A stretch of DNA of 64,000 bases. It comes from a candidate division FCPU426 bacterium (GTDB taxonomy: Bacteria > Oederibacteriota > JAAXVQ01 > JAUVAV01). Both the position numbers and the translations under genes were made by a program. A model generated the notes under the pieces. That model saw only the letters and a program-made list of their open reading frames with translations. It did not search any database and was not told the origin of the DNA. The DNA lies in contig DAOWGI010000092.1 in NCBI GenBank assembly GCA_030637655.1, forward strand, positions 26,161-90,160, written 5' to 3'. Positions 1 to 64,000 of this stretch are shown in pieces (the first letter of the stretch is position 1; every line of letters begins with the position of its first letter).

Positions 1-3000
1 TTTTGAATTTTTTCGGATTATAGTCAGCAGATGGTTTAGATTTAACAACCTGGTTAGTCTTGGAATCATATCCAATTACCACAGGTGCGGCACCGACTTT
101 TCCCCTTAACAACTTCTTTATTTTTCCCGCTGGAAGAAACACATGGCAAACAGGAGGATTTTCAAATGAAGTAAAAGTCTCGGTTTTATCTTCAATATCA
201 AATACGTATTGTTGTGTTTTAGATTCGATTGCTTTTCGTGCGTATTCCTTCTGCTTTTTATTGTATTCCTGAATCGGTTTATCAGCGCGTTCAAACCCAA
301 CATTGGGAATAATTGTCCGATCACCGGTTGGTATTCCAAAAACATTTAATATATCAACATCAAATCCCCAACAGTTATCGCCAAACAGTTTATCGTACAA
401 AATATACGGCCCATTTATTTTTCCCTTTGCCATTTCAATAATCTTCGTATCAGTCGCCGGATCGGTCAAAATAACCTGAACCCGGTCATATCCAGGATGT
501 GCTGCAAAAAATTCACCTAATGTTGGATATGGTTTTTCGGGGTGCGTATTCAAATGATTTTCAGCTTTCAAGTGATTACCCAATCCATATTGGCCCAAAT
601 AATATTTCAAAGCTATTACATCCATCTGCTTGCCGTCTTTGCTGAAATAATGCCAGCCGCGCACATCATCGCCGACAAGTAAAGCGCTATGGCCTGCATA
701 GCCCCATGGCAAGGGAACTGCGTTCGAATTATTAAGTACTATTGTATATAATCCAAAGGGATCCATATAATTCACAGAATTATTTTCTGCAAATTCATAG
801 AGATTCTGCCCGCCATAATACCCAATCGGATCTGATTGAATAAACCTTCCCAGCACAGGATCATAATGCCTGGCCCGGAAATAATAGAGACCTGATTCCC
901 GGTCATATTCCCGGCCTGTAAACAGGTATCTGTTTGCAGCCTTTGGTTTTTGTGCCGGCTGTCCAAAAGTATCATACGTATATTTTTCTAAAATCCCGGT
1001 CTCATCCATCACAGCCGAAATGGATTTTTGCGCATCTTTTAAGTAATAATATTGTTTGTCTTTACTGATTTTAATCAGCAGGTCATCCACGCCGGGAGCA
1101 TATACATACTTGGCAATAATGTTATTTTGGTTGTCCAAATCAGCAATAATATTGTGCTGAGCATAGACATACTGTTCCTTTATTTCATCATTGACAGCTC
1201 TTTTTGTCCGCCTGCCAAAGCCATCGTAAGAATAAGCATATTTCCCTGAATTCGTCCGTATTTCCAGCAAGCGATTTTCAAGGTCATATTTATATTCCTT
1301 TTTATTCTTCCCGCTTCCGCTTAGCACAAGATTTCCATTTTGATCGTAAGCCAACCGGCTGGAATTGACTCGCATATATTGATTCAAAGAATTGGCTTGA
1401 TAATTAAATTTAGTATTCCCTATTTTTGTCTTAACCCTGTTTCCCAGGGCGTCATATTGATAGGACTCAACCGGGCGATCAGGCTTCCCGGCCTGGATCA
1501 CTTGATATTTATCATCGTATATATATTGCGTCATACCTTCATCACTATATTTTCTGGTCACATTTCCTATTTCGTCGTAATCATAACGCACAAAGGATAT
1601 TTGCTTACCCTTGAAGTAATTTTTAATTTCTTTAATCCAGGAAGTATTATAATAGAGATAGGATGTCCGGATATTTTCACCAAGATATAGAAATTTCCTC
1701 CTGGACAGCTCATCCCATTCCATTTTCACAAGCTGCTTACCCGCCGGATCACTTATTTGAACCAACCGATCTGAAGCATCATAGGAATATGTAAGATAAT
1801 ATCCATCCGGATAGGTCAAACGGCTGATATTGTTGCTGCCAGCATAATAATAGGATACTCTCATCTTCCTGTGATCAGTAACATTTTCAATCCGGCCCAA
1901 GTCATCATAAATATATTTCAATATTCCTTCACCATCATTTATTTGTTCAATCTGTGATTTCCAGTTGTAGGTATAGCTGATTATTGCTTGATCGGCATAT
2001 TGTTTTTCAATCAACCGGTTCAATTTGTCATATTTCAGAATCTGTTTTTTTCCATTACGATCTGTTTGGGATATGACATTGCCATAGCGGTCATACTCCA
2101 AGCGCTCGCTTGATCCATCCGGATAGGTTATTTTGATCAATTGATTATTATCATCGTATAAATACAGGGTTTTATTGTTTTTAGGATCTGTAATGGAAAG
2201 AATATTGCTTTTTCCTGAAAGCAGGTTATCCGCTGTTTCGTAGGTATACTGTGTGCTATATCCCAGAGGATTTGTAAATGTAACCACATTTCCAAACACA
2301 TCATATTCATATTTTGAGCTATTGCCTTTGGGATCTTTAACCTGACTGAGATTGTTCATGGCATCAAATTCATATTCAATGCTGTTTCCCGCAGGTTTTA
2401 TCTGCTTTGCCAATTGTCCCTGTCGATCATATTCAAAACGCGTTATTTCACCGGCTGCATTTGTTTTTTTTGATATTTTACCAAATTTGTTATAGCTATA
2501 CGTCTCCTGGGTGTTGTCCGGAAATATTCTTCTCGTCACCTCGCCCAGCTCATTGTACTCAATCCGCGTGGCATGGCCTTGGGAATTAATGATTTCTATT
2601 GGTTGGCCGTATTGATTGTAAGTAATTTTTGTTTCCCGGCCCAGGGCATCAATGACTTCAATCAAATTGCCCTGTTTGTCATATTTATATAGAGTTTTAT
2701 TGTTTTGCGGGTCTGTAACCAAAACCGGCCGGCTGCTTCCCTTCTGATATTGATATTTCAGCACCTGGTCTAAAGCATCTTTTTTCACAAGAATATTTCC
2801 GAGTGAGTCATATTGATATCGCGTTACTCGTTCGCCGCTTTCCCTCAATTCCAACAAATTATTATTGTCATCCCAGACATGCGTAGTCGGCACTTCATTT
2901 TTCAGACTGCCGGTTATGGCTTTGATTCTATTTCTTCCATCAAAATAATAATTGGTTTTCCGTCCTAAGTTATTGCTTACCATAACTACTGCGTCGCCAT

Positions 3001-3916
3001 ATATCAGCGTGGTAAATTGCTTCAAAGGATCGAGTAAACGCGTCACTTTCCCCTGACTGTTGTATTCAATTCCATATTCCCCCTCATTTTGTCCCATATA
3101 TTTGACAAGCCGCTGTTGGGCATCATATTCATATCGAATGGATTTCCGCAAAGAATTCGTGACTTTGACCAGCAATTGATTTTCATTATAGAAATACCGC
3201 CATTCGCGGCCGGCCGGGTCCTTCATTTTCCATAATTTTCCATCCGTATTATAATCAAGTTTAAAAACCCGGCCGACTGTATCAACTATTTCCTCTGGTA
3301 ATTTATTTTTATATCGAACTGTAATTTGGTTGTTGTTTCTGTCTTTTATGCTAATTATTTCCCCTTGTTTAGCATAGACTGTTTCGTTCCCATTTTTATC
3401 AATTCCGGCGAAGCCTATGGAAGTTTCTTTTATTTTTGTATAAACTCCTCTCGGAGTTATATATCCTCCATTCGCAGCAAGTTCATAGTAATCCATACCG
3501 CCATCAAGCTTATAGACAGACAAGCCGCCAGTGGTATGTTTAATCACTTTTTGGTCTAAAAATGTAGTCCAACCTCTTCCGCATATATTTTTCCCGGCTT
3601 TTTCCAATATTTCCCTATTCGTTTGTTGGCGACTGTTGTAAATACGATGAAATGCCATATCCAGACCACGGCCTGGAAAAACCATATCTTCTGAAGTTAT
3701 AATCAAATTCCCGTTAAACAACGTCACCGGCAAAGTCGTATTTGGTTGGCAAGGCTGATAGCCGGTTTTGTTATGAGTAATTTCTTTGCTCAATGTTTCC
3801 TCAATTTGATTGGATTTTCCAGACAGGTTTGTTGCTGCCTCCCTTGCATGGCAAGCGGATATGAAACTGCAAAACAACGAAACCATCATCAATAAGACAA
3901 TTTGTTTTAGTTTCAT
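1..3916 (-). CDS. RHS/YD-repeat polymorphic toxin, lipoprotein-type N-terminus; partial, C-terminal toxin domain continues past window start
   Basis: ATG at 3916 (MKLKQIVLLMMVSLFCSFISACHAR, signal peptide with Cys). No stop in this frame down to position 1, so the ORF is absent from the track because it runs off the edge. Many YD/RHS repeats of the type RYxYDxxGN. The RHS core end NYMDPFGLY is encoded at about 750-775. A C-terminal domain of about 250 aa of unknown family follows it. Region GC is roughly 35%, against roughly 50% elsewhere in the window. Confidence 0.85.
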   Translation of the reverse strand, partial: MKLKQIVLLMMVSLFCSFISACHAREAATNLSGKSNQIEETLSKEITHNKTGYQPCQPNTTLPVTLFNGNLIITSEDMVFPGRGLDMAFHRIYNSRQQTNREILEKAGKNICGRGWTTFLDQKVIKHTTGGLSVYKLDGGMDYYELAANGGYITPRGVYTKIKETSIGFAGIDKNGNETVYAKQGEIISIKDRNNNQITVRYKNKLPEEIVDTVGRVFKLDYNTDGKLWKMKDPAGREWRYFYNENQLLVKVTNSLRKSIRYEYDAQQRLVKYMGQNEGEYGIEYNSQGKVTRLLDPLKQFTTLIYGDAVVMVSNNLGRKTNYYFDGRNRIKAITGSLKNEVPTTHVWDDNNNLLELRESGERVTRYQYDSLGNILVKKDALDQVLKYQYQKGSSRPVLVTDPQNNKTLYKYDKQGNLIEVIDALGRETKITYNQYGQPIEIINSQGHATRIEYNELGEVTRRIFPDNTQETYSYNKFGKISKKTNAAGEITRFEYDRQGQLAKQIKPAGNSIEYEFDAMNNLSQVKDPKGNSSKYEYDVFGNVVTFTNPLGYSTQYTYETADNLLSGKSNILSITDPKNNKTLYLYDDNNQLIKITYPDGSSERLEYDRYGNVISQTDRNGKKQILKYDKLNRLIEKQYADQAIISYTYNWKSQIEQINDGEGILKYIYDDLGRIENVTDHRKMRVSYYYAGSNNISRLTYPDGYYLTYSYDASDRLVQISDPAGKQLVKMEWDELSRRKFLYLGENIRTSYLYYNTSWIKEIKNYFKGKQISFVRYDYDEIGNVTRKYSDEGMTQYIYDDKYQVIQAGKPDRPVESYQYDALGNRVKTKIGNTKFNYQANSLNQYMRVNSSRLAYDQNGNLVLSGSGKNKKEYKYDLENRLLEIRTNSGKYAYSYDGFGRRTKRAVNDEIKEQYVYAQHNIIADLDNQNNIIAKYVYAPGVDDLLIKISKDKQYYYLKDAQKSISAVMDETGILEKYTYDTFGQPAQKPKAANRYLFTGREYDRESGLYYFRARHYDPVLGRFIQSDPIGYYGGQNLYEFAENNSVNYMDPFGLYTIVLNNSNAVPLPWGYAGHSALLVGDDVRGWHYFSKDGKQMDVIALKYYLGQYGLGNHLKAENHLNTHPEKPYPTLGEFFAAHPGYDRVQVILTDPATDTKIIEMAKGKINGPYILYDKLFGDNCWGFDVDILNVFGIPTGDRTIIPNVGFERADKPIQEYNKKQKEYARKAIESKTQQYVFDIEDKTETFTSFENPPVCHVFLPAGKIKKLLRGKVGAAPVVIGYDSKTNQVVKSKPSADYNPKKFK

Positions 3917-4309
3917 TTATTTTTCTCCATCAATTTTGATATTATCATCTTTTTTAATTAAGTAATAAATCCCAGAAACAAAAATATAATAACTGACTCT
4001 GATTACATATAGGTTAATTGTCTTCGCATCAAACTGTAAAACTTCTCCTTTGTAAAATCTGATTAAATAATCAGCTATTTCAATTTGTATTAATCCAGTA
4101 AACATTATCAAGGCAGACACAGATGAGGATAGCCTCATTAACTTTGATATATTGATATTCAACAAAATATAGACAGCCGGATAAATAACAAATATGATCA
4201 AAATCATTATTAATAATTTTATATCTGTTAACTCCCCCCTCCGGCTATGCATAAATATCATAAACAAGATCGGAAATAAATAATTGACAATTAGCAATAT
4301 CCTCCCCAT
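3917..4309 (-). CDS. small polytopic membrane protein (about 130 aa, ~4 predicted TM helices), translationally coupled to RHS gene
   Basis: The ORF track gives 3917..4324. The first ATG (MRRCD) reads ATGAGGAGGTGTGAC, which is itself an AGGAGG Shine-Dalgarno placed 6 nt before the second ATG (MGRILLIVNYLFPILF...). The start is therefore probably at 4309. The stop TAA abuts the RHS ATG as TAAATG. The sequence is highly hydrophobic and AT-rich, like the RHS gene. Confidence 0.5.
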   Translation of the reverse strand: MGRILLIVNYLFPILFMIFMHSRRGELTDIKLLIMILIIFVIYPAVYILLNINISKLMRLSSSVSALIMFTGLIQIEIADYLIRFYKGEVLQFDAKTINLYVIRVSYYIFVSGIYYLIKKDDNIKIDGEK

Positions 4310-4523
4310 GTCACACCTCCTCATTCATGCTTATTAGTCGTCCATCCCAGACCGCATATAGTTTCAGATGTCCTACCGTCTATTTCCGTATCAGTCTGCC
4401 ACAGGTTGATTTGAAACCATTTACGCCTCCTTTTTTTGACGTAAACAGTTTGTCTTTCTTCGCTACCTTCCTGAAATTCTAATTGTCGTTGACAGGATTT
4501 TTAATTGCCGCTCATCACTACCC

Positions 4524-6050
4524 TCACAACCAGTCATCTACATACCTCTGGCAACCTTTGGAATGCAAACAGCCCATTCGAAATCCGGGCGGCAAACTGC
4601 CTGAAGGTAATATCCAATGCCATACGAAAATCGCTACAGCGTACACGACGATTCCCGCCATTAGCTTGGCGCCCAGGCCCAACCACCCGTCGAGAGGTAC
4701 CAGCCGGACTCCCAAGACCATGATGCTTCCGGAAAATAAATATACCGCAAGCTGCAGCCAATTTGGAAACAAATTAAAGTGAATTTTAATAAAACTCCAG
4801 TACAATCCCCCGCTCACTGCCATGGCCAGGGCAATAGCCATACCGGCACCCAAAATACCAAAACGCGGGATCAGAAACCAGTTCAAGCCGGCATTCACGA
4901 GCAGCACTACAGCCACAATGCCTACTACTACCTGTGGCTTGTCCTGGGAAAAAAAGACCGCGCCGGAATTGATCTGACAAGCCCAAAGCAAAGCATATAT
5001 CGCCAAGTAGAAAAAGAGCGGTTGAGCGCCCGCGAATTTGGCGCCCAAAAACAATTGGACCAAATCCGGGGCAATGGCCCACAGCCCCAGGGCTAAAGGA
5101 ATAGCGAACATGGCAATCAGACTGGTGGAAAAATGATAGTGATGGGCAAAGGCAGCGGAATCATTTTCTCCAACCGCTTCCACCAAACGTGGATAGACCA
5201 GCACGGCAATATAGGCAGGCAAGAGATAGACCACGCCAAAAAAGGCCAGCGCTCCGGAATACAACCCCGCGGATTCAGCATCTGTGAGCAAGCGGACCAG
5301 AAAAACATCCAAACGCTGGACCATGGTCTCCAACACCGCCAATAAAATCATCCACTTGCCAAAGCGGATCAGGTTGGAATAAAAATTTGGTTCAGGCGCT
5401 AATCGCGCGCGCCACAGATCCTGTCCCAAGCGCCAGGCCGGCCAGGCGCTTAATAATATGGGCGCTGCCATAAATATCAGATAGATACTTTTCGTGTTCA
5501 AGAGACCCAGGACAACCAAAACCCCGACCAATCCCAAACGCAGGGTATTAAAGGAGAGCACCAAATTGTAGGCTGTATAATTGTCCTCAGTTTGTGCCAC
5601 CGCAGAGAGAAATTGGCAGTAACTGATAAGCAGTCCGGTAAACATACCCAGAATAAAATACCAGCGCACAACCGGCAGCAATACATAACTAAGCATTGCC
5701 AGTACCACAAAAACACTGATCCCCAAGAGTGTTTTCAAGCGCAGCACAGCAGCATAATACTTTAGTTTCTCGGAAATTTCTCCGCGCGCCTGGTGAAAAG
5801 CGGAATAGCGCAGCAGGGTTCGGGTGAGTCCAAAATCAAACAGGATGGTTGCCACCAAGGCCGTAGATACAAAAAAGAAAAAATCTCCAAAAACTTCCGG
5901 ACCTACCAACCGGGCAATAAGAATGTTGATAAAAAACGCGCTGGCCGAATTAATAAGTTGGAAAAACGAAACGTGCCGGAAATTTTTCAGAAAAGTTTTG
6001 GTCTGTTGTTGCCGCGTTTCAGAAGCGCTCAACTCAAACGTACCCGCCAA
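4524..6050 (-). CDS. wzx: polysaccharide/O-antigen flippase (Wzx, MOP superfamily)
   Basis: A 508-aa polytopic membrane protein with 12 or more hydrophobic segments and a typical Wzx-like N-terminus (FFQLINSASAFFINILIARLVGPEVFG). The annotated start is TTG, so the exact start is uncertain. It sits within a sugar-nucleotide cluster. Confidence 0.7.
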   Translation of the reverse strand: MAGTFELSASETRQQQTKTFLKNFRHVSFFQLINSASAFFINILIARLVGPEVFGDFFFFVSTALVATILFDFGLTRTLLRYSAFHQARGEISEKLKYYAAVLRLKTLLGISVFVVLAMLSYVLLPVVRWYFILGMFTGLLISYCQFLSAVAQTEDNYTAYNLVLSFNTLRLGLVGVLVVLGLLNTKSIYLIFMAAPILLSAWPAWRLGQDLWRARLAPEPNFYSNLIRFGKWMILLAVLETMVQRLDVFLVRLLTDAESAGLYSGALAFFGVVYLLPAYIAVLVYPRLVEAVGENDSAAFAHHYHFSTSLIAMFAIPLALGLWAIAPDLVQLFLGAKFAGAQPLFFYLAIYALLWACQINSGAVFFSQDKPQVVVGIVAVVLLVNAGLNWFLIPRFGILGAGMAIALAMAVSGGLYWSFIKIHFNLFPNWLQLAVYLFSGSIMVLGVRLVPLDGWLGLGAKLMAGIVVYAVAIFVWHWILPSGSLPPGFRMGCLHSKGCQRYVDDWL

Positions 6051-6976
6051 TCGTGAAGCAGCGCCTCCAGGGTTTGCGACAAAGGAATATGCGGCTGCCA
6101 GCCTGTATCCCGCTTCACTTTGGTAATCGCGGCGACTTTGCGCAGTTTTTCATCCCTGATCTTCTGATGTTTCACATCCACTTTGATCGTGACGTGCGTC
6201 TTAGAAAGCATTCCCTCCAGCAAGCGGCGGACAGTCACGCCTTTTCCGCTTCCCAGATTGTAGACCTCCCCAGGTTTGCCGGATTCCATCAAGGCCCAGT
6301 ATCCGGCCACAATATCCCGCACATCTGAAAAATCACGTACCACATCCAGATTACCGACCTCCATGATCGGGACCTTTCTTCCCTTTTCAATGGAAACAAT
6401 CTGAGACGCAAAATCCGTGGCCACAAAGCCGAGCGCCTGGCGCGGCCCAATATGATTGAAAGGACGCGTGCGGATTACATGCAATCCGAAATTTTTAAAA
6501 TACGCTAAACCCATTAAATCCTGGCTGACTTTGGAAACCGCGTACGGACTGTCCGGACTGAGTGCTTGAGTCTCACGAATATGTTTGACCTTGGAATCCA
6601 CTCCTCCGTATTCATCCGCGCTGCCCACAATCAAGACCCGGGTGTGCAAGTCCTGCTCCCGGGCTGCTTCCAACACATGCAGATTGCCCAACACATTCAC
6701 GCGCAAGGTTGTTTCCGGGTCCTGGCGCGAACGGCTGGGATTGCTCTGCCCGGCCAAGTGAAAGATCCAGCGTGGTTTCACCTGCCGTACTACACGGGAA
6801 AAGGCAGCCTGGTCGGTAATGTCTACAGGATGTATTTTGACAGCTTTGGTATGTTCCAGATTACGCAAGGAAGCACCCGGATAAGCAGTGCCATGCACTT
6901 CTGCTTTTTTATTAAGCGCATATTCAGCCAGATGGCTGCCCACAAAGCCTTCCATTCCGGTAATCAATATTTTCAT
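6029..6976 (-). CDS. NAD-dependent epimerase/dehydratase family (short-chain reductase; plausible GDP-4-keto-6-deoxy-D-mannose reductase, Rmd-like)
   Basis: MKILITGMEGFVGSHLAEYAL is a Rossmann GxxGxxG motif. The protein has an SDR fold with the YxxxK segment PYAVSK. gmd lies nearby. Confidence 0.75.
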   Translation of the reverse strand: MKILITGMEGFVGSHLAEYALNKKAEVHGTAYPGASLRNLEHTKAVKIHPVDITDQAAFSRVVRQVKPRWIFHLAGQSNPSRSRQDPETTLRVNVLGNLHVLEAAREQDLHTRVLIVGSADEYGGVDSKVKHIRETQALSPDSPYAVSKVSQDLMGLAYFKNFGLHVIRTRPFNHIGPRQALGFVATDFASQIVSIEKGRKVPIMEVGNLDVVRDFSDVRDIVAGYWALMESGKPGEVYNLGSGKGVTVRRLLEGMLSKTHVTIKVDVKHQKIRDEKLRKVAAITKVKRDTGWQPHIPLSQTLEALLHDWRVRLS

Positions 6977-6999
6977 GGCAGCCTCATTGATAAAATATA

Positions 7000-8055
7000 T
7001 TACCCAATCGTCTTTGCTTCGGGATTAATTACTTCTGTGTCAACTGATTCTTTGGATACTTTCAGCATGGAAACATTCATTTGCACGGCAAATATCCAGC
7101 CCATCAGAATAATGATGATATACTGCATCATGTGTGTGACAAAACCAATACCCAGGGCCACCTCTTTAGCCACGCCAAATTTAGCCAAAGCCAGGATAAC
7201 CATAAATTCAAAAACACCCAAACCACCGGGCGAGGATGGTATCATCAAGCCAAAATTCAAAACCACAATTACAAACACCGCGGCGAACATGGGCAAATCC
7301 AAACCAGCGGCTTTTATGCAGCAATGGATAACCAGAATCCACGCCACCCAGGAAAGCAGAGAACAGCCAAAAGCTTGAAAAAATTGCTGCGGACTCTTGA
7401 TCAGTTTTAAGCCATCTAAAAACTTATCGATCTGCCGATGGAGCCAGTGACCAATGTTGCCCGGTAATTTTTGTAACGGTTTTTCGATAAAATCCAGCAC
7501 ATGCCCGCCGTACCGGTAGTTTAAAATCACGACCACAAAAAAACCCATTCCCACACCGGCCAGAATCAAACCCGATAATTTCAACCAGTTTTCAAAAGGA
7601 ATAAAACACATGAGCAAAATAAAAAATATCAGCATGGCAATCAAATCCATGCCACGCTCCAGGACTACTGTCCCAATGGCCGTACTGGTCGGGATGTTTT
7701 CGGTTTTACTTAACAGCCAGGCCCGGATCACTTCCCCTAATTTGAGTGGAAACACAAAGTTGCCAAAATAACCAATAAATATTATTCTAAAAAAATTCCA
7801 GATATGCGGTGGACAACATTTTTTTAACAATTGATACCACAGCAAAGCACGCATATAAATCGCCGCAAAGATAAAAACTCCACTAAGCAAAAGCCAGCCA
7901 ACATTCATCTGCTTTACAGTTTTCCAGAGTTTTACAAAGTCAATGTTGTAGATCGCCAAACCAAGGAAAACAATACTGATAAGTATTCCCAGAGCAATTT
8001 TCCAGCCGGTTTTAGGCGCTTTCTTCTCTGTTACTGTTTTATTCACTGGCGTCAT
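7000..8055 (-). CDS. flippase-like membrane protein (lysylphosphatidylglycerol synthase TM-region family, UPF0104-like)
   Basis: A 351-aa multi-pass membrane protein. Its architecture is typical of the LPG_synthase_TM-family proteins that are encoded next to glycosyltransferases. Confidence 0.6.
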   Translation of the reverse strand: MTPVNKTVTEKKAPKTGWKIALGILISIVFLGLAIYNIDFVKLWKTVKQMNVGWLLLSGVFIFAAIYMRALLWYQLLKKCCPPHIWNFFRIIFIGYFGNFVFPLKLGEVIRAWLLSKTENIPTSTAIGTVVLERGMDLIAMLIFFILLMCFIPFENWLKLSGLILAGVGMGFFVVVILNYRYGGHVLDFIEKPLQKLPGNIGHWLHRQIDKFLDGLKLIKSPQQFFQAFGCSLLSWVAWILVIHCCIKAAGLDLPMFAAVFVIVVLNFGLMIPSSPGGLGVFEFMVILALAKFGVAKEVALGIGFVTHMMQYIIIILMGWIFAVQMNVSMLKVSKESVDTEVINPEAKTIG

Positions 8056-8112
8056 GTGTTACCTGCTTACTTTCTTGTAATATGTCAGTAAACTGCGCAG
8101 TTAAACAAAGAT

Positions 8113-8186
8113 TGTCATTCCCGAGGGTTTAATCGGGAATCTGGTTTTTTAAACCATATCCCCGATACAAGCATTCGGGGATGACA
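8113..8186. repeat. MITE-like 74-bp palindromic element, copy 1
   Basis: Sequence: ttgtcattcccgagggtttaatcgggaatctggttttttaaaccatatccccgatacaagcattcggggatgacaa. It has imperfect terminal inverted repeats (TGTCATTCCCGAG / TTCGGGGATGACA). A near-identical copy lies at 26176-26251. Confidence 0.8.
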
Positions 8187-8229
8187 AACAAAAAAAACAT
8201 GACTGACCTGTTACATTTTCTTGGTTATT

Positions 8230-9102
8230 TTAATTGACTGCCATCTGGGAAATAGTGTATTCCAAGGCAGTGTCCAAATCCCAGAGTTTATTTTCAGTTA
8301 ATACACTCTGCGCTTTATCTATGTTCAAACCACTGTTTAAGGGGCGGGGCGCCTTTTGTTTGAATTCGGCTGTGGTCACGCTTTTAACGCTTTCCGGGTC
8401 TCCACCCAGTTTGGCAACAATCCGCCGGGCCAATTCATCTTTACCCACCCGGGTTGAACCCACGGTATGATAAATGCCGGTACACTCTTTTTCAATCAAC
8501 TCCGTTACCACGCGTGCCAGATTGACCGCCTGGGTGGGATTTCCAATTTGATCGCCGGGCACAGTAATGGGTTCACCGCAATTGACACGCTTTAATATTT
8601 GCATGAAAAAATTCATGGAATTGGGTAAAAAGGAGAAAACAAACATAGGCCGTACCACCAGATGTTTTTCCACTATATCCGCGACAATTTTTTCGCCTTC
8701 TAATTTGGTTTGCGCATACACGGATTTCGGATTAGGCGTATCGGTTTCGCTATAGGGACCCTGGTCTCCGGCAAAAACATAGTCAGTCGAAAAAAAGGTC
8801 AGGCCGGCTTTGATCTGTTGGCAAGCCTGGGCCACGTTTTTGGCGCCCTGTACATTAATGGCTTCTGCTTCATCCGGTTTTTCTTCACACCGGTCCACAT
8901 GAGTCATGGCCGCTGTTAAAATAACCTGTTCCGGTTGAACTTCCCGCAAATGTCGTGTTACCGCCGGCGCATCCCGAATATCCAAAGGCGGGAGCTGATT
9001 GCCCGGCAGCATGGCTGTGCCAAAAACCTGATGCTTAGCTGCCGGCGCGCGCAGAAAAAAGGTTCCGACCTGCCCTTCAGCGCCAATAACCAATATTTTC
9101 AC
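8230..9102 (-). CDS. rfbD: dTDP-4-dehydrorhamnose reductase
   Basis: GTG start with a GGTGAAGG SD. MKILVIGAEGQVG Rossmann motif. Homology to RmlD/RfbD runs along the full length. Confidence 0.85.
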   Translation of the reverse strand: MKILVIGAEGQVGTFFLRAPAAKHQVFGTAMLPGNQLPPLDIRDAPAVTRHLREVQPEQVILTAAMTHVDRCEEKPDEAEAINVQGAKNVAQACQQIKAGLTFFSTDYVFAGDQGPYSETDTPNPKSVYAQTKLEGEKIVADIVEKHLVVRPMFVFSFLPNSMNFFMQILKRVNCGEPITVPGDQIGNPTQAVNLARVVTELIEKECTGIYHTVGSTRVGKDELARRIVAKLGGDPESVKSVTTAEFKQKAPRPLNSGLNIDKAQSVLTENKLWDLDTALEYTISQMAVN

Positions 9103-9153
9103 ACCTTCACCTCATTCCGGCTGTGTACCCGGTTTTGTGTTTTTCAGTTCATC

Positions 9154-9300
9154 CTAGCAGCCTGTCGGACTTTACTCATTCTCCCCCTTTTGTAAAGGGG
9201 GCAGGGGGGATTTAATCAACAAAACGCCCGCTTTCATATGCAAAATCCCCCTCAATCCCCCTTTTTCAAAGGGGGAAGAATGCTTAAAACCTGCTTTTAT
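9154..9300. repeat. MITE-like element with 18-bp imperfect terminal inverted repeats and internal G5/C5 hairpins
   Basis: Left arm cctagcagcctgtcggactt, right arm aagtccgacaggctcctagcg. The interior holds the hairpins cccccttttgtaaaggggg and ccccctttttcaaaggggg. It lies in the rfbD-gmd intergenic region. Confidence 0.6.
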
Positions 9301-9319
9301 GCCTAAGTCCGACAGGCTC

Positions 9320-11393
<2,074 letters not shown>

Positions 11394-11401
11394 GGGTTTT
11401 A

Positions 11402-12154
11402 TTACCTCTTTCTTTTTTTCTTGGTCATCTCGCTGTGCATCATCACATTGGCCTCAAACCAGGAATCAATGGATTCTCCGGCATCAGCCCAGTGCTCTTT
11501 AAGTATTCCGTATTGCATCTTTTGGCGGCGAATATAGGCATTGTTCACATCAGTAATTTCAAGTTCTCCACGCCCTGAGGGTTTTAAGGTTTTAATGATT
11601 TTAAAAACCAGAGCATCATAAAAATAAATTCCAATCACAGCATAGGGTGAGGGCACTTTTTTGGGTTTCTCAACAATGCCGGTAATGGTCTTGCCTTTGA
11701 ACTTAGGCACACCGTAGGAGGATAAATTGCCGACTTCTTTCAAGAGAATCATACCGCCCTGCGTTTTTTTACTAAATTGCCGCACATACGGTTTCAAAGA
11801 ATCGTAGACCATGTTGTCTCCTAAAAAGACCATAATCGGATGTCCTTCGGAAAACTCTTCTGCCAGCCCTAAGGCTTCGGCAATACCGCCTTCGCCTTTT
11901 TGATAAGTATATTGCAAGCGTTTGATGCCAAACTGACGTCCATCCCCGATCAAACGCAAAAAATCGCCGGCGTTGTTCCCGCCGGTTACCAGCATGATCT
12001 CATCAATACCGGCTTCCACCATCTTCTTCAACGGATGAAAAATCATGGGCTGGTTGTACACCGGCAGCAAATGTTTATTAGTAATGTCAGTCAATGGTTT
12101 CAAGCGTGTACCCAAGCCACCGGCTAAAATAACTCCTTTTACCTTTTTGGACAT
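11402..12154 (-). CDS. rfbA: sugar-phosphate nucleotidyltransferase, likely glucose-1-phosphate thymidylyltransferase
   Basis: KGVILAGGLGTRLKPLT...LLPVYNQPMI is the RmlA-type N-terminal motif. The gene is adjacent to rfbB. Confidence 0.75.
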   Translation of the reverse strand: MSKKVKGVILAGGLGTRLKPLTDITNKHLLPVYNQPMIFHPLKKMVEAGIDEIMLVTGGNNAGDFLRLIGDGRQFGIKRLQYTYQKGEGGIAEALGLAEEFSEGHPIMVFLGDNMVYDSLKPYVRQFSKKTQGGMILLKEVGNLSSYGVPKFKGKTITGIVEKPKKVPSPYAVIGIYFYDALVFKIIKTLKPSGRGELEITDVNNAYIRRQKMQYGILKEHWADAGESIDSWFEANVMMHSEMTKKKRKR

Positions 12155-12183
12155 AGTATTTCTCCTAACCTGCTTTTTAAATT

Positions 12184-13473
12184 TTATTTTCTACCTACAC
12201 CCTGATAAGTAAACCCTAGGGCTTTTGTTTTTTGCGGATCATAAATGTTGCGGCCATCCACAATCACCGGGGTTTTCATTAAGCTTTTGACTCGCTGCAA
12301 ATCCATCTCTTTGAATTCGTTCCACTCCGTAAATATCACCAGGCAGTGAGCGCCTGCTACCGCTGTGTAGGCATCATCAGCCAATTTGACTCCAGGTAAT
12401 TCTTTTTCCGCGTGTTCCAAAGCAGCCGGATCATAAACGCGCACCCTGGCTCCGTTTTCCTGCAACAACCGGATAACCTCCACCGCCACCGCCTCGCGCA
12501 AATCATCAGTGTCCGGTTTAAAAGAAAGTCCCAGGGCCGCAATCTGTTTGCCTTCCAGCGGCCCCAACACATCCTTAATCCTGGCTAACATGGAACGTTT
12601 TTGATACGCGTTGGCCTCAACCACGGCATTGAGCACCTTGAAATCATAGCCTTCTTTCTTGGCTTTCTGAATCAAAGCGGAAACATCTTTAGGAAAGCAG
12701 GAACCGCCGTACCCGGCGCCGGCATTGAGAAACGCGGGCCCTATGCGGGAGTCCATTCCCATACCGTGCGCCACTTTGATCACGTCCGCGTCCACTTTTT
12801 CGCAAAGATTGGCAATCTCGTTGATAAAGGTAATCTTGGTTGCCAGAAACGCGTTGCTGGCGTATTTGATCATCTCAGCGCTGCGCAGATCAGTTACCAT
12901 AATCTCGGCTTCCAAGGGTTTGTACAGTTCGCTCACCCGTTCGGCGGCAACACCATCATTGGTGCCGATCAGTACCCGGTCCGGATGCATAAAATCATGC
13001 ACAGCCGATCCTTCCCGCAAAAATTCCGGATTGGAAACCACATCCACTTTATGCTCTAAGCCGCCGTGTTCCTCAATAATGCTGGCCACCAGATCACCCA
13101 TGCCAACCGGAACCGTGCTTTTGTCCACCACAATCTTACTGCCATTGAGGTGCTCACCAATACCGGCTGCCACCTGCTTGACAGCGCTCAAATCCGCTTC
13201 GCCGCCTTCAGCTTGCGGGGTCCCGACCGCAATAAAAATAAATTCCGATTGTTCAACACCCTGCTTCAAATCAGTGGTGAAGGTCAGACGTTTATGCAAA
13301 TTATGATCAATCAATTCTTTGAGTCCGGGCTCATAGATGGGTATACTACCCTGCTGCAATTTTTTAATTTTAGCCTGGTCAACATCCACGCCAATGACCT
13401 CATTGCCCAAATCCGCAAAACAGGCGCAGGTGACCAGCCCGACATATCCGGTTCCAACCACACATATTTTCAC
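12184..13473 (-). CDS. ugd: UDP-glucose 6-dehydrogenase
   Basis: The track start is TTG at 13479. The GTG at 13473 gives a canonical MKICVVGTGYVGL N-terminus with a GGGAG SD. Active-site motif GGSCFPKD is present. Confidence 0.9.
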   Translation of the reverse strand: MKICVVGTGYVGLVTCACFADLGNEVIGVDVDQAKIKKLQQGSIPIYEPGLKELIDHNLHKRLTFTTDLKQGVEQSEFIFIAVGTPQAEGGEADLSAVKQVAAGIGEHLNGSKIVVDKSTVPVGMGDLVASIIEEHGGLEHKVDVVSNPEFLREGSAVHDFMHPDRVLIGTNDGVAAERVSELYKPLEAEIMVTDLRSAEMIKYASNAFLATKITFINEIANLCEKVDADVIKVAHGMGMDSRIGPAFLNAGAGYGGSCFPKDVSALIQKAKKEGYDFKVLNAVVEANAYQKRSMLARIKDVLGPLEGKQIAALGLSFKPDTDDLREAVAVEVIRLLQENGARVRVYDPAALEHAEKELPGVKLADDAYTAVAGAHCLVIFTEWNEFKEMDLQRVKSLMKTPVIVDGRNIYDPQKTKALGFTYQGVGRK

Positions 13474-13622
13474 AGCCAATCTCCCTTCCCTGGTTACTGA
13501 AATGTTATTTTCACTTTAAAAACAGGAATAACTCCATATTTATATAAAAAGAAAGGAATTATAGCATTTCTCTTATTATCCAACAAGTTTAAACCCGTTT
13601 TTTTCCTGACTTGGTAAAGCGT

Positions 13623-15803
13623 TTATTCTCCGATCGAGACGCCCTCAGCGCCTCCCATGCCCAGTTTAAATTCAGGAAAGGCCTTAAGATTTATACCTAA
13701 TCCTACTTCCATATTTCCGTCCGAGTAAACTTTGACACCGGCATTCATGGCCCAGCAGTGCAAGTCCCGGGAAAGACTGAGCGAGAAATTGGTGAATTCC
13801 TTTTTTACTGCATCGTACTGGAGCACACTGTTTAAAGAGACGCCGGTTCCGGGCCGGAAACCGGCACTCAAGGTGCCAAATAAGGAATGATCCCGAATCG
13901 CGGTCCCGATATAGGAATACGAACCACTTATGGTCAGATTCCAAATCTTGCCATACATACTGCTGGACAAATAGGCGGAGGTAATACGTTCCCGCACCCA
14001 GGAGTGTTGTCCTTGCCCGGTTATGGATATCTGCGGACTGATAGTAGCTCTGCCATTAAAGGTCAAGATATCCATACGCTCACGCCAATTGTGGTTCTCT
14101 TCAAAATCAAGCAAATTATATCCGGTTGAGGTTTGTAAGGTTATAAAATTGCCCATGTAATAGTCAGTGGCTAGTCCCACACGATGGGATGTGATCCCAG
14201 CCCTTGGCAGACTGATATCCGCCAGCATGGGAAACTTGCGCGTGAACTCATGCGAGATACGGGTCTGCAGCAAGTGCGTTGGTTTAGTATAACGGTAATT
14301 GACCCATTTGTTGGTTAAGGTGACACGCGTGCTGTACGCGGCGTCCAATTCAGTTTGCCGGGTATCATAATCAGCATAAAAGGTTTCACGATACACCCCG
14401 GCAATCGGCAAATTCAAAGAGCCGGACAGACTGGGCTGGGTCACCACCCACACCGGTAGTGTGAGGGTCTGAGTAAAACCGGGTCTGACACTAAATGTGT
14501 CGCGGTATCGATAACGAATAGCTTCTGTCCCAATACGATCATAGGCGCGGTTAACAGAAGAATTAAAATTAAAATAAATGGGATAACGCATGTCCGCGAC
14601 TTTGCGGGAAGATAGCGAAAAATTTACCGTCGGCAATTCGCGGCTGGAAGTATAGTATTGATCCCGTTCCGGATCCAGGCTTTCCACATCACTGGCTCTC
14701 ATACTAAAATAGTAACCATCTCCACGATGCGAATACGCGAGATAGGATTTCTGCTGGAAAGTATCCACCAGATCGTATGAAAATTCACGGTTAAAGGTGC
14801 GGTCTGAGAGATAGTCCAGATTGAGCTGCAAGAGATCCCGATCCGTAAATTCATGCCGGTTGGACATATTCGCGGTCCAGCGTTCAACACCCTGTTCCTT
14901 ATCATTAACATACATGGCCAAAAGATCACCAGCGCCTTTTCCGTAGAATTCATATTCCAGATGATGGTCCAGCCCCACACCCACACCTTTTTTCTCCATA
15001 AAATCCAGTAAGATGCCGCCATAACTTTCTTTCCAGAGGTAATAATTAAAACGCAGTTTGGTAAAAAAACCCTCAAAATCATTGTATCCAATCCGGATCG
15101 AGAATGGCGTCCGGTTGTCTTTTAAAGAACGGCGGATCCAGGGCAGATAAAAGAGCGGCGTGGTTCCCACATACACAATGGCATGGTGCGCGGTTAAAGA
15201 GTCATTGAGGATAATATCGATCTGATCGGCTGTCAGGTGATAATGCGGATGACGGGCATTGCAGGTGGTAAAACGCGCGGCGCGAATAGTTACCTTGTCT
15301 TCGCCCTCTTTTTCCACGGATGCCCCTTGATAATACCAAGGATGCGTGGCAAACAAAATTCCCTGCATTTTAGCGCTGCGGGTTTCCAAATCATAATCCA
15401 ATTTGACACACCTGATTTTCCGCTGTTTTTCAATCAGCACCACATTACCTCTGGCATGTACCCAATTGGTTTCCATATTTGCTTGCGCTTGGTCGGCATT
15501 TAAGGTCACATTGGCATACCACACGCGAACATTACCCACTGCGGTGAGCACGCTATTTGCTTCCTCGTAATGAAAACGATCCGCAAACAAGGTGACTTTA
15601 TCAGGCGCTAAAACCTTGCCAACAGCCGTGTTGGACTCCGCCTCCGGTATAACCGGCGCTTCAGCCTGCACGACTGTTGGCACCAACACCGGCAGTGCCA
15701 AAATCAGCAGTAAAAAAAGTGGCGTGCCGCTATGCGACACGCCGGTCATCAGTTGTCTCATGGTATGCTCTCGACCCGGATGGCAGCAGTCGCCCGGGGA
15801 CAT
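13623..15803 (-). CDS. lptD: LPS-assembly outer membrane protein LptD (OstA family)
   Basis: N-terminal OstA-like domain (FADRFHYEEANSVLTAVGNVRVWYANVTLNADQA) plus a large C-terminal beta-barrel. Signal peptide MRQLMTGVSHSGTPLFLLLILALPVLV. An alternative ATG is at 15761. The ATG at 15803 overlaps the TAA of the upstream ABC gene as TAATG. Confidence 0.8.
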   Translation of the reverse strand: MSPGDCCHPGREHTMRQLMTGVSHSGTPLFLLLILALPVLVPTVVQAEAPVIPEAESNTAVGKVLAPDKVTLFADRFHYEEANSVLTAVGNVRVWYANVTLNADQAQANMETNWVHARGNVVLIEKQRKIRCVKLDYDLETRSAKMQGILFATHPWYYQGASVEKEGEDKVTIRAARFTTCNARHPHYHLTADQIDIILNDSLTAHHAIVYVGTTPLFYLPWIRRSLKDNRTPFSIRIGYNDFEGFFTKLRFNYYLWKESYGGILLDFMEKKGVGVGLDHHLEYEFYGKGAGDLLAMYVNDKEQGVERWTANMSNRHEFTDRDLLQLNLDYLSDRTFNREFSYDLVDTFQQKSYLAYSHRGDGYYFSMRASDVESLDPERDQYYTSSRELPTVNFSLSSRKVADMRYPIYFNFNSSVNRAYDRIGTEAIRYRYRDTFSVRPGFTQTLTLPVWVVTQPSLSGSLNLPIAGVYRETFYADYDTRQTELDAAYSTRVTLTNKWVNYRYTKPTHLLQTRISHEFTRKFPMLADISLPRAGITSHRVGLATDYYMGNFITLQTSTGYNLLDFEENHNWRERMDILTFNGRATISPQISITGQGQHSWVRERITSAYLSSSMYGKIWNLTISGSYSYIGTAIRDHSLFGTLSAGFRPGTGVSLNSVLQYDAVKKEFTNFSLSLSRDLHCWAMNAGVKVYSDGNMEVGLGINLKAFPEFKLGMGGAEGVSIGE

Positions 15804-16918
15804 TAAACAATAGTTTGCTCTGTAGCTCTGTCAAAAAAGTGGGCCTTACTCATATCAAAAACCAGATCAATGTCCTGGTTGACTTCCAACTGCTCGTATG
15901 AAGCTACCCGAGCCATAAAAGGACTTTTGCCGGTGGTCAAATACAAATAGGCTTCTGCGCCCATGGGTTCCACCACTTCCACGGTTGCGGTAATGGTGTT
16001 GTCCGGCGAGGCATTGGAAGCATACACTTTATCAAAAATATCCTCCGGCCGGATCCCTAAGGTTAAATCTTTGCCCATGTATTCTTCCAGCGTGGAAATG
16101 TGATCATCATGGACTTTTACTGTAAAATTCTCTTCAGAAAAATAAACCGCATCTTTTTTCTTAATCAATGACCCTTCCATAAAGTTCATAGCAGGAGATC
16201 CGATAAACCCGGCCACAAATTTGTTGGTGGGTTGATCATACAAGGTAATAGGATCGGCAATCTGTTGGATCAACCCGTCTTTCATGACCACAATACGATC
16301 ACCCATGGTCATGGCTTCAACCTGATCGTGCGTAACATAAATCATGGTAGCTTGCAAACGGGTGTGCAATTTGCTAATCTCAGCACGCATCTGGACACGC
16401 AATTTGGCGTCCAAATTGGATAGCGGTTCGTCAAAGAGAAATACTTTGGGTTTCCGAACAATAGCTCTGCCCACAGCCACACGCTGCCGCTGACCACCGG
16501 AGAGCACTCTGGGTTTCTTCTCTAAAATGTCAGTAATCCCGAGAATATCCGCGGTTTCCAAAACCCGCTGCTGGATCTCTTCTTTGGGCAATTTCTTTAA
16601 TTTCAAACCAAACGACATGTTTTCATACACATTCATGTGCGGATAGAGCGCGTAATTCTGAAAAACCATGGCAATGTCACGATCTTTAGGAGGCATATCA
16701 TTGACTAACTTGTCTGCAATCATAATTTCGCCTTCAGTGATATCTTCCAAACCGGCAATTAAACGTAAAGTAGTTGATTTTCCGCATCCGGACGGACCGA
16801 CCAAGACAATAAATTCTTTGTCTTCACAACTTAAATTGACATTTCTAACTGCTTCCTTAGGTTTTCCGGGCTTATCCGGAAATCTTTTCCAAACATTTTT
16901 AAGAACCACACGTGCCAA
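15803..16918 (-). CDS. ABC transporter ATP-binding protein, MalK/UgpC/MsmX type with C-terminal TOBE-like regulatory domain
   Basis: Walker A GPSGCGKST, signature LSGGQRQR and Walker B VFLFDEPLSNLD. GGAGG SD upstream. No permease or binding protein is adjacent. Confidence 0.85.
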   Translation of the reverse strand: MARVVLKNVWKRFPDKPGKPKEAVRNVNLSCEDKEFIVLVGPSGCGKSTTLRLIAGLEDITEGEIMIADKLVNDMPPKDRDIAMVFQNYALYPHMNVYENMSFGLKLKKLPKEEIQQRVLETADILGITDILEKKPRVLSGGQRQRVAVGRAIVRKPKVFLFDEPLSNLDAKLRVQMRAEISKLHTRLQATMIYVTHDQVEAMTMGDRIVVMKDGLIQQIADPITLYDQPTNKFVAGFIGSPAMNFMEGSLIKKKDAVYFSEENFTVKVHDDHISTLEEYMGKDLTLGIRPEDIFDKVYASNASPDNTITATVEVVEPMGAEAYLYLTTGKSPFMARVASYEQLEVNQDIDLVFDMSKAHFFDRATEQTIV

Positions 16919-16946
16919 GGTACTACCTCCTCAAATGATGCAATAT

Positions 16947-16981
16947 ATAAATAGGAACAATGTTACTTTGTTCCTATTTAT
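16947..16981. other. perfect 14-bp-stem hairpin (ataaataggaacaa / ttgttcctatttat, 7-nt loop) between argH and the ABC ATPase gene
   Basis: Seen directly. On the minus-strand transcript it lies about 20 nt upstream of the ABC gene SD. It is followed by AUAUUGCAUCAUUU, so it could be a weak terminator or attenuator, or an mRNA stabiliser. Confidence 0.45.
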
Positions 16982-17068
16982 ATTGGATCTTGATAAAAAA
17001 CGATTTTAAATACAAAAAATAATAGGTTTTCGCTATTTTACAGACGTTACCTATTCACTGTCAATCAT

Positions 17069-18514
17069 TTATTTGCCCTTTTTGGCCTTTTTAGCCGTAA
17101 AAAGACGGTTCCGGACTTTCTTTAGTGCTGCTTTAACTCGGCTGGACGCTGTTCCACCCAATGATTTTTTACGTTCAATACTATTTTGCAGACGAACAAC
17201 CTGTAAAATCCCTGCTTGAAATTGAGGATGAAAGTTTCTCCACTTAGCTAAGCTAAGCTGCTCCAACTGCAACCCTTCTTGGGCAGCATAGGTCACTGCC
17301 CGGCCAACCACCGCATGCGCCTCCCGAAATGGCACCCCCTGAGCAACCAAATGATCAGCAGCTTCTGTGGCAGTGGGAAAACCGTGCTGACAAGCTGATT
17401 GCATGGCCTCCTGGTTTAACCGCATGCTCTCCAACATGGGTGCCAACACAATGAAGGTCTGAATCAATATGTCGGACGTATTGAATATTGGTTCCTTATC
17501 TTCTTGCAAATCACGATTGTAGGTCATAGGCAAACCTTTGAGTACAGTCAAGAGTGTGACTAAATTACCCACAATCTTACCGCTTCGGCCGCGAATCAAT
17601 TCCGCAATATCCGGATTACGCTTTTGCGGCATAATTGAAGATCCGGTGGAAAATCCTTGATTTAAGGTAATAAATTGGTATTCACTACTGGAGAACCACA
17701 CAATTTCTTCAGCCAGACGCGAAGTGTGAATCGCGCAAATCGCGGCTGCATTTAAAAACTCCAAACAGAAATCGCGATCGCCTACCGTATCCATCGAATT
17801 CGCGGTAACTCGTGAAAAACCAAGATATTTCGCTACCTGTTGCCTGTCAATAGGATGCGTAGTCCCGGCTAAAGCAGCAGATCCCAAAGGTAATTCATCC
17901 AAACTACCAAACAGGAGTCGGGTAAAACGCGTTTCATCCCGCACCAAGGCTTCCAAATGCGCCAGCAGCCAGTGTGAAACCAAAACCGGTTGTGCTACCT
18001 GCATATGCGTATACCCGGGCATAACCCAGCCCATATGTTTCTCCGCCAATTTCAAGAACACCTTCTGGATGGTGCGCAAGCCTTGGATGATTTCTTCACA
18101 CTCATCCTGCAAATACAATTTTACATCAGTAAGCACCTGGTCATTGCGTGACCGCGCAGTATGCATTTTTCCTGCTACACTGCCGATGATCTCATACAAG
18201 CGTCTTTCCACCAGCATGTGCACATCTTCATCCTGAGAGGTAATTTTAATGCTTCCCTTTTCCCATTCTTGCAGAATCTTTTGCAGACCCTGCTGTATTT
18301 TCCGCGCTTCCGTCCGGCGTAGTATTTTTTGCCTGCCCAGCATTTCCACATGCGCTTGACTGCCAATAATATCATATGGCAACAAACGGATGTCCACCGC
18401 CAGCGAAGATGAGTAGGCTTCCGCCCTGGGATCCGGCCCTTGGGTAAAGCGTCCGGACCAGGCTTTGCCAGGTGCTTTGGTTTTCATTTTTTTTGGTTTG
18501 GGGGTCATGGTCAT
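17069..18514 (-). CDS. argH: argininosuccinate lyase
   Basis: Full-length ArgH homology (WSGRF..., fumarate-lyase signature GSSIMPQKRNPD). The start may be one of the downstream in-frame ATGs. Confidence 0.9.
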   Translation of the reverse strand: MTMTPKPKKMKTKAPGKAWSGRFTQGPDPRAEAYSSSLAVDIRLLPYDIIGSQAHVEMLGRQKILRRTEARKIQQGLQKILQEWEKGSIKITSQDEDVHMLVERRLYEIIGSVAGKMHTARSRNDQVLTDVKLYLQDECEEIIQGLRTIQKVFLKLAEKHMGWVMPGYTHMQVAQPVLVSHWLLAHLEALVRDETRFTRLLFGSLDELPLGSAALAGTTHPIDRQQVAKYLGFSRVTANSMDTVGDRDFCLEFLNAAAICAIHTSRLAEEIVWFSSSEYQFITLNQGFSTGSSIMPQKRNPDIAELIRGRSGKIVGNLVTLLTVLKGLPMTYNRDLQEDKEPIFNTSDILIQTFIVLAPMLESMRLNQEAMQSACQHGFPTATEAADHLVAQGVPFREAHAVVGRAVTYAAQEGLQLEQLSLAKWRNFHPQFQAGILQVVRLQNSIERKKSLGGTASSRVKAALKKVRNRLFTAKKAKKGK

Positions 18515-18530
18515 TCGTCCTTTTCATGAC

Positions 18531-18680
18531 GGGCGACCGCGAGGGTCGCCCCTACATTTTTCTTGGGCAAATCGTCCTTCTGCCAGGGCGCTGCTAGCTG
18601 CACCCCTACATTTTTCACGAGCCATACGTTGCAATGGGTCACGGACACACGGACGAATACAAGATTCGCCCCTACATATT
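18531..18680. repeat. cluster of three REP-like units each ending in CCCCTACAT(T)TT
   Basis: Units are gggcgaccgcgagggtcgcccctacattttt, ...ctgcacccctacattttt and ...ttcgcccctacatattt. They sit in the argG-argH intergenic region at irregular spacing. Confidence 0.7.
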
Positions 18681-19888
18681 TATTTGCGTCTTTTCAATCC
18701 CGCTCTTACCTTCATTGGCAATCCATACAGGGAAATAAAACCTGTGGCATCGGATTGTTGATACACATCATCTTCTCCAAAGGTAGCCAAGGCTTCGGAA
18801 AAAAGTGAATTTTCCGATCGCCGTCCCAGCACTGTGGCCAGACCACGATACAACTGCATGCGCACCTCTCCCGTAGCCGGCTCCATCACCTGATTCATGA
18901 AAGCATCCAAGCTCTCACGCAAATGAGTAAACCATTGACCATTGTAAACCAGGTCAGCGTATTTCAGCGCCAATTGATTCCGCACGTGCATGGTCTCACG
19001 ATCCAGGACCAGGCTGACCAACTCATGCACGGCGGCAACCAAAATGGTTCCGCCCGGAGTTTCATAAGCGCCGCGTGATTTCATGCCCACCAGACGGTTT
19101 TCCACCAAATCCGAACGTCCGATACCATGTTTCCCACCCAATTGGTTTAAACGCTGAATGATTTTCACGAGATCCATTTTTATACCATTGAGACTGACTG
19201 GTTTTCCGGCTCGAAAACCAATGGTAACCTGGCCCGGCTTGGCCGGCGCTTTTTGCGGATCTTGGGTGAGCATCCACACCGGCTTGTTGGGAGCAGCCCA
19301 AGGGTCCTCCAATTCACCACCCTCATGACTTATGTGCCATAAATTTCGGTCACGCGAATACAAATTCTTTAAGGACTGCGAGACCGGAACTTTTTTCTGC
19401 TTCGCGTAGCGCAAAGCATCTTCGCGCGAACGCAAATCCCAACGTGGATCACGCCAGGGTGCTACGACTTTCAAATTCGGCGCCAGCGCCTGAAAGGTCA
19501 ATTCAAAGCGAACCTGATCATTGCCTTTGCCGGTGCATCCGTGCGCTAAAGCATCGGCTCCCTCTCTTTTCGCAATCGCAACCTGGTGCTTGGCTATTAA
19601 TGGCCGCGCAATCGCGGTGCCCAGTAGATATTTATTCTCATACACGGCTCCGGATTTCAGCATAGGCAGAATGTAGTCTTCGGCAAATTCTTTTTTCAAA
19701 TCAAGCACATAACATTTTGACGCGCCGGTTTTCTTGGCTTTGGCCGGCAATCCTTTCAGTTCTTCTTCCTGTCCTACATCCGCGGCAAAAGCAATGACCT
19801 CGCAATGGTAATTATCTTTTAACCAAGGAATAATCACCGAGGTGTCCAAACCACCGGAATAGGCCAAAACAATTTTTTTAATTTTCAT
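18680..19888 (-). CDS. argG: argininosuccinate synthase
   Basis: N-terminal motif AYSGGLDTS with full-length ArgG homology and an ATG start. Confidence 0.95.
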   Translation of the reverse strand: MKIKKIVLAYSGGLDTSVIIPWLKDNYHCEVIAFAADVGQEEELKGLPAKAKKTGASKCYVLDLKKEFAEDYILPMLKSGAVYENKYLLGTAIARPLIAKHQVAIAKREGADALAHGCTGKGNDQVRFELTFQALAPNLKVVAPWRDPRWDLRSREDALRYAKQKKVPVSQSLKNLYSRDRNLWHISHEGGELEDPWAAPNKPVWMLTQDPQKAPAKPGQVTIGFRAGKPVSLNGIKMDLVKIIQRLNQLGGKHGIGRSDLVENRLVGMKSRGAYETPGGTILVAAVHELVSLVLDRETMHVRNQLALKYADLVYNGQWFTHLRESLDAFMNQVMEPATGEVRMQLYRGLATVLGRRSENSLFSEALATFGEDDVYQQSDATGFISLYGLPMKVRAGLKRRK

Positions 19889-19918
19889 GCTACCTACCTT
19901 CTTTCATACCTCTTGGTT

Positions 19919-19976
19919 GTAGGGGCACGGCATCCGACTTCGCTAAAGCGATGTCGGACAAGCATAATGCCCCTAC
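19919..19976. repeat. REP-like compound palindrome GTAGGGGCACGG...GCCCCTAC
   Basis: Sequence: gtaggggcacggcatccgacttcgctaaagcgatgtcggacaagcataatgcccctac. It lies between the GT2 gene stop and the argG start. Confidence 0.7.
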
Positions 19977-19978
19977 CT

Positions 19979-20689
19979 TCATCCAAAAATTCCATACCGC
20001 AAGATGCAGTACAAAGCCCGCAACGCATCTTTGGCCTGAATTTTCTTGCCTTCTTGATAGGTCCGGCCATGGTAGGAAATACCGACCTCATAAAAAATAC
20101 ATTTCTTCCGTGCCACTTTGATGGTCACCTCAGGTTCAAAACCAAAGCGTTTTTCTTTGAGTGGTATGTTCTGCAAAATTTCGCGGCGAAACATCTTGTA
20201 ACAAACTTCCATATCGGTCAGACAAAGATTGGCAAACATGTTGCACAACTGGGTTAGAAAACGATTGATCACATAATGCCAAAAAAATAGAACTCGCCGG
20301 CTTTTGGTAGTCAAAAAACGACTGCCGTACACTACATCCGCTTCACCCTTTGCGATGGGCAAAAGCAAATCCTGATAATCGACCGGATCGTATTCCAGAT
20401 CCGCATCCTGAATAATAATCACATCGTTTTTAGCGTGTCTAATACCCTCCTGCAACGCCGCCCCTTTGCCGCTGTTCTTGGGAAGACGATAGACCCTCAG
20501 GTCTTTGCCGGCCGCCGCCTTGAGCACTTCGGACGTGTTGTCGGTTGAGGCATCGTCCACTACAATTATCTCTTTGGGAATGGCAATGGCCCGGACCCGG
20601 CGCAGTATTTCAGCCATAGTTTTTTCTTCATTATAAACCGGAATAACCACTGACAGCGTCGGCCATTGCCTGGAATTTAAACCTGGCAT
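19979..20689 (-). CDS. family 2 glycosyltransferase (DPM1-like polyprenol-phosphate sugar synthase type)
   Basis: SVVIPVYNEE ... DDASTDNT ... QDADLEYDP are the GT2 DxD-region motifs. The track ORF starts at a GTG inside a REP element (20740). The ATG at 20689 (MPGLNSRQWPTLSVVIPVYNE) is preferred. Confidence 0.8.
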   Translation of the reverse strand: MPGLNSRQWPTLSVVIPVYNEEKTMAEILRRVRAIAIPKEIIVVDDASTDNTSEVLKAAAGKDLRVYRLPKNSGKGAALQEGIRHAKNDVIIIQDADLEYDPVDYQDLLLPIAKGEADVVYGSRFLTTKSRRVLFFWHYVINRFLTQLCNMFANLCLTDMEVCYKMFRREILQNIPLKEKRFGFEPEVTIKVARKKCIFYEVGISYHGRTYQEGKKIQAKDALRALYCILRYGIFG

Positions 20690-20732
20690 TAAATCATTCC
20701 TTTCGAACAGTTCTTCTATTGAACAATTTACC

Positions 20733-20755
20733 GGGCGCACTCAGTGCGCCCCTAC
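20733..20755. repeat. REP element, family A (gggcgcactcagtgcgcccctac)
   Basis: An 8-bp GC stem with loop tca, followed by the CTAC tetranucleotide. Identical units occur at 46920-46942 and 62131-62153. Further ccctacc-containing palindromes lie at 20775-20872 and overlap the argF stop. Confidence 0.8.
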
Positions 20756-20864
20756 ATAATACTTTTCTGCCGGGTTTCAAATGGGCGGACACAGGGGACC
20801 GCCTTTTACGGGCGAACATCCGCCTTCGTTCCTGCGGAACTATGGCGTGACAAGCAGTGGGTCC

Positions 20865-21845
20865 CTACCGGCCTAATAATAATTTCAAGATTGCTTTTTG
20901 GGCATGCAGGCGGTTTTCCGCTTGATCAAACACTATTGATTGTTCCCCGTCCATCACTTCATCAGTTACTTCTTGTCCGCGATGCGCCGGCAGACAGTGC
21001 ATAAATACCGCATCCGGAGCGGCATGTGACATCAGTTTTTCATTCACCTGATATTTTTTCAAGGCACGTACGCGCTGTGACTGCTCTTTCTCCTGGCCCA
21101 TGGAAACCCAAACATCCGTATATACTACATCCGCATGCGAGACCGCGCGATTTGGATCCATGGTCATGTACAAGGCTCCACCACTTTTACGCCGGTCATT
21201 TTCACTTAATTCGATGGTATGTTTGTCAATCTCGTATCCCAAGGGAGAAGCAATGGCTAATTCAATACCGGTTTTGGCTGCGCCAAAAATCAATGAACGT
21301 GCCACGTTATTACCGTCACCCACATATGCCACACGCAAGCGTTTCAATTTACCGAAACGCTCTTTTAATGTTAACAGGTCTGATAACACCTGACAGGGAT
21401 GCGCGTAATCAGTCAAAGCATTGATCACCGGAATCGAAGCGTCACGTGCCAATTCCACTATTTTCTTATGTGCGTCTGTGCGAATTATAATCCCGTTCAC
21501 ATACCGCGAGAGCACTCGGGCCGTGTCCGCGATAGTCTCGCCTCGTCCCAACTGTAAATCCCGGCCGGCCAGGTACAACATGGTACCACCCAATTGGTGC
21601 ATGGCGATTTCAAAGGATACGCGTGTTCGGGTTGAACTTTTCTCAAAAATAGCAGCCAATACTTTCCCTTTCAGCATCTGATCATGCTTGTTCTTTTTGG
21701 CGCTGTTTTTAAGTTCAGCCGCTGTTTTAAGAATCAGCTCAACATCACTCGCGCTCAATTGAGCAATAGTTAACAGGCTATCTACTGACATCTCTTTATT
21801 GGATACTTTTTTCACTGTGGTCTTTTTCTTCTTGGTCACTGGCAT
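20865..21845 (-). CDS. argF: ornithine carbamoyltransferase, with an 18-aa Lys-rich N-terminal extension
   Basis: STRTR and HCLPAHRGQEV motifs. The ATG at 21845 has a strong GGAGG SD at 5-nt spacing, which supports the extended form (MPVTKKKKTTVKKVSNKE...). The canonical start would be the ATG at 21791 (MSVDSLL). Confidence 0.9.
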   Translation of the reverse strand: MPVTKKKKTTVKKVSNKEMSVDSLLTIAQLSASDVELILKTAAELKNSAKKNKHDQMLKGKVLAAIFEKSSTRTRVSFEIAMHQLGGTMLYLAGRDLQLGRGETIADTARVLSRYVNGIIIRTDAHKKIVELARDASIPVINALTDYAHPCQVLSDLLTLKERFGKLKRLRVAYVGDGNNVARSLIFGAAKTGIELAIASPLGYEIDKHTIELSENDRRKSGGALYMTMDPNRAVSHADVVYTDVWVSMGQEKEQSQRVRALKKYQVNEKLMSHAAPDAVFMHCLPAHRGQEVTDEVMDGEQSIVFDQAENRLHAQKAILKLLLGR

Positions 21846-21865
21846 TTTCCCCTCCCCTTAAATGA

Positions 21866-23086
21866 CTACTGTTCTTTCAAAATCGCTTGCAAGACTTTTC
21901 TCATGATCAGCACGGCGTAATCCACTTCTTGTGCTGTTATGGTAAGCGCGGGTAAAAAGCGCAATACGTTGTCGGCAGTGCAATTGATCACCAAGCCCTG
22001 TTCCAAAGCGTTCCGAACCGCCGACGGACCGTGATCTTTGAGCTCCATACCCCACATCATACCAATTCCGCGCACTTCAATCACCAGCTGCTTAAATTCA
22101 CCGGCTAGTTGCCGCAATTGCCCGCCCAGATAGACTCCGGTAGTTTTAACTTTGTCCAGAAACCCTGTAGCAGTCAATTCTGTTAATAACGCATTCCCGC
22201 CGGCAGCAGCAACGGGATTCCCGCCAAAGGTTGAGCCATGATCTCCTACTGCCAAGGCAACAGCCACATCCCCCCGGGTCACTAAAGCAGAGAGTGGTAA
22301 GCCACCGCCCAAAGGTTTTCCCAACAAAAGCACATCCGGCACGACCTCAAAGTGTTCATAGGCATGCAGGCACCCGGTTCTACCCAAGCCGCATTGGATC
22401 TCATCAAAGATCAACAATAATTTGTTCCGGTCGCACAGATCCCGCAAATCTTGCATAAATTTCTTAGTGCCTTGATGGATTCCACCCTCGCCCTGAACAG
22501 GTTCAATCATAATCGCGCAAGTCTTGTTGGTAATTGCCGAAGCAGTGCCGGCAAAATTGTTCAAGGTTACATGTTTGAATCCCGGCAACATAGGATCAAT
22601 CCCTTGATGATATTTATCCTGCCCAGTGGCCGAGAGTGCGCCATAGGTTCTGCCGTGAAACGCGTCCCGAAAGGTAATTATTTCATATTGATTTTCCTGC
22701 GGTCTTTCTTTCCGGGCCCACTTCCTGGCTAATTTGATGGCCAATTCAACAATTTCCGCGCCACTATTTGAAAACAGCACCTTGTCTCCAAACGATTTCT
22801 CGACCAGTGCTTTGGCCAAGGCTACTTGAGATTCCAGGTAATAGAGATTTCCGGTATGCGCGCATTTTTCCAGTTGGGCTTGCATGGCTGCCTGCTGTTT
22901 TGGATGTCCGTACCCCAGGTTCATCACCGCATGCCCGGAAAAGAAATCCAAATATTCTTTTCCGTCCTTATCCCAAAGCCGGCTCCCGGTCCCGCGTTCC
23001 CATACCACCGGTTGCCGATTGAATGTTTTGGCAAAATACTTCGCTTCCGTCTCAATAATTTCCGTAGTGCTCAACTTCGTTTCCAC
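21866..23086 (-). CDS. argD: acetylornithine aminotransferase (class III PLP aminotransferase)
   Basis: GTG start with an AGGAGG SD. The PLP-lysine region DEIQCGLGRTG is present, with full-length homology. Confidence 0.9.
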   Translation of the reverse strand: METKLSTTEIIETEAKYFAKTFNRQPVVWERGTGSRLWDKDGKEYLDFFSGHAVMNLGYGHPKQQAAMQAQLEKCAHTGNLYYLESQVALAKALVEKSFGDKVLFSNSGAEIVELAIKLARKWARKERPQENQYEIITFRDAFHGRTYGALSATGQDKYHQGIDPMLPGFKHVTLNNFAGTASAITNKTCAIMIEPVQGEGGIHQGTKKFMQDLRDLCDRNKLLLIFDEIQCGLGRTGCLHAYEHFEVVPDVLLLGKPLGGGLPLSALVTRGDVAVALAVGDHGSTFGGNPVAAAGGNALLTELTATGFLDKVKTTGVYLGGQLRQLAGEFKQLVIEVRGIGMMWGMELKDHGPSAVRNALEQGLVINCTADNVLRFLPALTITAQEVDYAVLIMRKVLQAILKEQ

Positions 23087-23134
23087 CGGACCTTCGCCTC
23101 CTTAAAGCTACTGCCAAGGTGAGTGTTCTGCCTT

Positions 23135-24004
23135 TTACGCAGACGCTTTCACCATTTCGGTTCCTATCCCTTGATCTGTAAATATTTCCAGCAATAGGGC
23201 GTGCGCCACGCAGCCATTGATAATATGTGTCTTGTTCACTCCCTGATTTAAGGCTTTCTCACACGCTCGCACCTTGGGCAGCATGCCGCCCTGAATCACG
23301 TTTTTACTGATTAATTCCTCAATTTCAGTAATCTGCAGGGCGGAAAGCAAGGTAGTCTCATCCTTGGGATCTTTCATGATTCCCGGAACATCAGTCATGA
23401 GTATCAGTTTGTCGGCTTTTAAGGCAATTGCTATTGCTGCCGCCACATCATCAGCATTGTTGTTGTATGTTTGTCCCGCCGCGTCCACACCAATGGGCGC
23501 GATCACCGGAATGAATTTTTCCTGGTCCAGAATATCAATCACTTCCGGCGCAACCTTACATATCTCACCGACAAAACCCAGATCCACATCCGGCTCATTA
23601 TGTTTCCGGGCTGTCAGCAAACCACCGTCTTTGCCGGAAAGACCGACCGCTTGACCGCCATGCCAGTTGATGGCTGCCACAATCTCCTGGTTAACTTTCC
23701 CGACCAAGACCATTTCCGTTATTTCCATAGTTTCCTGGTCTGTGACCCGCCGTCCTTTGACAAACTCCACTTTTTTTCCCATCTTCTCCATGACCCGGGT
23801 AATTTCCGGTCCGCCGCCATGCACTATGACCGGTTTCATGCCAACGTATTTCATGAGTACCAGATCCTGCATAACCTTCTCTTTCAAATCAGCATCGGTC
23901 ATGGCCGCACCGCCGTACTTGACAACCACGGTTTTGCCGTAAAATGCTTTAATGTATGGCAGTGCTTCAATTAAAATATTTGCTCTGGAAATAAGTTCCT
24001 CCAT
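23135..24004 (-). CDS. argB: acetylglutamate kinase
   Basis: GKTVVVKYGGAAM...VIVHGGGPEI motifs. The track ORF begins at a TTG at 24073 and would overlap a REP palindrome. The ATG at 24004 (MEELISRANIL) is preferred. Confidence 0.9.
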   Translation of the reverse strand: MEELISRANILIEALPYIKAFYGKTVVVKYGGAAMTDADLKEKVMQDLVLMKYVGMKPVIVHGGGPEITRVMEKMGKKVEFVKGRRVTDQETMEITEMVLVGKVNQEIVAAINWHGGQAVGLSGKDGGLLTARKHNEPDVDLGFVGEICKVAPEVIDILDQEKFIPVIAPIGVDAAGQTYNNNADDVAAAIAIALKADKLILMTDVPGIMKDPKDETTLLSALQITEIEELISKNVIQGGMLPKVRACEKALNQGVNKTHIINGCVAHALLLEIFTDQGIGTEMVKASA

Positions 24005-24032
24005 GGCAATGTCTCCTGATACAAGTATAGTG

Positions 24033-24104
24033 TAGGGAACGGTCGCAACCGAAGGAAATCCCTTACTATTCAATAATCCTTCCGGTCGGGGGACCGTTCC
24101 CTAC
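24033..24104. repeat. REP-like long palindrome gtagggaacggtc ... gaccgttccctac
   Basis: 13-bp perfect inverted arms with GTAG/CTAC ends and an internal sub-palindrome. It lies in the hslU-argB intergenic region. Confidence 0.7.
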
Positions 24105-24124
24105 GGGAGGTATCAACCATTCGT

Positions 24125-25531
24125 TTACAATATATATTTACTCAAATCCTGGTCTTTTAAAAGATTACTAATCCGCTCTTGCACATACTCAGGTGTAATC
24201 CGCACTGTATTTCCCGGCATTTCCGAAGCATTAAAACTAACCTCTTCCAAAACCCGTTCCATCACCGTATGCAAGCGCCGGGCTCCAATATCTTCCGAGA
24301 GTTGATTGGCACGATAAGCTACCTGAGCCAGTTCCTCAATGGCTTCCTGCGTAAAATCCAGTTCCACACCTTCGGTTTCCATCAACGCTTTGTACTGCTT
24401 GGTCAGGGCCTGACGCGGTTCAACCAGGATGCGTTTAAAATCTTCGGCCTTAAGCGAGGTCAATTCCGCCCGCAAAGGAAAACGGCCCTGCAGTTCGGGT
24501 ATCAAATCCGAAGGTTTGGAAACATGAAAGGCGCCGGCGGCAATAAACAGGATGTGGTGAGTTTTTACCTCTCCGTGCTTGGTATTCACTGTGGTCCCCT
24601 CAACGATGGGCAGGAGATCTCGTTGCACACCTTCGCGTGAAACGTCCGGACCGCGGTTTTGTTCCCGGCCGGCGACTTTATCCAATTCATCGATAAAAAC
24701 AATGCCCAGCTCTTCCACGCGTTTTACCGCCTCGGATTTTATTTCCGCCATATCCACCATCTTGTTTAACTCTTCCTGCACGATTTGACGGCGTGCTTCG
24801 GATACCTTGATTCTCCGTTGCCGTGGCGAACCGCCGCCACCGGGCATAATATTTTGCATCATGTCTTGAATGTTCATACCCAATTCTTCCATGTTGGCTC
24901 CGGAAAATATTTCCACCATGGGCATGGGTTGTTCTTTGGCTTCAAATTCCACGGCCTCATCATCCAATTCCCCGGCCAACAGCTGTGTTCTGACTTTTTC
25001 GCGCGCTTCGCTGTGCAACCGATCCTGCGCTTCGGTTTTCTCATACGTGACCGGAGTTGCAGCCATAGTACTTTTACGTTTGCCCAAGGGTGGAACCAAC
25101 AGATCGATTACCCGTTCGACGGCTTGTTCTTCCGCTTTTTCCCTAACCTGATTGCAGCGTTCTTCCCTCACCAAGTTTACCGCCTGGTGCACCAGATCCC
25201 GGATCATAGATTCAACATCCCGGCCAACATATCCGACTTCTGTGTATTTGGATGCCTCTACTTTTACAAAGGGCGCGCGCACTAAAGCGGCCAAACGCCG
25301 TGCCACCTCGGTTTTGCCCACCCCGGTGGGACCGATAAGAATAATATTCTTGGGCGTTACTTCCTCGCGCATGGACTCTGCCAAACGGCGGCGGCGCAGG
25401 CGATTGCGCAAGGCAATGGCCACAATCCGTTTGGCCTGAGCCTGTCCAATAATATATTTATCCAATTCCGCCACGATTTGTTGCGGTGTCAATTCCCATT
25501 CACTTTCGTTTTTCTTTTCTTTCTTTTTCAT
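24125..25531 (-). CDS. hslU: ATP-dependent protease ATPase subunit HslU
   Basis: Walker [10 protein letters not shown]. Full-length HslU with the intermediate I-domain. ATG start; the ATGA overlaps the hslV stop. Confidence 0.95.
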
Positions 25532-26067
25532 AACTCTTCCACCATAATTTCCTTATTGGTATAAATACAAATATCCGCCGCAATCAGCATAGCCTCCCTG
25601 GCAATCTCACTTACCGATAGTTGGGTATGTTGCAGCATAGCCCGGGCAGCGGCCAAAGCATACGCTCCTCCGGAGCCAATGGCCACAGCCGCCTCATCCG
25701 GTTCGATCACTTCTCCGGAACCGCTAATAACCAACGAGCGTTCCTTATCCGCGATAATTAACAGAGCATCCAAACGCCGCAAATATTTATCAGTCCTCCA
25801 ATCCTTGGCCAACTCTACTGCCGCGCGTGTCAGATTGCCATGATACTGCTGTAGTTTTTCTTCAAAGCGTTCAAACAGTGTGAAAGCATCCGCCGCGGAT
25901 CCGGCAAAGCCGGCCAGTATCTTTCTTTCACCCAGCCAACGAATCTTTTGGGCTTTCCGTTTCATCATAATATTGCCTAAAGTTACTTGTCCATCCCCGG
26001 CCAAGGCCATTTGATCCTTACGGCGCACGGATAAAATAGTAGTAGCACGAAATTGTTCATTTGTCAT
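25528..26067 (-). CDS. hslV: ATP-dependent protease subunit HslV (with short N-terminal extension before the Thr-Thr catalytic N-terminus)
   Basis: ...[31 protein letters not shown]... shows HslV homology. The ATG at 26067 was chosen. The track ORF extends to 26151. Confidence 0.88.
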
Positions 26068-26175
26068 AACCAATCTGCCTTTCTCTTTTTTAATCGTCAT
26101 TTTATGGGTTGTCATTCCCCAACCGGAAATGAATATTGAATGCCGGTACACTTTAGGCAGTCCGCATGCTTTCTT

Positions 26176-26251
26176 TTGTCATTCCCGAGGGTTTAATCGG
26201 GAATCTGGTTTTTTAAACCGTATCCCCGATACAAGCATTCGGGGATGACAA
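26176..26251. repeat. MITE-like 74-bp palindromic element, copy 2, plus partial copy at 26302-26334 and REP-B fragment at 26283-26299
   Basis: The 75 bp differ from the copy at 8113-8186 by 1-2 nt. The half copy reads atccccgacaaaatcattcggggatgacaaac. Confidence 0.8.
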
Positions 26252-26354
26252 CTTAAAAAATACCCTTTCCGCAACAGAAACTAATTAAACGCCCCTACCA
26301 CATCCCCGACAAAATCATTCGGGGATGACAAACATGAATTGTGACAGAGCCTCT

Positions 26355-27218
26355 TCATGCCCGGGGATGTGCTTTGCGATAGACGGACTTCAGTTTTTCT
26401 GCTGTGACATGCGTATATATTTGCGTAGTGGTCAAATTGGCATGCCCCAACAACTCTTGCACTGAACGCAAATCCGCGCCATTATCCAGCAAATGCGTCG
26501 CAAACGAGTGGCGCAAACTGTGCGGTGACAAACCGCGTTTGGCGCCCACTTGCCGAATATATTTATCCGCCAAGCGTTCCACGCTTCGCGGTGTGAGTGT
26601 GCCACCGCGCGCGTTTCTAAACACGTTCGCTCCCATAGGCGACGGATCAGCTTGTAAATATCTCTGCAAAGCCGCAATGGCCGGTTCACCCAGTGGAACA
26701 ATGCGTTCCTTACGCCGTTTGCCCAGCACCCGAACCAATCCGCAGGCAAAATCAATAGCCTCCGGTTTTAGGGTTGTCAATTCGGACAACCGCATACCGG
26801 TTGAATACAAGGTCTCCAGAATCGCACAATCCCGTTTTCCTAAACGTGTTTGTGTATCCGGCGCTTGCAACAATGCCAGTATACTTTTCCGGTCAAAAAA
26901 ACGCGGTAGACGGTGTTCCCCTTTAGGTGTGCTTACCGTGGCAGCCGGATTCTCCAACACGATACCTTGCCGGAGCAAAAACCGATAAAACGTTCTCAAG
27001 CCGGCCAGGCGTCTGACAATGCCGGCTCGCGCACTCTGACGTTCGCTGAGTTTAGCTAAATAAGCACGTATGATACGAAATGTCACTTCGCGAGGAAATA
27101 ATTTACCGGCAAAAACCTGGAAATCACGCAAATCCTGACCATAGGCCCTGATGGTATGTACAGAGGCATTGCGACCGTGCTGTAAATAATCAAGAAACGC
27201 CTGTACGGCATCGTTCAC
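26355..27218 (-). CDS. xerC: tyrosine recombinase XerC/XerD family (CodV-like)
   Basis: Catalytic R...HxxR...Y motifs (HSLRHSFATHLL, LGHANLTTTQIYTHV). GTG start with GTGA overlap onto the upstream ORF. Conserved synteny with hslVU. Confidence 0.85.
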   Translation of the reverse strand: MNDAVQAFLDYLQHGRNASVHTIRAYGQDLRDFQVFAGKLFPREVTFRIIRAYLAKLSERQSARAGIVRRLAGLRTFYRFLLRQGIVLENPAATVSTPKGEHRLPRFFDRKSILALLQAPDTQTRLGKRDCAILETLYSTGMRLSELTTLKPEAIDFACGLVRVLGKRRKERIVPLGEPAIAALQRYLQADPSPMGANVFRNARGGTLTPRSVERLADKYIRQVGAKRGLSPHSLRHSFATHLLDNGADLRSVQELLGHANLTTTQIYTHVTAEKLKSVYRKAHPRA

Positions 27219-28363
27219 GAACTTGCCTCCGCCTGGAATTTTTCCAGCAGTCGCGAAAATTCATACAAAAATTTAATAATGGAAAAATTACCTTGGTAAT
27301 TCTTTTTACTAGTGGTAATTTTTTCGTTCAATTCCTTCAGGCCATGAACAAAAATAGTAGTCGGCAATTTTTTCTTCATCGCACTCAGACGAAAACCAGC
27401 CAGATCATTCATGCCCTTCTGTAATTTCTCATCGCGTTGATCCAAAGGCAGACTGTTTTTAGCTTTTAAGATCAACTCAAAATTAACCTGTCCTCCCGGC
27501 AACAATGATCCATCATCGCGTTTGTCCACCCCTTGGAAGAGTCCCGGGTGTTTGCTGCGGGCTTGTGCGAAACACTCCGTAAACATGAGATCAATCTCGG
27601 TGGACTCCAAATGCTTGGCACTGGTTTGTGACATGATACGATACAATTCTTCATAAATGGCCGTCAAACAGAGATCCAAAATCTCAACCGCAAACTGATC
27701 TTTTTTCTCATCTGCCTTAAGCTCCGGTTCCGGCGGTGGTGCGAAACGGGCACTGCGGTCATCGTGCAATTCTTCTTCACCGACCGATTCATACACGGAT
27801 ATTTTACCACGCTCATCGGAATTTTCCACCATTTCAGTAACCCACTTCACCGGAAATTTCATTTGTTCAGGACTGACTTGTTCGGAAAAATAACCCTCCC
27901 GTGGCTGTCCTCCCAAGAAAGTAAGATAATTCAACGCGTTGTTTATTTTTACTTCCAAATAACCGGTAAACCGTTTGCGCGCGAACAGACTGAGCAGTTG
28001 CTTGAAATTGATCAGTTTGGTTTTCAATCCACAGTGTGTGGGCTCAAAAATAAAGGTGCCCATAATCACGATCATCAGAAGTTTGGACGTTTCGTAAAAA
28101 CTGATCGTCCCTTCCTTTTCAGTTCGCAATTTGTTGAGCGCTTCACTCACGGTCATGATTTCGCGGCCATCAGGATAAAAGCGGCCGGCTTTGACACCTT
28201 TACCGCCCAGTAAAAAAATAATATCCTGAGAATCTTCATAGCGCACATCCAAATAACTGGCCACCCTACTCTGACTTTCCGCCAGGATTTTATCCAGTTT
28301 CGCTGTTGCCAAAGGAATGTTTTCCACCACCGTGCGCATGGCTGGGAGTTTCAAATGATTCAT
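27215..28363 (-). CDS. hypothetical protein, no confident family (weak resemblance of two segments to DUF4388-type motifs)
   Basis: A 382-aa ORF with an ATG start whose ATGA overlaps the topA stop. It is co-oriented with, and tightly packed between, topA and xerC. It has no recognisable catalytic motifs. The central region is acidic. Confidence 0.5.
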   Translation of the reverse strand: MNHLKLPAMRTVVENIPLATAKLDKILAESQSRVASYLDVRYEDSQDIIFLLGGKGVKAGRFYPDGREIMTVSEALNKLRTEKEGTISFYETSKLLMIVIMGTFIFEPTHCGLKTKLINFKQLLSLFARKRFTGYLEVKINNALNYLTFLGGQPREGYFSEQVSPEQMKFPVKWVTEMVENSDERGKISVYESVGEEELHDDRSARFAPPPEPELKADEKKDQFAVEILDLCLTAIYEELYRIMSQTSAKHLESTEIDLMFTECFAQARSKHPGLFQGVDKRDDGSLLPGGQVNFELILKAKNSLPLDQRDEKLQKGMNDLAGFRLSAMKKKLPTTIFVHGLKELNEKITTSKKNYQGNFSIIKFLYEFSRLLEKFQAEASS

Positions 28364-30669
28364 GCGGTTTCACCCTCCCCGGATTCTGCCGGCTGTTCCA
28401 AGCGTGTGTAGTCACATCCTTCCACCGGACATACCAAGGCATCCCCCGTACGTTTGGAATGTTTGCGCGCCAAATATGGATTGTCGCATTTGGGACATTT
28501 TTCCAATACCGGTTTATTCCAGGAAACAAAATTGCATTTGGGATAACGACTGCAACCAAAAAACATACGTCCCCGCCGGCTTCGGCGTTCGATAACTTGG
28601 CCGTCACAATCCGGCAAAGGACAATCCAAACCAATCTCTTTGTTGATGGATTTGGTAAATTTGCATTCCGGATACTTGCTGCAGGCTAAAAATTTACCAA
28701 ATCTACTGTATTTAATATGCAAAGGACTTCCACAGGTTTCACATTTCTCATCAATGGTTTCTTCGTCTTTGACCACAATATTGCCTTGCTCATCCTTGCC
28801 CATGGGCTTGGTATTCCGGCAGGCCGGATACTTGGAGCAGGCAATAAATTTTCCGTGCCTCCCCCACTTCACCGTCAATTTGGCGCCGCATTTTTCACAA
28901 ATCTCATCCAATTCCACTTCCACTTCTGATTTGATATCCTGCATATGCTTTTGCGCCTTGTCCAAATCCTGCTGGAATGATTGGTAAAACTTTTTTAAGA
29001 CTGCGATCCACTTGGCGTTGCCGGTTTCAATCTCATCCAGCTCATTTTCCATGGAAGCGGTAAATTCGATATCCAAAATATCCGGAAAACTTTCCACCAG
29101 CAGATCATTAATAATAATGCCTATTTCTACCGGAGCAAACCTTCCGTTCTTGCGTTCAATGTAATTACGGACCAAAATTGTACTAATAATCGGCGCGTAC
29201 GTACTCGGCCGCCCAATATTATTTTCCTCCAATGCCTTCACCAAGGTAGCATCATTGTACCGTGGCGGCGGTTGGGTAAATTTCTGTTCAGGCCGAATTT
29301 CCTGCATCCGCACTGCTTGTTGCTCTTCCAAGAGCGGCAATAACTTATCGTCGTCCTTGGAATTCGTTTCAGCTTCTCCGTTGTTGACCGGTTCTTCGCT
29401 TTCAATATATACGGACATAAAGCCTTTAAACTTCATAATAGAACCGCCGGCCCGCAAGGTATACGCTCCGGCTTGAATATCCACCAGGGTGGCGTCAAAA
29501 CGGGCCGGGGTCATTTGCGAAGCCACAAAACGCCGCCAAATGAGCCGGTATAACTTAAATTGATCAGGTGTCAGGTGCTTTTTAAGCGCATCGGGTGAAT
29601 TTTCTTCCAAAATATACGTCGGACGAATCGCTTCGTGCGCATCCTGCACCTGCCGCTTGGCTTTGTATTTCGGTGGTTTGGCCGGCATGTATTCTGCGCC
29701 GTACGTCTGAGTAATAAAATCACGCGCTTGCGCCTGCGCTTCCTCATTGACCCGCACCGAGTCCGTGCGCATATAAGTAATCAAACCGATTGGCCCTTCG
29801 CTGCCAATATCCAACCCTTCGTACAACTGCTGAGCAACCATCATGGTTTTCTTACCCGTAAACCGCAGCTTATTGGCAGCTTCTTGTTGGAGCTTACTGG
29901 TAATAAAAGGAGGCGCCGGCATCCGCCGCTGCTCTTTTTTTTCAACCTTAACAACTTGATAGGATGCTTGCTCTAAATCCTCAACCACCTGCCGGCTTTC
30001 CGCTTCATTGCACAGCTCCAGTTTGGCATGGTCTTTTTGCGTTACCAGGGCCGTAAAACTTTCCTTGGCCTCTGTTTCCAGGGAAACCTCGATCTTCCAA
30101 TATTCCCGCGGCTCAAAGTTCTCGATTTCGCGCTCCCGGTTGACCACTAAGCGAACGGCTACGGACTGTACGCGCCCAGCGGAAAGTCCCTTGCGAACTT
30201 TTTTCCACAGTAATGGCGACAACGAATAGCCCACAATACGGTCCAGGATTCTTCGTGCCTGTTGTGCGTTGACCATATTGTCATCTATGGCTTGCGGCTG
30301 CTCAATGGCAAGGCCTACCGCCTTCTTGGTAATCTCATTGAACATGATCCGAAACACCTTCTTGTTCTTACTCTCAAGCTCATGTTTCAAATGCCAGGCA
30401 ATGGCTTCCCCTTCCCGATCCGGGTCAGGAGCCAAGTAAATGTTATCCGCAGAGCCGGCCAGACGTTTCAGTTCTTTTAATATCTTGGAACGGGAACGAA
30501 TGGTTATATAATGTGGTTTAAACTCATTCTCAAGATCTACCCCCAATTTACTCTTGGGCAAATCACGCACATGCCCCATGGAAGCTTTGACCAAAAACTT
30601 TTTCCCTAAAAACTTATTAATTGTTTTCGCTTTTGCCGGTGATTCAACAATAACCAGACTTTTTCGCAT
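28360..30669 (-). CDS. topA: DNA topoisomerase I
   Basis: TOPRIM N-terminus (LVIVESPAKAKTI). Several C-terminal Cys4 zinc-ribbon motifs (CEKCGAKL...CSKYPAC, CETCGSPL...). Confidence 0.95.
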   Translation of the reverse strand: MRKSLVIVESPAKAKTINKFLGKKFLVKASMGHVRDLPKSKLGVDLENEFKPHYITIRSRSKILKELKRLAGSADNIYLAPDPDREGEAIAWHLKHELESKNKKVFRIMFNEITKKAVGLAIEQPQAIDDNMVNAQQARRILDRIVGYSLSPLLWKKVRKGLSAGRVQSVAVRLVVNREREIENFEPREYWKIEVSLETEAKESFTALVTQKDHAKLELCNEAESRQVVEDLEQASYQVVKVEKKEQRRMPAPPFITSKLQQEAANKLRFTGKKTMMVAQQLYEGLDIGSEGPIGLITYMRTDSVRVNEEAQAQARDFITQTYGAEYMPAKPPKYKAKRQVQDAHEAIRPTYILEENSPDALKKHLTPDQFKLYRLIWRRFVASQMTPARFDATLVDIQAGAYTLRAGGSIMKFKGFMSVYIESEEPVNNGEAETNSKDDDKLLPLLEEQQAVRMQEIRPEQKFTQPPPRYNDATLVKALEENNIGRPSTYAPIISTILVRNYIERKNGRFAPVEIGIIINDLLVESFPDILDIEFTASMENELDEIETGNAKWIAVLKKFYQSFQQDLDKAQKHMQDIKSEVEVELDEICEKCGAKLTVKWGRHGKFIACSKYPACRNTKPMGKDEQGNIVVKDEETIDEKCETCGSPLHIKYSRFGKFLACSKYPECKFTKSINKEIGLDCPLPDCDGQVIERRSRRGRMFFGCSRYPKCNFVSWNKPVLEKCPKCDNPYLARKHSKRTGDALVCPVEGCDYTRLEQPAESGEGETA

Positions 30670-30707
30670 AATATGTTGCCCATTCCTTATTTTGATACTG
30701 AATTATA

Positions 30708-30736
30708 ATTTAAGCATAGGCCGGTTTTAAAGTCAA
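30708..30736 (-). promoter_or_regulatory. putative sigma70-type promoter for topA (-35 TTGACT, 17-nt spacer, -10 TTAAAT)
   Basis: Read on the minus strand about 40-65 nt upstream of the topA ATG. It is a sequence match only. Confidence 0.3.
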
Positions 30737-30792
30737 TAAAAAGGAAAACCGCTTTAATTCAAGGGTTTTTAACTATTATGTGACCTATGCCG

Positions 30793-31578
30793 TTAAAACC
30801 GCAAAAGCAAGGTGCCGAGTAAGCTGCCGGATTTGATGGTTAATCTGGATATCTCTCCCAAAGCATTCCCTTCAAACCAACGGAATTGATAAAGAAAATC
30901 CAATCCCCACCCGGCTGAATCCCGGTACTCCATTTTCAAGCATCCCTGCCATTGTGTGCCCACTCCGGCTTCCTGGTATTCTGTGACCAGAAAATCATCC
31001 TCAATAAAATACAGACTCTTATAAAAATCCACTACTGCCCGCGGAGCGTACACTACGGCTATAGAGGCAGTAACATCCTGCGCCTGTAGAAATTCCCACT
31101 CCACTAATCCCGTAATTGACTGTAACTGATAATACATGAAACGATAGCCGGTACGCCCGGAATAATGCTCCAGAGTCCGACTTGAAAACTGCAGACCAAC
31201 AGCCATGGCTCCCCAAAACTGATATTTACCTTCCAACACTATGCTCTCTTGACCGGCCCAAAAAAAGGGATCTATGGAAATGGTATCCAGATTTGTCCCC
31301 TTCCATTCCCCGCTCACATTCCACTTCGAAGTGCCGGCCTGTAAGCGTGCAAACCAAGGCCTTTGAGCATACGTTATTTGCACTGACGCCAAAGTACTCT
31401 GCAACATAGTATGATAGTATTCTCCCTGCACGTCCTCCACCATGACTTTGACCGTATAATACTCCATGCCGGCCCCGGCTGTTACCTCAGCCCGGCTTGA
31501 GGCGGAAAAAAGCATGCTCAATAGCACAACCGTTACATGCAGTCCGGATTTTAGGGCCTTTATCCTACGTTTATGCAT
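30793..31578 (-). CDS. outer-membrane beta-barrel protein (porin-like), signal peptide, C-terminal Phe
   Basis: The ATG at 31578 gives the signal peptide MHKRRIKALKSGLHVTVVLLSMLFSASSRA. Alternating amphipathic beta-strands end in ...LLLRF. The longer track ORF would overlap dprA by 124 nt. Confidence 0.55.
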   Translation of the reverse strand: MHKRRIKALKSGLHVTVVLLSMLFSASSRAEVTAGAGMEYYTVKVMVEDVQGEYYHTMLQSTLASVQITYAQRPWFARLQAGTSKWNVSGEWKGTNLDTISIDPFFWAGQESIVLEGKYQFWGAMAVGLQFSSRTLEHYSGRTGYRFMYYQLQSITGLVEWEFLQAQDVTASIAVVYAPRAVVDFYKSLYFIEDDFLVTEYQEAGVGTQWQGCLKMEYRDSAGWGLDFLYQFRWFEGNALGEISRLTIKSGSLLGTLLLRF

Positions 31579-32687
31579 TTTTCCCCCACCCAATGATAGA
31601 ATTGACCAGGCGCACATTGTACCATACCTTGCAGCTCCAAAGACAACAGACTCTCCAGCAGTGCCGGCAAAGGCAGTTGGCATTGAATAAGCAATTGATC
31701 AATATGCAGCGCTCCGCTTTCCAACGCTTGACAAATCTTCTGGTTTTCCGGGGATAGTAATGGGATGGCTTTTTCGCGCTGGTTGGGTTGCATTGAACTT
31801 GTATGCTTCTCGTTGATTTTGGGCAACTCCTGCAATATATCTTCTACCTGAGTAACCAATTTGGCGCCATCTTGAATCAACGCATGCGTGCCCTGCGAAA
31901 GCGACGACTGAAAAGAACCCGGAACAGCAAACACGTCCTTTCCTTGTTCGCTTGCCCACCGCGCGGTAATCAGCGCTCCGGAACGAACACGTGCCTCAAC
32001 CACTAATACTCCTTGGGACAAACCGCTGATCACGCGATTGCGTCTGGGAAAAAGCTGTGGTACTGCGGGTTGGGCCATAGGAAATTCGGATATGACGGCA
32101 CCCTGCCGCGCGATGCTGTGCCATAGTTCTTTGTTTTCCGGAGGATACACATGGGAAAGACCGTGTGCTACCACGGCCAATGTGCGCCCATTATTTTGCA
32201 AGGCCGTCATATGCGCCTGCGTATCAATCCCTAAAGCCAGGCCGGAAACAATAGTCAGACCCTGTCGGACTAAATCTCTGACCAATAACTTCGTTGCCGT
32301 AATACCATAAGCACTGGGCCGTCGGCTGCCCACCACAGCCAAGGCCTTGCTGTCCTCCGGCAGCCAATTCCCCAGAACATAGAGCACTGGCGGAGAAAAA
32401 TCAATGGAACGCAATACCGCAGGATATGTTTTTTCCTCTAAGGTCACAATACGAGCGCCACACGCCCGGCTTTTTTTCAATTCTTCCTCAGCCACTTGCT
32501 CCCAGGCTGTGCCGCAAATCCGTTCTGCCAGTTCCGGACTAATATGTCGCATCGCGGCCAAATACCGGCTCGGTTGCGCAAAAACCTTGCCGGCTGAACC
32601 AAACTGTTCCGCCAAGCGCCGGGACAAGACCGGCCCTACTCCGGCAATACTATTTAAAGCAATCCAAGCATATGAATTTTTAGTCAT
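31560..32687 (-). CDS. dprA: DNA processing protein DprA/Smf
   Basis: Rossmann-like DprA core (LAVVGSRRPSAYG...ALGIDTQAHM) with ATG start. Confidence 0.85.
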   Translation of the reverse strand: MTKNSYAWIALNSIAGVGPVLSRRLAEQFGSAGKVFAQPSRYLAAMRHISPELAERICGTAWEQVAEEELKKSRACGARIVTLEEKTYPAVLRSIDFSPPVLYVLGNWLPEDSKALAVVGSRRPSAYGITATKLLVRDLVRQGLTIVSGLALGIDTQAHMTALQNNGRTLAVVAHGLSHVYPPENKELWHSIARQGAVISEFPMAQPAVPQLFPRRNRVISGLSQGVLVVEARVRSGALITARWASEQGKDVFAVPGSFQSSLSQGTHALIQDGAKLVTQVEDILQELPKINEKHTSSMQPNQREKAIPLLSPENQKICQALESGALHIDQLLIQCQLPLPALLESLLSLELQGMVQCAPGQFYHWVGEKCINVG

Positions 32688-32692
32688 GGGAA

Positions 32693-34837
32693 TTAGCCGA
32701 AAAAAATTTCAATCCGAGATCCATTTTTGAGTGGTGTGGTAAATGCCGCTTTTTGTCCATCCACCATCAATTGTATGGTCCCGGCATTGGGAGGTGGTGT
32801 GAGATCCAGACCCTCCAAAATATGTGACAACGTCGGAGAATAACTTTCTTTTTTTTCTATCACAATCTCAGCATTTTCAGGAACTAAGGCATCAGGTGTT
32901 GCTCCCTCACCATTGATGGTTATCCTCTTGCCGCCGCTATCCAACATTTTGGTTTTTCCATTTACGGCGACTGAAATCTGATTGGACGGTGGAAGTTCAA
33001 TTCCTAAATCGCGCATGCGCAGTTCAACCATATCCGTCTGTTTCCATTCAATCCGGTCATTGGGACGAGGACAATAGTCAATAGTTACGTTTTGCCGGTT
33101 GGCGAGAATAACTGTTCCGTATTCCCGGTGAACTTGCTTTTGTTCTCCATTCACAAAAAACCGGACCTGTTTCGAAGTGGCGGCAACCGCGGATAATTCC
33201 GGCATCAATTCTCCCAAGGTTTTTTGTGAGCCCCAGTTCAACTCAGCCCGATCCGGGATTTCCGCCTCTGGATCAACCGGTTGATCTTGCTGCCTCAGCA
33301 CCGGTTCCAACTCCAGGTTGTGTCCATTACAGGTACACCAAAAAGGACCCCCTGGACGAGGAACATCTACCGCCTTTAAACGCGCGGCCCGTCCATTCAC
33401 AGCAGCCGTCAGTTCAATGTCATCACCAGCCTGAACTACGGTATCCAACGTGGCTGGTTTGGAATTGAGTTTTATTTCCGCCAAGGTTCCGAGGGTCCCG
33501 GGAACGGTCATCAGACGGCCGGCCAAAGTATAGGTTATAGCCTGGCCAGGCCGCGGATGCAGTGATTTCATCTCTTTGCCGGCTGAGAGCAGCGCTTCAA
33601 AAACCGTCGGCTTACTACTTAAGGCTAAAAGCTGAATCGGTTGTTTATTAACATAAGCAGTAATAAAACGGAGTCCTTTGCCACGCGAAGCCAGCAACGC
33701 GATTCCCAAGGGGGTTATCCCCTCAATGCCTTTGAGTGTGGGTGTGGGGTTTTCCAGTTCAGGGATGGTTTCCGGTCCCCGACATCCGACCCGTGACGGA
33801 TCCAGTTTTAGAGCTTCTGCCACGCTTGGTCCCAAGCCCGGTGTCGCGCTGCCGCCGCCTACCATGACCACTGCCCGAGGAACAGCTCCGTTTAATTTTA
33901 TAATGGTATCGGCAATAGCTTTGGCCAGTTTTTTCACATCAGGTTGGAGGTTCTGCCGGATTTCTGCGGCAGAAACATTCATTTTTTGGCCAAGAATGGT
34001 GGTAAAGCCCAGCCGGGCATCCCCGGCTGTTTCCAATGCGCGTTTTACTTTCTCAGCCTCATTGAATTCCAAAAGGTAATGTTCGCACAAGCGCTCGGTA
34101 ATTTCGTCACCGGCGTGTGTGACCATGGCATAAGCAAAAACCGAGCCATTGCGAGTAATGGCAATATCCGAGGTTCCCGCGCCCACATCCACCAGGGCAA
34201 TATTCATTCTCCTTAGATCATTCGGAATGGTCGCTTCAATCGCCGCAATAGGCTCCAAGGTCAAACTGCGTGCGGCCAGATTCGCACGTCGCAAAACCGC
34301 CATGAGCGAATCCACCACCTGACGCGGCAGAAAGGTAGCCAACACTTCAACTGACATTTCCTGCCCTTGATGTCCCACTAAATCATCCAACACTTCATTG
34401 TCCAGCCTAAAACGAATAGTGGAAAACCCAACACAATGCAATTGATGTTTGTTACCCTGGGAGTGTAAAGCTGTTTGCGCGGCCCGGGCGGCAGACAACT
34501 CCAAGGCCAGAACATCCTCTCGCGTAATTTCGGTCCTGGCAGGGAAATAGCGTTTTTGTTCGGCGGATTCGGTTAATAAAGCGCGACCCGCGGCAGCCAC
34601 GGCTGCTTCGGTCAATGTAATTCCCAGCTCTGCTTCCAACACCGCTTTGACCTGAGACACAACTTTGGCCACTGCTTCCACGCGATGCACCTGTCCACCC
34701 AGCATCGCACGATCAGGGTGTTCGTGTACACACGCAGCCAATACTTTCAGGCCCTGCTTGTGTTGCTTGACCACCACACCGGCAACTTTTCTGGTTCCAA
34801 TGTCCAAAATAAAAATAGTATCGTGCTTAGGACTCAC
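32693..34837 (-). CDS. actin-like (ASKHA; FtsA/EutJ/PilM-type) ATPase domain fused to 4-5 tandem ThiS/MoaD-like beta-grasp repeats; unknown function
   Basis: The N-terminal ~370 aa carry the phosphate-1 motif (FILDIGTRKVAGVVV) and phosphate-2 motif (ALVDVGAGTSDIAI). The C-terminal ~340 aa contain repeated modules of the form phi-x-phi-x-VNG...L..GD-IE-phi. Examples are ISVAVNGKTKML...AEIVIEK and IQLMVDGQKAAF...SRIEIFFG. GTG start with GTGA overlap onto the cheC stop. Confidence 0.6.
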   Translation of the reverse strand: MSPKHDTIFILDIGTRKVAGVVVKQHKQGLKVLAACVHEHPDRAMLGGQVHRVEAVAKVVSQVKAVLEAELGITLTEAAVAAAGRALLTESAEQKRYFPARTEITREDVLALELSAARAAQTALHSQGNKHQLHCVGFSTIRFRLDNEVLDDLVGHQGQEMSVEVLATFLPRQVVDSLMAVLRRANLAARSLTLEPIAAIEATIPNDLRRMNIALVDVGAGTSDIAITRNGSVFAYAMVTHAGDEITERLCEHYLLEFNEAEKVKRALETAGDARLGFTTILGQKMNVSAAEIRQNLQPDVKKLAKAIADTIIKLNGAVPRAVVMVGGGSATPGLGPSVAEALKLDPSRVGCRGPETIPELENPTPTLKGIEGITPLGIALLASRGKGLRFITAYVNKQPIQLLALSSKPTVFEALLSAGKEMKSLHPRPGQAITYTLAGRLMTVPGTLGTLAEIKLNSKPATLDTVVQAGDDIELTAAVNGRAARLKAVDVPRPGGPFWCTCNGHNLELEPVLRQQDQPVDPEAEIPDRAELNWGSQKTLGELMPELSAVAATSKQVRFFVNGEQKQVHREYGTVILANRQNVTIDYCPRPNDRIEWKQTDMVELRMRDLGIELPPSNQISVAVNGKTKMLDSGGKRITINGEGATPDALVPENAEIVIEKKESYSPTLSHILEGLDLTPPPNAGTIQLMVDGQKAAFTTPLKNGSRIEIFFG

Positions 34838-35448
34838 CGAGGCACCTGAGTAGCGCGCAGGATAACATCCAAAGATACTTTATCCGGCATTAAAAAAAAG
34901 TAGCCTTGAATCACCCGGGCGGATTCCATAAACTCGGTTTCAATACAAATGACTTCCATATTAGCCGGAAATCCCTTGGACAGCTCACTGATTACAGCTT
35001 CCGCCATATCAAATATCAACTGCGGAACAGATTGTAACAACAAGAGCCCTAAAAATTCGGTCAAGGCATTGAGATACGCGCCGGCCAGAATATTCCCGGC
35101 CTCTTTGATGGCTGAGTGCTCCATCATGGTAAGTATTTGTCGCTCTTCGGTATCTTGTTTGGTTAATAAGCCGGCCATCTGCAGGGCGCTTTTACGCGGA
35201 AGGATCAAAACGATCTTGGCGGAAATGTCCCCCAAGACGTGCATGGTAACTCCGGCAATAAGCGACTGCGCCCCACCTACCAAATGCACCACTTTTTCCA
35301 TAGGCAAACACAGCACCTTGGGAACGGTAATCATAATCTTTTTTTCAATGAGTTGCGAGAGAGCCGTAGCCGCATGTCCGGCCCCTATGTTTCCTACCTC
35401 GCGTACGGCATCCAATTGTATATCTGTGAGAGCTCGGATATTAGGCAA
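34834..35448 (-). CDS. cheC: CheC-family chemotaxis phosphatase
   Basis: Two CheC-type E-x2-N motifs (REVGNIGAGHAATALSQL and KEAGNILAGAYLNALTEF). 204 aa. TTG start as annotated. Confidence 0.75.
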   Translation of the reverse strand: MPNIRALTDIQLDAVREVGNIGAGHAATALSQLIEKKIMITVPKVLCLPMEKVVHLVGGAQSLIAGVTMHVLGDISAKIVLILPRKSALQMAGLLTKQDTEERQILTMMEHSAIKEAGNILAGAYLNALTEFLGLLLLQSVPQLIFDMAEAVISELSKGFPANMEVICIETEFMESARVIQGYFFLMPDKVSLDVILRATQVPR

Positions 35449-35472
35449 AACGTCTCACCCCCTTACTAAAAT

Positions 35473-37536
35473 CTACTGAACTAATGTGGGTACATCCAAA
35501 ACCAAAGAAATCCGGCCGTCACCCAAAATGGTCACTCCCGAGAATCCTTTAACACTTTTCAACATCTGTCCCAGGGACTTAATCGCGATTTCTTGTTGTC
35601 CCAAGACTTGATCCACCAATAACCCAACCCTCATTTCTCCGACTTCGGTTACCAGAACCGCACGATCAATGCTTTTTGATTCTTCACCCGGGACCTCCAG
35701 GATTCTATGCAGCCGTAATAAAGGCAACACACTATCCCGGTACATAACAACTTCACCCTGCTGTACAAACTTAACGTCTGATTCAACAAACTCAATGGTC
35801 TCGACCGTATTGATGACCGGCAAGGCATACACTTCCTTGCCCACGCTAAACAACATGGCTTGAATAATAGCCAAGGTCATAGGCATACGCATAATAAAAA
35901 CGCTGCCTTGGCCCGGATCGCCCTCAATACGCAAACTCCCGCCAAAGGATTCAATCTTGGTGCGCACGGCATCCACGCCCACACCGCGTCCGCTGATCTC
36001 GGTAACCTCTTGGAGGGTGGTAAATCCCGGCAGGCTGATCAGATTGACGGCCTCCTGGTCGGTTAAGCGCTCGCTTTCCTCCGGACTCATCATCCCGCGA
36101 TCCACAGCCGTTTGCCGCAATTTTACCGGATCGAGACCTATCCCGTCATCAACCACTTTTATAATAACATGATTCTTCTCCCGCATGGCAGTTAAACGCA
36201 CGGATCCCTGCCGTGCTTTTCCCTTCTGTATACGAACCTCCGGTATTTCAATACCATGATCCACGGCATTGCGGAGCAGGTGCACTAAAGGATCATTGAT
36301 TTCATCCAAAACCGTCCGATCCAATTCGATCTCTTTGCCTTCCATTTCCAATTCGATCTCTTTGCCGCTCTCTTTGGCCAAATCACGAATCATACGCGGA
36401 AAACGATTAAAAATATGCTCCATGGGAACCATACGTACTTCGGTAACTTCATCCTGCAGATCATTGGTAATCCGATCAAATTGAATCAGCGCTTCTTTCA
36501 ATTCTTTCATGCTGTGTTGTTTGGAAATTTGTGTTAGCCTGATTTTATTGATGACCAATTCTCCGACCAAATTCTGCAGATTGTCCAAACGTTCAATGTT
36601 CACACGGATACTTTGGACCGCACGACCGGTAGTATCCCGATTCTTCCTTTTGCTCGCTTGCCGTGAGGGGGCCACCAATATTTTCGCTTTGGCTTTGGTG
36701 TCACCAAAAAAGTCTTCAATCCGTTCTATGGTCAGAGATTCTATCTCATAGGACTCAAGTTCAGCAATATTTTTCAAGCTACGCTGTAATAATTCTTGCT
36801 TGCGTTGGGACAAAACCAGCAATAAAAATTCCAGATCAAATTCACCTTCCTGCAGGGCCTGCGGATCGGGAAAACTGGCGACAATTTCACCGTATTCGGA
36901 AAGTGCTTTGTACACCATGAAGGCACGAACCCCTTTAAAAGAACAGGACGCAGCTACCCGAACCCGGACACCATAGGTCAAGTACCCTTCCGCATCCGCT
37001 TGGGCGATTAATTCCTCCATATGTTCTATGTTCAAATCCTCTTCAGCGCTCTTGCTCCCGCCAAACAATTTTTTCTCTTCACTTTTCTCTTTTTTCTCCG
37101 GGACCTCCGCAGATGTTGTCAACAGGGCTTTTTTGTCTTCTAAAGTCGGCTCGCTATCTCTCTGGTAAAAATCCTTTAGTTTTTTCAGCAACGGATCAAC
37201 ATCAATATTTTTCAGTTCCGAGGTTGATATTTCTTCAATCAGCATACCCAGGGTATCCAGACATTCAAATAAAACGTCTACAATGGGTGAGGTAATGGTC
37301 TGCTGACGGGCACGCAATTTATCAAGAACATTTTCCATTTGGTGGGTAAGTTCTGTGATCTGATCAAACCCCATAGTGGCGGCCATGCCCTTGAGCGTAT
37401 GGGCGGTGCGAAAAATATCATTCAGGGATTGCTGATCTGAAGTGTCTTTTTCCAACGCCAATAAGGCCTGATTGAGGCGGTCAAGGTGTTCGAGGGATTC
37501 ACTTATAAATAAATCTTTATATTCTAATGTATCCAT
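35473..37536 (-). CDS. cheA: chemotaxis histidine kinase CheA
   Basis: HPt domain (FRTAHTLKGMAATMGF), HATPase region (HLLRNAVDHGIE ... GRGVGVDAV) and a C-terminal CheW-like domain. Confidence 0.9.
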   Translation of the reverse strand: MDTLEYKDLFISESLEHLDRLNQALLALEKDTSDQQSLNDIFRTAHTLKGMAATMGFDQITELTHQMENVLDKLRARQQTITSPIVDVLFECLDTLGMLIEEISTSELKNIDVDPLLKKLKDFYQRDSEPTLEDKKALLTTSAEVPEKKEKSEEKKLFGGSKSAEEDLNIEHMEELIAQADAEGYLTYGVRVRVAASCSFKGVRAFMVYKALSEYGEIVASFPDPQALQEGEFDLEFLLLVLSQRKQELLQRSLKNIAELESYEIESLTIERIEDFFGDTKAKAKILVAPSRQASKRKNRDTTGRAVQSIRVNIERLDNLQNLVGELVINKIRLTQISKQHSMKELKEALIQFDRITNDLQDEVTEVRMVPMEHIFNRFPRMIRDLAKESGKEIELEMEGKEIELDRTVLDEINDPLVHLLRNAVDHGIEIPEVRIQKGKARQGSVRLTAMREKNHVIIKVVDDGIGLDPVKLRQTAVDRGMMSPEESERLTDQEAVNLISLPGFTTLQEVTEISGRGVGVDAVRTKIESFGGSLRIEGDPGQGSVFIMRMPMTLAIIQAMLFSVGKEVYALPVINTVETIEFVESDVKFVQQGEVVMYRDSVLPLLRLHRILEVPGEESKSIDRAVLVTEVGEMRVGLLVDQVLGQQEIAIKSLGQMLKSVKGFSGVTILGDGRISLVLDVPTLVQ

Positions 37537-37790
37537 GCAATCCTCTGGGCAGAGTGCTCTATGGTTTTTTCCCTACCCCCAAAACATATAGAGGGAAATG
37601 GTGTATGTTAAGTTAAATTATGTTATCAAGAAAACCAGACCCACGCAACCACCTTTTTTCTCCCGCCAATACACCACTTATTACTACAGTATCTCTAGGT
37701 TCGACGAAAACTAACATATCTATAGGATAGAATTAATACTCCTGACCGAATCGTGGCCCCTCAACTCACCCCTAGTATTCTTTTTTCCGA

Positions 37791-38999
37791 CTATATGACC
37801 TTGCCCAAAATGCAATTCAAATACCGGCTTTCCGGTAATTGTGACTTCTCCGGATGGTCCCGGTCCGGACCAAATTGAGTAATTATTTTTAATTTCCTTC
37901 CGGTGTTACTCACTCCTTGTAAGGCAATTTCCGCAAAAGCCTTGCGTGTGACATGATGAGAGCACGAACACGTCAAGAGGAGTCCTTGTGGATGTAATAA
38001 TTGGGAGGCCCGTCGATGCAATTCCCGATATCCGCGCATCGCGTCTGCCAGCTCTGCTTTAGAGCGCGTGAAGGGCGGCGGATCCAGTATAATGGTTGAG
38101 TACTTCTTTTTTTGCTTTACCGCTTCGGACAAATAGGCAAATGCATTTTCTTTTCGGACGTGAATGGCATGCTGCATCCGGTTGAGCCTGGTATTTTGCT
38201 CTAAGTGCGCCAAAGCTTGCGCCGATGTGTCCAGAGCCAATACTTGACTGGCACCGGCCCACACCGCTGCCAGGGAAAACCCGCCGGAATTGGCAAAAAC
38301 ATCCAGTGCGATACCGTTTATTTTTTGCTCTCGTAAACAACGGCGTGCAGCACGCTGATCCAAATAAAAACCGGTTTTTTGACCTTTTGCTAAATTCACC
38401 CGGTACTTTATCGGACCCTCAAAAATTTCAGTTTCCGGTTCCGGCGCTGCCTCCCCGGGAAACCAAATCCACCCTTGTTTGGCAGGAAGTCCTTCCAGCC
38501 TGCGACCGTGTCCATCACTTCGTTCGTAGATTCCTGCCGGTTTGCAACGCGATATCAGCCAGTCGACAATATAATTTTTACGTTTTTCCATCCCCTGAGT
38601 AATAAACTGTACTACCAGAAAAGGCGCATAATAATCGCAAATCAATCCTGGCAAACCGTCGGCTTCCGACCACACCAAACGCCAAGCATTGGTCTCCTTT
38701 GTCAGAAATACTCGCTGTGAACGAGCCCGGTCCAATTTCCGTCCCAGCTCCCTTGCTTCGTCCGGAATCCCACTACCCAGGCGAGCAATAGGTGTATATA
38801 ACATGCGTATACCAATCTGTGACAAAGGATTGACATATCCATACCCCAAACACTGCTGTTGCTCAGAATGGACCTCTACCAAATCCCCGGGACAAATACC
38901 GGCCGGCCAGGTCTGAATTTGATGGGCAAGCACCCAAAGATAACCCTGGTGTAGACGTTGGGAAGCGATTGCATTGATAACGACTTTGGCAGGAACCAC
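37791..38999 (-). CDS. rlmI: class I SAM-dependent rRNA (cytosine-C5) methyltransferase, RlmI/RlmK-like (PUA + MTase)
   Basis: The SAM-binding motif (GIALDVFANSGGFSLAAVWAGASQVLALDTS) and the DPPPF motif are present. GTG start. Confidence 0.8.
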   Translation of the reverse strand: MVPAKVVINAIASQRLHQGYLWVLAHQIQTWPAGICPGDLVEVHSEQQQCLGYGYVNPLSQIGIRMLYTPIARLGSGIPDEARELGRKLDRARSQRVFLTKETNAWRLVWSEADGLPGLICDYYAPFLVVQFITQGMEKRKNYIVDWLISRCKPAGIYERSDGHGRRLEGLPAKQGWIWFPGEAAPEPETEIFEGPIKYRVNLAKGQKTGFYLDQRAARRCLREQKINGIALDVFANSGGFSLAAVWAGASQVLALDTSAQALAHLEQNTRLNRMQHAIHVRKENAFAYLSEAVKQKKKYSTIILDPPPFTRSKAELADAMRGYRELHRRASQLLHPQGLLLTCSCSHHVTRKAFAEIALQGVSNTGRKLKIITQFGPDRDHPEKSQLPESRYLNCILGKVI

Positions 39000-39013
39000 T
39001 CGCGTTGTCTTCC

Positions 39014-39910
39014 TTAGGCCGCCAGACAGGCGACTGCTATAGCATAAAAACGATTATCCACATTGTCTGCCCGGGAATTCAAAACCATTGGCACTTTAGC
39101 TCCCACAGCAATCCCACCCAGCGGTCCTTCCGCTAAAAACGTCTGCGATTTGGAGAGCATATTGCCGCACTCGATATTCGGAACCAAAAGAATATCCGCA
39201 TCACCTTGAATCGGTCCCTCAATTTGTTTTTCTTTACAAACCCATTTCGAAAGCGCGTCATCCAGAGCAAAGGGGCCAACCACATGCGCTCCGGTTATTT
39301 TTCCCTGGGCCGCGAGCTCTACTAACTGGGCCGCTTCTACGGTCACCGGCATTTTTTCAGTCACATATTCCACAGCAGCCAGGATGGCGGCTTTGGGTTG
39401 CTGGTAGCCCAAACGGCGCGTAAAATCAATGGCATTCTGTAAAATATCCGCTTTGCGCTGTAAATCCGGAGCAATGTTGACCGCTGAATCAGTCACAAAC
39501 AGCAAACGACCGCAGGGCTTGCTCTCTAAAACAAAAATATGTGAGATAGGTTTATTATTGCGTAATCCAAATTCTTTGTTCAACAACGCGGACAAAATAG
39601 TGCTGGTCTTCAAGTTACCTTTCATTAAAACCTGCGCTTTTCCTTCAGCAATATATTTCACCGACTCCATTGCTGCCAGATGTTCATCTGTGGTATCCAC
39701 CAGCGCTTTGATCGGAAAATCCACTTTCAAGTCAGTACGCAGTTGCTCGATCTTGCTCTTTTCTCCGGCTAGAGCAATTTCAGCAAATCCGGTCTCATAA
39801 ACACGCTGAAGCGCAAGCATAATCTCCTTGGTTTCCGGCACAGCCACGGAAATGGTTTTTTTAGGCGCGCCTTTGAGTTGTTCTACAATTTCGGCAAAAT
39901 TTTTCAACAT
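39014..39910 (-). CDS. phosphate acetyl/butyryl-transferase (Pta/Ptb family)
   Basis: Full-length homology to phosphate butyryltransferase and short-form phosphotransacetylase. Confidence 0.8.
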   Translation of the reverse strand: MLKNFAEIVEQLKGAPKKTISVAVPETKEIMLALQRVYETGFAEIALAGEKSKIEQLRTDLKVDFPIKALVDTTDEHLAAMESVKYIAEGKAQVLMKGNLKTSTILSALLNKEFGLRNNKPISHIFVLESKPCGRLLFVTDSAVNIAPDLQRKADILQNAIDFTRRLGYQQPKAAILAAVEYVTEKMPVTVEAAQLVELAAQGKITGAHVVGPFALDDALSKWVCKEKQIEGPIQGDADILLVPNIECGNMLSKSQTFLAEGPLGGIAVGAKVPMVLNSRADNVDNRFYAIAVACLAA

Positions 39911-39929
39911 AACAAATACCCTTCCTGTG

Positions 39930-40454
39930 CTAAGAAGCTTTAGCTTCTTGCCATTGTACTATAGTATTCACAATCATTGGCACGGTCCGCTTATTGGTAT
40001 CACACGTCCAATCAGCCTTCGCATAATAGATTTCGCGTTGCGCCAATAATGTTTGAATTCTTTCCCACGCCTCGGCGCGCGTTCCGGCCAACAAGGGCCG
40101 GTCTTGGGCCTTGCCCACGCGTTGCAGAATGCTTTCCGGATTGGCGCCCAGACAAATCACATCGCCGAGCCTGCGCAACAAAGGCCAGTTGTGCTCTGCC
40201 AGAACAATCCCACCGCCTGTGGAAATAACCTGCTTGCCTAACGGCTGCCCGGTTAAATATCGTAATAACTCCGTCTCTAAGGCACGAAACGCAGGTTCTC
40301 CGTCATCGGAAAAAATGTTTGAAATGAATTTACCGGCACGCTGCGTAATAAGCTCATCGGTATCCACAAAAGTATACTGTAGCCGCGCAGCCAGAGCTTG
40401 TCCCACAACCGTCTTTCCGGTTCCCATAAAACCCACTAAAACAACAGAAGTCAT
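39930..40454 (-). CDS. aroK: shikimate kinase
   Basis: Walker A (VVLVGFMGTGKT). ATGA overlap with the aroC stop. Confidence 0.85.
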   Translation of the reverse strand: MTSVVLVGFMGTGKTVVGQALAARLQYTFVDTDELITQRAGKFISNIFSDDGEPAFRALETELLRYLTGQPLGKQVISTGGGIVLAEHNWPLLRRLGDVICLGANPESILQRVGKAQDRPLLAGTRAEAWERIQTLLAQREIYYAKADWTCDTNKRTVPMIVNTIVQWQEAKAS

Positions 40455-41623
40455 CGCTTAGCCAGATACTTTTGGTATGTTTTCCAATGGGAACGAATTT
40501 CTGAGATCGAATCACCGCCAAATTTCTCCTGCCAGGCGGTCACCAGCGTTATGGCCAGCATTGCCTCGCCCACGACCGCGGCTGCCGGCACAGCGCAGAT
40601 ATCCGAGCGTTCATAACCGGCGGCTGAGCGTTGTTTGCTCGACATGTCAATCGATAGTATTGGTTTTTTCAGGGTGGCAATCGGTTTCATGGCCGCTTGC
40701 ACTAAAATCACTTCTCCGGTACTAATGCCGCCTTCCACACCTCCGGCATGATTGGTCTTCCGGCCAAAACCTCCATTGCTTGCTCCTTTATGATATGTAA
40801 TACTATCATGCACTTGAGAGCCTGCCAGAGTAGCCGCTTGAAATCCCAGGCCAAACGCAACCCCTTTAATAGCAGGAATACTCATTATTGCACCGGCCAG
40901 GCGCATATCCAAACGCCGGTCCCAATGCACATGACTGCCCAAACCGGGCACCAACCCCCAGGCAGCTATTGAAAAAATTCCGCCCAGAGTATCACCCGCG
41001 TTCTGGGCCTTAGTAATGGCTCGGCGCATATGTTCAGCGCTCTTTTCATCCGGGCAATGGACATCAGACTTCTCAGCCCTTGCTGCCAGCTGCTTGACTG
41101 CGCCTGTCAGCTGCGGTGCGCGCGCAGCTCCGATCTGGGTTACCCACGATCCCAGTGCAATATCAAAACATTCTAAAAAAACTTTAGCCACTGCGCCCAC
41201 TGCCACCCGGGCAGCGGTTTCCCGGGCCGAGGCTCTCTCCAAAATATCCCGAAAATCCTGACGGTCATACTTCAATGCCCCCACCAGATCAGCATGCCCG
41301 GGACGTGGACACCGCACAACGCGCTTACCGCGAGCTGACGGTTTTTTTTCAACAGCCATAATATCCTGCCAATTCAACCAATCGCGATTCTCGATGCTCA
41401 TGGCCAAAGGCGTGCCCAAAGTCTGTCCATGGCGCAAACCCGCTGTGATCTGCACTTGATCTTTTTCAATCAACATGCGGCCACCCCGACCATACCCGCG
41501 CTGTCTCCGGGCCAATTCCCGGTTGATGCGCTGTGAACTCAGTGACATTCCGGCCGGCAGCCCCTCAATGATCATACTCAATGCTTGGCCGTGAGATTCC
41601 CCGGCCGTTAAATAACGAAACAT
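40451..41623 (-). CDS. aroC: chorismate synthase
   Basis: MFRYLTAGESHGQAL start with full-length AroC homology. Confidence 0.95.
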   Translation of the reverse strand: MFRYLTAGESHGQALSMIIEGLPAGMSLSSQRINRELARRQRGYGRGGRMLIEKDQVQITAGLRHGQTLGTPLAMSIENRDWLNWQDIMAVEKKPSARGKRVVRCPRPGHADLVGALKYDRQDFRDILERASARETAARVAVGAVAKVFLECFDIALGSWVTQIGAARAPQLTGAVKQLAARAEKSDVHCPDEKSAEHMRRAITKAQNAGDTLGGIFSIAAWGLVPGLGSHVHWDRRLDMRLAGAIMSIPAIKGVAFGLGFQAATLAGSQVHDSITYHKGASNGGFGRKTNHAGGVEGGISTGEVILVQAAMKPIATLKKPILSIDMSSKQRSAAGYERSDICAVPAAAVVGEAMLAITLVTAWQEKFGGDSISEIRSHWKTYQKYLAKR

Positions 41624-41662
41624 AAGTCGTGCTCACTTTCCAGTATGAATGTGGATATCCAG

Positions 41663-41690
41663 TAGGGGCGCGATTAATCGCGCCCTTACC
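41663..41690. repeat. REP element, family B (gtaggggcgcgattaatcgcgcccttacc)
   Basis: A GC stem with an ATTAAT loop and a GTAG...CTTACC frame. Related units are 49879-49906 (tagagacgcgattaatcgcgtctctacc) and 46896-46917 (gcgtttaattaaacgcccttac). Confidence 0.75.
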
Positions 41691-41695
41691 ATGCC

Positions 41696-44035
41696 TCATT
41701 CCAAAATATGCGTGGTTAAAAACACAACCAATTCAACCTTATTCTTCGTGCTTACATTGCTCCGAAATAAAAAGCCCAGCAAGGGGATATCTCCCAGCAA
41801 AGGAACTTTAGACTCCCGCATACTTTCTTCATCCCGTACCATACCACCGATCACAATGGTTTCGCCGTCATCCACTAACATTTGCGTGGTCGCAGATCGT
41901 GTACTGGTAATAGGCGGCGAGCCTGTTCCCACCACTGTGGCTACTTCCAGGGTCATAGGATTCAGCAGGACTTGACCCTCTTTGGTGATCTGAGGCTTGA
42001 CTGTCAGACTTATCGGCAGTTCCAGATAATTTACCACATTGGAGACAACACCATTGCTGACATTGCTGGTTGCATAAGGAATGTTCTGACTGGCTTTTAA
42101 AACAGCACTCTTATTGTTCAAAGTGGCAATTCGCGGATTTGAGATGGTATTCACCTTACCCTTGGATTCAAGCGCTGATAAAGTCGCATTCAAATCAATA
42201 CCCTCTTGCAAGGTACCTATAATAATCTGTCCGACTTGTCCTACAGCATCCGGATTGGTACTGGCTGTGAATTGAGGGTCTATGCTCGAACTGATGCTTC
42301 GAGCAGTCCAATTGACACCTAAATCCCGCTGATTGGAGCGTGAGACCTCAACAATCCTGGCTTCAATCATCACTTGCTGCGCTTTAGTATCCAAACTGCG
42401 TATTATTTTAGCGATATGGGTGACCTTTCCCGGGATATCATTAACCACCAGCGAATTTTCGGAATTATTCTCTTGTATGGATCCCAAAGAGGATAGCATG
42501 GGTTGAATCGCGGGCAAGATTTTTTCGGCCTGTGAATAACTCAATACAAAGGTTCGGGTAACCAAACGCCGTTCCACATCCATGCGACGAATGACCTCGC
42601 GCACACGAACCATATCGCTGGGAATGGCGGAAACAATAATGCGATTAGCCGTGGATTCCAATACCACTTTGCCTTTTGCTCCATCTGTCAGAATGGCTTC
42701 TATGGAATCTTTTACATTGGAATCTTTTACTTCCATATTTTTCATAGTAAAGACTCGCGTCTCCACCGGAAATTCAGAAGCCAAACCAATACGCAGGGTA
42801 TTGCCGCTTACCACATAGGCCATTTGGCGGGAACGCAAAATGAAATCCAAAACCGTATTGAACGCCTGTTCCTTAATCGAGAGTGTGACCAGAGCTTGCG
42901 ATTCCTCGATTTTTTCCATACCCGGAGTCAGGACCATGTCAAAACCGGCCTCTGCGGCCAGGGCACGCAACACAGCTCTTAAATCAGCGTTTTGCAAATC
43001 CACGGAAATACGCGAGGTAATATTACCGCGTTTACCAGTGGCTTGAACAGAACCCGGATTATTGAATTCAACTAAAATTTGATTTTGATCTTTAAAAACC
43101 AAATAGGGTGTGGTTTGCGATAACCGCAGGGCAATTTGCACAACCGGTTCTCCCATCACTGTTTTTTGGGCCGCCTTAACACTGCGCACCACACCAATGG
43201 GCAAACGAGGAATCCGTCCATGCCAGGTCAAGTCCGCGCCATGGATTTTGAGAACAAACTTCTTTCCCTGATTGGTTCGTTCCACACGATACCGGACTTG
43301 TCCATTGGTGGTAACGGTAATCCGTGTTTTTTCCCCAAAATCCTGCGCAGTCACATCCACCACTTGATAACCGACTATATCGGTAGTCATTATGGATTTG
43401 CTGTAATGGCTGTTTTTCTTGCTTGCTTGGGGTTTGGCAATAACTGCCTCGCTGCGGGCAGAACCAAATTTCCCGGCATACCGTGCCGGCAAACGCAAGG
43501 TAATACCGCGGCGATGGGTTTCCCGAATCCATTTAACACTCTCATCCAAATCCAAAACCACCCAAACGTTTTCGTCATGCTGCGCCGAACGAATTCTTTT
43601 CAAGGGTGTTTGATTTACCGACAGTCGTGTCGTCTTCCAGGTTAGTAAGGTGTCGTGTACTTTTAAAAGCATCCGGTTTGGTTTGGACAGATAGCTCATG
43701 CTGCTGCTGACTTTCTGCGAGGTAGTAATTTTCACCACCGGCAAACCGTTTTCCGTCTCTACCTGAACCTTAGTTAAGCGCGCGGACCAGGTTGGTTCGG
43801 TGTCGGCTTCAGCTTCCGCCCTGTCTTCAAATCCGCCTTCGTACGGTTCACTCGCGTCGAACTCCCCGGCGGCCGAGGCATCGGCCACCTGTTCAATGCC
43901 AACACCAATAGTACCCTCGGTAGTCACATCATCCAGAGCCCATACCCTAACCGGTGATTGACCTAACCAAAGCACGCTCAACGCTACTATCACGAAGTTC
44001 AGGAATTGTCTCCCCTGCCTTCCAGTTGTATGCAT
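41696..44035 (-). CDS. pilQ: type IV pilus secretin PilQ
   Basis: Signal peptide. C-terminal secretin domain (VPLLGDIPLLGFLFRS...VFLT). Confidence 0.9.
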   Translation of the reverse strand: MHTTGRQGRQFLNFVIVALSVLWLGQSPVRVWALDDVTTEGTIGVGIEQVADASAAGEFDASEPYEGGFEDRAEAEADTEPTWSARLTKVQVETENGLPVVKITTSQKVSSSMSYLSKPNRMLLKVHDTLLTWKTTRLSVNQTPLKRIRSAQHDENVWVVLDLDESVKWIRETHRRGITLRLPARYAGKFGSARSEAVIAKPQASKKNSHYSKSIMTTDIVGYQVVDVTAQDFGEKTRITVTTNGQVRYRVERTNQGKKFVLKIHGADLTWHGRIPRLPIGVVRSVKAAQKTVMGEPVVQIALRLSQTTPYLVFKDQNQILVEFNNPGSVQATGKRGNITSRISVDLQNADLRAVLRALAAEAGFDMVLTPGMEKIEESQALVTLSIKEQAFNTVLDFILRSRQMAYVVSGNTLRIGLASEFPVETRVFTMKNMEVKDSNVKDSIEAILTDGAKGKVVLESTANRIIVSAIPSDMVRVREVIRRMDVERRLVTRTFVLSYSQAEKILPAIQPMLSSLGSIQENNSENSLVVNDIPGKVTHIAKIIRSLDTKAQQVMIEARIVEVSRSNQRDLGVNWTARSISSSIDPQFTASTNPDAVGQVGQIIIGTLQEGIDLNATLSALESKGKVNTISNPRIATLNNKSAVLKASQNIPYATSNVSNGVVSNVVNYLELPISLTVKPQITKEGQVLLNPMTLEVATVVGTGSPPITSTRSATTQMLVDDGETIVIGGMVRDEESMRESKVPLLGDIPLLGFLFRSNVSTKNKVELVVFLTTHILE

Positions 44036-44074
44036 AGGTTGGCGAACGCTCCTTTCATTTTGGTGAAAACGCTC

Positions 44075-44512
44075 TCAGTTCGAGCGAAGCTTAAAAACAA
44101 TCCGCTTCTCATCTTGTATTAATACCACTTCTTTGGGATTCAACACTTTCCCGGTAATCCCCGGAATCGCTTGATGATTTTCGCGGAACAGTTTATTGTC
44201 CTGCAAAATATAACCGAATTTAGTGCCTGTTTGCGAAGCAAATAAGGCCATGGCTTGCTTCGGATTTCGGATCACCCCGGTTAAACGCAAATTCTCAATA
44301 TTCACCTTCTCAATCACATGATGCAAACGACCGGCATACGGTTGCACAAAAGGATCCCGCCGGCCGTGGGCCTCATACTTTATTTTTTTTTGCCGCGGAA
44401 ACGTTTGGGGATCACCAAATCCCGCTACCACCGGCAAGGCAATTCCTGGCAGCAGCAACAATGCGATTGTCGCGTATCCGAATTGCAAACATTTACTGCG
44501 TACGTCGCACAT
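44075..44512 (-). CDS. pilP: pilus assembly protein PilP-like
   Basis: Hydrophobic N-terminus. Conserved GRRDPF motif. Located between pilO and pilQ. Confidence 0.55.
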   Translation of the reverse strand: MCDVRSKCLQFGYATIALLLLPGIALPVVAGFGDPQTFPRQKKIKYEAHGRRDPFVQPYAGRLHHVIEKVNIENLRLTGVIRNPKQAMALFASQTGTKFGYILQDNKLFRENHQAIPGITGKVLNPKEVVLIQDEKRIVFKLRSN

Positions 44513-45035
44513 AAGTCACCAAGGTTATTTGGGCTGAGATGGAATCCGTAGTACCGGTCTTATCCCGGCCTGATATTTGAAAATCTTGTGTGGTTACCAA
44601 ACGCGGCAATGCGTCCAATTTGCCGACAAACATGCCCAAGGCATGATAATCACAGGTAATGGTCAATTGAATCGGTTGTATGAAATAATTTTCTTTTACC
44701 GCCACGTTCTGCGGAGCAAATTGAAAGTCTTTAATATTGCATTCCGCGGCCACGCGAGTGACGTCCTTCAACAATTCCGGCATTCTGGGTTGGCTCGGAA
44801 CACAGTCCTCCAGATTTTGTATTTCCATTTGCAGTTTTCCCATACGTGCCGTGAACTCATCATAACGGGCCACTAATTCCTGGGCTGTAGCCAATTGTTT
44901 CTGTTGGACAACATACGCAGCGTTACGTTCGGCCATACGTTTATGCAACGGCACAAAAGCAAACAGCACATAAAGCACCAGGACCACAACCGCACCGAGA
45001 CCAATGATGATGTAATTCAACAGGTCTTTATTCAT
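44493..45035 (-). CDS. pilO: pilus assembly protein PilO
   Basis: Single N-terminal TM, a coiled coil, and a position consistent with PilO. Confidence 0.65.
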   Translation of the reverse strand: MNKDLLNYIIIGLGAVVVLVLYVLFAFVPLHKRMAERNAAYVVQQKQLATAQELVARYDEFTARMGKLQMEIQNLEDCVPSQPRMPELLKDVTRVAAECNIKDFQFAPQNVAVKENYFIQPIQLTITCDYHALGMFVGKLDALPRLVTTQDFQISGRDKTGTTDSISAQITLVTYVRRTQ

Positions 45036-45612
45036 CCTTTTTCTCCTGAGGTGCCAATTTTTGCGCGTATTCCATTTTCAACTTAAACTGCACTTGCGGT
45101 GTCTGATTGACCTTGGTTTCGGTCAAAGCTTCCAAAGTCACGTTGGTAAACAGTTGCGAATTTTCCAACATAGTCAAGAAATCAGCCACAGCTATTTTAT
45201 GATACGCTTCTCCCTCCAACATCAGTACTAAGACCTGCTCTTTTTCCTCGCGTTGGGAGAGCACTTTGGTCAACCACATGTCGGCCTGGATCTGATCTGC
45301 CAGTTCATCCAGAATGGTTATCCAAACCGGTTGTTCCCGGGTCAATTCTCGTACCATGGCCTGTACGACTGCAATTTTTTTTTCCTGCTCCACCAATCCC
45401 ATTAAGGGACCGGCTTTTTCCGCCACTAATGCTTCAGCTGCTTTTGATTTTCGAATCTTCATCTCAATACGTTTGGTCTGTGCCAGGATGCCCAATAATA
45501 TAAATATCATTATTATTGCCGCCATGGACCCGGTGATAATAATATACGTGTAAAATCGCAGAGCGACTTTGGTCTTCCGTACTTTTGAGGGAAGTAAATT
45601 AATTTGTACCAC
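45028..45612 (-). CDS. pilN: pilus assembly protein PilN
   Basis: N-terminal INLLP motif followed by a TM helix. GTG start. Confidence 0.75.
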   Translation of the reverse strand: MVQINLLPSKVRKTKVALRFYTYIIITGSMAAIIMIFILLGILAQTKRIEMKIRKSKAAEALVAEKAGPLMGLVEQEKKIAVVQAMVRELTREQPVWITILDELADQIQADMWLTKVLSQREEKEQVLVLMLEGEAYHKIAVADFLTMLENSQLFTNVTLEALTETKVNQTPQVQFKLKMEYAQKLAPQEKKDE

Positions 45613-45615
45613 GCA

Positions 45616-46722
45616 TTACTCCATTTGTCTCAGGGCGAGTCCCACCCCAATGTTAAACTTCTGCGCTTGCTCAAAAATAAACTCATGATCAAATTCTTTG
45701 TCCGGAATGATAATCTCGCGAAACGGATCATTGATCTCGACAGCCATATCAAATTTATCCGCTAAATATTTATCCAAACTTCTCAGCTTGCCGGAACCGC
45801 CGGACAGCACAATCCGGGAAATGGATTTCTTGCGAATGGAGCTTTCGTAATAATCAAACGAACGTTGAATCTCTGCGACCAGCTTGTTGAGCACCGGAGT
45901 AATAGCCTCGCCAATGCGCGCCGCATTGTCGTCTTCTTTGGGGATCGACATCTGCATAATATCTTCGGATTCAATCAAGACCTTACCGTCGGTTTTTTTC
46001 AAAGCCTCGGCATCCGCAAAGGTGATATCAAACTCGCGTTGGATTTCACGCGTAAAATTATTTCCTGCCACCGCCACATCACGGGTTAAGTGCGTCACAC
46101 CGTCTTCCAAAACATTAATAGTGGTCAGTTTGGCGCCGATGTTAATCAAACAGATGGTTTCCCCTTCATTCAACCCATAATTTAATTTATAAGAATTCTG
46201 CAGGGCAAAAGTGTCCACCTCAATAGCAATTGGATTTAATCCGACCAATCGAAGCAACTGGACATGCATATCAATAATTTCTTCCTTGGCCGCAACCAGC
46301 AACACCTCTATTTTTTGAATCCCCTCTTCTTCCACTTCTCCCAGAATGAAAAAATCCAAAACTACTTGATCAATGGCCAACGGTATGTACTGTTCCGCTT
46401 CCAGGGAAATAACATTTTTTAGTTCTTCCTCTGACATGAGCGGAAGTTTCACATAACGCACAATCACAGAATCACCGGCAATGGAAGAGACCACGTTTTT
46501 ACAGGTAATTTTATTTTCTTTGAGCACGCTTTTTATTGCTTCGGCGAGCATCTCATTACGCAAGGCAGGATCCGCTTCTTCTTGAATTTCAGAAGCAATT
46601 TGCATGCTGGCCAGGCTCTCCAGACGTTGCCGCTCGCCTTTTTTCTGGAGCTGAACAACTTTCACTGTATGACTTCCGATATCCAAACCAATCAGTTTTC
46701 GGCTTTTAAAGAAATCTAACAC
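45616..46722 (-). CDS. pilM: type IV pilus assembly ATPase-like protein PilM
   Basis: Actin-like fold (IGLDIGSHTVKVVQL). GTG start with an AGGAGG SD 5 nt upstream. Confidence 0.85.
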   Translation of the reverse strand: MLDFFKSRKLIGLDIGSHTVKVVQLQKKGERQRLESLASMQIASEIQEEADPALRNEMLAEAIKSVLKENKITCKNVVSSIAGDSVIVRYVKLPLMSEEELKNVISLEAEQYIPLAIDQVVLDFFILGEVEEEGIQKIEVLLVAAKEEIIDMHVQLLRLVGLNPIAIEVDTFALQNSYKLNYGLNEGETICLINIGAKLTTINVLEDGVTHLTRDVAVAGNNFTREIQREFDITFADAEALKKTDGKVLIESEDIMQMSIPKEDDNAARIGEAITPVLNKLVAEIQRSFDYYESSIRKKSISRIVLSGGSGKLRSLDKYLADKFDMAVEINDPFREIIIPDKEFDHEFIFEQAQKFNIGVGLALRQME

Positions 46723-46895
46723 CCGCGCCTCCTTGTTCTTCTACAACGCAGGTCCCGGTAGCAAAAATTGGGACTGCTGAAAAACCCGAAAAATCCCCTT
46801 TTCTAATTCTAGAGCACATACTTCATGATTTTCTGCCTAGCCCTCGAATAACCTAACACGTACTGGAACTTTTTTCAGCTTCCCAAACGGTAAGA

Positions 46896-46975
46896 GCGTT
46901 TAATTAAACGCCCTTACACGGGCGCACTCAGTGCGCCCCTACAATATCCCCGATTAAAGTCTTCGGGTATGACAA
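46896..46975. repeat. composite repeat: REP-B variant + REP-A unit + half MITE arm
   Basis: gcgtttaattaaacgcccttac is followed by gggcgcactcagtgcgcccctac. The arm atccccgattaaagtcttcgggtatgacaa is homologous to the right half of the 74-bp MITE-like element. Confidence 0.75.
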
Positions 46976-47140
46976 CCCTTTCAGAAAATAACCTTTCCGT
47001 AATAGAAACCAAATCTGCTCCGGAAAATTTTCGACCTTGTACTTTTTATAAGTTTTTTGTTAAAGCTTATTAACGTTCTGCTTTTTTCTTATTATACATC
47101 TTTTTTTGGATTATAAAGACGAATCTCAGAAAAATCAAGA

Positions 47141-47185
47141 AAAAAAGAGCATTCCCGAACTCAGAAAAAATGCTCTTTTCATTTT
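47141..47185 (-). terminator. rho-independent terminator downstream of the pilin gene (bidirectional)
   Basis: 10-bp perfect stem aaagagcatt / aatgctcttt (47145-47178). On the minus-strand transcript it is followed by UUUUUUCUUGAUUUUU. A T-run follows it on the plus strand as well. Confidence 0.6.
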
Positions 47186-47213
47186 TTTACTACATTATCC
47201 TGTGGTTAATAGA

Positions 47214-47708
47214 CTACTGATACCCATACGTTGTGTAAGATATTCCGCTCGTATCAGTGCACGAACTATTGACCCAAATTCGTCCGGTGTTGGATTGCTC
47301 AGGTCCATCATAACGCCATCCAGTACCATAAGTGTTTGGGCATCCCAGGCTGGGTTCATCGGTGAATGATTTATTCGTCACTTCATTTCCTGCCGGACTT
47401 TTTTCAGGATCAGCCGGATAGGTAACCAAGACCTTTGGCATTGCCGGCAAATAATCGCCAAAACCATACCCTGGTGTTTTATCGGAGACATCCAAGGTTG
47501 TGGGCCAGACACCTTCATGATCACCATAATAAATCGAGATGGCTGCTTTGATGGCACTAATATTGGATTTGGTGGCAGCCTCCCGGGATTTTTCCTGCCA
47601 TTCCTGAATATACGGATAGGCCAACGCGGCCAAAATACCTAAGATCGCCACAAACATGGCCCACTCCAAATACGTAAACCCCTGTTGCAATTTAAATACG
47701 TTCCGCAT
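47214..47708 (-). CDS. pilA: type IV pilin (prepilin with class III signal peptide)
   Basis: MRNVFKLQQG / FTYLEWAMFVAILGILAALA shows a 10-aa leader, a G|F cleavage site, Glu at +5 and a hydrophobic helix. AGGAG SD. Confidence 0.8.
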   Translation of the reverse strand: MRNVFKLQQGFTYLEWAMFVAILGILAALAYPYIQEWQEKSREAATKSNISAIKAAISIYYGDHEGVWPTTLDVSDKTPGYGFGDYLPAMPKVLVTYPADPEKSPAGNEVTNKSFTDEPSLGCPNTYGTGWRYDGPEQSNTGRIWVNSSCTDTSGISYTTYGYQ

Positions 47709-47747
47709 ACCTGCTTACTCCTTCTCTTTTTCTATTTTACCTGTCTG

Positions 47748-47774
47748 TAGGGGCACGGCATGCCGTGCCCCTAC
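47748..47774. repeat. REP element, perfect 27/28-bp palindrome gtaggggcacggcatgccgtgcccctac
   Basis: Seen directly. Both the GTAG and CTAC ends are present. It lies between pilT and the pilin gene. Confidence 0.8.
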
Positions 47775-47822
47775 AGATGATGATTATAATTATTTGTGGC
47801 AATTGAAATAAATGTTGTGTCC

Positions 47823-48887
47823 TTACATCGTACCTTTGACAAGCTGTTGCAAATCACGAGGATCCGTGGTGCGCGAAAAAATCTCGTTGTAGGTAACCAG
47901 TTGTTTTTGATATAAATCAAAGAGTGCCTGGTTCATGGTCTGCATCCCATACTCACTGCCGGTTTGCATCACAGAAGTAATCTGATGTTCCTTTTCTTCG
48001 CGGATTAACTTGCGCACCGCCGATGTAGGAACAAGTATCTCACACGCCAGAACGCGTCCGGAAGAATATCCGCGCGGCAATAATTGTTGTGCCAATACGG
48101 CTTGCAACACAATGGACAATTGCATACGCGCTCGAATTTGTTGATGCGGTTCAAAAGCATCAATTAATTTATAAATAGCCTGCACCGAATCCGTGGACTG
48201 CATAGAGGCAAACACCAGGTGCCCGGTTTCCGCCAGATTCAAAGCAGCCTGAATGGTTTCGCGTGTAGTCAACTCGCTGATCAAAACCACATCCGGATCC
48301 GAGCGCATTGCGTGATTCAGTCCTATAATACTTTCCCGGGTGTCAGTCCCAACCTCTCGTTGATTCACAATGGATTTCTGATGATGAAAAATGTATTCCA
48401 CCGGTTCTTCCACGGTCAAGACATGCACAGTCTTGTTGTGGTTAATCCAATCCACCATAGCTGCCAGCGTAGCGGACTTGCCGGAACCTGTTGGTCCGGT
48501 TACCAACACAAACCCTTTTGGCAATTGCACGATGTCCACGATGATAGGGGGCAATCCCAGTTCATCAAAACTCATGCTCTCACCGGGAATACGACGAAGA
48601 TTAGCCGCAATCGTACCCCGTTGTTTAAAAATATTCATCCGCACGCGGCCAATCTTTTCAATCTCAAAAGAGATGGTCAATTCATTATCATGTTCTAATT
48701 TTTCCCGCTGGTCATCGGTCAACACTCTATGTACCAAGGAATTGCACACTTCGGGTTTCAATTTTTCCAAATCGGTTTTAACAATCTCTCCGTCTATGCG
48801 CAAGGCAGGTTCGGCATCCGCTGTAATATGTAAATCTGAAGCATTTTTCTCAAACAGCATGCGAATCAGAGTATCAATAGTTATCAT
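47823..48887 (-). CDS. pilT: twitching motility ATPase PilT
   Basis: Walker A GPTGSGKS. 354 aa. PilT-type C-terminal motif (MQTGSEYGMQTMNQAL). AGGAG SD. Confidence 0.9.
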   Translation of the reverse strand: MITIDTLIRMLFEKNASDLHITADAEPALRIDGEIVKTDLEKLKPEVCNSLVHRVLTDDQREKLEHDNELTISFEIEKIGRVRMNIFKQRGTIAANLRRIPGESMSFDELGLPPIIVDIVQLPKGFVLVTGPTGSGKSATLAAMVDWINHNKTVHVLTVEEPVEYIFHHQKSIVNQREVGTDTRESIIGLNHAMRSDPDVVLISELTTRETIQAALNLAETGHLVFASMQSTDSVQAIYKLIDAFEPHQQIRARMQLSIVLQAVLAQQLLPRGYSSGRVLACEILVPTSAVRKLIREEKEHQITSVMQTGSEYGMQTMNQALFDLYQKQLVTYNEIFSRTTDPRDLQQLVKGTM

Positions 48888-48939
48888 CGGTTTGCTCCTC
48901 TTAAAAAAATTAATTCATTATAGCAAATTTCTGAAGTTT

Positions 48940-49815
48940 TTAAATCGCTATTAATCCTCCGGCTGCCATTAAAGCTGCTTGCATCTTTTGGATCGGAGGT
49001 TTTTTATTGGTCCATAAATAAAACGCTTCCGCGCCCTGGAGCAGCAACATTTTCCAACCAGGAATAAGTACATTTCCTTGCTTTTTCGCAGCGTTCAGAA
49101 AGGGGGTCGGCTTCTTTCCATAGACCAGATCCATGACACATTTCTTTTTTGGCATCCACGCCATTGGCAACGGCAGGGGATCAGTCGCTTTTAATCCCAG
49201 CGGTGTGGCATTGATGACCAAGTCTGCTCTGGCAGCCACAGTCTGCAACGCTGCTGTAAGAGGTTTGACCCCGGCAACTCTGGAAAACCCATTTTTTTTA
49301 ATGTCTCCTATTAACTTGCTTAAACGCCTTTGATCAACATCAACAATGGTAAGACACTTGACTTTGGCTTTTGCCAGTGAAATCGCAACTGCCCGACCGG
49401 CACCACCGCCGCCCAAAAGCAGAGCATTCTTGGCACGTGGTTGAATCACACCTTTGAGACTTTCTAAAAAGCCGTAGCCATCGGTATTGTGACCGATCAT
49501 TTTTCCTTCTTTAAAAACAATAGTATTCACCGCACCGATTTCTTTGGCACTGCCGGCGAAACCATTCAAACTCGTCATTACTTTTTCTTTATATGGAATA
49601 GTGACATTCACGCCCCAGGCATTCATTGCTTGCAGCGATTTCAGCAAGGGTACCAATCCTGCTGCCGGTACACCCAGGGGAATATAAACCGCATCAAGTC
49701 CGTGATGTTCAAAAGCAACATTTTGCATAGCTGGTGATAAAGTATGTTCAATTGGCCAGCCGATCACTCCGGCAATACGGGTTGATCCGGTGATAGCTTT
49801 GGCTTTTAGCATCAT
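48940..49815 (-). CDS. aroE: shikimate dehydrogenase
   Basis: AroE N-terminal substrate motif (GVIGWPIEHTLSPAMQN) and NADP Rossmann motif (LLLGGGGAGRAV). Confidence 0.85.
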   Translation of the reverse strand: MMLKAKAITGSTRIAGVIGWPIEHTLSPAMQNVAFEHHGLDAVYIPLGVPAAGLVPLLKSLQAMNAWGVNVTIPYKEKVMTSLNGFAGSAKEIGAVNTIVFKEGKMIGHNTDGYGFLESLKGVIQPRAKNALLLGGGGAGRAVAISLAKAKVKCLTIVDVDQRRLSKLIGDIKKNGFSRVAGVKPLTAALQTVAARADLVINATPLGLKATDPLPLPMAWMPKKKCVMDLVYGKKPTPFLNAAKKQGNVLIPGWKMLLLQGAEAFYLWTNKKPPIQKMQAALMAAGGLIAI

Positions 49816-49878
49816 AGCGTTTTCCTCATTTTCCGAGTATATTTGTCGGCATTATATCAAACCTCTGGATAAAAACCT

Positions 49879-49906
49879 TAGAGACGCGATTAATCGCGTC
49901 TCTACC
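49879..49906. repeat. REP element, family B (tagagacgcgattaatcgcgtctctacc)
   Basis: Perfect palindrome with an ATTAAT centre and a CTACC tail, immediately downstream of rsmE. Confidence 0.75.
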
Positions 49907-49933
49907 TAAAACAATCTCTGGGTTCTCTGCGCC

Positions 49934-50695
49934 TCAGCGGTACTTTCTCCCCCCAAGATCTCCCCATACAAATTGGGCCAGGGTGACGGCCGTGATGCCG
50001 GCAGTCTCGGACCGCAACACGCGCGAACTCAGTCCAATGGTATATAGGCCTTGCTCCCGCGCTTGGTGTACTTCCTGTTTTGAAAAACCACCCTCTGGCC
50101 CGACCCAGAGTGAAACAGCTTGGACCGGAGCCAGGGAGCGTAATTGGTTCTCCCAATTTTCATGTTCGGGTGATGTTGTAGAAAAAAGAATCCCCACGGA
50201 TGTCTCTAATTTGTGTTCCAGACTCTCTGAAAAAGAACACGGAGATGCAATTTCCGGCAATTGAATCCGACCCGATTGACGCACTGCCTGCCGGGCGATC
50301 TCCTGCCACCGATCCCGGCGATGTTCACGTTCAGCCTTGGGTTTGATTTGCGAATACTCTGAAATCACAGGTACAATCCTGGAAACTCCCAATTCAGTGG
50401 TTTTTTGAATCACCAAATCGAGTTTGCTCCCCCGGGCAAATCCCTGATAAAGGGTAATGGCCAGCCATGATTCCGGATTACGCTGGGTTTCCTCCAACAG
50501 TTCCAGTTCCACCCCGTACTTTACAAACCGAATGACACGGGCAATATATTCTTTTTTCCGACCATCAGAAACAAAAACACGTTCATTAACCTTTAATCGC
50601 AAGGTTTGACAGTGATGAGCATCCGTGCCGGACAAAACCACAGGTCTGTGTTGGAGTGCTTCCGGAGTTAAGATGAAACGAGCTTGGCTACTCAT
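49934..50695 (-). CDS. rsmE: 16S rRNA (uracil1498-N3)-methyltransferase RsmE
   Basis: PUA-like N-terminus plus SPOUT-fold C-terminus (LWVGPEGGFS). Confidence 0.85.
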   Translation of the reverse strand: MSSQARFILTPEALQHRPVVLSGTDAHHCQTLRLKVNERVFVSDGRKKEYIARVIRFVKYGVELELLEETQRNPESWLAITLYQGFARGSKLDLVIQKTTELGVSRIVPVISEYSQIKPKAEREHRRDRWQEIARQAVRQSGRIQLPEIASPCSFSESLEHKLETSVGILFSTTSPEHENWENQLRSLAPVQAVSLWVGPEGGFSKQEVHQAREQGLYTIGLSSRVLRSETAGITAVTLAQFVWGDLGGRKYR

Positions 50696-50707
50696 AGAAT
50701 ATCATTT

Positions 50708-51769
50708 TTACCAATGCGGATCAAAGCAGGAGCCGGTATGAGTGATCTGCTTCTGCCTGGTTCCGTCAATGTTCATCACCCAAACATCGGATTGCACGAG
50801 TTGATCTCCGGATCCTACCTGACCTTCCTTGGTTTTTTCCATAATGCAGGCCATGTATTTGGCGGTCGGTGAAAACGCGGGTCCGGACAATTCCGCGGCA
50901 AAATCCTGAGGAGTCAATGGATAGACCTCAAAATTAATACTGAACCGTTTGGACATAACTATTATTATTTTATCCAATTCAAAGGCAATCAAAGCGCCAT
51001 CATAATTCCATATTACAGTACCCAGATGATACGGCACTTTCTGAAAAGGTTTCATAAGATCCGCTTCCATTCTGCCGTCTACCCGAATAGTGCCGATATG
51101 TATCACATGATCATGCTTGGTTGGACCTGCGCCGGCTAGAAATTTCATATCCGGAGATAATGAATGCACCTCGGTCATAAAACTGGTTTTGGGCAAACGA
51201 ATGGTTTCCACCGGTTTTCCGGTTTCAACACTATATCCATACAAGATAGTGGGAAAATCCATTTCCTGAAAATAGATAACACTGCTGTCCGGCTTCCAGC
51301 TTATTCTCATCTTCCTGGCTTTGATTTTTTTATCCGTCACCAGAGTCCGGGTATCTGTTCCATCTGCATTGACGACCATAATGGATACCCTGTCCCCTAA
51401 CGGTTGATCTTTCGGATACTGAAAAAAAGCTATTTTGGTATGCGGCAGATTCCAGGAAGGCCGGCACTTGTAGCCGGAGGTGTCGCTAATTTGCTTTGCA
51501 TTTTGTCCGTTTGGCTCAATGGTATGAATTTGCGTTTTTTCATTGACTACCGCAACATACACGATGCGCGAACTGTCATCCACGCCGTCCATGTGCCTGG
51601 TAATACCAATCTTTTTCATATAGGTTTTGCGTTTGACGTCACTCACACTTTTGATTTTTTTACGAAATTGCTCCTGGATTTTTTTTCCGCACCCGGAGGC
51701 TAAAAAACCCATACAGACAATCATAGCAATAGTAAAAAGGTATTTGCATTTTAACCTTGCTCGGAACAT
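50708..51769 (-). CDS. TolB-like / PD40 beta-propeller lipoprotein
   Basis: Lipobox signal peptide (MIVCMGFLASGC). Repeated PD40-like segments (SWNLPHTKIAFF, ISWKPDSSVIYF, SLSPDMKFLA, AFSPTAKYMA). AGGAGG SD. Confidence 0.55.
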   Translation of the reverse strand: MFRARLKCKYLFTIAMIVCMGFLASGCGKKIQEQFRKKIKSVSDVKRKTYMKKIGITRHMDGVDDSSRIVYVAVVNEKTQIHTIEPNGQNAKQISDTSGYKCRPSWNLPHTKIAFFQYPKDQPLGDRVSIMVVNADGTDTRTLVTDKKIKARKMRISWKPDSSVIYFQEMDFPTILYGYSVETGKPVETIRLPKTSFMTEVHSLSPDMKFLAGAGPTKHDHVIHIGTIRVDGRMEADLMKPFQKVPYHLGTVIWNYDGALIAFELDKIIIVMSKRFSINFEVYPLTPQDFAAELSGPAFSPTAKYMACIMEKTKEGQVGSGDQLVQSDVWVMNIDGTRQKQITHTGSCFDPHW

Positions 51770-51934
51770 TGGTCCCTCCTCCTTTTACGCCGGCTGGATC
51801 ACATCTTCCGGACTACTTCCCGGTTTGCCTTCCCTGTTTGGAGCAGAGGCAAAACTGCCTAAATTGTACCCTGGAAACTATGTTCTGTCTAGATTTGAGG
51901 GCCGGAGAAAATCGAGTATGCTTGAAACCTGCTG

Positions 51935-53065
51935 CTACAGACGTTTAATGGCATCCAAAAATTGCCTCACAACCGGATAGGCATCATTGCCGGTCAACTT
52001 TTCAAATTCTTTTAGCAGCGATGCTTGTTTACTGTTTAACTTGGTGGGTGTTTCCACTTTTGCGGTCACTAAATGATCCCCTGTTCCCAAACCTCTTAGA
52101 TTCGGGAATCCTTTCCCCCGCATGCGAAATGTCTTACCGGTCTGGGTTCCAGCCGGTATTTTCATGGTCACCCGGCCATTTAAGGTTGGCACCTCAATCT
52201 CACCACCCAACACGGCCGTGGTCAGGGGAACCGGAACTTCACAGAGCACGTCCTCCTCATCGCGCGAAAAAATAAGGTGCGGCTCTACCTGGATCACAAT
52301 ATGCAAATCACCACGCGGTCCGCCATTGATCCCCGCCTCGCCTTCGCCTGAAATTTTTAAGCGGCTGCCGGTATCCACACCAGCCGGTATCTTCACGGTT
52401 ATTTTACGAATAACCCGCTTGCGACCCTCCCCACGGCAAACCATACAAGGCTGTTCAATCACATACCCTTCACCCTGACAAGTAGGGCAGGTTCTCATAA
52501 CCGAAAAAAATCCCTGTGTCATCCGGACTTGACCGGTTCCCTGGCAGGCTGAACAGGCTTTTTTCCTGGTACCGGCTTTGGCCCCGGTTCCTTGACAGGA
52601 ATCACAGGTTTCCATGCGCGGCACTTCCAGATTTACCTCAGTCCCATGAGCGCTATCTATAAAATTGATAGTTAAATCGTAACGCAAATCAGATCCGCGG
52701 CGAGCACGGGACTGTGTTCCACCCCGGGAACGTCCAGAGGTTCCACCAAAAAAGCCCTCAAAAATTTCAGAGAACATATCGCCCATGTCTCCAAAATCAC
52801 TGAATCCGCCGCCCCCCGGGCCCCCTGCAGATCCTGCCTTTACACCCGCGTGCCCGAATTGATCATAGGCACTGCGTTTTTTTCCGTCTTTCAAGACTTC
52901 GTAGGCTTCATTCACTTCTTTAAATTTTTCTTCAGCCGTTTTATTACCGGGATTGGCATCCGGATGATATTTTTTAGCCATGCTCCGATACGCACGTTTC
53001 AGCTCATCATCACCGGCTGAGCGCGAGACACCTAAGATTTCATAATAATCACGTTTACTTGCCAT
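51935..53065 (-). CDS. dnaJ: molecular chaperone DnaJ
   Basis: J-domain (DYYEILGV...HPD) and four CxxCxGxG zinc-finger repeats. The ATG at 53065 is preferred. The track ORF begins at an upstream GTG. Confidence 0.95.
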
Positions 53066-53176
53066 TGCTTCACCTCGTAAGGATGAAAAGACCGCAACCA
53101 CCCCGGCGTATTCAACACCGGTTTTTTAGTCGCGGCCTCATCCCGATCCTAGCAGCATCCGATATCATCGGATGTA

Positions 53177-55090
53177 TTATTTTTTTGCTTTGCTCTCGTC
53201 TTCGCCCTCGTACTCGGCTTCCACGACCTCTTCCTCATCCTTTTTCCCGGCTTGGGAAGTATCGGCCTGCTCAGCCTCCTCTTTTTTGCCGGTAGTTTTA
53301 GCATACACGGCTTCGCCCAGCTTTTGTGCCATTTTTTCTAACTTTTCGCAGGCTGCCTCAATGATTTCGGTATCCTTTCCTTCCAATGCTTTTTTCAATT
53401 CAGCAATAATTTTTTTGATTTGTTCGCGTGTGGTTTCGTCTAATTTATCACCATGCTCCACCAACACTTTGTCAGTATTGTATACCAGCGAATCAGCCCG
53501 ATTACGGACTTCCACACTCTTACGGCGGTTTTTATCCTCATCCGCGTTAACTTCCGATTCTTTTAGCATGCGTTCAATTTCCGCATCATCCAAACCGGAA
53601 CTGGCGGTAATAGTAATTTTTTGTTCCCGGCCGGTTCCCATATCTTTGGCAGAAACATGTACGATACCATTGGCATCAATATCAAAAGTCACCTCAATTT
53701 GCGGGACTCCGCGCGGTGCCGGAGGAATTCCGGTCAAATCAAACTGACCCAAGGTGCGGTTATCGTCCGCCATTTCACGCTCACCCTGAAGCACGCGGAT
53801 TGAAACCGTGGGTTGACTGTCAGCGGCTGTGGAAAAGGTCTGGCTTTTTTTAGTCGGAATAGTTGTGTTTCTTTCGATCAGTTTAGTGCATACACCGCCC
53901 AATGTCTCAATTCCCAAAGAGAGTGGTGTTACATCCAGCAGCAGTACGTCTTTGACATCACCTTTCAATACACCGGCTTGAATGGCGGCGCCGATGGCCA
54001 CTACCTCATCCGGATTAACCCCTTTGTGCGGTTCACGCCCAAAAAAATCTTTGATTTTTTGCTGCACCATAGGCATCCGCGTTTGACCGCCAACCATGAT
54101 TACTTCATCGATATCCCCGGCTTTAAACCCGGCATCTGCCAAGGCTTTTTTCATCGGTTCAATCGTACGTTCCACCAGATGCCCGGCCAATTGCTCAAAG
54201 CGGGAACGGGTCAGGGTCATATTCAAATGCTTGGGACCGGTCGCGTCCGCCGTAATAAACGGCAAATTAATCTCGGTCTGCATCGTGCTGGAGATTTCGC
54301 ACTTGGCCTTTTCCGCCCCTTCTTTCAAACGCTGCAAGGCCATTTTGTCTTGGCGCAAATCAATGCCTTGCTCTTTTTTGAATTCTTCGGCCAGCCAATC
54401 AATGATCACTTGGTCAAAATCATCACCACCCAGATGCGTGTCACCATTGGTGGACTTGACTTCAAATACACCATCGCCCAATTCCAGAATGGAAATATCA
54501 TAGGTGCCGCCCCCCAGATCATATACCGCGATTTTCTGGTTTTTCTTCTTATCCATACCATAGGCCAAAGCCGCTGCCGTGGGTTCGTTCACAATACGCA
54601 ACACATCCAATCCGGCAATTTTACCGGCATCCTTGGTGGCTTGACGCTGACTATCGTTAAAATAGGCAGGCACAGTAATTACGGCTTCCGTTACGCTTTC
54701 ACCCAAAAAGGCTTCAGCATCGGTTTTTGCTTTTTGTAAAATCATGGCTGAGATTTCCGGCGGCGCGTATGCTTTTCCCATGACCTCAACCCGCACATCA
54801 CCATTGGAGGCAGCTGAAGTTTTGTAAGGAACCATTTTTTCCTCATCAGTGGCCTCAGCAAACCGTCTTCCCATAAAGCGTTTAATGGAAAAAATGGTGT
54901 TCTCCGAATTGGTCACAGCCTGCCTTTTGGCAATTTGCCCCACCAGACGTTCATTGTTTTTACTAAAAGCCACAATCGAGGGGGTCGTTCGTGTTCCCTC
55001 GGCATTGGAGATGACCACAGCTTCTCCACCTTGCATAACCGCAACGCAGGAATTAGTTGTCCCCAAATCAATTCCAATAACTTTACCCAT
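53177..55090 (-). CDS. dnaK: molecular chaperone DnaK (Hsp70)
   Basis: [21 protein letters not shown] and full-length Hsp70 homology. Confidence 0.97.
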
Positions 55091-55140
55091 AATGCTTACC
55101 CATCCTTTCTTTTGCTTGTACTTGTATCAAATTTACCGGC

Positions 55141-55806
55141 TTAGTGTTTGGCCACTTTGACCATGGCCGGCCGGACGACTTTCCCATTGAGTGTGTATCC
55201 CTTTTGCAAAATCACGACCACCGTATCATCCGGAACACTTTTATCCTCCACCCGCTGCAGTGCCTGATGTACTGCCGGATCAAAAATACAGGGGGCTTTA
55301 TCAATTCGGGACACACCGGATTTTTCCAGTGATTTCACAAACTGCCGATAAATGAGTTCAATACCCTCGGTCACTTTTTTCACATCCGTGGTCTGTCCGG
55401 TATGCTCCAGAGTCCGCTCCAAATTGTCCACCACCGGTAGAATCTCCAGCAGAAGATCCTCGCCGGCATAGCGCAGCAACTCCGTCCGGTCGCGGTTCAT
55501 TCGCTTTTTATAATTTTCCAATTCTGCTAAAGCCCGCAAGTACCGGTCATAATTCAAATTGGACTTTTCTTCCAATTGTTTGATGGTTTTTTTCAGGACT
55601 TGTACCTCATCGTCGGTGACTTGTCCTCCGGGCATGGTGTCATCATCATCAAATGCCTTGGTCGGGTCACTGCCTGAAAAAGCGCTGCCAACCGCACTGC
55701 TTACACCCTGGGTAACACTGTGCGAAGCGGTTCCCTCTGCTTCTGTTTCTGCTTTTGCTTTTTCCTGTTGTTTATTTATTTTTTCATTTTCATTGTCATA
55801 CCACAT
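55141..55806 (-). CDS. grpE: nucleotide exchange factor GrpE
   Basis: GrpE core (ELENYKKR...DPAVHQAL...). Acidic low-complexity N-terminus. Confidence 0.9.
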   Translation of the reverse strand: MWYDNENEKINKQQEKAKAETEAEGTASHSVTQGVSSAVGSAFSGSDPTKAFDDDDTMPGGQVTDDEVQVLKKTIKQLEEKSNLNYDRYLRALAELENYKKRMNRDRTELLRYAGEDLLLEILPVVDNLERTLEHTGQTTDVKKVTEGIELIYRQFVKSLEKSGVSRIDKAPCIFDPAVHQALQRVEDKSVPDDTVVVILQKGYTLNGKVVRPAMVKVAKH

Positions 55807-55835
55807 ATGCCTTACCTCCGCTTACCCAATTTCAC

Positions 55836-56867
55836 TTACAACCTAACCCGAACCAGCGCTTCTGCCGTATCCTGCACCAAAGCAATTACTTTAGGATACG
55901 CCATTCGTTGGGGTCCAATAATACCAATACGCATAGTTTGCCGTCCATTCAATGCTACGTCCTCAGTAACCAAAGAGAGTGCCGGCAACGGCTCTTTCCA
56001 AGGAGCCTCGGCAATAACCACGCGAACCCCGGAGCGCTCAATACCGGGGATGGAAAAAAAACGAATTAATTCATCTCCCTGATCCAGCATTGCCACCAAT
56101 TGCCGCATGGCAGAAATATTATTAAACTCCGGTTGCAGAATCAAATTGGAGGCACCCTCAATTGCCAGTTCCTCCTGCGCCGGAGCAGACAAATTCACAC
56201 TCGCCCAATGGAGCGCTTGCCGCAGCAGCCCCCACAGCCGGCAATCCAGACCCGACCAATCAGCCCGTGCCAGCAGTTCCAGTTCTGAAGCGGTTTTACC
56301 TTGGCCATGCCGATTAACCCAGTGATTGACCTTTTTCACCAACTGCAATCCCAGGGTTGCTTCCAGAGTAAATACCTGATGAAATTCTTCTCCGGAAGTA
56401 GTCTGTACAATAAGCAACATCCGCTGCGACATCAAGCTAATTAATTGTATTCGGGCCAACCGTTCTTCACTGCCGCCGAGCAACCAAGTCACTGCCAGCA
56501 ATTGCGAGGTCACAGCCAGGACTTTGGCAGCCAAACTCACAATTTTATCTGTTTCCTGCGCTTCTTGCAATATCTCAAATCGTTTTTTTCGCTGCACCCG
56601 GTTCCAGCTTGGTTGGCTTCCCAGTAAACGTTCCACCAAATACCGATACGCTTTGACGGTTGGCACTTTCCCGGCTGATGTATAGGGACGATTTAAAAAT
56701 CCTCCGGCTTCCAAGCGAGCTAATACATTACGCACGGTAGCAGAACTCCACTTAAATCCGTAGGCGGCGCACAATTGCTGTGAACTCACCGGTTCTGCCG
56801 TAGCAATGTAATGCTCAATAACCGCAACCAAAACAGTCTGTTCTCTGGCAGATAAAATCGAAATCAT
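55836..56867 (-). CDS. hrcA: heat-inducible transcriptional repressor HrcA
   Basis: The N-terminal winged-helix region (LSAREQTVLVAVIEHYIATAEPVSSQQL) is characteristic of HrcA. The track ORF begins at a TTG at 56969. The ATG at 56867 is preferred. Confidence 0.85.
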   Translation of the reverse strand: MISILSAREQTVLVAVIEHYIATAEPVSSQQLCAAYGFKWSSATVRNVLARLEAGGFLNRPYTSAGKVPTVKAYRYLVERLLGSQPSWNRVQRKKRFEILQEAQETDKIVSLAAKVLAVTSQLLAVTWLLGGSEERLARIQLISLMSQRMLLIVQTTSGEEFHQVFTLEATLGLQLVKKVNHWVNRHGQGKTASELELLARADWSGLDCRLWGLLRQALHWASVNLSAPAQEELAIEGASNLILQPEFNNISAMRQLVAMLDQGDELIRFFSIPGIERSGVRVVIAEAPWKEPLPALSLVTEDVALNGRQTMRIGIIGPQRMAYPKVIALVQDTAEALVRVRL

Positions 56868-56907
56868 ACTTCCCTCTATTCCTTCAGGGGCGGCCTGCCT
56901 ATGAATT

Positions 56908-58497
56908 TTATGAGTAAGATTTATATATTTGATAATCAATATCGGGAAATATATTATCTTTGTACTCAATATCCGACAGCCAATCCAAATCCAGACAATG
57001 GTGTTTTAAATCGTTGTACAACCGGGTAAAACGTCCAATATGATCACGGGTCCGCTTGATAGCATACTCCACCATGGTTCCGGTTTTCATAATAAAGGCC
57101 CAATCCGAGCTTTGCGCCAACAGCAATTCGCGAGCCGCTTGATTAAGGCCCCGGCGTTCAAGGTAGGTTGGTTCCCTGAAAATATCCGCCAATTCAATCA
57201 TGTGTTCCGCCATCTTATGCAGATGGCGGTAGATCCAATCATTGCTGTTGTCCAGCCATTGTTCATGGTAGCCTTTATATCCCCAGGAGGAGGCGCAAGG
57301 ACGCACTACCTGCAATTTGGGGTTTTCCGTCATATATTCCGTGGCTGTCACGGTCCGAATCTCATCCTGATCATAATGCAGTTTCCGGAAAAGAAATCCC
57401 AGAAACTCCGGTCCTTCGTACCACCAGTGTCCGTACAGTTCCGCGTCGTAAGGAGATACGATTAAAGGATTTTTTCCCATTATCCCCTTTAAATATTCAA
57501 TCTGTTTTTGCCGGTTAAACATAAAGTTTTCAGCATGCGAAGCAGCTCTATCCCGGGCAACTCCCGGATCATATGGCGCTTTATGGTCCGAATCTCCGGT
57601 GATACGGTAATACTTAATACCCGTCGGAATTCTAAAACCATCTCCATGAATGTACGGCCGTATGTACTCGTACTCCAAATCAAAACCAATGTCACGATAA
57701 AACTCCCGGTAGGCAAAGTCTCCGGGATACCCTTCTTTGGAACTCCAAACCTGTTTGGATGATTCCACATCACGTCCGAACGCGGCTGTCCCGCACCGGG
57801 TATATACCGGCGCGTAGATTCCGTATTTGGGTCGCGGAGTACCGTGAAATATACCGTGCGTATCCGTGTAAAAAAAACGAATTCCCTGATCGCGTAATAA
57901 TTCATCCACCCCTGATTCAAAACCGCATTCCGGCAGCCAAATTCCGCGCGGCCGCGCACCCAGGCAACGCTCGTGAGTCTGAGCAGCCACAATAATCTGA
58001 GCCCGTTGGGCAATACGATTCACCATCAAAGGTAAATATCCATGCGTGGCACCGCACGTAATAATTTCCAAATAGCCCAAATCCTGAAATTTGCGGAATG
58101 CGGCAGCCAAATTACGGTGATATTTTTCTTCAAAAAGCCAACGGGCGTGACGAAACCGGTGTAAATACATCCGCGCTGTGTCGTTGAATTCCGGCTGCCA
58201 CCGTGTTCGTTCCACCTCTTTTTCCGCTAATTCAATTAATTTGGAAATATGGGACAAGTACCGTTCCTGCAGCAACTGATCCGTAAACATGGTGAGCAAA
58301 GGCGGTGTCAAGGACATAGTCAGGCGAAAGTAAACACCATCATTTACCAACTGCTCACACATATCAATCAGCGGAATATAAGTCTCGGTAATGGCTTCAT
58401 AAAACCAATCTTCTTCTAAAAAGTCATCATGTTCCGGATGTCGCACATACGGCAAGTGGGCGTGCAACACTATCATTAAATAGCCGTTTTCAGCCAT
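56908..58497 (-). CDS. glycoside hydrolase family 57 1,4-alpha-glucan branching enzyme
   Basis: GH57 hallmarks are present: HAHLPYVRHPE, WLPECGF and SPYDAELYGHWW. ATG start. Confidence 0.9.
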   Translation of the reverse strand: MAENGYLMIVLHAHLPYVRHPEHDDFLEEDWFYEAITETYIPLIDMCEQLVNDGVYFRLTMSLTPPLLTMFTDQLLQERYLSHISKLIELAEKEVERTRWQPEFNDTARMYLHRFRHARWLFEEKYHRNLAAAFRKFQDLGYLEIITCGATHGYLPLMVNRIAQRAQIIVAAQTHERCLGARPRGIWLPECGFESGVDELLRDQGIRFFYTDTHGIFHGTPRPKYGIYAPVYTRCGTAAFGRDVESSKQVWSSKEGYPGDFAYREFYRDIGFDLEYEYIRPYIHGDGFRIPTGIKYYRITGDSDHKAPYDPGVARDRAASHAENFMFNRQKQIEYLKGIMGKNPLIVSPYDAELYGHWWYEGPEFLGFLFRKLHYDQDEIRTVTATEYMTENPKLQVVRPCASSWGYKGYHEQWLDNSNDWIYRHLHKMAEHMIELADIFREPTYLERRGLNQAARELLLAQSSDWAFIMKTGTMVEYAIKRTRDHIGRFTRLYNDLKHHCLDLDWLSDIEYKDNIFPDIDYQIYKSYS

Positions 58498-58512
58498 ACT
58501 AACCTCTGAAAA

Positions 58513-59610
58513 TCATTCGGTATGTTTTTCAACAACAGGCGTGACTTTCCGTTCCTGTGTGCCCTCGACATTAACTGCCTGCACAACAATAGTCTGTTTG
58601 CCGTCAGGCAGAGCGTAACGGACGGAAAAAGTTCCATCCTGGTTTAAGCGTAGTGGTTGGCCTTGAACAGTAACTGACGCGTCCGGTTCTGTTGCTCCGT
58701 AGACAATGAGTTCAGTATTGGCCGCCAACCAGAAATCCCCTGCTTTAGCCGGTTTTGGCCGGCCGCCTTCAGAACCCATGCTCGCAAACCCTCCGGAGGT
58801 GACATCTGCCCGAACACGTTTAAGCATATATTTAGTAATGGCTTCGGACGAGCGGCCCAATTCAGCTGCCCCGGCAGTCTGATATAATTTGTCAAAGGTT
58901 TGGTCCACCACCATCCATTCCTCATCCACTACCGGAGAGACCGAATCTCTGGGTGTGGTGACCACATTGGAACGCGCCAAAACAATAAAATGACCATCCG
59001 GATATACCAGACCCAAATCCACGCAATACGCGCGATCCGCTGCCCACACATTGATGTACCAATTGTTGGCTGCGGCAGAAATCTCAATATCCATGTTACG
59101 ATGCGCATTATTGCCGTCAAATTCAATATCCGTAATATCATACACACGCAAGATTAATTTGGCGGCCTTGGCTGGGATTTCTCTATGTATTTCTTCATGA
59201 CGATCCGAAGACAAATCCCAGTAAATATAGCACCAGTACGGATCGCGTATCATGAGTACACAGCGATTGTCTCCGTATTGGTCTTGCCAAGGATACTGCT
59301 CTTCAGCCACCGGCGGATGTGGTGCCATAGAATGCGCGACCGGCATTGGGGTACTCGGTGAAGCCGCAGCTTGTAGAGCTGGTGCAGACAGCACTTCTTT
59401 TTTCGGCTTAACTGCCTTTTTCGCGATTTTGGTGACAAGTGTTGATTTCACTTTGCTACTGTCAGCTTTAGACACGATTTTCTTGGTAACCGTTTTTTTG
59501 GCTGACGCGGAAGATTTTTTTACTATCTTTTTGATAACTGCTTTTTTAACAGTTTTCTTTGTTACAGCTGCTTTGGTATTTTTTTTAGTCGCCTTTTTCT
59601 TTTTAGTCAT
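58513..59610 (-). CDS. DUF4912-family protein with N-terminal Lys-rich (histone H1-like) tail
   Basis: A ~90-aa KKxxKKxVxKK low-complexity N-terminus. The C-terminal domain resembles the DUF4912 proteins that are commonly encoded next to GH57 branching enzymes. The stop lies 13 nt from the GH57 ATG. Confidence 0.6.
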   Translation of the reverse strand: MTKKKKATKKNTKAAVTKKTVKKAVIKKIVKKSSASAKKTVTKKIVSKADSSKVKSTLVTKIAKKAVKPKKEVLSAPALQAAASPSTPMPVAHSMAPHPPVAEEQYPWQDQYGDNRCVLMIRDPYWCYIYWDLSSDRHEEIHREIPAKAAKLILRVYDITDIEFDGNNAHRNMDIEISAAANNWYINVWAADRAYCVDLGLVYPDGHFIVLARSNVVTTPRDSVSPVVDEEWMVVDQTFDKLYQTAGAAELGRSSEAITKYMLKRVRADVTSGGFASMGSEGGRPKPAKAGDFWLAANTELIVYGATEPDASVTVQGQPLRLNQDGTFSVRYALPDGKQTIVVQAVNVEGTQERKVTPVVEKHTE

Positions 59611-59722
59611 AACGCAGCCTCCTACAATTTAAAATTCGCCAGGACATAGTTTGACTTCTTAACTAATACCAATTATATATAAAGACAATTCGTTTTAAAT
59701 CAGCCTTATAAATTGTACATTT

Positions 59723-59995
59723 TTACTGTACAATCTCTTTTAATTCTTTCCCCGGACGGAATTTCGGAGCTTTTTTAGCCGGTACTTGAACCGATTCTCC
59801 GGTCTTGGGGTTTCTTGCTATACGTGCTTTTTTCTCTTTTACTACAAATGTACCCAATCCTGCTACAGATACTTTTTGTCCGGCTTTAAGTGCGTTTTGA
59901 ATTGTTGAAATTAATTTTTCCAACATTTTCTCTATTTCGCGCTTGGGCAGACCCAATCCTTCGGCAACTTTGTCAATTAATTCAACTTTTGTCAT
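59723..59995 (-). CDS. hup: DNA-binding protein HU
   Basis: A 90-aa protein with the HU/IHF fold signature (GLGTFVVKEKKARIARNPKTGESV). AGGAGG SD. Confidence 0.9.
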   Translation of the reverse strand: MTKVELIDKVAEGLGLPKREIEKMLEKLISTIQNALKAGQKVSVAGLGTFVVKEKKARIARNPKTGESVQVPAKKAPKFRPGKELKEIVQ

Positions 59996-60032
59996 GCAAG
60001 ACCTCCTCGTCGGAAATTAGTGCATTTTTGAG

Positions 60033-60062
60033 TAAACTACCATGTTTGAACAGAAATCGTCA
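60033..60062 (-). promoter_or_regulatory. putative sigma70 promoter of hup (-35 TTGACG, 18-nt spacer, extended -10 TGgTAGTTT) with AT-rich upstream tract 60100-60230
   Basis: A sequence match only. An extremely AT-rich UP-like region lies upstream. Confidence 0.3.
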
Positions 60063-60240
60063 AGCTGAAAATCAAAAATTTTGCCTATAAAATAATCAGA
60101 TTCTCAAACTCCACTCTTTGTCGCACTGCCTGAATATAACTCAAAGTTATATTATTTAATTATATTTTAATAAAATTTTTATTTTACCTGGAATAGCAGC
60201 GATCGGCGGACAGGCGACGAAAACAAAAAAATCCTTATAC

Positions 60241-61395
60241 TTACAAGATTTCCCGAAAAACCAGATTGGATAAAAGCATCCCTTGGTCAGTCAAACGCAA
60301 AGTGTTGTTCGTAGCTAACAGGAGTCCTCGGGCTGCCATTTCCCTGATAGGCCGGGTAAAATCCTGAGCCCAGGTTTTTTCATAATAGTCCTGAATCTCT
60401 TGCGTATTCACACCAGAAGTCAGACGCAATCCCACAATAAGCTGCTCAGCAATTTTAGCGCGTCCCTGCAACTGTTCTTCGCCGCTTTGCGCTGAGTGGT
60501 TGGCCTCTATTTTTTCCATATAGTGTTTAACTTGATTCTCATTCCATTTGCGGACTCCTTGTTCAAAAGAATGCGCCGCAGCTCCTAATCCCAAATAATC
60601 CTGGTTTTTCCAATAGATTGTGTTGTGTTGGCATTCGAAGCCCGGTTTTGAAAAACTGCACAGTTCATACTGGAAAAATCCGTTTTGCGCCAGATACTCC
60701 TTGGCCCAGGTATACATCTCAGCAGCAAGATCATCATCCAACAGTGGCAGGGTACCAGTTCGCACCTTAGCTTCCAAGGGAGTCTTTTCTTCCAAACTCA
60801 AAGCATACATGGAAATATGCTCAGGATTCCAGGCCAAAAGAGTATGCAGATCCTGCTGAAATTCCAGAAGTGTCTGTCCGGGCAGACCGTAAATCAAATC
60901 GCAGGAAAGATTCTCAAAATTGTTAGCACGAATATCCTTAACACTTTGCGCAGCCTGCTCTGCCGTATGCGAGCGTCCCAGCAACTGGAGATACTTGTCT
61001 TGCGTGCTCTGCACACCCAGGGCAATTCGATTGATGCCCAGCTGCCGAAATTGGGTTAATTTGTTTTGATTCACTGTGGCTGGATTGGCTTCCAGCGTCA
61101 TCTCTATTCCTTTTTCCAAGTGCATGCGCCGGGCCAAAACACCCAACACACTGGACAACTGTTCAGGCTCAGCCAGAGAAGGTGTCCCGCCTCCAAAATA
61201 GAGAGTCCGTGCCATACCGTGCGCACGTTGCTGGATTTCCTTGTTCAACAGAAAAAAATAATGTTGTATCTCATCTGAAGCTGCGGCCGGTTGCGAGGCA
61301 AAATCACAATACAGACATTTCTTTTGGCAAAATGGGATGTGAACATACACCCCATACGCTTCCCGCGCCGTGGACTTTATTTGATTGATCGCCAT
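60241..61395 (-). CDS. hemW: radical SAM heme chaperone HemW (HemN-like, oxygen-independent coproporphyrinogen oxidase family)
   Basis: CxxxCxxC radical-SAM motif (HIPFCQKKCLYCDF) and an HemN C-terminal domain. The ATG at 61395 is preferred over the track TTG at 61410. Confidence 0.85.
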   Translation of the reverse strand: MAINQIKSTAREAYGVYVHIPFCQKKCLYCDFASQPAAASDEIQHYFFLLNKEIQQRAHGMARTLYFGGGTPSLAEPEQLSSVLGVLARRMHLEKGIEMTLEANPATVNQNKLTQFRQLGINRIALGVQSTQDKYLQLLGRSHTAEQAAQSVKDIRANNFENLSCDLIYGLPGQTLLEFQQDLHTLLAWNPEHISMYALSLEEKTPLEAKVRTGTLPLLDDDLAAEMYTWAKEYLAQNGFFQYELCSFSKPGFECQHNTIYWKNQDYLGLGAAAHSFEQGVRKWNENQVKHYMEKIEANHSAQSGEEQLQGRAKIAEQLIVGLRLTSGVNTQEIQDYYEKTWAQDFTRPIREMAARGLLLATNNTLRLTDQGMLLSNLVFREIL

Positions 61396-62057
61396 CGCGT
61401 GACAGGCCAATAAATAACCCAGGCTTTGCCTTTAATTAATTTGCGCGGCAAAAACCCCCAAAAACGCGAGTCTGCCGAAAAATCACGGTTGTCTCCCATC
61501 ATAAAAAAATGCTCTGCCGGTATAGTAACCGGACCGTAGTTATCCCGCGGACTAATTTCCGGCGGCAAAACGCGCATGTCCCGAAACCCGGCATAACCGT
61601 CATTTTGGGGCTCATTATTCACATACAAAATTTTATTTTTTACTTCAATGACATCTCCAGGTACACCCACGCAGCGTTTGATAAAATCGCGGCGCGGATT
61701 TTCCGGATATTTAAAGACCAGAATATCTCCTTGCCTGGGATCTCGAATTTTAATGATCCTTTTGTCGGTAAACGGAACCTGGAGACCATACACTAATTTG
61801 TTGACCAAGAGATGATCACCAATAAGCAGGGTGTTTTCCATGGATCCTGAGGGGATTTTGAAGGCTTGTAGAAAAATGGTCCGGATGATCAAAGCCAGAA
61901 TAATGGCAATAAAACCGGAATCTACGTATTCCATGTAAATATTGGTCTTGGGTAACTTGACAAGATAACGCAGAATGACTTCTGCCAAAGTCAGGCCCAC
62001 CAATAGTCCGTAAAAAATCAGTTCCGCTGCTTCAGCGGTTTTAATCCATTCAATCAT
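61377..62057 (-). CDS. lepB: signal peptidase I
   Basis: Catalytic Ser (PSGSMENTL) and Lys box (GDNRDFSADSRFWG). Confidence 0.9.
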   Translation of the reverse strand: MIEWIKTAEAAELIFYGLLVGLTLAEVILRYLVKLPKTNIYMEYVDSGFIAIILALIIRTIFLQAFKIPSGSMENTLLIGDHLLVNKLVYGLQVPFTDKRIIKIRDPRQGDILVFKYPENPRRDFIKRCVGVPGDVIEVKNKILYVNNEPQNDGYAGFRDMRVLPPEISPRDNYGPVTIPAEHFFMMGDNRDFSADSRFWGFLPRKLIKGKAWVIYWPVTRWRSIK

Positions 62058-62096
62058 AATGTTTTTACCTTTCTTTAATTATTAAAATAATTGCCG

Positions 62097-62153
62097 GGCG
62101 ACCGCAAGGATCGCCCCTACGGTTAATCACGGGCGCACTCAGTGCGCCCCTAC
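62097..62153. repeat. tandem REP elements: family C (gggcgaccgcaaggatcgcccctac) + family A (gggcgcactcagtgcgcccctac)
   Basis: Seen directly. The terminal CTA of family A forms the lepA TAG stop codon (62150-62152). Confidence 0.8.
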
Positions 62154-63952
62154 TCATCACCCAGTTTCAGTACTGCCAAGAACGCCTTTTGCGGGATTTC
62201 AACATTACCCACGTGCTTCATCCGTTTTTTACCCTCTTTTTGATTCTCCAACAATTTCCGTTTGCGCGTAATGTCACCGCCGTAACATCTGGCAATAACA
62301 TCTTTTCGCAGCGCACGAATACTCTCGCGCGCAATGACCTTCGCGCCGATCGCTGCTTGAATCGGCACCTCAAACTGCTGGCGCGGTATGATTTTTCTTA
62401 ACCGGCCGGCCAATACCCTGCCCCGGCCTTCGGCAAAATTACGATGGCACATAAAAGAGAGCGCGTCCACAGGCTCCCGATTGACCAGGATATCCACTTT
62501 TACCATATTCTCCCGACGGTATCCGGCCGGTTCATAATCCATGCTCGCGTAACCGCGGGTGCGTGACTTGAGTTGATCAAAAAAATCCGCGATCACCTCA
62601 ATCAAGGGCAAATGATAGGCAATCTTAACACGTGTGGTATCCAGGTACTCGGTATTCTCATACACCCCGCGGCGTTCCTGCGCGAGCTGCATAACCGCTC
62701 CCACATACTCCGAAGGCACCAAAATAGTAACATACATATACGGTTCTTCAATATAATCAATCTCATCCAAGGGCGGCAGCTTGGCTGGATTGTCCACTTC
62801 CAGCACATCCTTATTGGTTTTGTGCACCCTAAAAATCACGGAAGGCGCGGTAGCAATCAAATCCAAGTTAAACTCACGCTCCAGGCGTTCCTGAATAATT
62901 TCCATATGCAACAGACCCAGGAATCCGCAACGGAAACCAAACCCCAAAGCAGTAGAATTTTCCGGTTCGTAAAAAAGTGAGGCATCATTGAGTTTTAATT
63001 TTTCCAGGGCCGTACGCAGATTTTCAAATTCTCCGGCTTCAATCGTAAAGAGACCGCAAAAAACCATGGGCTTGATCTCGCGAAAACCTACTAGCGCTTC
63101 TATGGTTGGACGTTTGTCCTCTGTGACCGTATCGCCCACTTTGACATCTGAGATATTCTTAATACCGGCAATCAGATACCCAACCTCACCGGCGGAGAGC
63201 TTATCCACCGGCTGGGCATTGGGAGTAAATATACCAACCTCATCCACTTCATAGGCCGTATCTGTTGACATCATACGGATGGTCATACCCTTTTTGATCC
63301 GGCCGTCCATAATCCGCATATACACAATAACCCCGCGATAGGTATCAAAATGAGAATCAAAAACCAGGGCTTTTAAGGCTGCGTTCTCGTCCCCGCCGGG
63401 CGCGGGGACCTTGCGCACAATAGCCTCCAGAATTTCTTCAGTCCCTTGACCGGTCTTAGCAGACGCGACCATAGCCTCATCTCCGGGTATTTGGAGCACT
63501 TCCTCAATCTGATGGATAATCTCATCCGGACGCGCAGCCGGCAGATCAATCTTATTTAATACCGGCAGCAAAACCAGGTCATGCAAGATGGCTAACTCAG
63601 CATTTGACAGGGTCTGAGCTTCAATACCTTGCGCCGCATCCACCACCAGCAAAGCTCCTTCGCACGCAGCCAAAGAGCGGCTCACTTCATAATTAAAGTC
63701 CACGTGACCTGGCGTATCAATGAGATTGAACTGATAGGTCTGCCCATCTTTAGCGTGATACATCAAGCGCACAGCTTTAGCCTTGATGGTAATCCCGCGT
63801 TCCCGCTCCAGATCCATGTCATCCAAGATCTGTTCACGCATATCGCGTTTGGAGACCGTATGGGTAAATTCCAAAATACGATCAGCCAGAGTGGATTTCC
63901 CGTGGTCAATGTGCGCGATAATACTGAAATTCCGAATATTTGGATTAGCCAT
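62150..63952 (-). CDS. lepA: elongation factor 4 (LepA)
   Basis: G-domain motifs ([21 protein letters not shown]). LepA-specific C-terminal domain. Confidence 0.95.
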
Positions 63953-64000
63953 AATTACTTCTTACGTGCTCCTTCTGATTTCCCGGTCCGCGTATTTCCC

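Follow-up and report, generated by a model that had tools for sequence, protein, structure and literature searches.

The cell-division actin homologue FtsA (TIGR01174; PDB 7q6f, 1e4g, 3wqu) and PilM (TIGR01175; PDB 2ych, 5eou), the ATP-binding protein of the type IVa pilus alignment complex, represent a branch of actin-fold proteins whose members work as peptide-docking scaffolds and not as motors. The beta-grasp proteins ThiS, MoaD and SAMP are small sulfur carriers and modifiers, and several beta-grasp domains are combined in a single chain in bacterial multi-ubiquitin-domain proteins (PDB 9cd2, 9d59, 9d5b) as well as in the eukaryotic tandem ubiquitin-like proteins, namely ISG15, linear di-ubiquitin and the ubiquitin-like array of USP7. 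According to their PDB titles, 9d59 and 9d5b are filaments. In Vibrio and Rhodobacter, the ParA-like ATPases ParC and PpfA, encoded in che clusters, position chemoreceptor arrays. Here we analyze a protein from candidate division FCPU426, designated T, in which an actin-fold domain of the FtsA/PilM branch precedes a beta-grasp tail. Since T is found inside che clusters of several distantly related bacterial phyla and of a single archaeal genus, it may be an unrecognized accessory chemotaxis protein.

T is encoded directly downstream of cheA and cheC

The analyzed stretch of 64,000 nucleotides (the window) contains T within the following group of genes:

35473..37536, minus strand: cheA, 687 aa, domains P1-P5 (Pfam Hpt, P2, H-kinase_dim, HATPase_c and CheW)
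34834..35448, minus strand: cheC, 204 aa (Pfam CheC E 1.4e-21; NF041093 163 bits), 4-nt overlap with T
32693..34837, minus strand: T, 714-aa ORF with GTG start; FtsA-class actin-fold domain, then five tandem beta-grasp modules
31560..32687, minus strand: dprA (Pfam DNA_processg_A E 1e-75), starting 5 nt past the T stop

cheA lies upstream of cheC with a gap of 24 nt, and the cheC stop and T start share the nucleotides GTGA ('cct cgg tga' versus 'GTG AGT CCT'). Rereading the sequence bore out both the 714-aa ORF and this overlap as given in a preliminary description of the locus. T had also been described as the third gene of a cheA-cheC operon; the linkage to cheA and cheC is indeed tight, but with a gap of 5 nt T is packed as closely with dprA as with cheC, which makes a transcription unit ending at T unlikely, and dprA and T probably share one unit. 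No cheW, cheY, cheB, cheR, cheD or MCP gene is found in the 64-kb window and the che cluster here consists of cheA-cheC alone. The window lies in a long series of housekeeping genes, all on one strand (lepA-hemN-hrcA-grpE-dnaK-dnaJ ... dprA-topA-xerC-hslVU) in an order like that of Bacillota, and pilT, a pilin gene, pilM, pilN, pilO and pilQ are located 7-14 kb upstream of T.

The N-terminal half of T adopts an FtsA-class actin fold

The features of the N-terminal half are:

33683..34837, minus strand, aa 1-385: ASKHA/actin-fold domain, FtsA/PilM class (Foldseek, TIGR01174, phmmer)
34787..34804, minus strand, aa 12-17: phosphate-1 motif DIGTRK; D12, G14, T15 and R16 invariant; aligns to FtsA 'LDIGT'
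34325..34576, minus strand, aa ~88-171: inserted subdomain at the site of FtsA/PilM subdomain 1C (SHS2-like), from AF2 secondary structure
34166..34189, minus strand, aa 217-224: phosphate-2 motif DVGAGTSD; D217, G219, A220, G221, T222 and D224 invariant; aligns to FtsA 'VVDIGAGTMDI'
33848..33859, minus strand, aa 327-330: adenosine-binding motif GGGS, invariant in the homologue alignment

Profile scores and Foldseek searches with the AF2 model (full-length mean pLDDT 85.9) agree on an ASKHA fold nearest to FtsA, followed by PilM and EutJ, as originally proposed. The match to FtsA 7q6f reaches a Foldseek E of 5e-27 and a target-normalised TM of 0.83, with the whole actin domain superposing over about 390 columns, and phmmer aligns T to the same protein at E 1.9e-12. 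Corresponding TM values are 0.67-0.78 for PilM, 0.73 for EutJ and about 0.6 for MreB. FtsA, PilM, EutJ and MreB models all match the N-terminal half, each under its family cut-off; TIGR01174 scores 100 bits over aa 8-358 at a cut-off of 175.85. Both phosphate motifs named in the preliminary description are present, and their key residues are invariant in an alignment of 26 diverse homologues over which motif invariance was counted. The region at aa ~88-171 is modeled as strand-helix-strand-strand-strand (88-103, 106-126, 133-145, 148-150 and 157-171) and, judged by its position, would be the equivalent of subdomain 1C.

The actin fold of T is the FtsA variant, in which an inserted subdomain takes the place of 1B, and the phosphate-1, phosphate-2 and adenosine motifs of the two proteins align; where Foldseek aligns T with FtsA structures, identity is about 12-19%. 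Unlike FtsA, T possesses no C-terminal amphipathic membrane-targeting helix, carrying about 330 aa of beta-grasp modules instead, and is not found in a dcw/ftsZ context here. T is a paralogue of FtsA and not the divisome FtsA. PilM belongs to the same actin-fold branch but has no beta-grasp tail, and a genuine pilM-pilN-pilO-pilQ set is present elsewhere in the window.

The C-terminal half is a chain of beta-grasp modules

Five modules make up the remainder of the protein:

33503..33673, minus strand, aa 389-445: G1; hairpin, helix, hairpin
33308..33478, minus strand, aa 454-510: G2; shortened helix, putative boundaries (hhalign between repeats, stacked-repeat profile versus SAMP2)
33122..33304, minus strand, aa 512-572: G3; hhalign between repeats E 1e-16 to 1e-19, SAMP2 profile match
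32939..33115, minus strand, aa 575-633: G4; hhalign between repeats, SAMP2 profile match
32696..32932, minus strand, aa 636-714: G5; most ThiS-like module, ending in IEIFFG without Gly-Gly

The repeats are real and far above chance. Comparisons among segments 495-552, 553-615 and 616-680 by hhalign gave probabilities of 98.8-99.1% (E 1e-16 to 1e-19), and segment 429-481 aligns with other repeat segments as well. The tandem ThiS/MoaD-like repeats noted initially are therefore upheld by hhalign, the SAMP2 profile match and Foldseek, at about five modules. The stacked-repeat profile matches SAMP2 with an E of 1e-5, its strand-plus-helix part corresponding to beta2-alpha1 and its 'VNG..GDxIE' part to beta3-5. 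For G2-G4, the beta-grasp topology and module boundaries are predicted from secondary structure and profile matches. In G5, aa 666-712 align to positions 20-70 of the Pfam ThiS model (E 0.01 for the isolated segment). The modules lie within the chain with hardly any linker between them; in the C-terminal AF2 model (pLDDT 86.8) the last strand of G4 and the first of G5 form a single strand (aa 628-641). Foldseek ranks proteins with tandem ubiquitin-like domains (9cd2, ISG15 and di-ubiquitin) as the best matches to this model (E 4.5e-4), the structural match being weak (TM about 0.2); like T they combine several beta-grasp domains per chain, but they have no actin-fold domain. By structure and profile, the similarity of the modules is specifically to ThiS, MoaD, SAMP and RnfH. 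Further matches of the repeat profile are to S4 domains, among them that of ribosomal protein uS4 (E 2.6e-4), and to Hsp15.

In contrast to ThiS, MoaD and SAMP, the modules of T are tandem and fused, and cannot be adenylated or thiocarboxylated in ThiS/MoaD fashion. None of 163 family members ends in Gly-Gly, only 7 end in Gly and only 2 contain GG among their 10 final residues; the family shows no conservation of the C-terminus. The terminal IEIFFG highlighted earlier is present in T but is not a conserved trait. No conserved Cys, His or acidic catalytic residues are found in the modules. Lacking both a Gly-Gly end and conserved catalytic residues, the modules most likely provide protein-binding adaptor surfaces instead of acting as carriers or modifiers.

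T belongs to a large and widespread family

The C-terminal profile matches 1239 clusters at 50% identity, and almost all of the best 150 have the same architecture of ~710 aa, at lengths of 700-740 aa and with the match located at about aa 380-715. Full-length homologues (37-81% identity) occur across many phyla, with hosts including Bacillota, Thermotogota, Synergistota-like genomes, Omnitrophota, Elusimicrobiota, FCPU426 and Methanolobus. The architecture is covered by no Pfam or NCBIfam model, and a literature search found no paper on the family, in line with the initial remark that it was not recognized as a described one. The impression of a singular fusion is not supported: T is a member of a large, widespread, unnamed and uncharacterized family with a fixed architecture, already deposited with unspecific labels, for example 'cell division FtsA domain-containing protein' or 'pilus assembly protein PilM', the latter being the NCBI name of the protein identical to T.

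Linkage to che genes persists through rearrangements

In a tree of 163 family members, T directly follows cheA or cheA-cheC on the same strand in all 17 members of the groups containing the window. At least four arrangements are found:

Arrangement 1: cheA-cheC-T-(dprA)-topA; FCPU426, Omnitrophota, a PVC MAG and L036
Arrangement 2: cheA-T-cheC-(cheC)-cheD(-cheY); Elusimicrobiota L086 and L089, with cheA-T-cheC-cheY in L008
Arrangement 3: cheA-cheC-T-cheR-cheC-cheC-cheD; two Methanolobus genomes, one a complete chromosome
Arrangement 4: cheA-T-cheD; L142

A MAG labelled Methylomirabilis likewise shows cheA/cheC linkage. In Elusimicrobiota and Methanolobus, che genes flank T on both sides. Because the che-linked members are interrelated, they do not represent 17 independent cases. 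The retention of T through these rearrangements and in an archaeal che cluster argues for functional coupling and against chance adjacency. Conservation next to cheA/cheC holds for the window's own group but not family-wide: most members, mainly from Bacillota, are unlinked, and among about 146 members outside che clusters only 8 carry a che-type gene at a distance of up to 4 kb, each time a single cheW, cheR or MCP gene, about chance level.

Function of T and alternative explanations

Based on gene context, we tentatively propose, with a probability of roughly 45%, that T is a nucleotide-binding scaffold working with the chemosensory pathway in FCPU426 and its relatives. Alternatively, T could be a general cytoskeletal or envelope factor for division, elongation or polarity throughout the family, the cheA/cheC adjacency being inherited order, a rather unlikely explanation. 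FtsA is the domain closest to the N-terminal half, and members without che linkage, mostly from Bacillota, Thermotogota and Synergistota-like genomes, include three minC-minD-minE-T-rodA loci followed by M23 peptidase-S2P genes, about nine Syntrophomonadaceae loci (Syntrophomonas) with spoIIID-mbl-flgG-like-wecG-T and one zapB-zapA-cvpA-mutS2-T locus. Because the window lies in a one-strand housekeeping run of Bacillota-like order, adjacency there can be passive. However, the Bacillota contexts are lineage-specific and mutually inconsistent (in Bacilli, T is solitary between aroA and ytxJ), and passive synteny should not outlast at least four gene orders or a presumed horizontal transfer to an archaeon.

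It is improbable that T acts on nucleic acid or with DprA/TopA, its modules serving as TGS/S4-type RNA or DNA binders. The 5-nt gap to dprA and the S4 and Hsp15 matches would fit this function, as would dprA and/or topA directly downstream of T in the window and five other loci and the order dprA-topA-T in a Negativicutes MAG. Yet the S4 likeness is confined to the short VNG..GD.I hairpin motif, and dprA-topA, a widely conserved housekeeping pair that merely marks the che-cluster end in one arrangement, is absent near T in Elusimicrobiota, Methanolobus and nearly all Bacillota members.

It is similarly improbable that T serves the type IV pilus machine as a PilM-like component or as a regulator, an idea suggested by the NCBI name, a partial Pfam PilM_2 match (E 3.6e-12), the pil genes upstream in the window, pilO and pilQ directly before the che cluster in L086 and a PilQ homologue upstream in L008. 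The genuine pilM (45616-46722) scores 259 bits with TIGR01175 (cut-off 133) while T scores only 50.5, and the fold of T is nearer to FtsA. No pilN adjoins T in the window or in those loci for which Pfam gene tables were made, none appears among recurrent neighbours, a PilN query matched 0 of 168 loci at E 1e-8, and T-carrying Methanolobus and many Bacilli have no pil context.

A role in ThiS/MoaD-type sulfur carriage or ubiquitin-like conjugation, raised in the preliminary description and consistent with the specific ThiS/MoaD likeness and with moaA-moaC-mog-like and molybdopterin oxidoreductase genes upstream of T in one lineage (two loci), is rejected and given almost no weight because none of the 163 members ends in Gly-Gly; the modules are internal, no E1/ThiF/MoeB, E2, JAB, ThiG or MoaE was recognized among recurrent neighbour clusters read from sequence without those proteins as queries, and PADLOC returned no significant match to defence systems, known defence-type ubiquitin-like ones included, its sole hit being marginal (E 3.3e-4) and falling in the actin-fold region.

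Alongside the architecture, the folds of the predicted models, nucleotide-motif conservation, family breadth and che neighbourhood established here, a scaffolding or localization role of T is a plausible prediction. T would be soluble, with a rigid chain of five ThiS/SAMP-like modules replacing the membrane-targeting tail of FtsA. The predicted role of the actin-fold half is to bind ATP and to associate with itself or else dock on a partner peptide, by analogy to FtsA with FtsN/FtsZ and PilM with PilN, while the tail could present multiple docking sites to Che proteins, CheA and CheC/CheD being the obvious candidates. A signalling complex might in this way be assembled, positioned or coupled. 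As a hypothesis, an array-placing role comparable to that of ParC and PpfA is conceivable. These proteins and T are cytoskeleton-type nucleotide-binding proteins encoded inside che gene clusters, but the ParA/MinD P-loop fold of ParC and PpfA is unrelated to the actin fold of T.

T is encoded directly downstream of cheA and cheC

The gene of the 714-residue protein, hereafter T, is the third of a compact cheA-cheC-T series. The ORF and its GTGA overlap with cheC, with cheA upstream, were claimed in the preliminary description and are present on re-reading.

Genes of the cheA-cheC-T series (window coordinates)
35473-37536, minus strand: cheA, with Hpt, P2, dimerisation, HATPase_c and CheW-like domains
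34834-35448, minus strand: cheC (Pfam CheC, E 1.4e-21)
32693-34837, minus strand: T, 714 aa, GTG start

A gap of 24 nt separates cheA from cheC, and the four shared bases comprise the TGA stop of cheC and the GTG start of T. Only 5 nt lie between the stop of T and the start of dprA, a detail absent from the preliminary description, and the order 3' of T is dprA, a 296-aa ORF, topA, a 382-aa ORF, xerC, hslV and hslU. Across the 64-kb window the GC skew stays negative, and every plausible gene is on the minus strand. The overlap with cheC, the short gap to dprA and the single coding strand make co-transcription of T with cheA-cheC plausible, in a unit that probably continues into dprA. A scan of positions 27000-39500 for promoter and terminator consensus sequences yielded no excess over shuffled sequence (20 vs 16.1±4.0; 24 vs 15.5±4.6) and consequently does not define the operon ends. 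The 64-kb window contains no cheW, cheY, cheB, cheR, cheD or receptor gene.

The N-terminal half of T is predicted to adopt an FtsA-class actin fold

The N-terminal half of T matches the Pfam models PilM_2, FtsA and MreB_Mbl and the NCBIfam models ftsA, pilM and EutJ, all below their curated cut-offs. The ftsA model TIGR01174 scores 100.3 bits over residues 8-358 (cut-off 175.85) and NF007009 scores 52 (cut-off 409). With a profile of 26 diverse homologues, FtsA structures are the best matches (7q6g, E 8e-24), followed by EutJ, PilM and MreB. We built an AlphaFold2 model of T on an alignment of 26 homologues (mean pLDDT 85.9). In Foldseek comparisons its first ca. 390 residues superpose on seven FtsA structures, from Vibrio, E. 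coli, Thermotoga and Staphylococcus, with target-normalised TM-scores of 0.77-0.85, compared with 0.67-0.78 for PilM, and the predicted model possesses the FtsA-type inserted subdomain 1C in place of 1B. DIGTRK (residues 12-17), DVGAGTSD (217-224) and GGGS (327-330) do not vary within the family, and both phosphate motifs align with the nucleotide-binding motifs of FtsA. The FtsA-like model and the aligned invariant motifs together indicate that this half has a predicted actin fold of the FtsA class and very probably binds nucleotide, in agreement with the initial placement of T in the ASKHA/actin fold near FtsA, EutJ and PilM. The integrative Mbl-YtxH model (PDB 9a51) is also among the Foldseek matches of the actin-fold half.

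We rejected an identity of T with the divisome protein FtsA based on the score below cut-off, the lack of a membrane-targeting helix and the lack of a division-gene context. Instead of a C-terminal amphipathic membrane-targeting helix, T carries 330 residues of beta-grasp modules ending in IEIFFG, with the last residues modelled as a strand. FtsA genes are found beside ftsQ/ftsZ in the division cluster while T lies beside cheA, cheC, dprA and topA, and there are no fts genes among the annotated ORFs of the window. PilM was likewise rejected: the pilM model TIGR01175 gives T 50.5 bits against a cut-off of 133, and a genuine pilM (45616-46722, 259 bits for the same model) is present elsewhere in the window, upstream of T.

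Type IV pilus genes of the window
41696-48887, minus strand: type IV pilus set with pilT-like ATPase, pilin, pilM, pilN, pilO and pilQ secretin with AMIN domains
41696-46722, minus strand: the part of this set with the genuine pilM, pilN, pilO and pilQ

Shikimate-pathway genes are interspersed with the pilus set, with aroE on its upstream and aroC-aroK on its downstream side.

The C-terminal half of T is best read as five tandem beta-grasp modules

Comparison of C-terminal segments using hhalign shows that residues 495-552, 553-615 and 616-680 are homologous to one another (probability 98.8-99.1%, E 1e-16 to 1e-19), that segment 429-481 aligns with the same repeat unit and that segment 664-714 aligns with its helix and last hairpin. 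A profile of 72 stacked repeats matches SAMP2 (E 1e-5), PF1061, RnfH, MoaD and ThiS, with the 'GDxIE strand + helix' part corresponding to SAMP2 beta2-alpha1 and the 'VNG..GDxIE' part to SAMP2 beta3-5. The same profile has a weak match (E 5.6e-4) to the N-terminal region, residues 155-196, of the ESX/type VII ATPase YukB/EssC (PDB 9qks_G). A separate AF2 model of residues 384-714 has a pLDDT of 86.8; its best Foldseek matches are the E. coli multi-ubiquitin domain protein 9cd2 (E 4.5e-4), ISG15 and linear di-ubiquitin, and further proteins listed for this model are RnfH, Mth1743, MoaD, RelA/SpoT TGS domains, the transcobalamin beta domain, BubA, a multi-ubiquitin filament protein and ThiS. Isolated repeat segments match Pfam weakly, and the matches are confined to the latter half of the ThiS, TGS and Ub-Mut7C models. 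PF02597 scores 27.9 bits on whole T (gathering threshold 22.5), with no single stretch above threshold and isolated modules reaching E 0.01 at best.

Combining the repeat alignments, the SAMP2 profile alignment and predicted secondary structure, we favor reading the tail as a rigid array of five modules (G1-G5) of strand-strand-helix-strand-strand topology with almost no linkers. This strand-strand-helix-hairpin division was adopted based on the SAMP2 alignment and the ThiS match to the helix and last hairpin; an alternative hairpin-hairpin-helix division, which puts the helix behind the strands, does not match the beta-grasp fold and was rejected. We infer the following boundaries.

Beta-grasp modules of T (inferred residue ranges)
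G1: 389-445
G2: 454-510
G3: 512-572
G4: 575-633
G5: 636-714

Sequence evidence by itself falls short of establishing five complete beta-grasp domains, and one of the models joins the final strand of G4 to the first strand of G5. The tail shows the predicted beta-grasp fold of the ThiS/MoaD/SAMP carriers. The originally claimed ThiS/MoaD-like repeats are thus upheld as a tandem array of homologous beta-grasp modules, with predicted exact topology and boundaries for G2-G4 and partial Pfam matches. In the family alignment the conserved positions of the C-terminal half are turn glycines and asparagines, the median cysteine count is 1 and no catalytic or metal-binding signature is visible.

T belongs to a large, unnamed family

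Protein searches returned thousands of relatives of T. Full-length homologues of ca. 710 residues (37-81% identity) are found in FCPU426, Omnitrophota, Elusimicrobiota, Synergistota-like bacteria, Syntrophomonas, Heliorestis, Thermanaeromonas and Calderihabitans, and species-representative genomes added Brevibacillus, many Bacillaceae, Negativicutes, Halanaerobiales, Desulfosporosinus, Dehalobacter, Thermotogota and two Methanolobus. Searching 1.84 billion representatives with the C-terminal profile gave 1239 clusters at E ≤ 1e-3, of which 424 reach E ≤ 1e-30. Among the best 150 of the 1239, nearly all are 700-740 residues long and match at ca. 380-715, the short ones resembling truncated ORFs; the tail thus occurs essentially only within this architecture. 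Some members, for example in Thermanaeromonas and Calderihabitans (ca. 650 residues), are missing one module. Database names of homologues include 'cell division FtsA domain-containing protein', 'pilus assembly protein PilM', 'rod shape-determining protein' and 'ATPase'. Neither Pfam nor NCBIfam has a dedicated model for the family, and literature on FtsA-like, beta-grasp, chemotaxis and multi-ubiquitin proteins yielded nothing on it. T is therefore a member of an existing, unnamed and uncharacterised family, a variant of actin homologues of the FtsA/PilM kind. The architecture was first taken as undescribed, which agrees with the lack of a curated model and of literature found, but the fusion itself is common and generically named in databases.

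Eukaryotes supply the best-known tandem ubiquitin-fold arrays, and bacterial examples are described in PDB entries released in 2025. Here, a large conserved family joins such an array to an actin fold of the FtsA/PilM branch.

Gene neighborhoods link one lineage of the family to chemosensory clusters

We compared 170 loci containing T homologues (L-numbers). The che-linked set was defined as the two adjoining groups of the distance tree that contain the window, with 17 members in the tree plus two partial contigs. In 17/17 in-tree members and both partial contigs, T follows directly after cheA or cheA-cheC on the same strand, in at least four arrangements.

Gene orders in the che-linked set
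cheA-cheC-T-(dprA)-topA: FCPU426 (window and L001), Omnitrophota L004, PVC MAG L072 and MAG L036, labelled Methylomirabilis
cheY cheC cheD MCP cheW cheY cheB cheA cheC T: the full set of L036
cheW cheR cheY cheB cheA T cheC cheC cheD cheY: Elusimicrobiota L086
cheA-T-cheC-cheD: L089
cheA-T-cheC-cheY: L008
cheY cheB cheA cheC T cheR cheC cheC cheD: Methanolobus L031 (T at 8001-10103) and L058 (T at 8001-10106), one a complete chromosome
cheA-cheC-T-cheR-cheY: Omnitrophota L012
cheA-T-cheD: L142

In L086, pilO and pilQ directly precede the che cluster, and L008 has a PilQ homologue upstream.

Placement in che clusters thus extends across distant taxa, including Methanolobus and Elusimicrobiota, within the window's groups but not to the Bacillota majority. 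T stays in the cluster through rearrangements and occurs in an archaeal che cluster, both of which argue for a functional link; its position in Methanolobus implies transfer together with the che genes. The originally noted che linkage holds throughout the window's groups and does not extend to the ca. 146 other members.

Based on gene context, we propose with a probability of about 0.45 that T acts as a nucleotide-dependent scaffold serving the chemosensory pathway in the window's lineage. In bacteria, the FtsA/PilM branch of actin homologues is known to provide the divisome and the type IV pilus with membrane-proximal scaffolds; FtsA docks FtsN and FtsZ peptides and PilM docks PilN. By analogy, the actin-fold half of T would be the nucleotide-dependent scaffold and the poly-beta-grasp tail would supply binding surfaces. 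As constant neighbors of T, CheA and CheC/CheD would be the obvious candidate partners. A more elaborate and rather doubtful version makes T a core accessory, unrecognised until now, of chemosensory systems of the CheC/CheD type in Methanolobus and several deep-branching bacterial phyla: an ATP-dependent, polymerising actin-like scaffold whose five-module tail would bind CheA and CheC/CheD or the receptor baseplate and assemble or position chemoreceptor arrays, with Bacillota paralogues using the scaffold for other polar or division-site complexes. T would then be an actin-fold counterpart of the ParC/PpfA array-positioning systems, which are ParA-like. If the che linkage reflects function, T would represent a new component of one of the best-studied signalling systems and a handle on array organization in the barely studied FCPU426, Omnitrophota and Elusimicrobiota and in a methanogen.

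Other family members are found in division, elongation and unrelated contexts

The ca. 146 members without che linkage come mostly from Bacillota, plus Thermotogota and Synergistota-like bacteria. A che-type gene of any kind lies within 4 kb of T in 8/146 of them. This is about chance level, so the lone cheR (heliobacteria-type genomes L009, L017, L028, L127, L169) and lone cheW (L087, L155, L151) loci were not counted as additional che links.

Contexts by lineage outside the che-linked set
Bacilli: solitary T between aroA and ytxJ-ytxH-ytxG
One clostridial group: htrA/HD-GYP/glgA/nth-T-GGDEF
Syntrophomonadaceae: spoIIID-mbl-flgG-like-wecG-T-ctsR
Thermosediminibacter-like group: minC-minD-minE-T-rodA-M23 peptidase-S2P
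Synergistota-like genome: zapB-zapA-cvpA-mutS2-T

In the Bacilli loci L006, L007, L035 and L040 and about 14 others, T stands alone between ccpA-aroA and ytxJ-ytxH-ytxG. Three Bacillota MAGs (L029, L051, L077; T at ca. 8001-9760) encode shorter members of ca. 590 residues between minC-minD-minE and rodA, thus inside a classical division/elongation cluster, with an M23 peptidase and a site-2 protease next.

The min/rodA, mbl and zapA contexts favor a general cytoskeletal or division role in which synteny with che genes would be passive; we consider this somewhat unlikely. Even with a passive che link, the family comprises at least 400-1200 clusters at 50% identity and has cultivable carriers (Brevibacillus, Niallia, Selenomonas, Pectinatus, Syntrophomonas, Heliorestis, Methanolobus), making it a tractable target for a new cytoskeletal function. 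A nucleic-acid-related role with DprA and TopA, its neighbors on the 3' side in the window, is improbable, and a type IV pilus role is about as improbable, the window having its own pilM.

A carrier or conjugation role of the beta-grasp modules is very improbable

The suggestion that T might belong to a ubiquitin-like conjugation pathway was not borne out. A Gly-Gly C-terminus is found in 0/163 family members; seven have one terminal Gly, and the C-terminus is not conserved. No E1 (ThiF/MoeB-type), ThiG, MoaE or JAB gene is present in the window around T, and no E1, E2, JAB, ThiG or MoaE was recognised among the recurrent neighbor clusters of 88 loci, whose representatives were judged by eye. 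Bub/Bil-like defence ubiquitin systems are marked by a defence-model match and E1/E2/JAB neighbors. For T, no such neighbors were recognised by eye, and PADLOC gave no significant defence-system match, the only marginal one falling in the actin-fold region (residues 174-228, E 3.3e-4). We rejected a sulfur-carrier or conjugation role because Gly-Gly is missing and no partner enzymes were recognised nearby. In L071 (T at 8001-10250) and L088 (T at 7992-10181), from one high-GC lineage, T is preceded by tatC, moaA, moaC, a mog/MOSC-like gene, H+-pyrophosphatase and molybdopterin oxidoreductase. Neither moaE nor moeB was seen there. This sole context linked to MoaD-type chemistry is probably coincidental.

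Additional ORFs and gene order of the window

Three further ORFs of the window lack an assigned family.

Further ORFs (window coordinates)
27215-28363, minus strand: 382-aa ORF between topA and xerC, overlapping the topA stop by 4 nt
30793-31683, minus strand: 296-aa ORF between dprA and topA
13623-15803, minus strand: 726-aa ORF

The 382-aa ORF has no Pfam, NCBIfam or PADLOC match and has a counterpart at the equivalent position of the FCPU426 locus L001 (67% identity); in Bacillota this topA-xerC position is usually filled by trmFO. The 296-aa ORF, without a family match, is 40% identical over 226 residues to the L001 ORF at the equivalent position. Its listed coordinates give a 124-nt overlap with dprA, and its real start probably lies further downstream. 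For the 726-aa ORF, Pfam gives no match and NCBIfam only a weak one, to the CT351 family of outer-membrane beta-barrel proteins (E 7e-9, 35 bits vs a cut-off of 900). Despite the likely FCPU426 origin of the window, to which the closest named homologues (58-63% identity) point, its gene order is Bacillota-like, with lepA-hemN ... hrcA-grpE-dnaK-dnaJ ... rsmE and dprA-topA-xerC-hslV-hslU.
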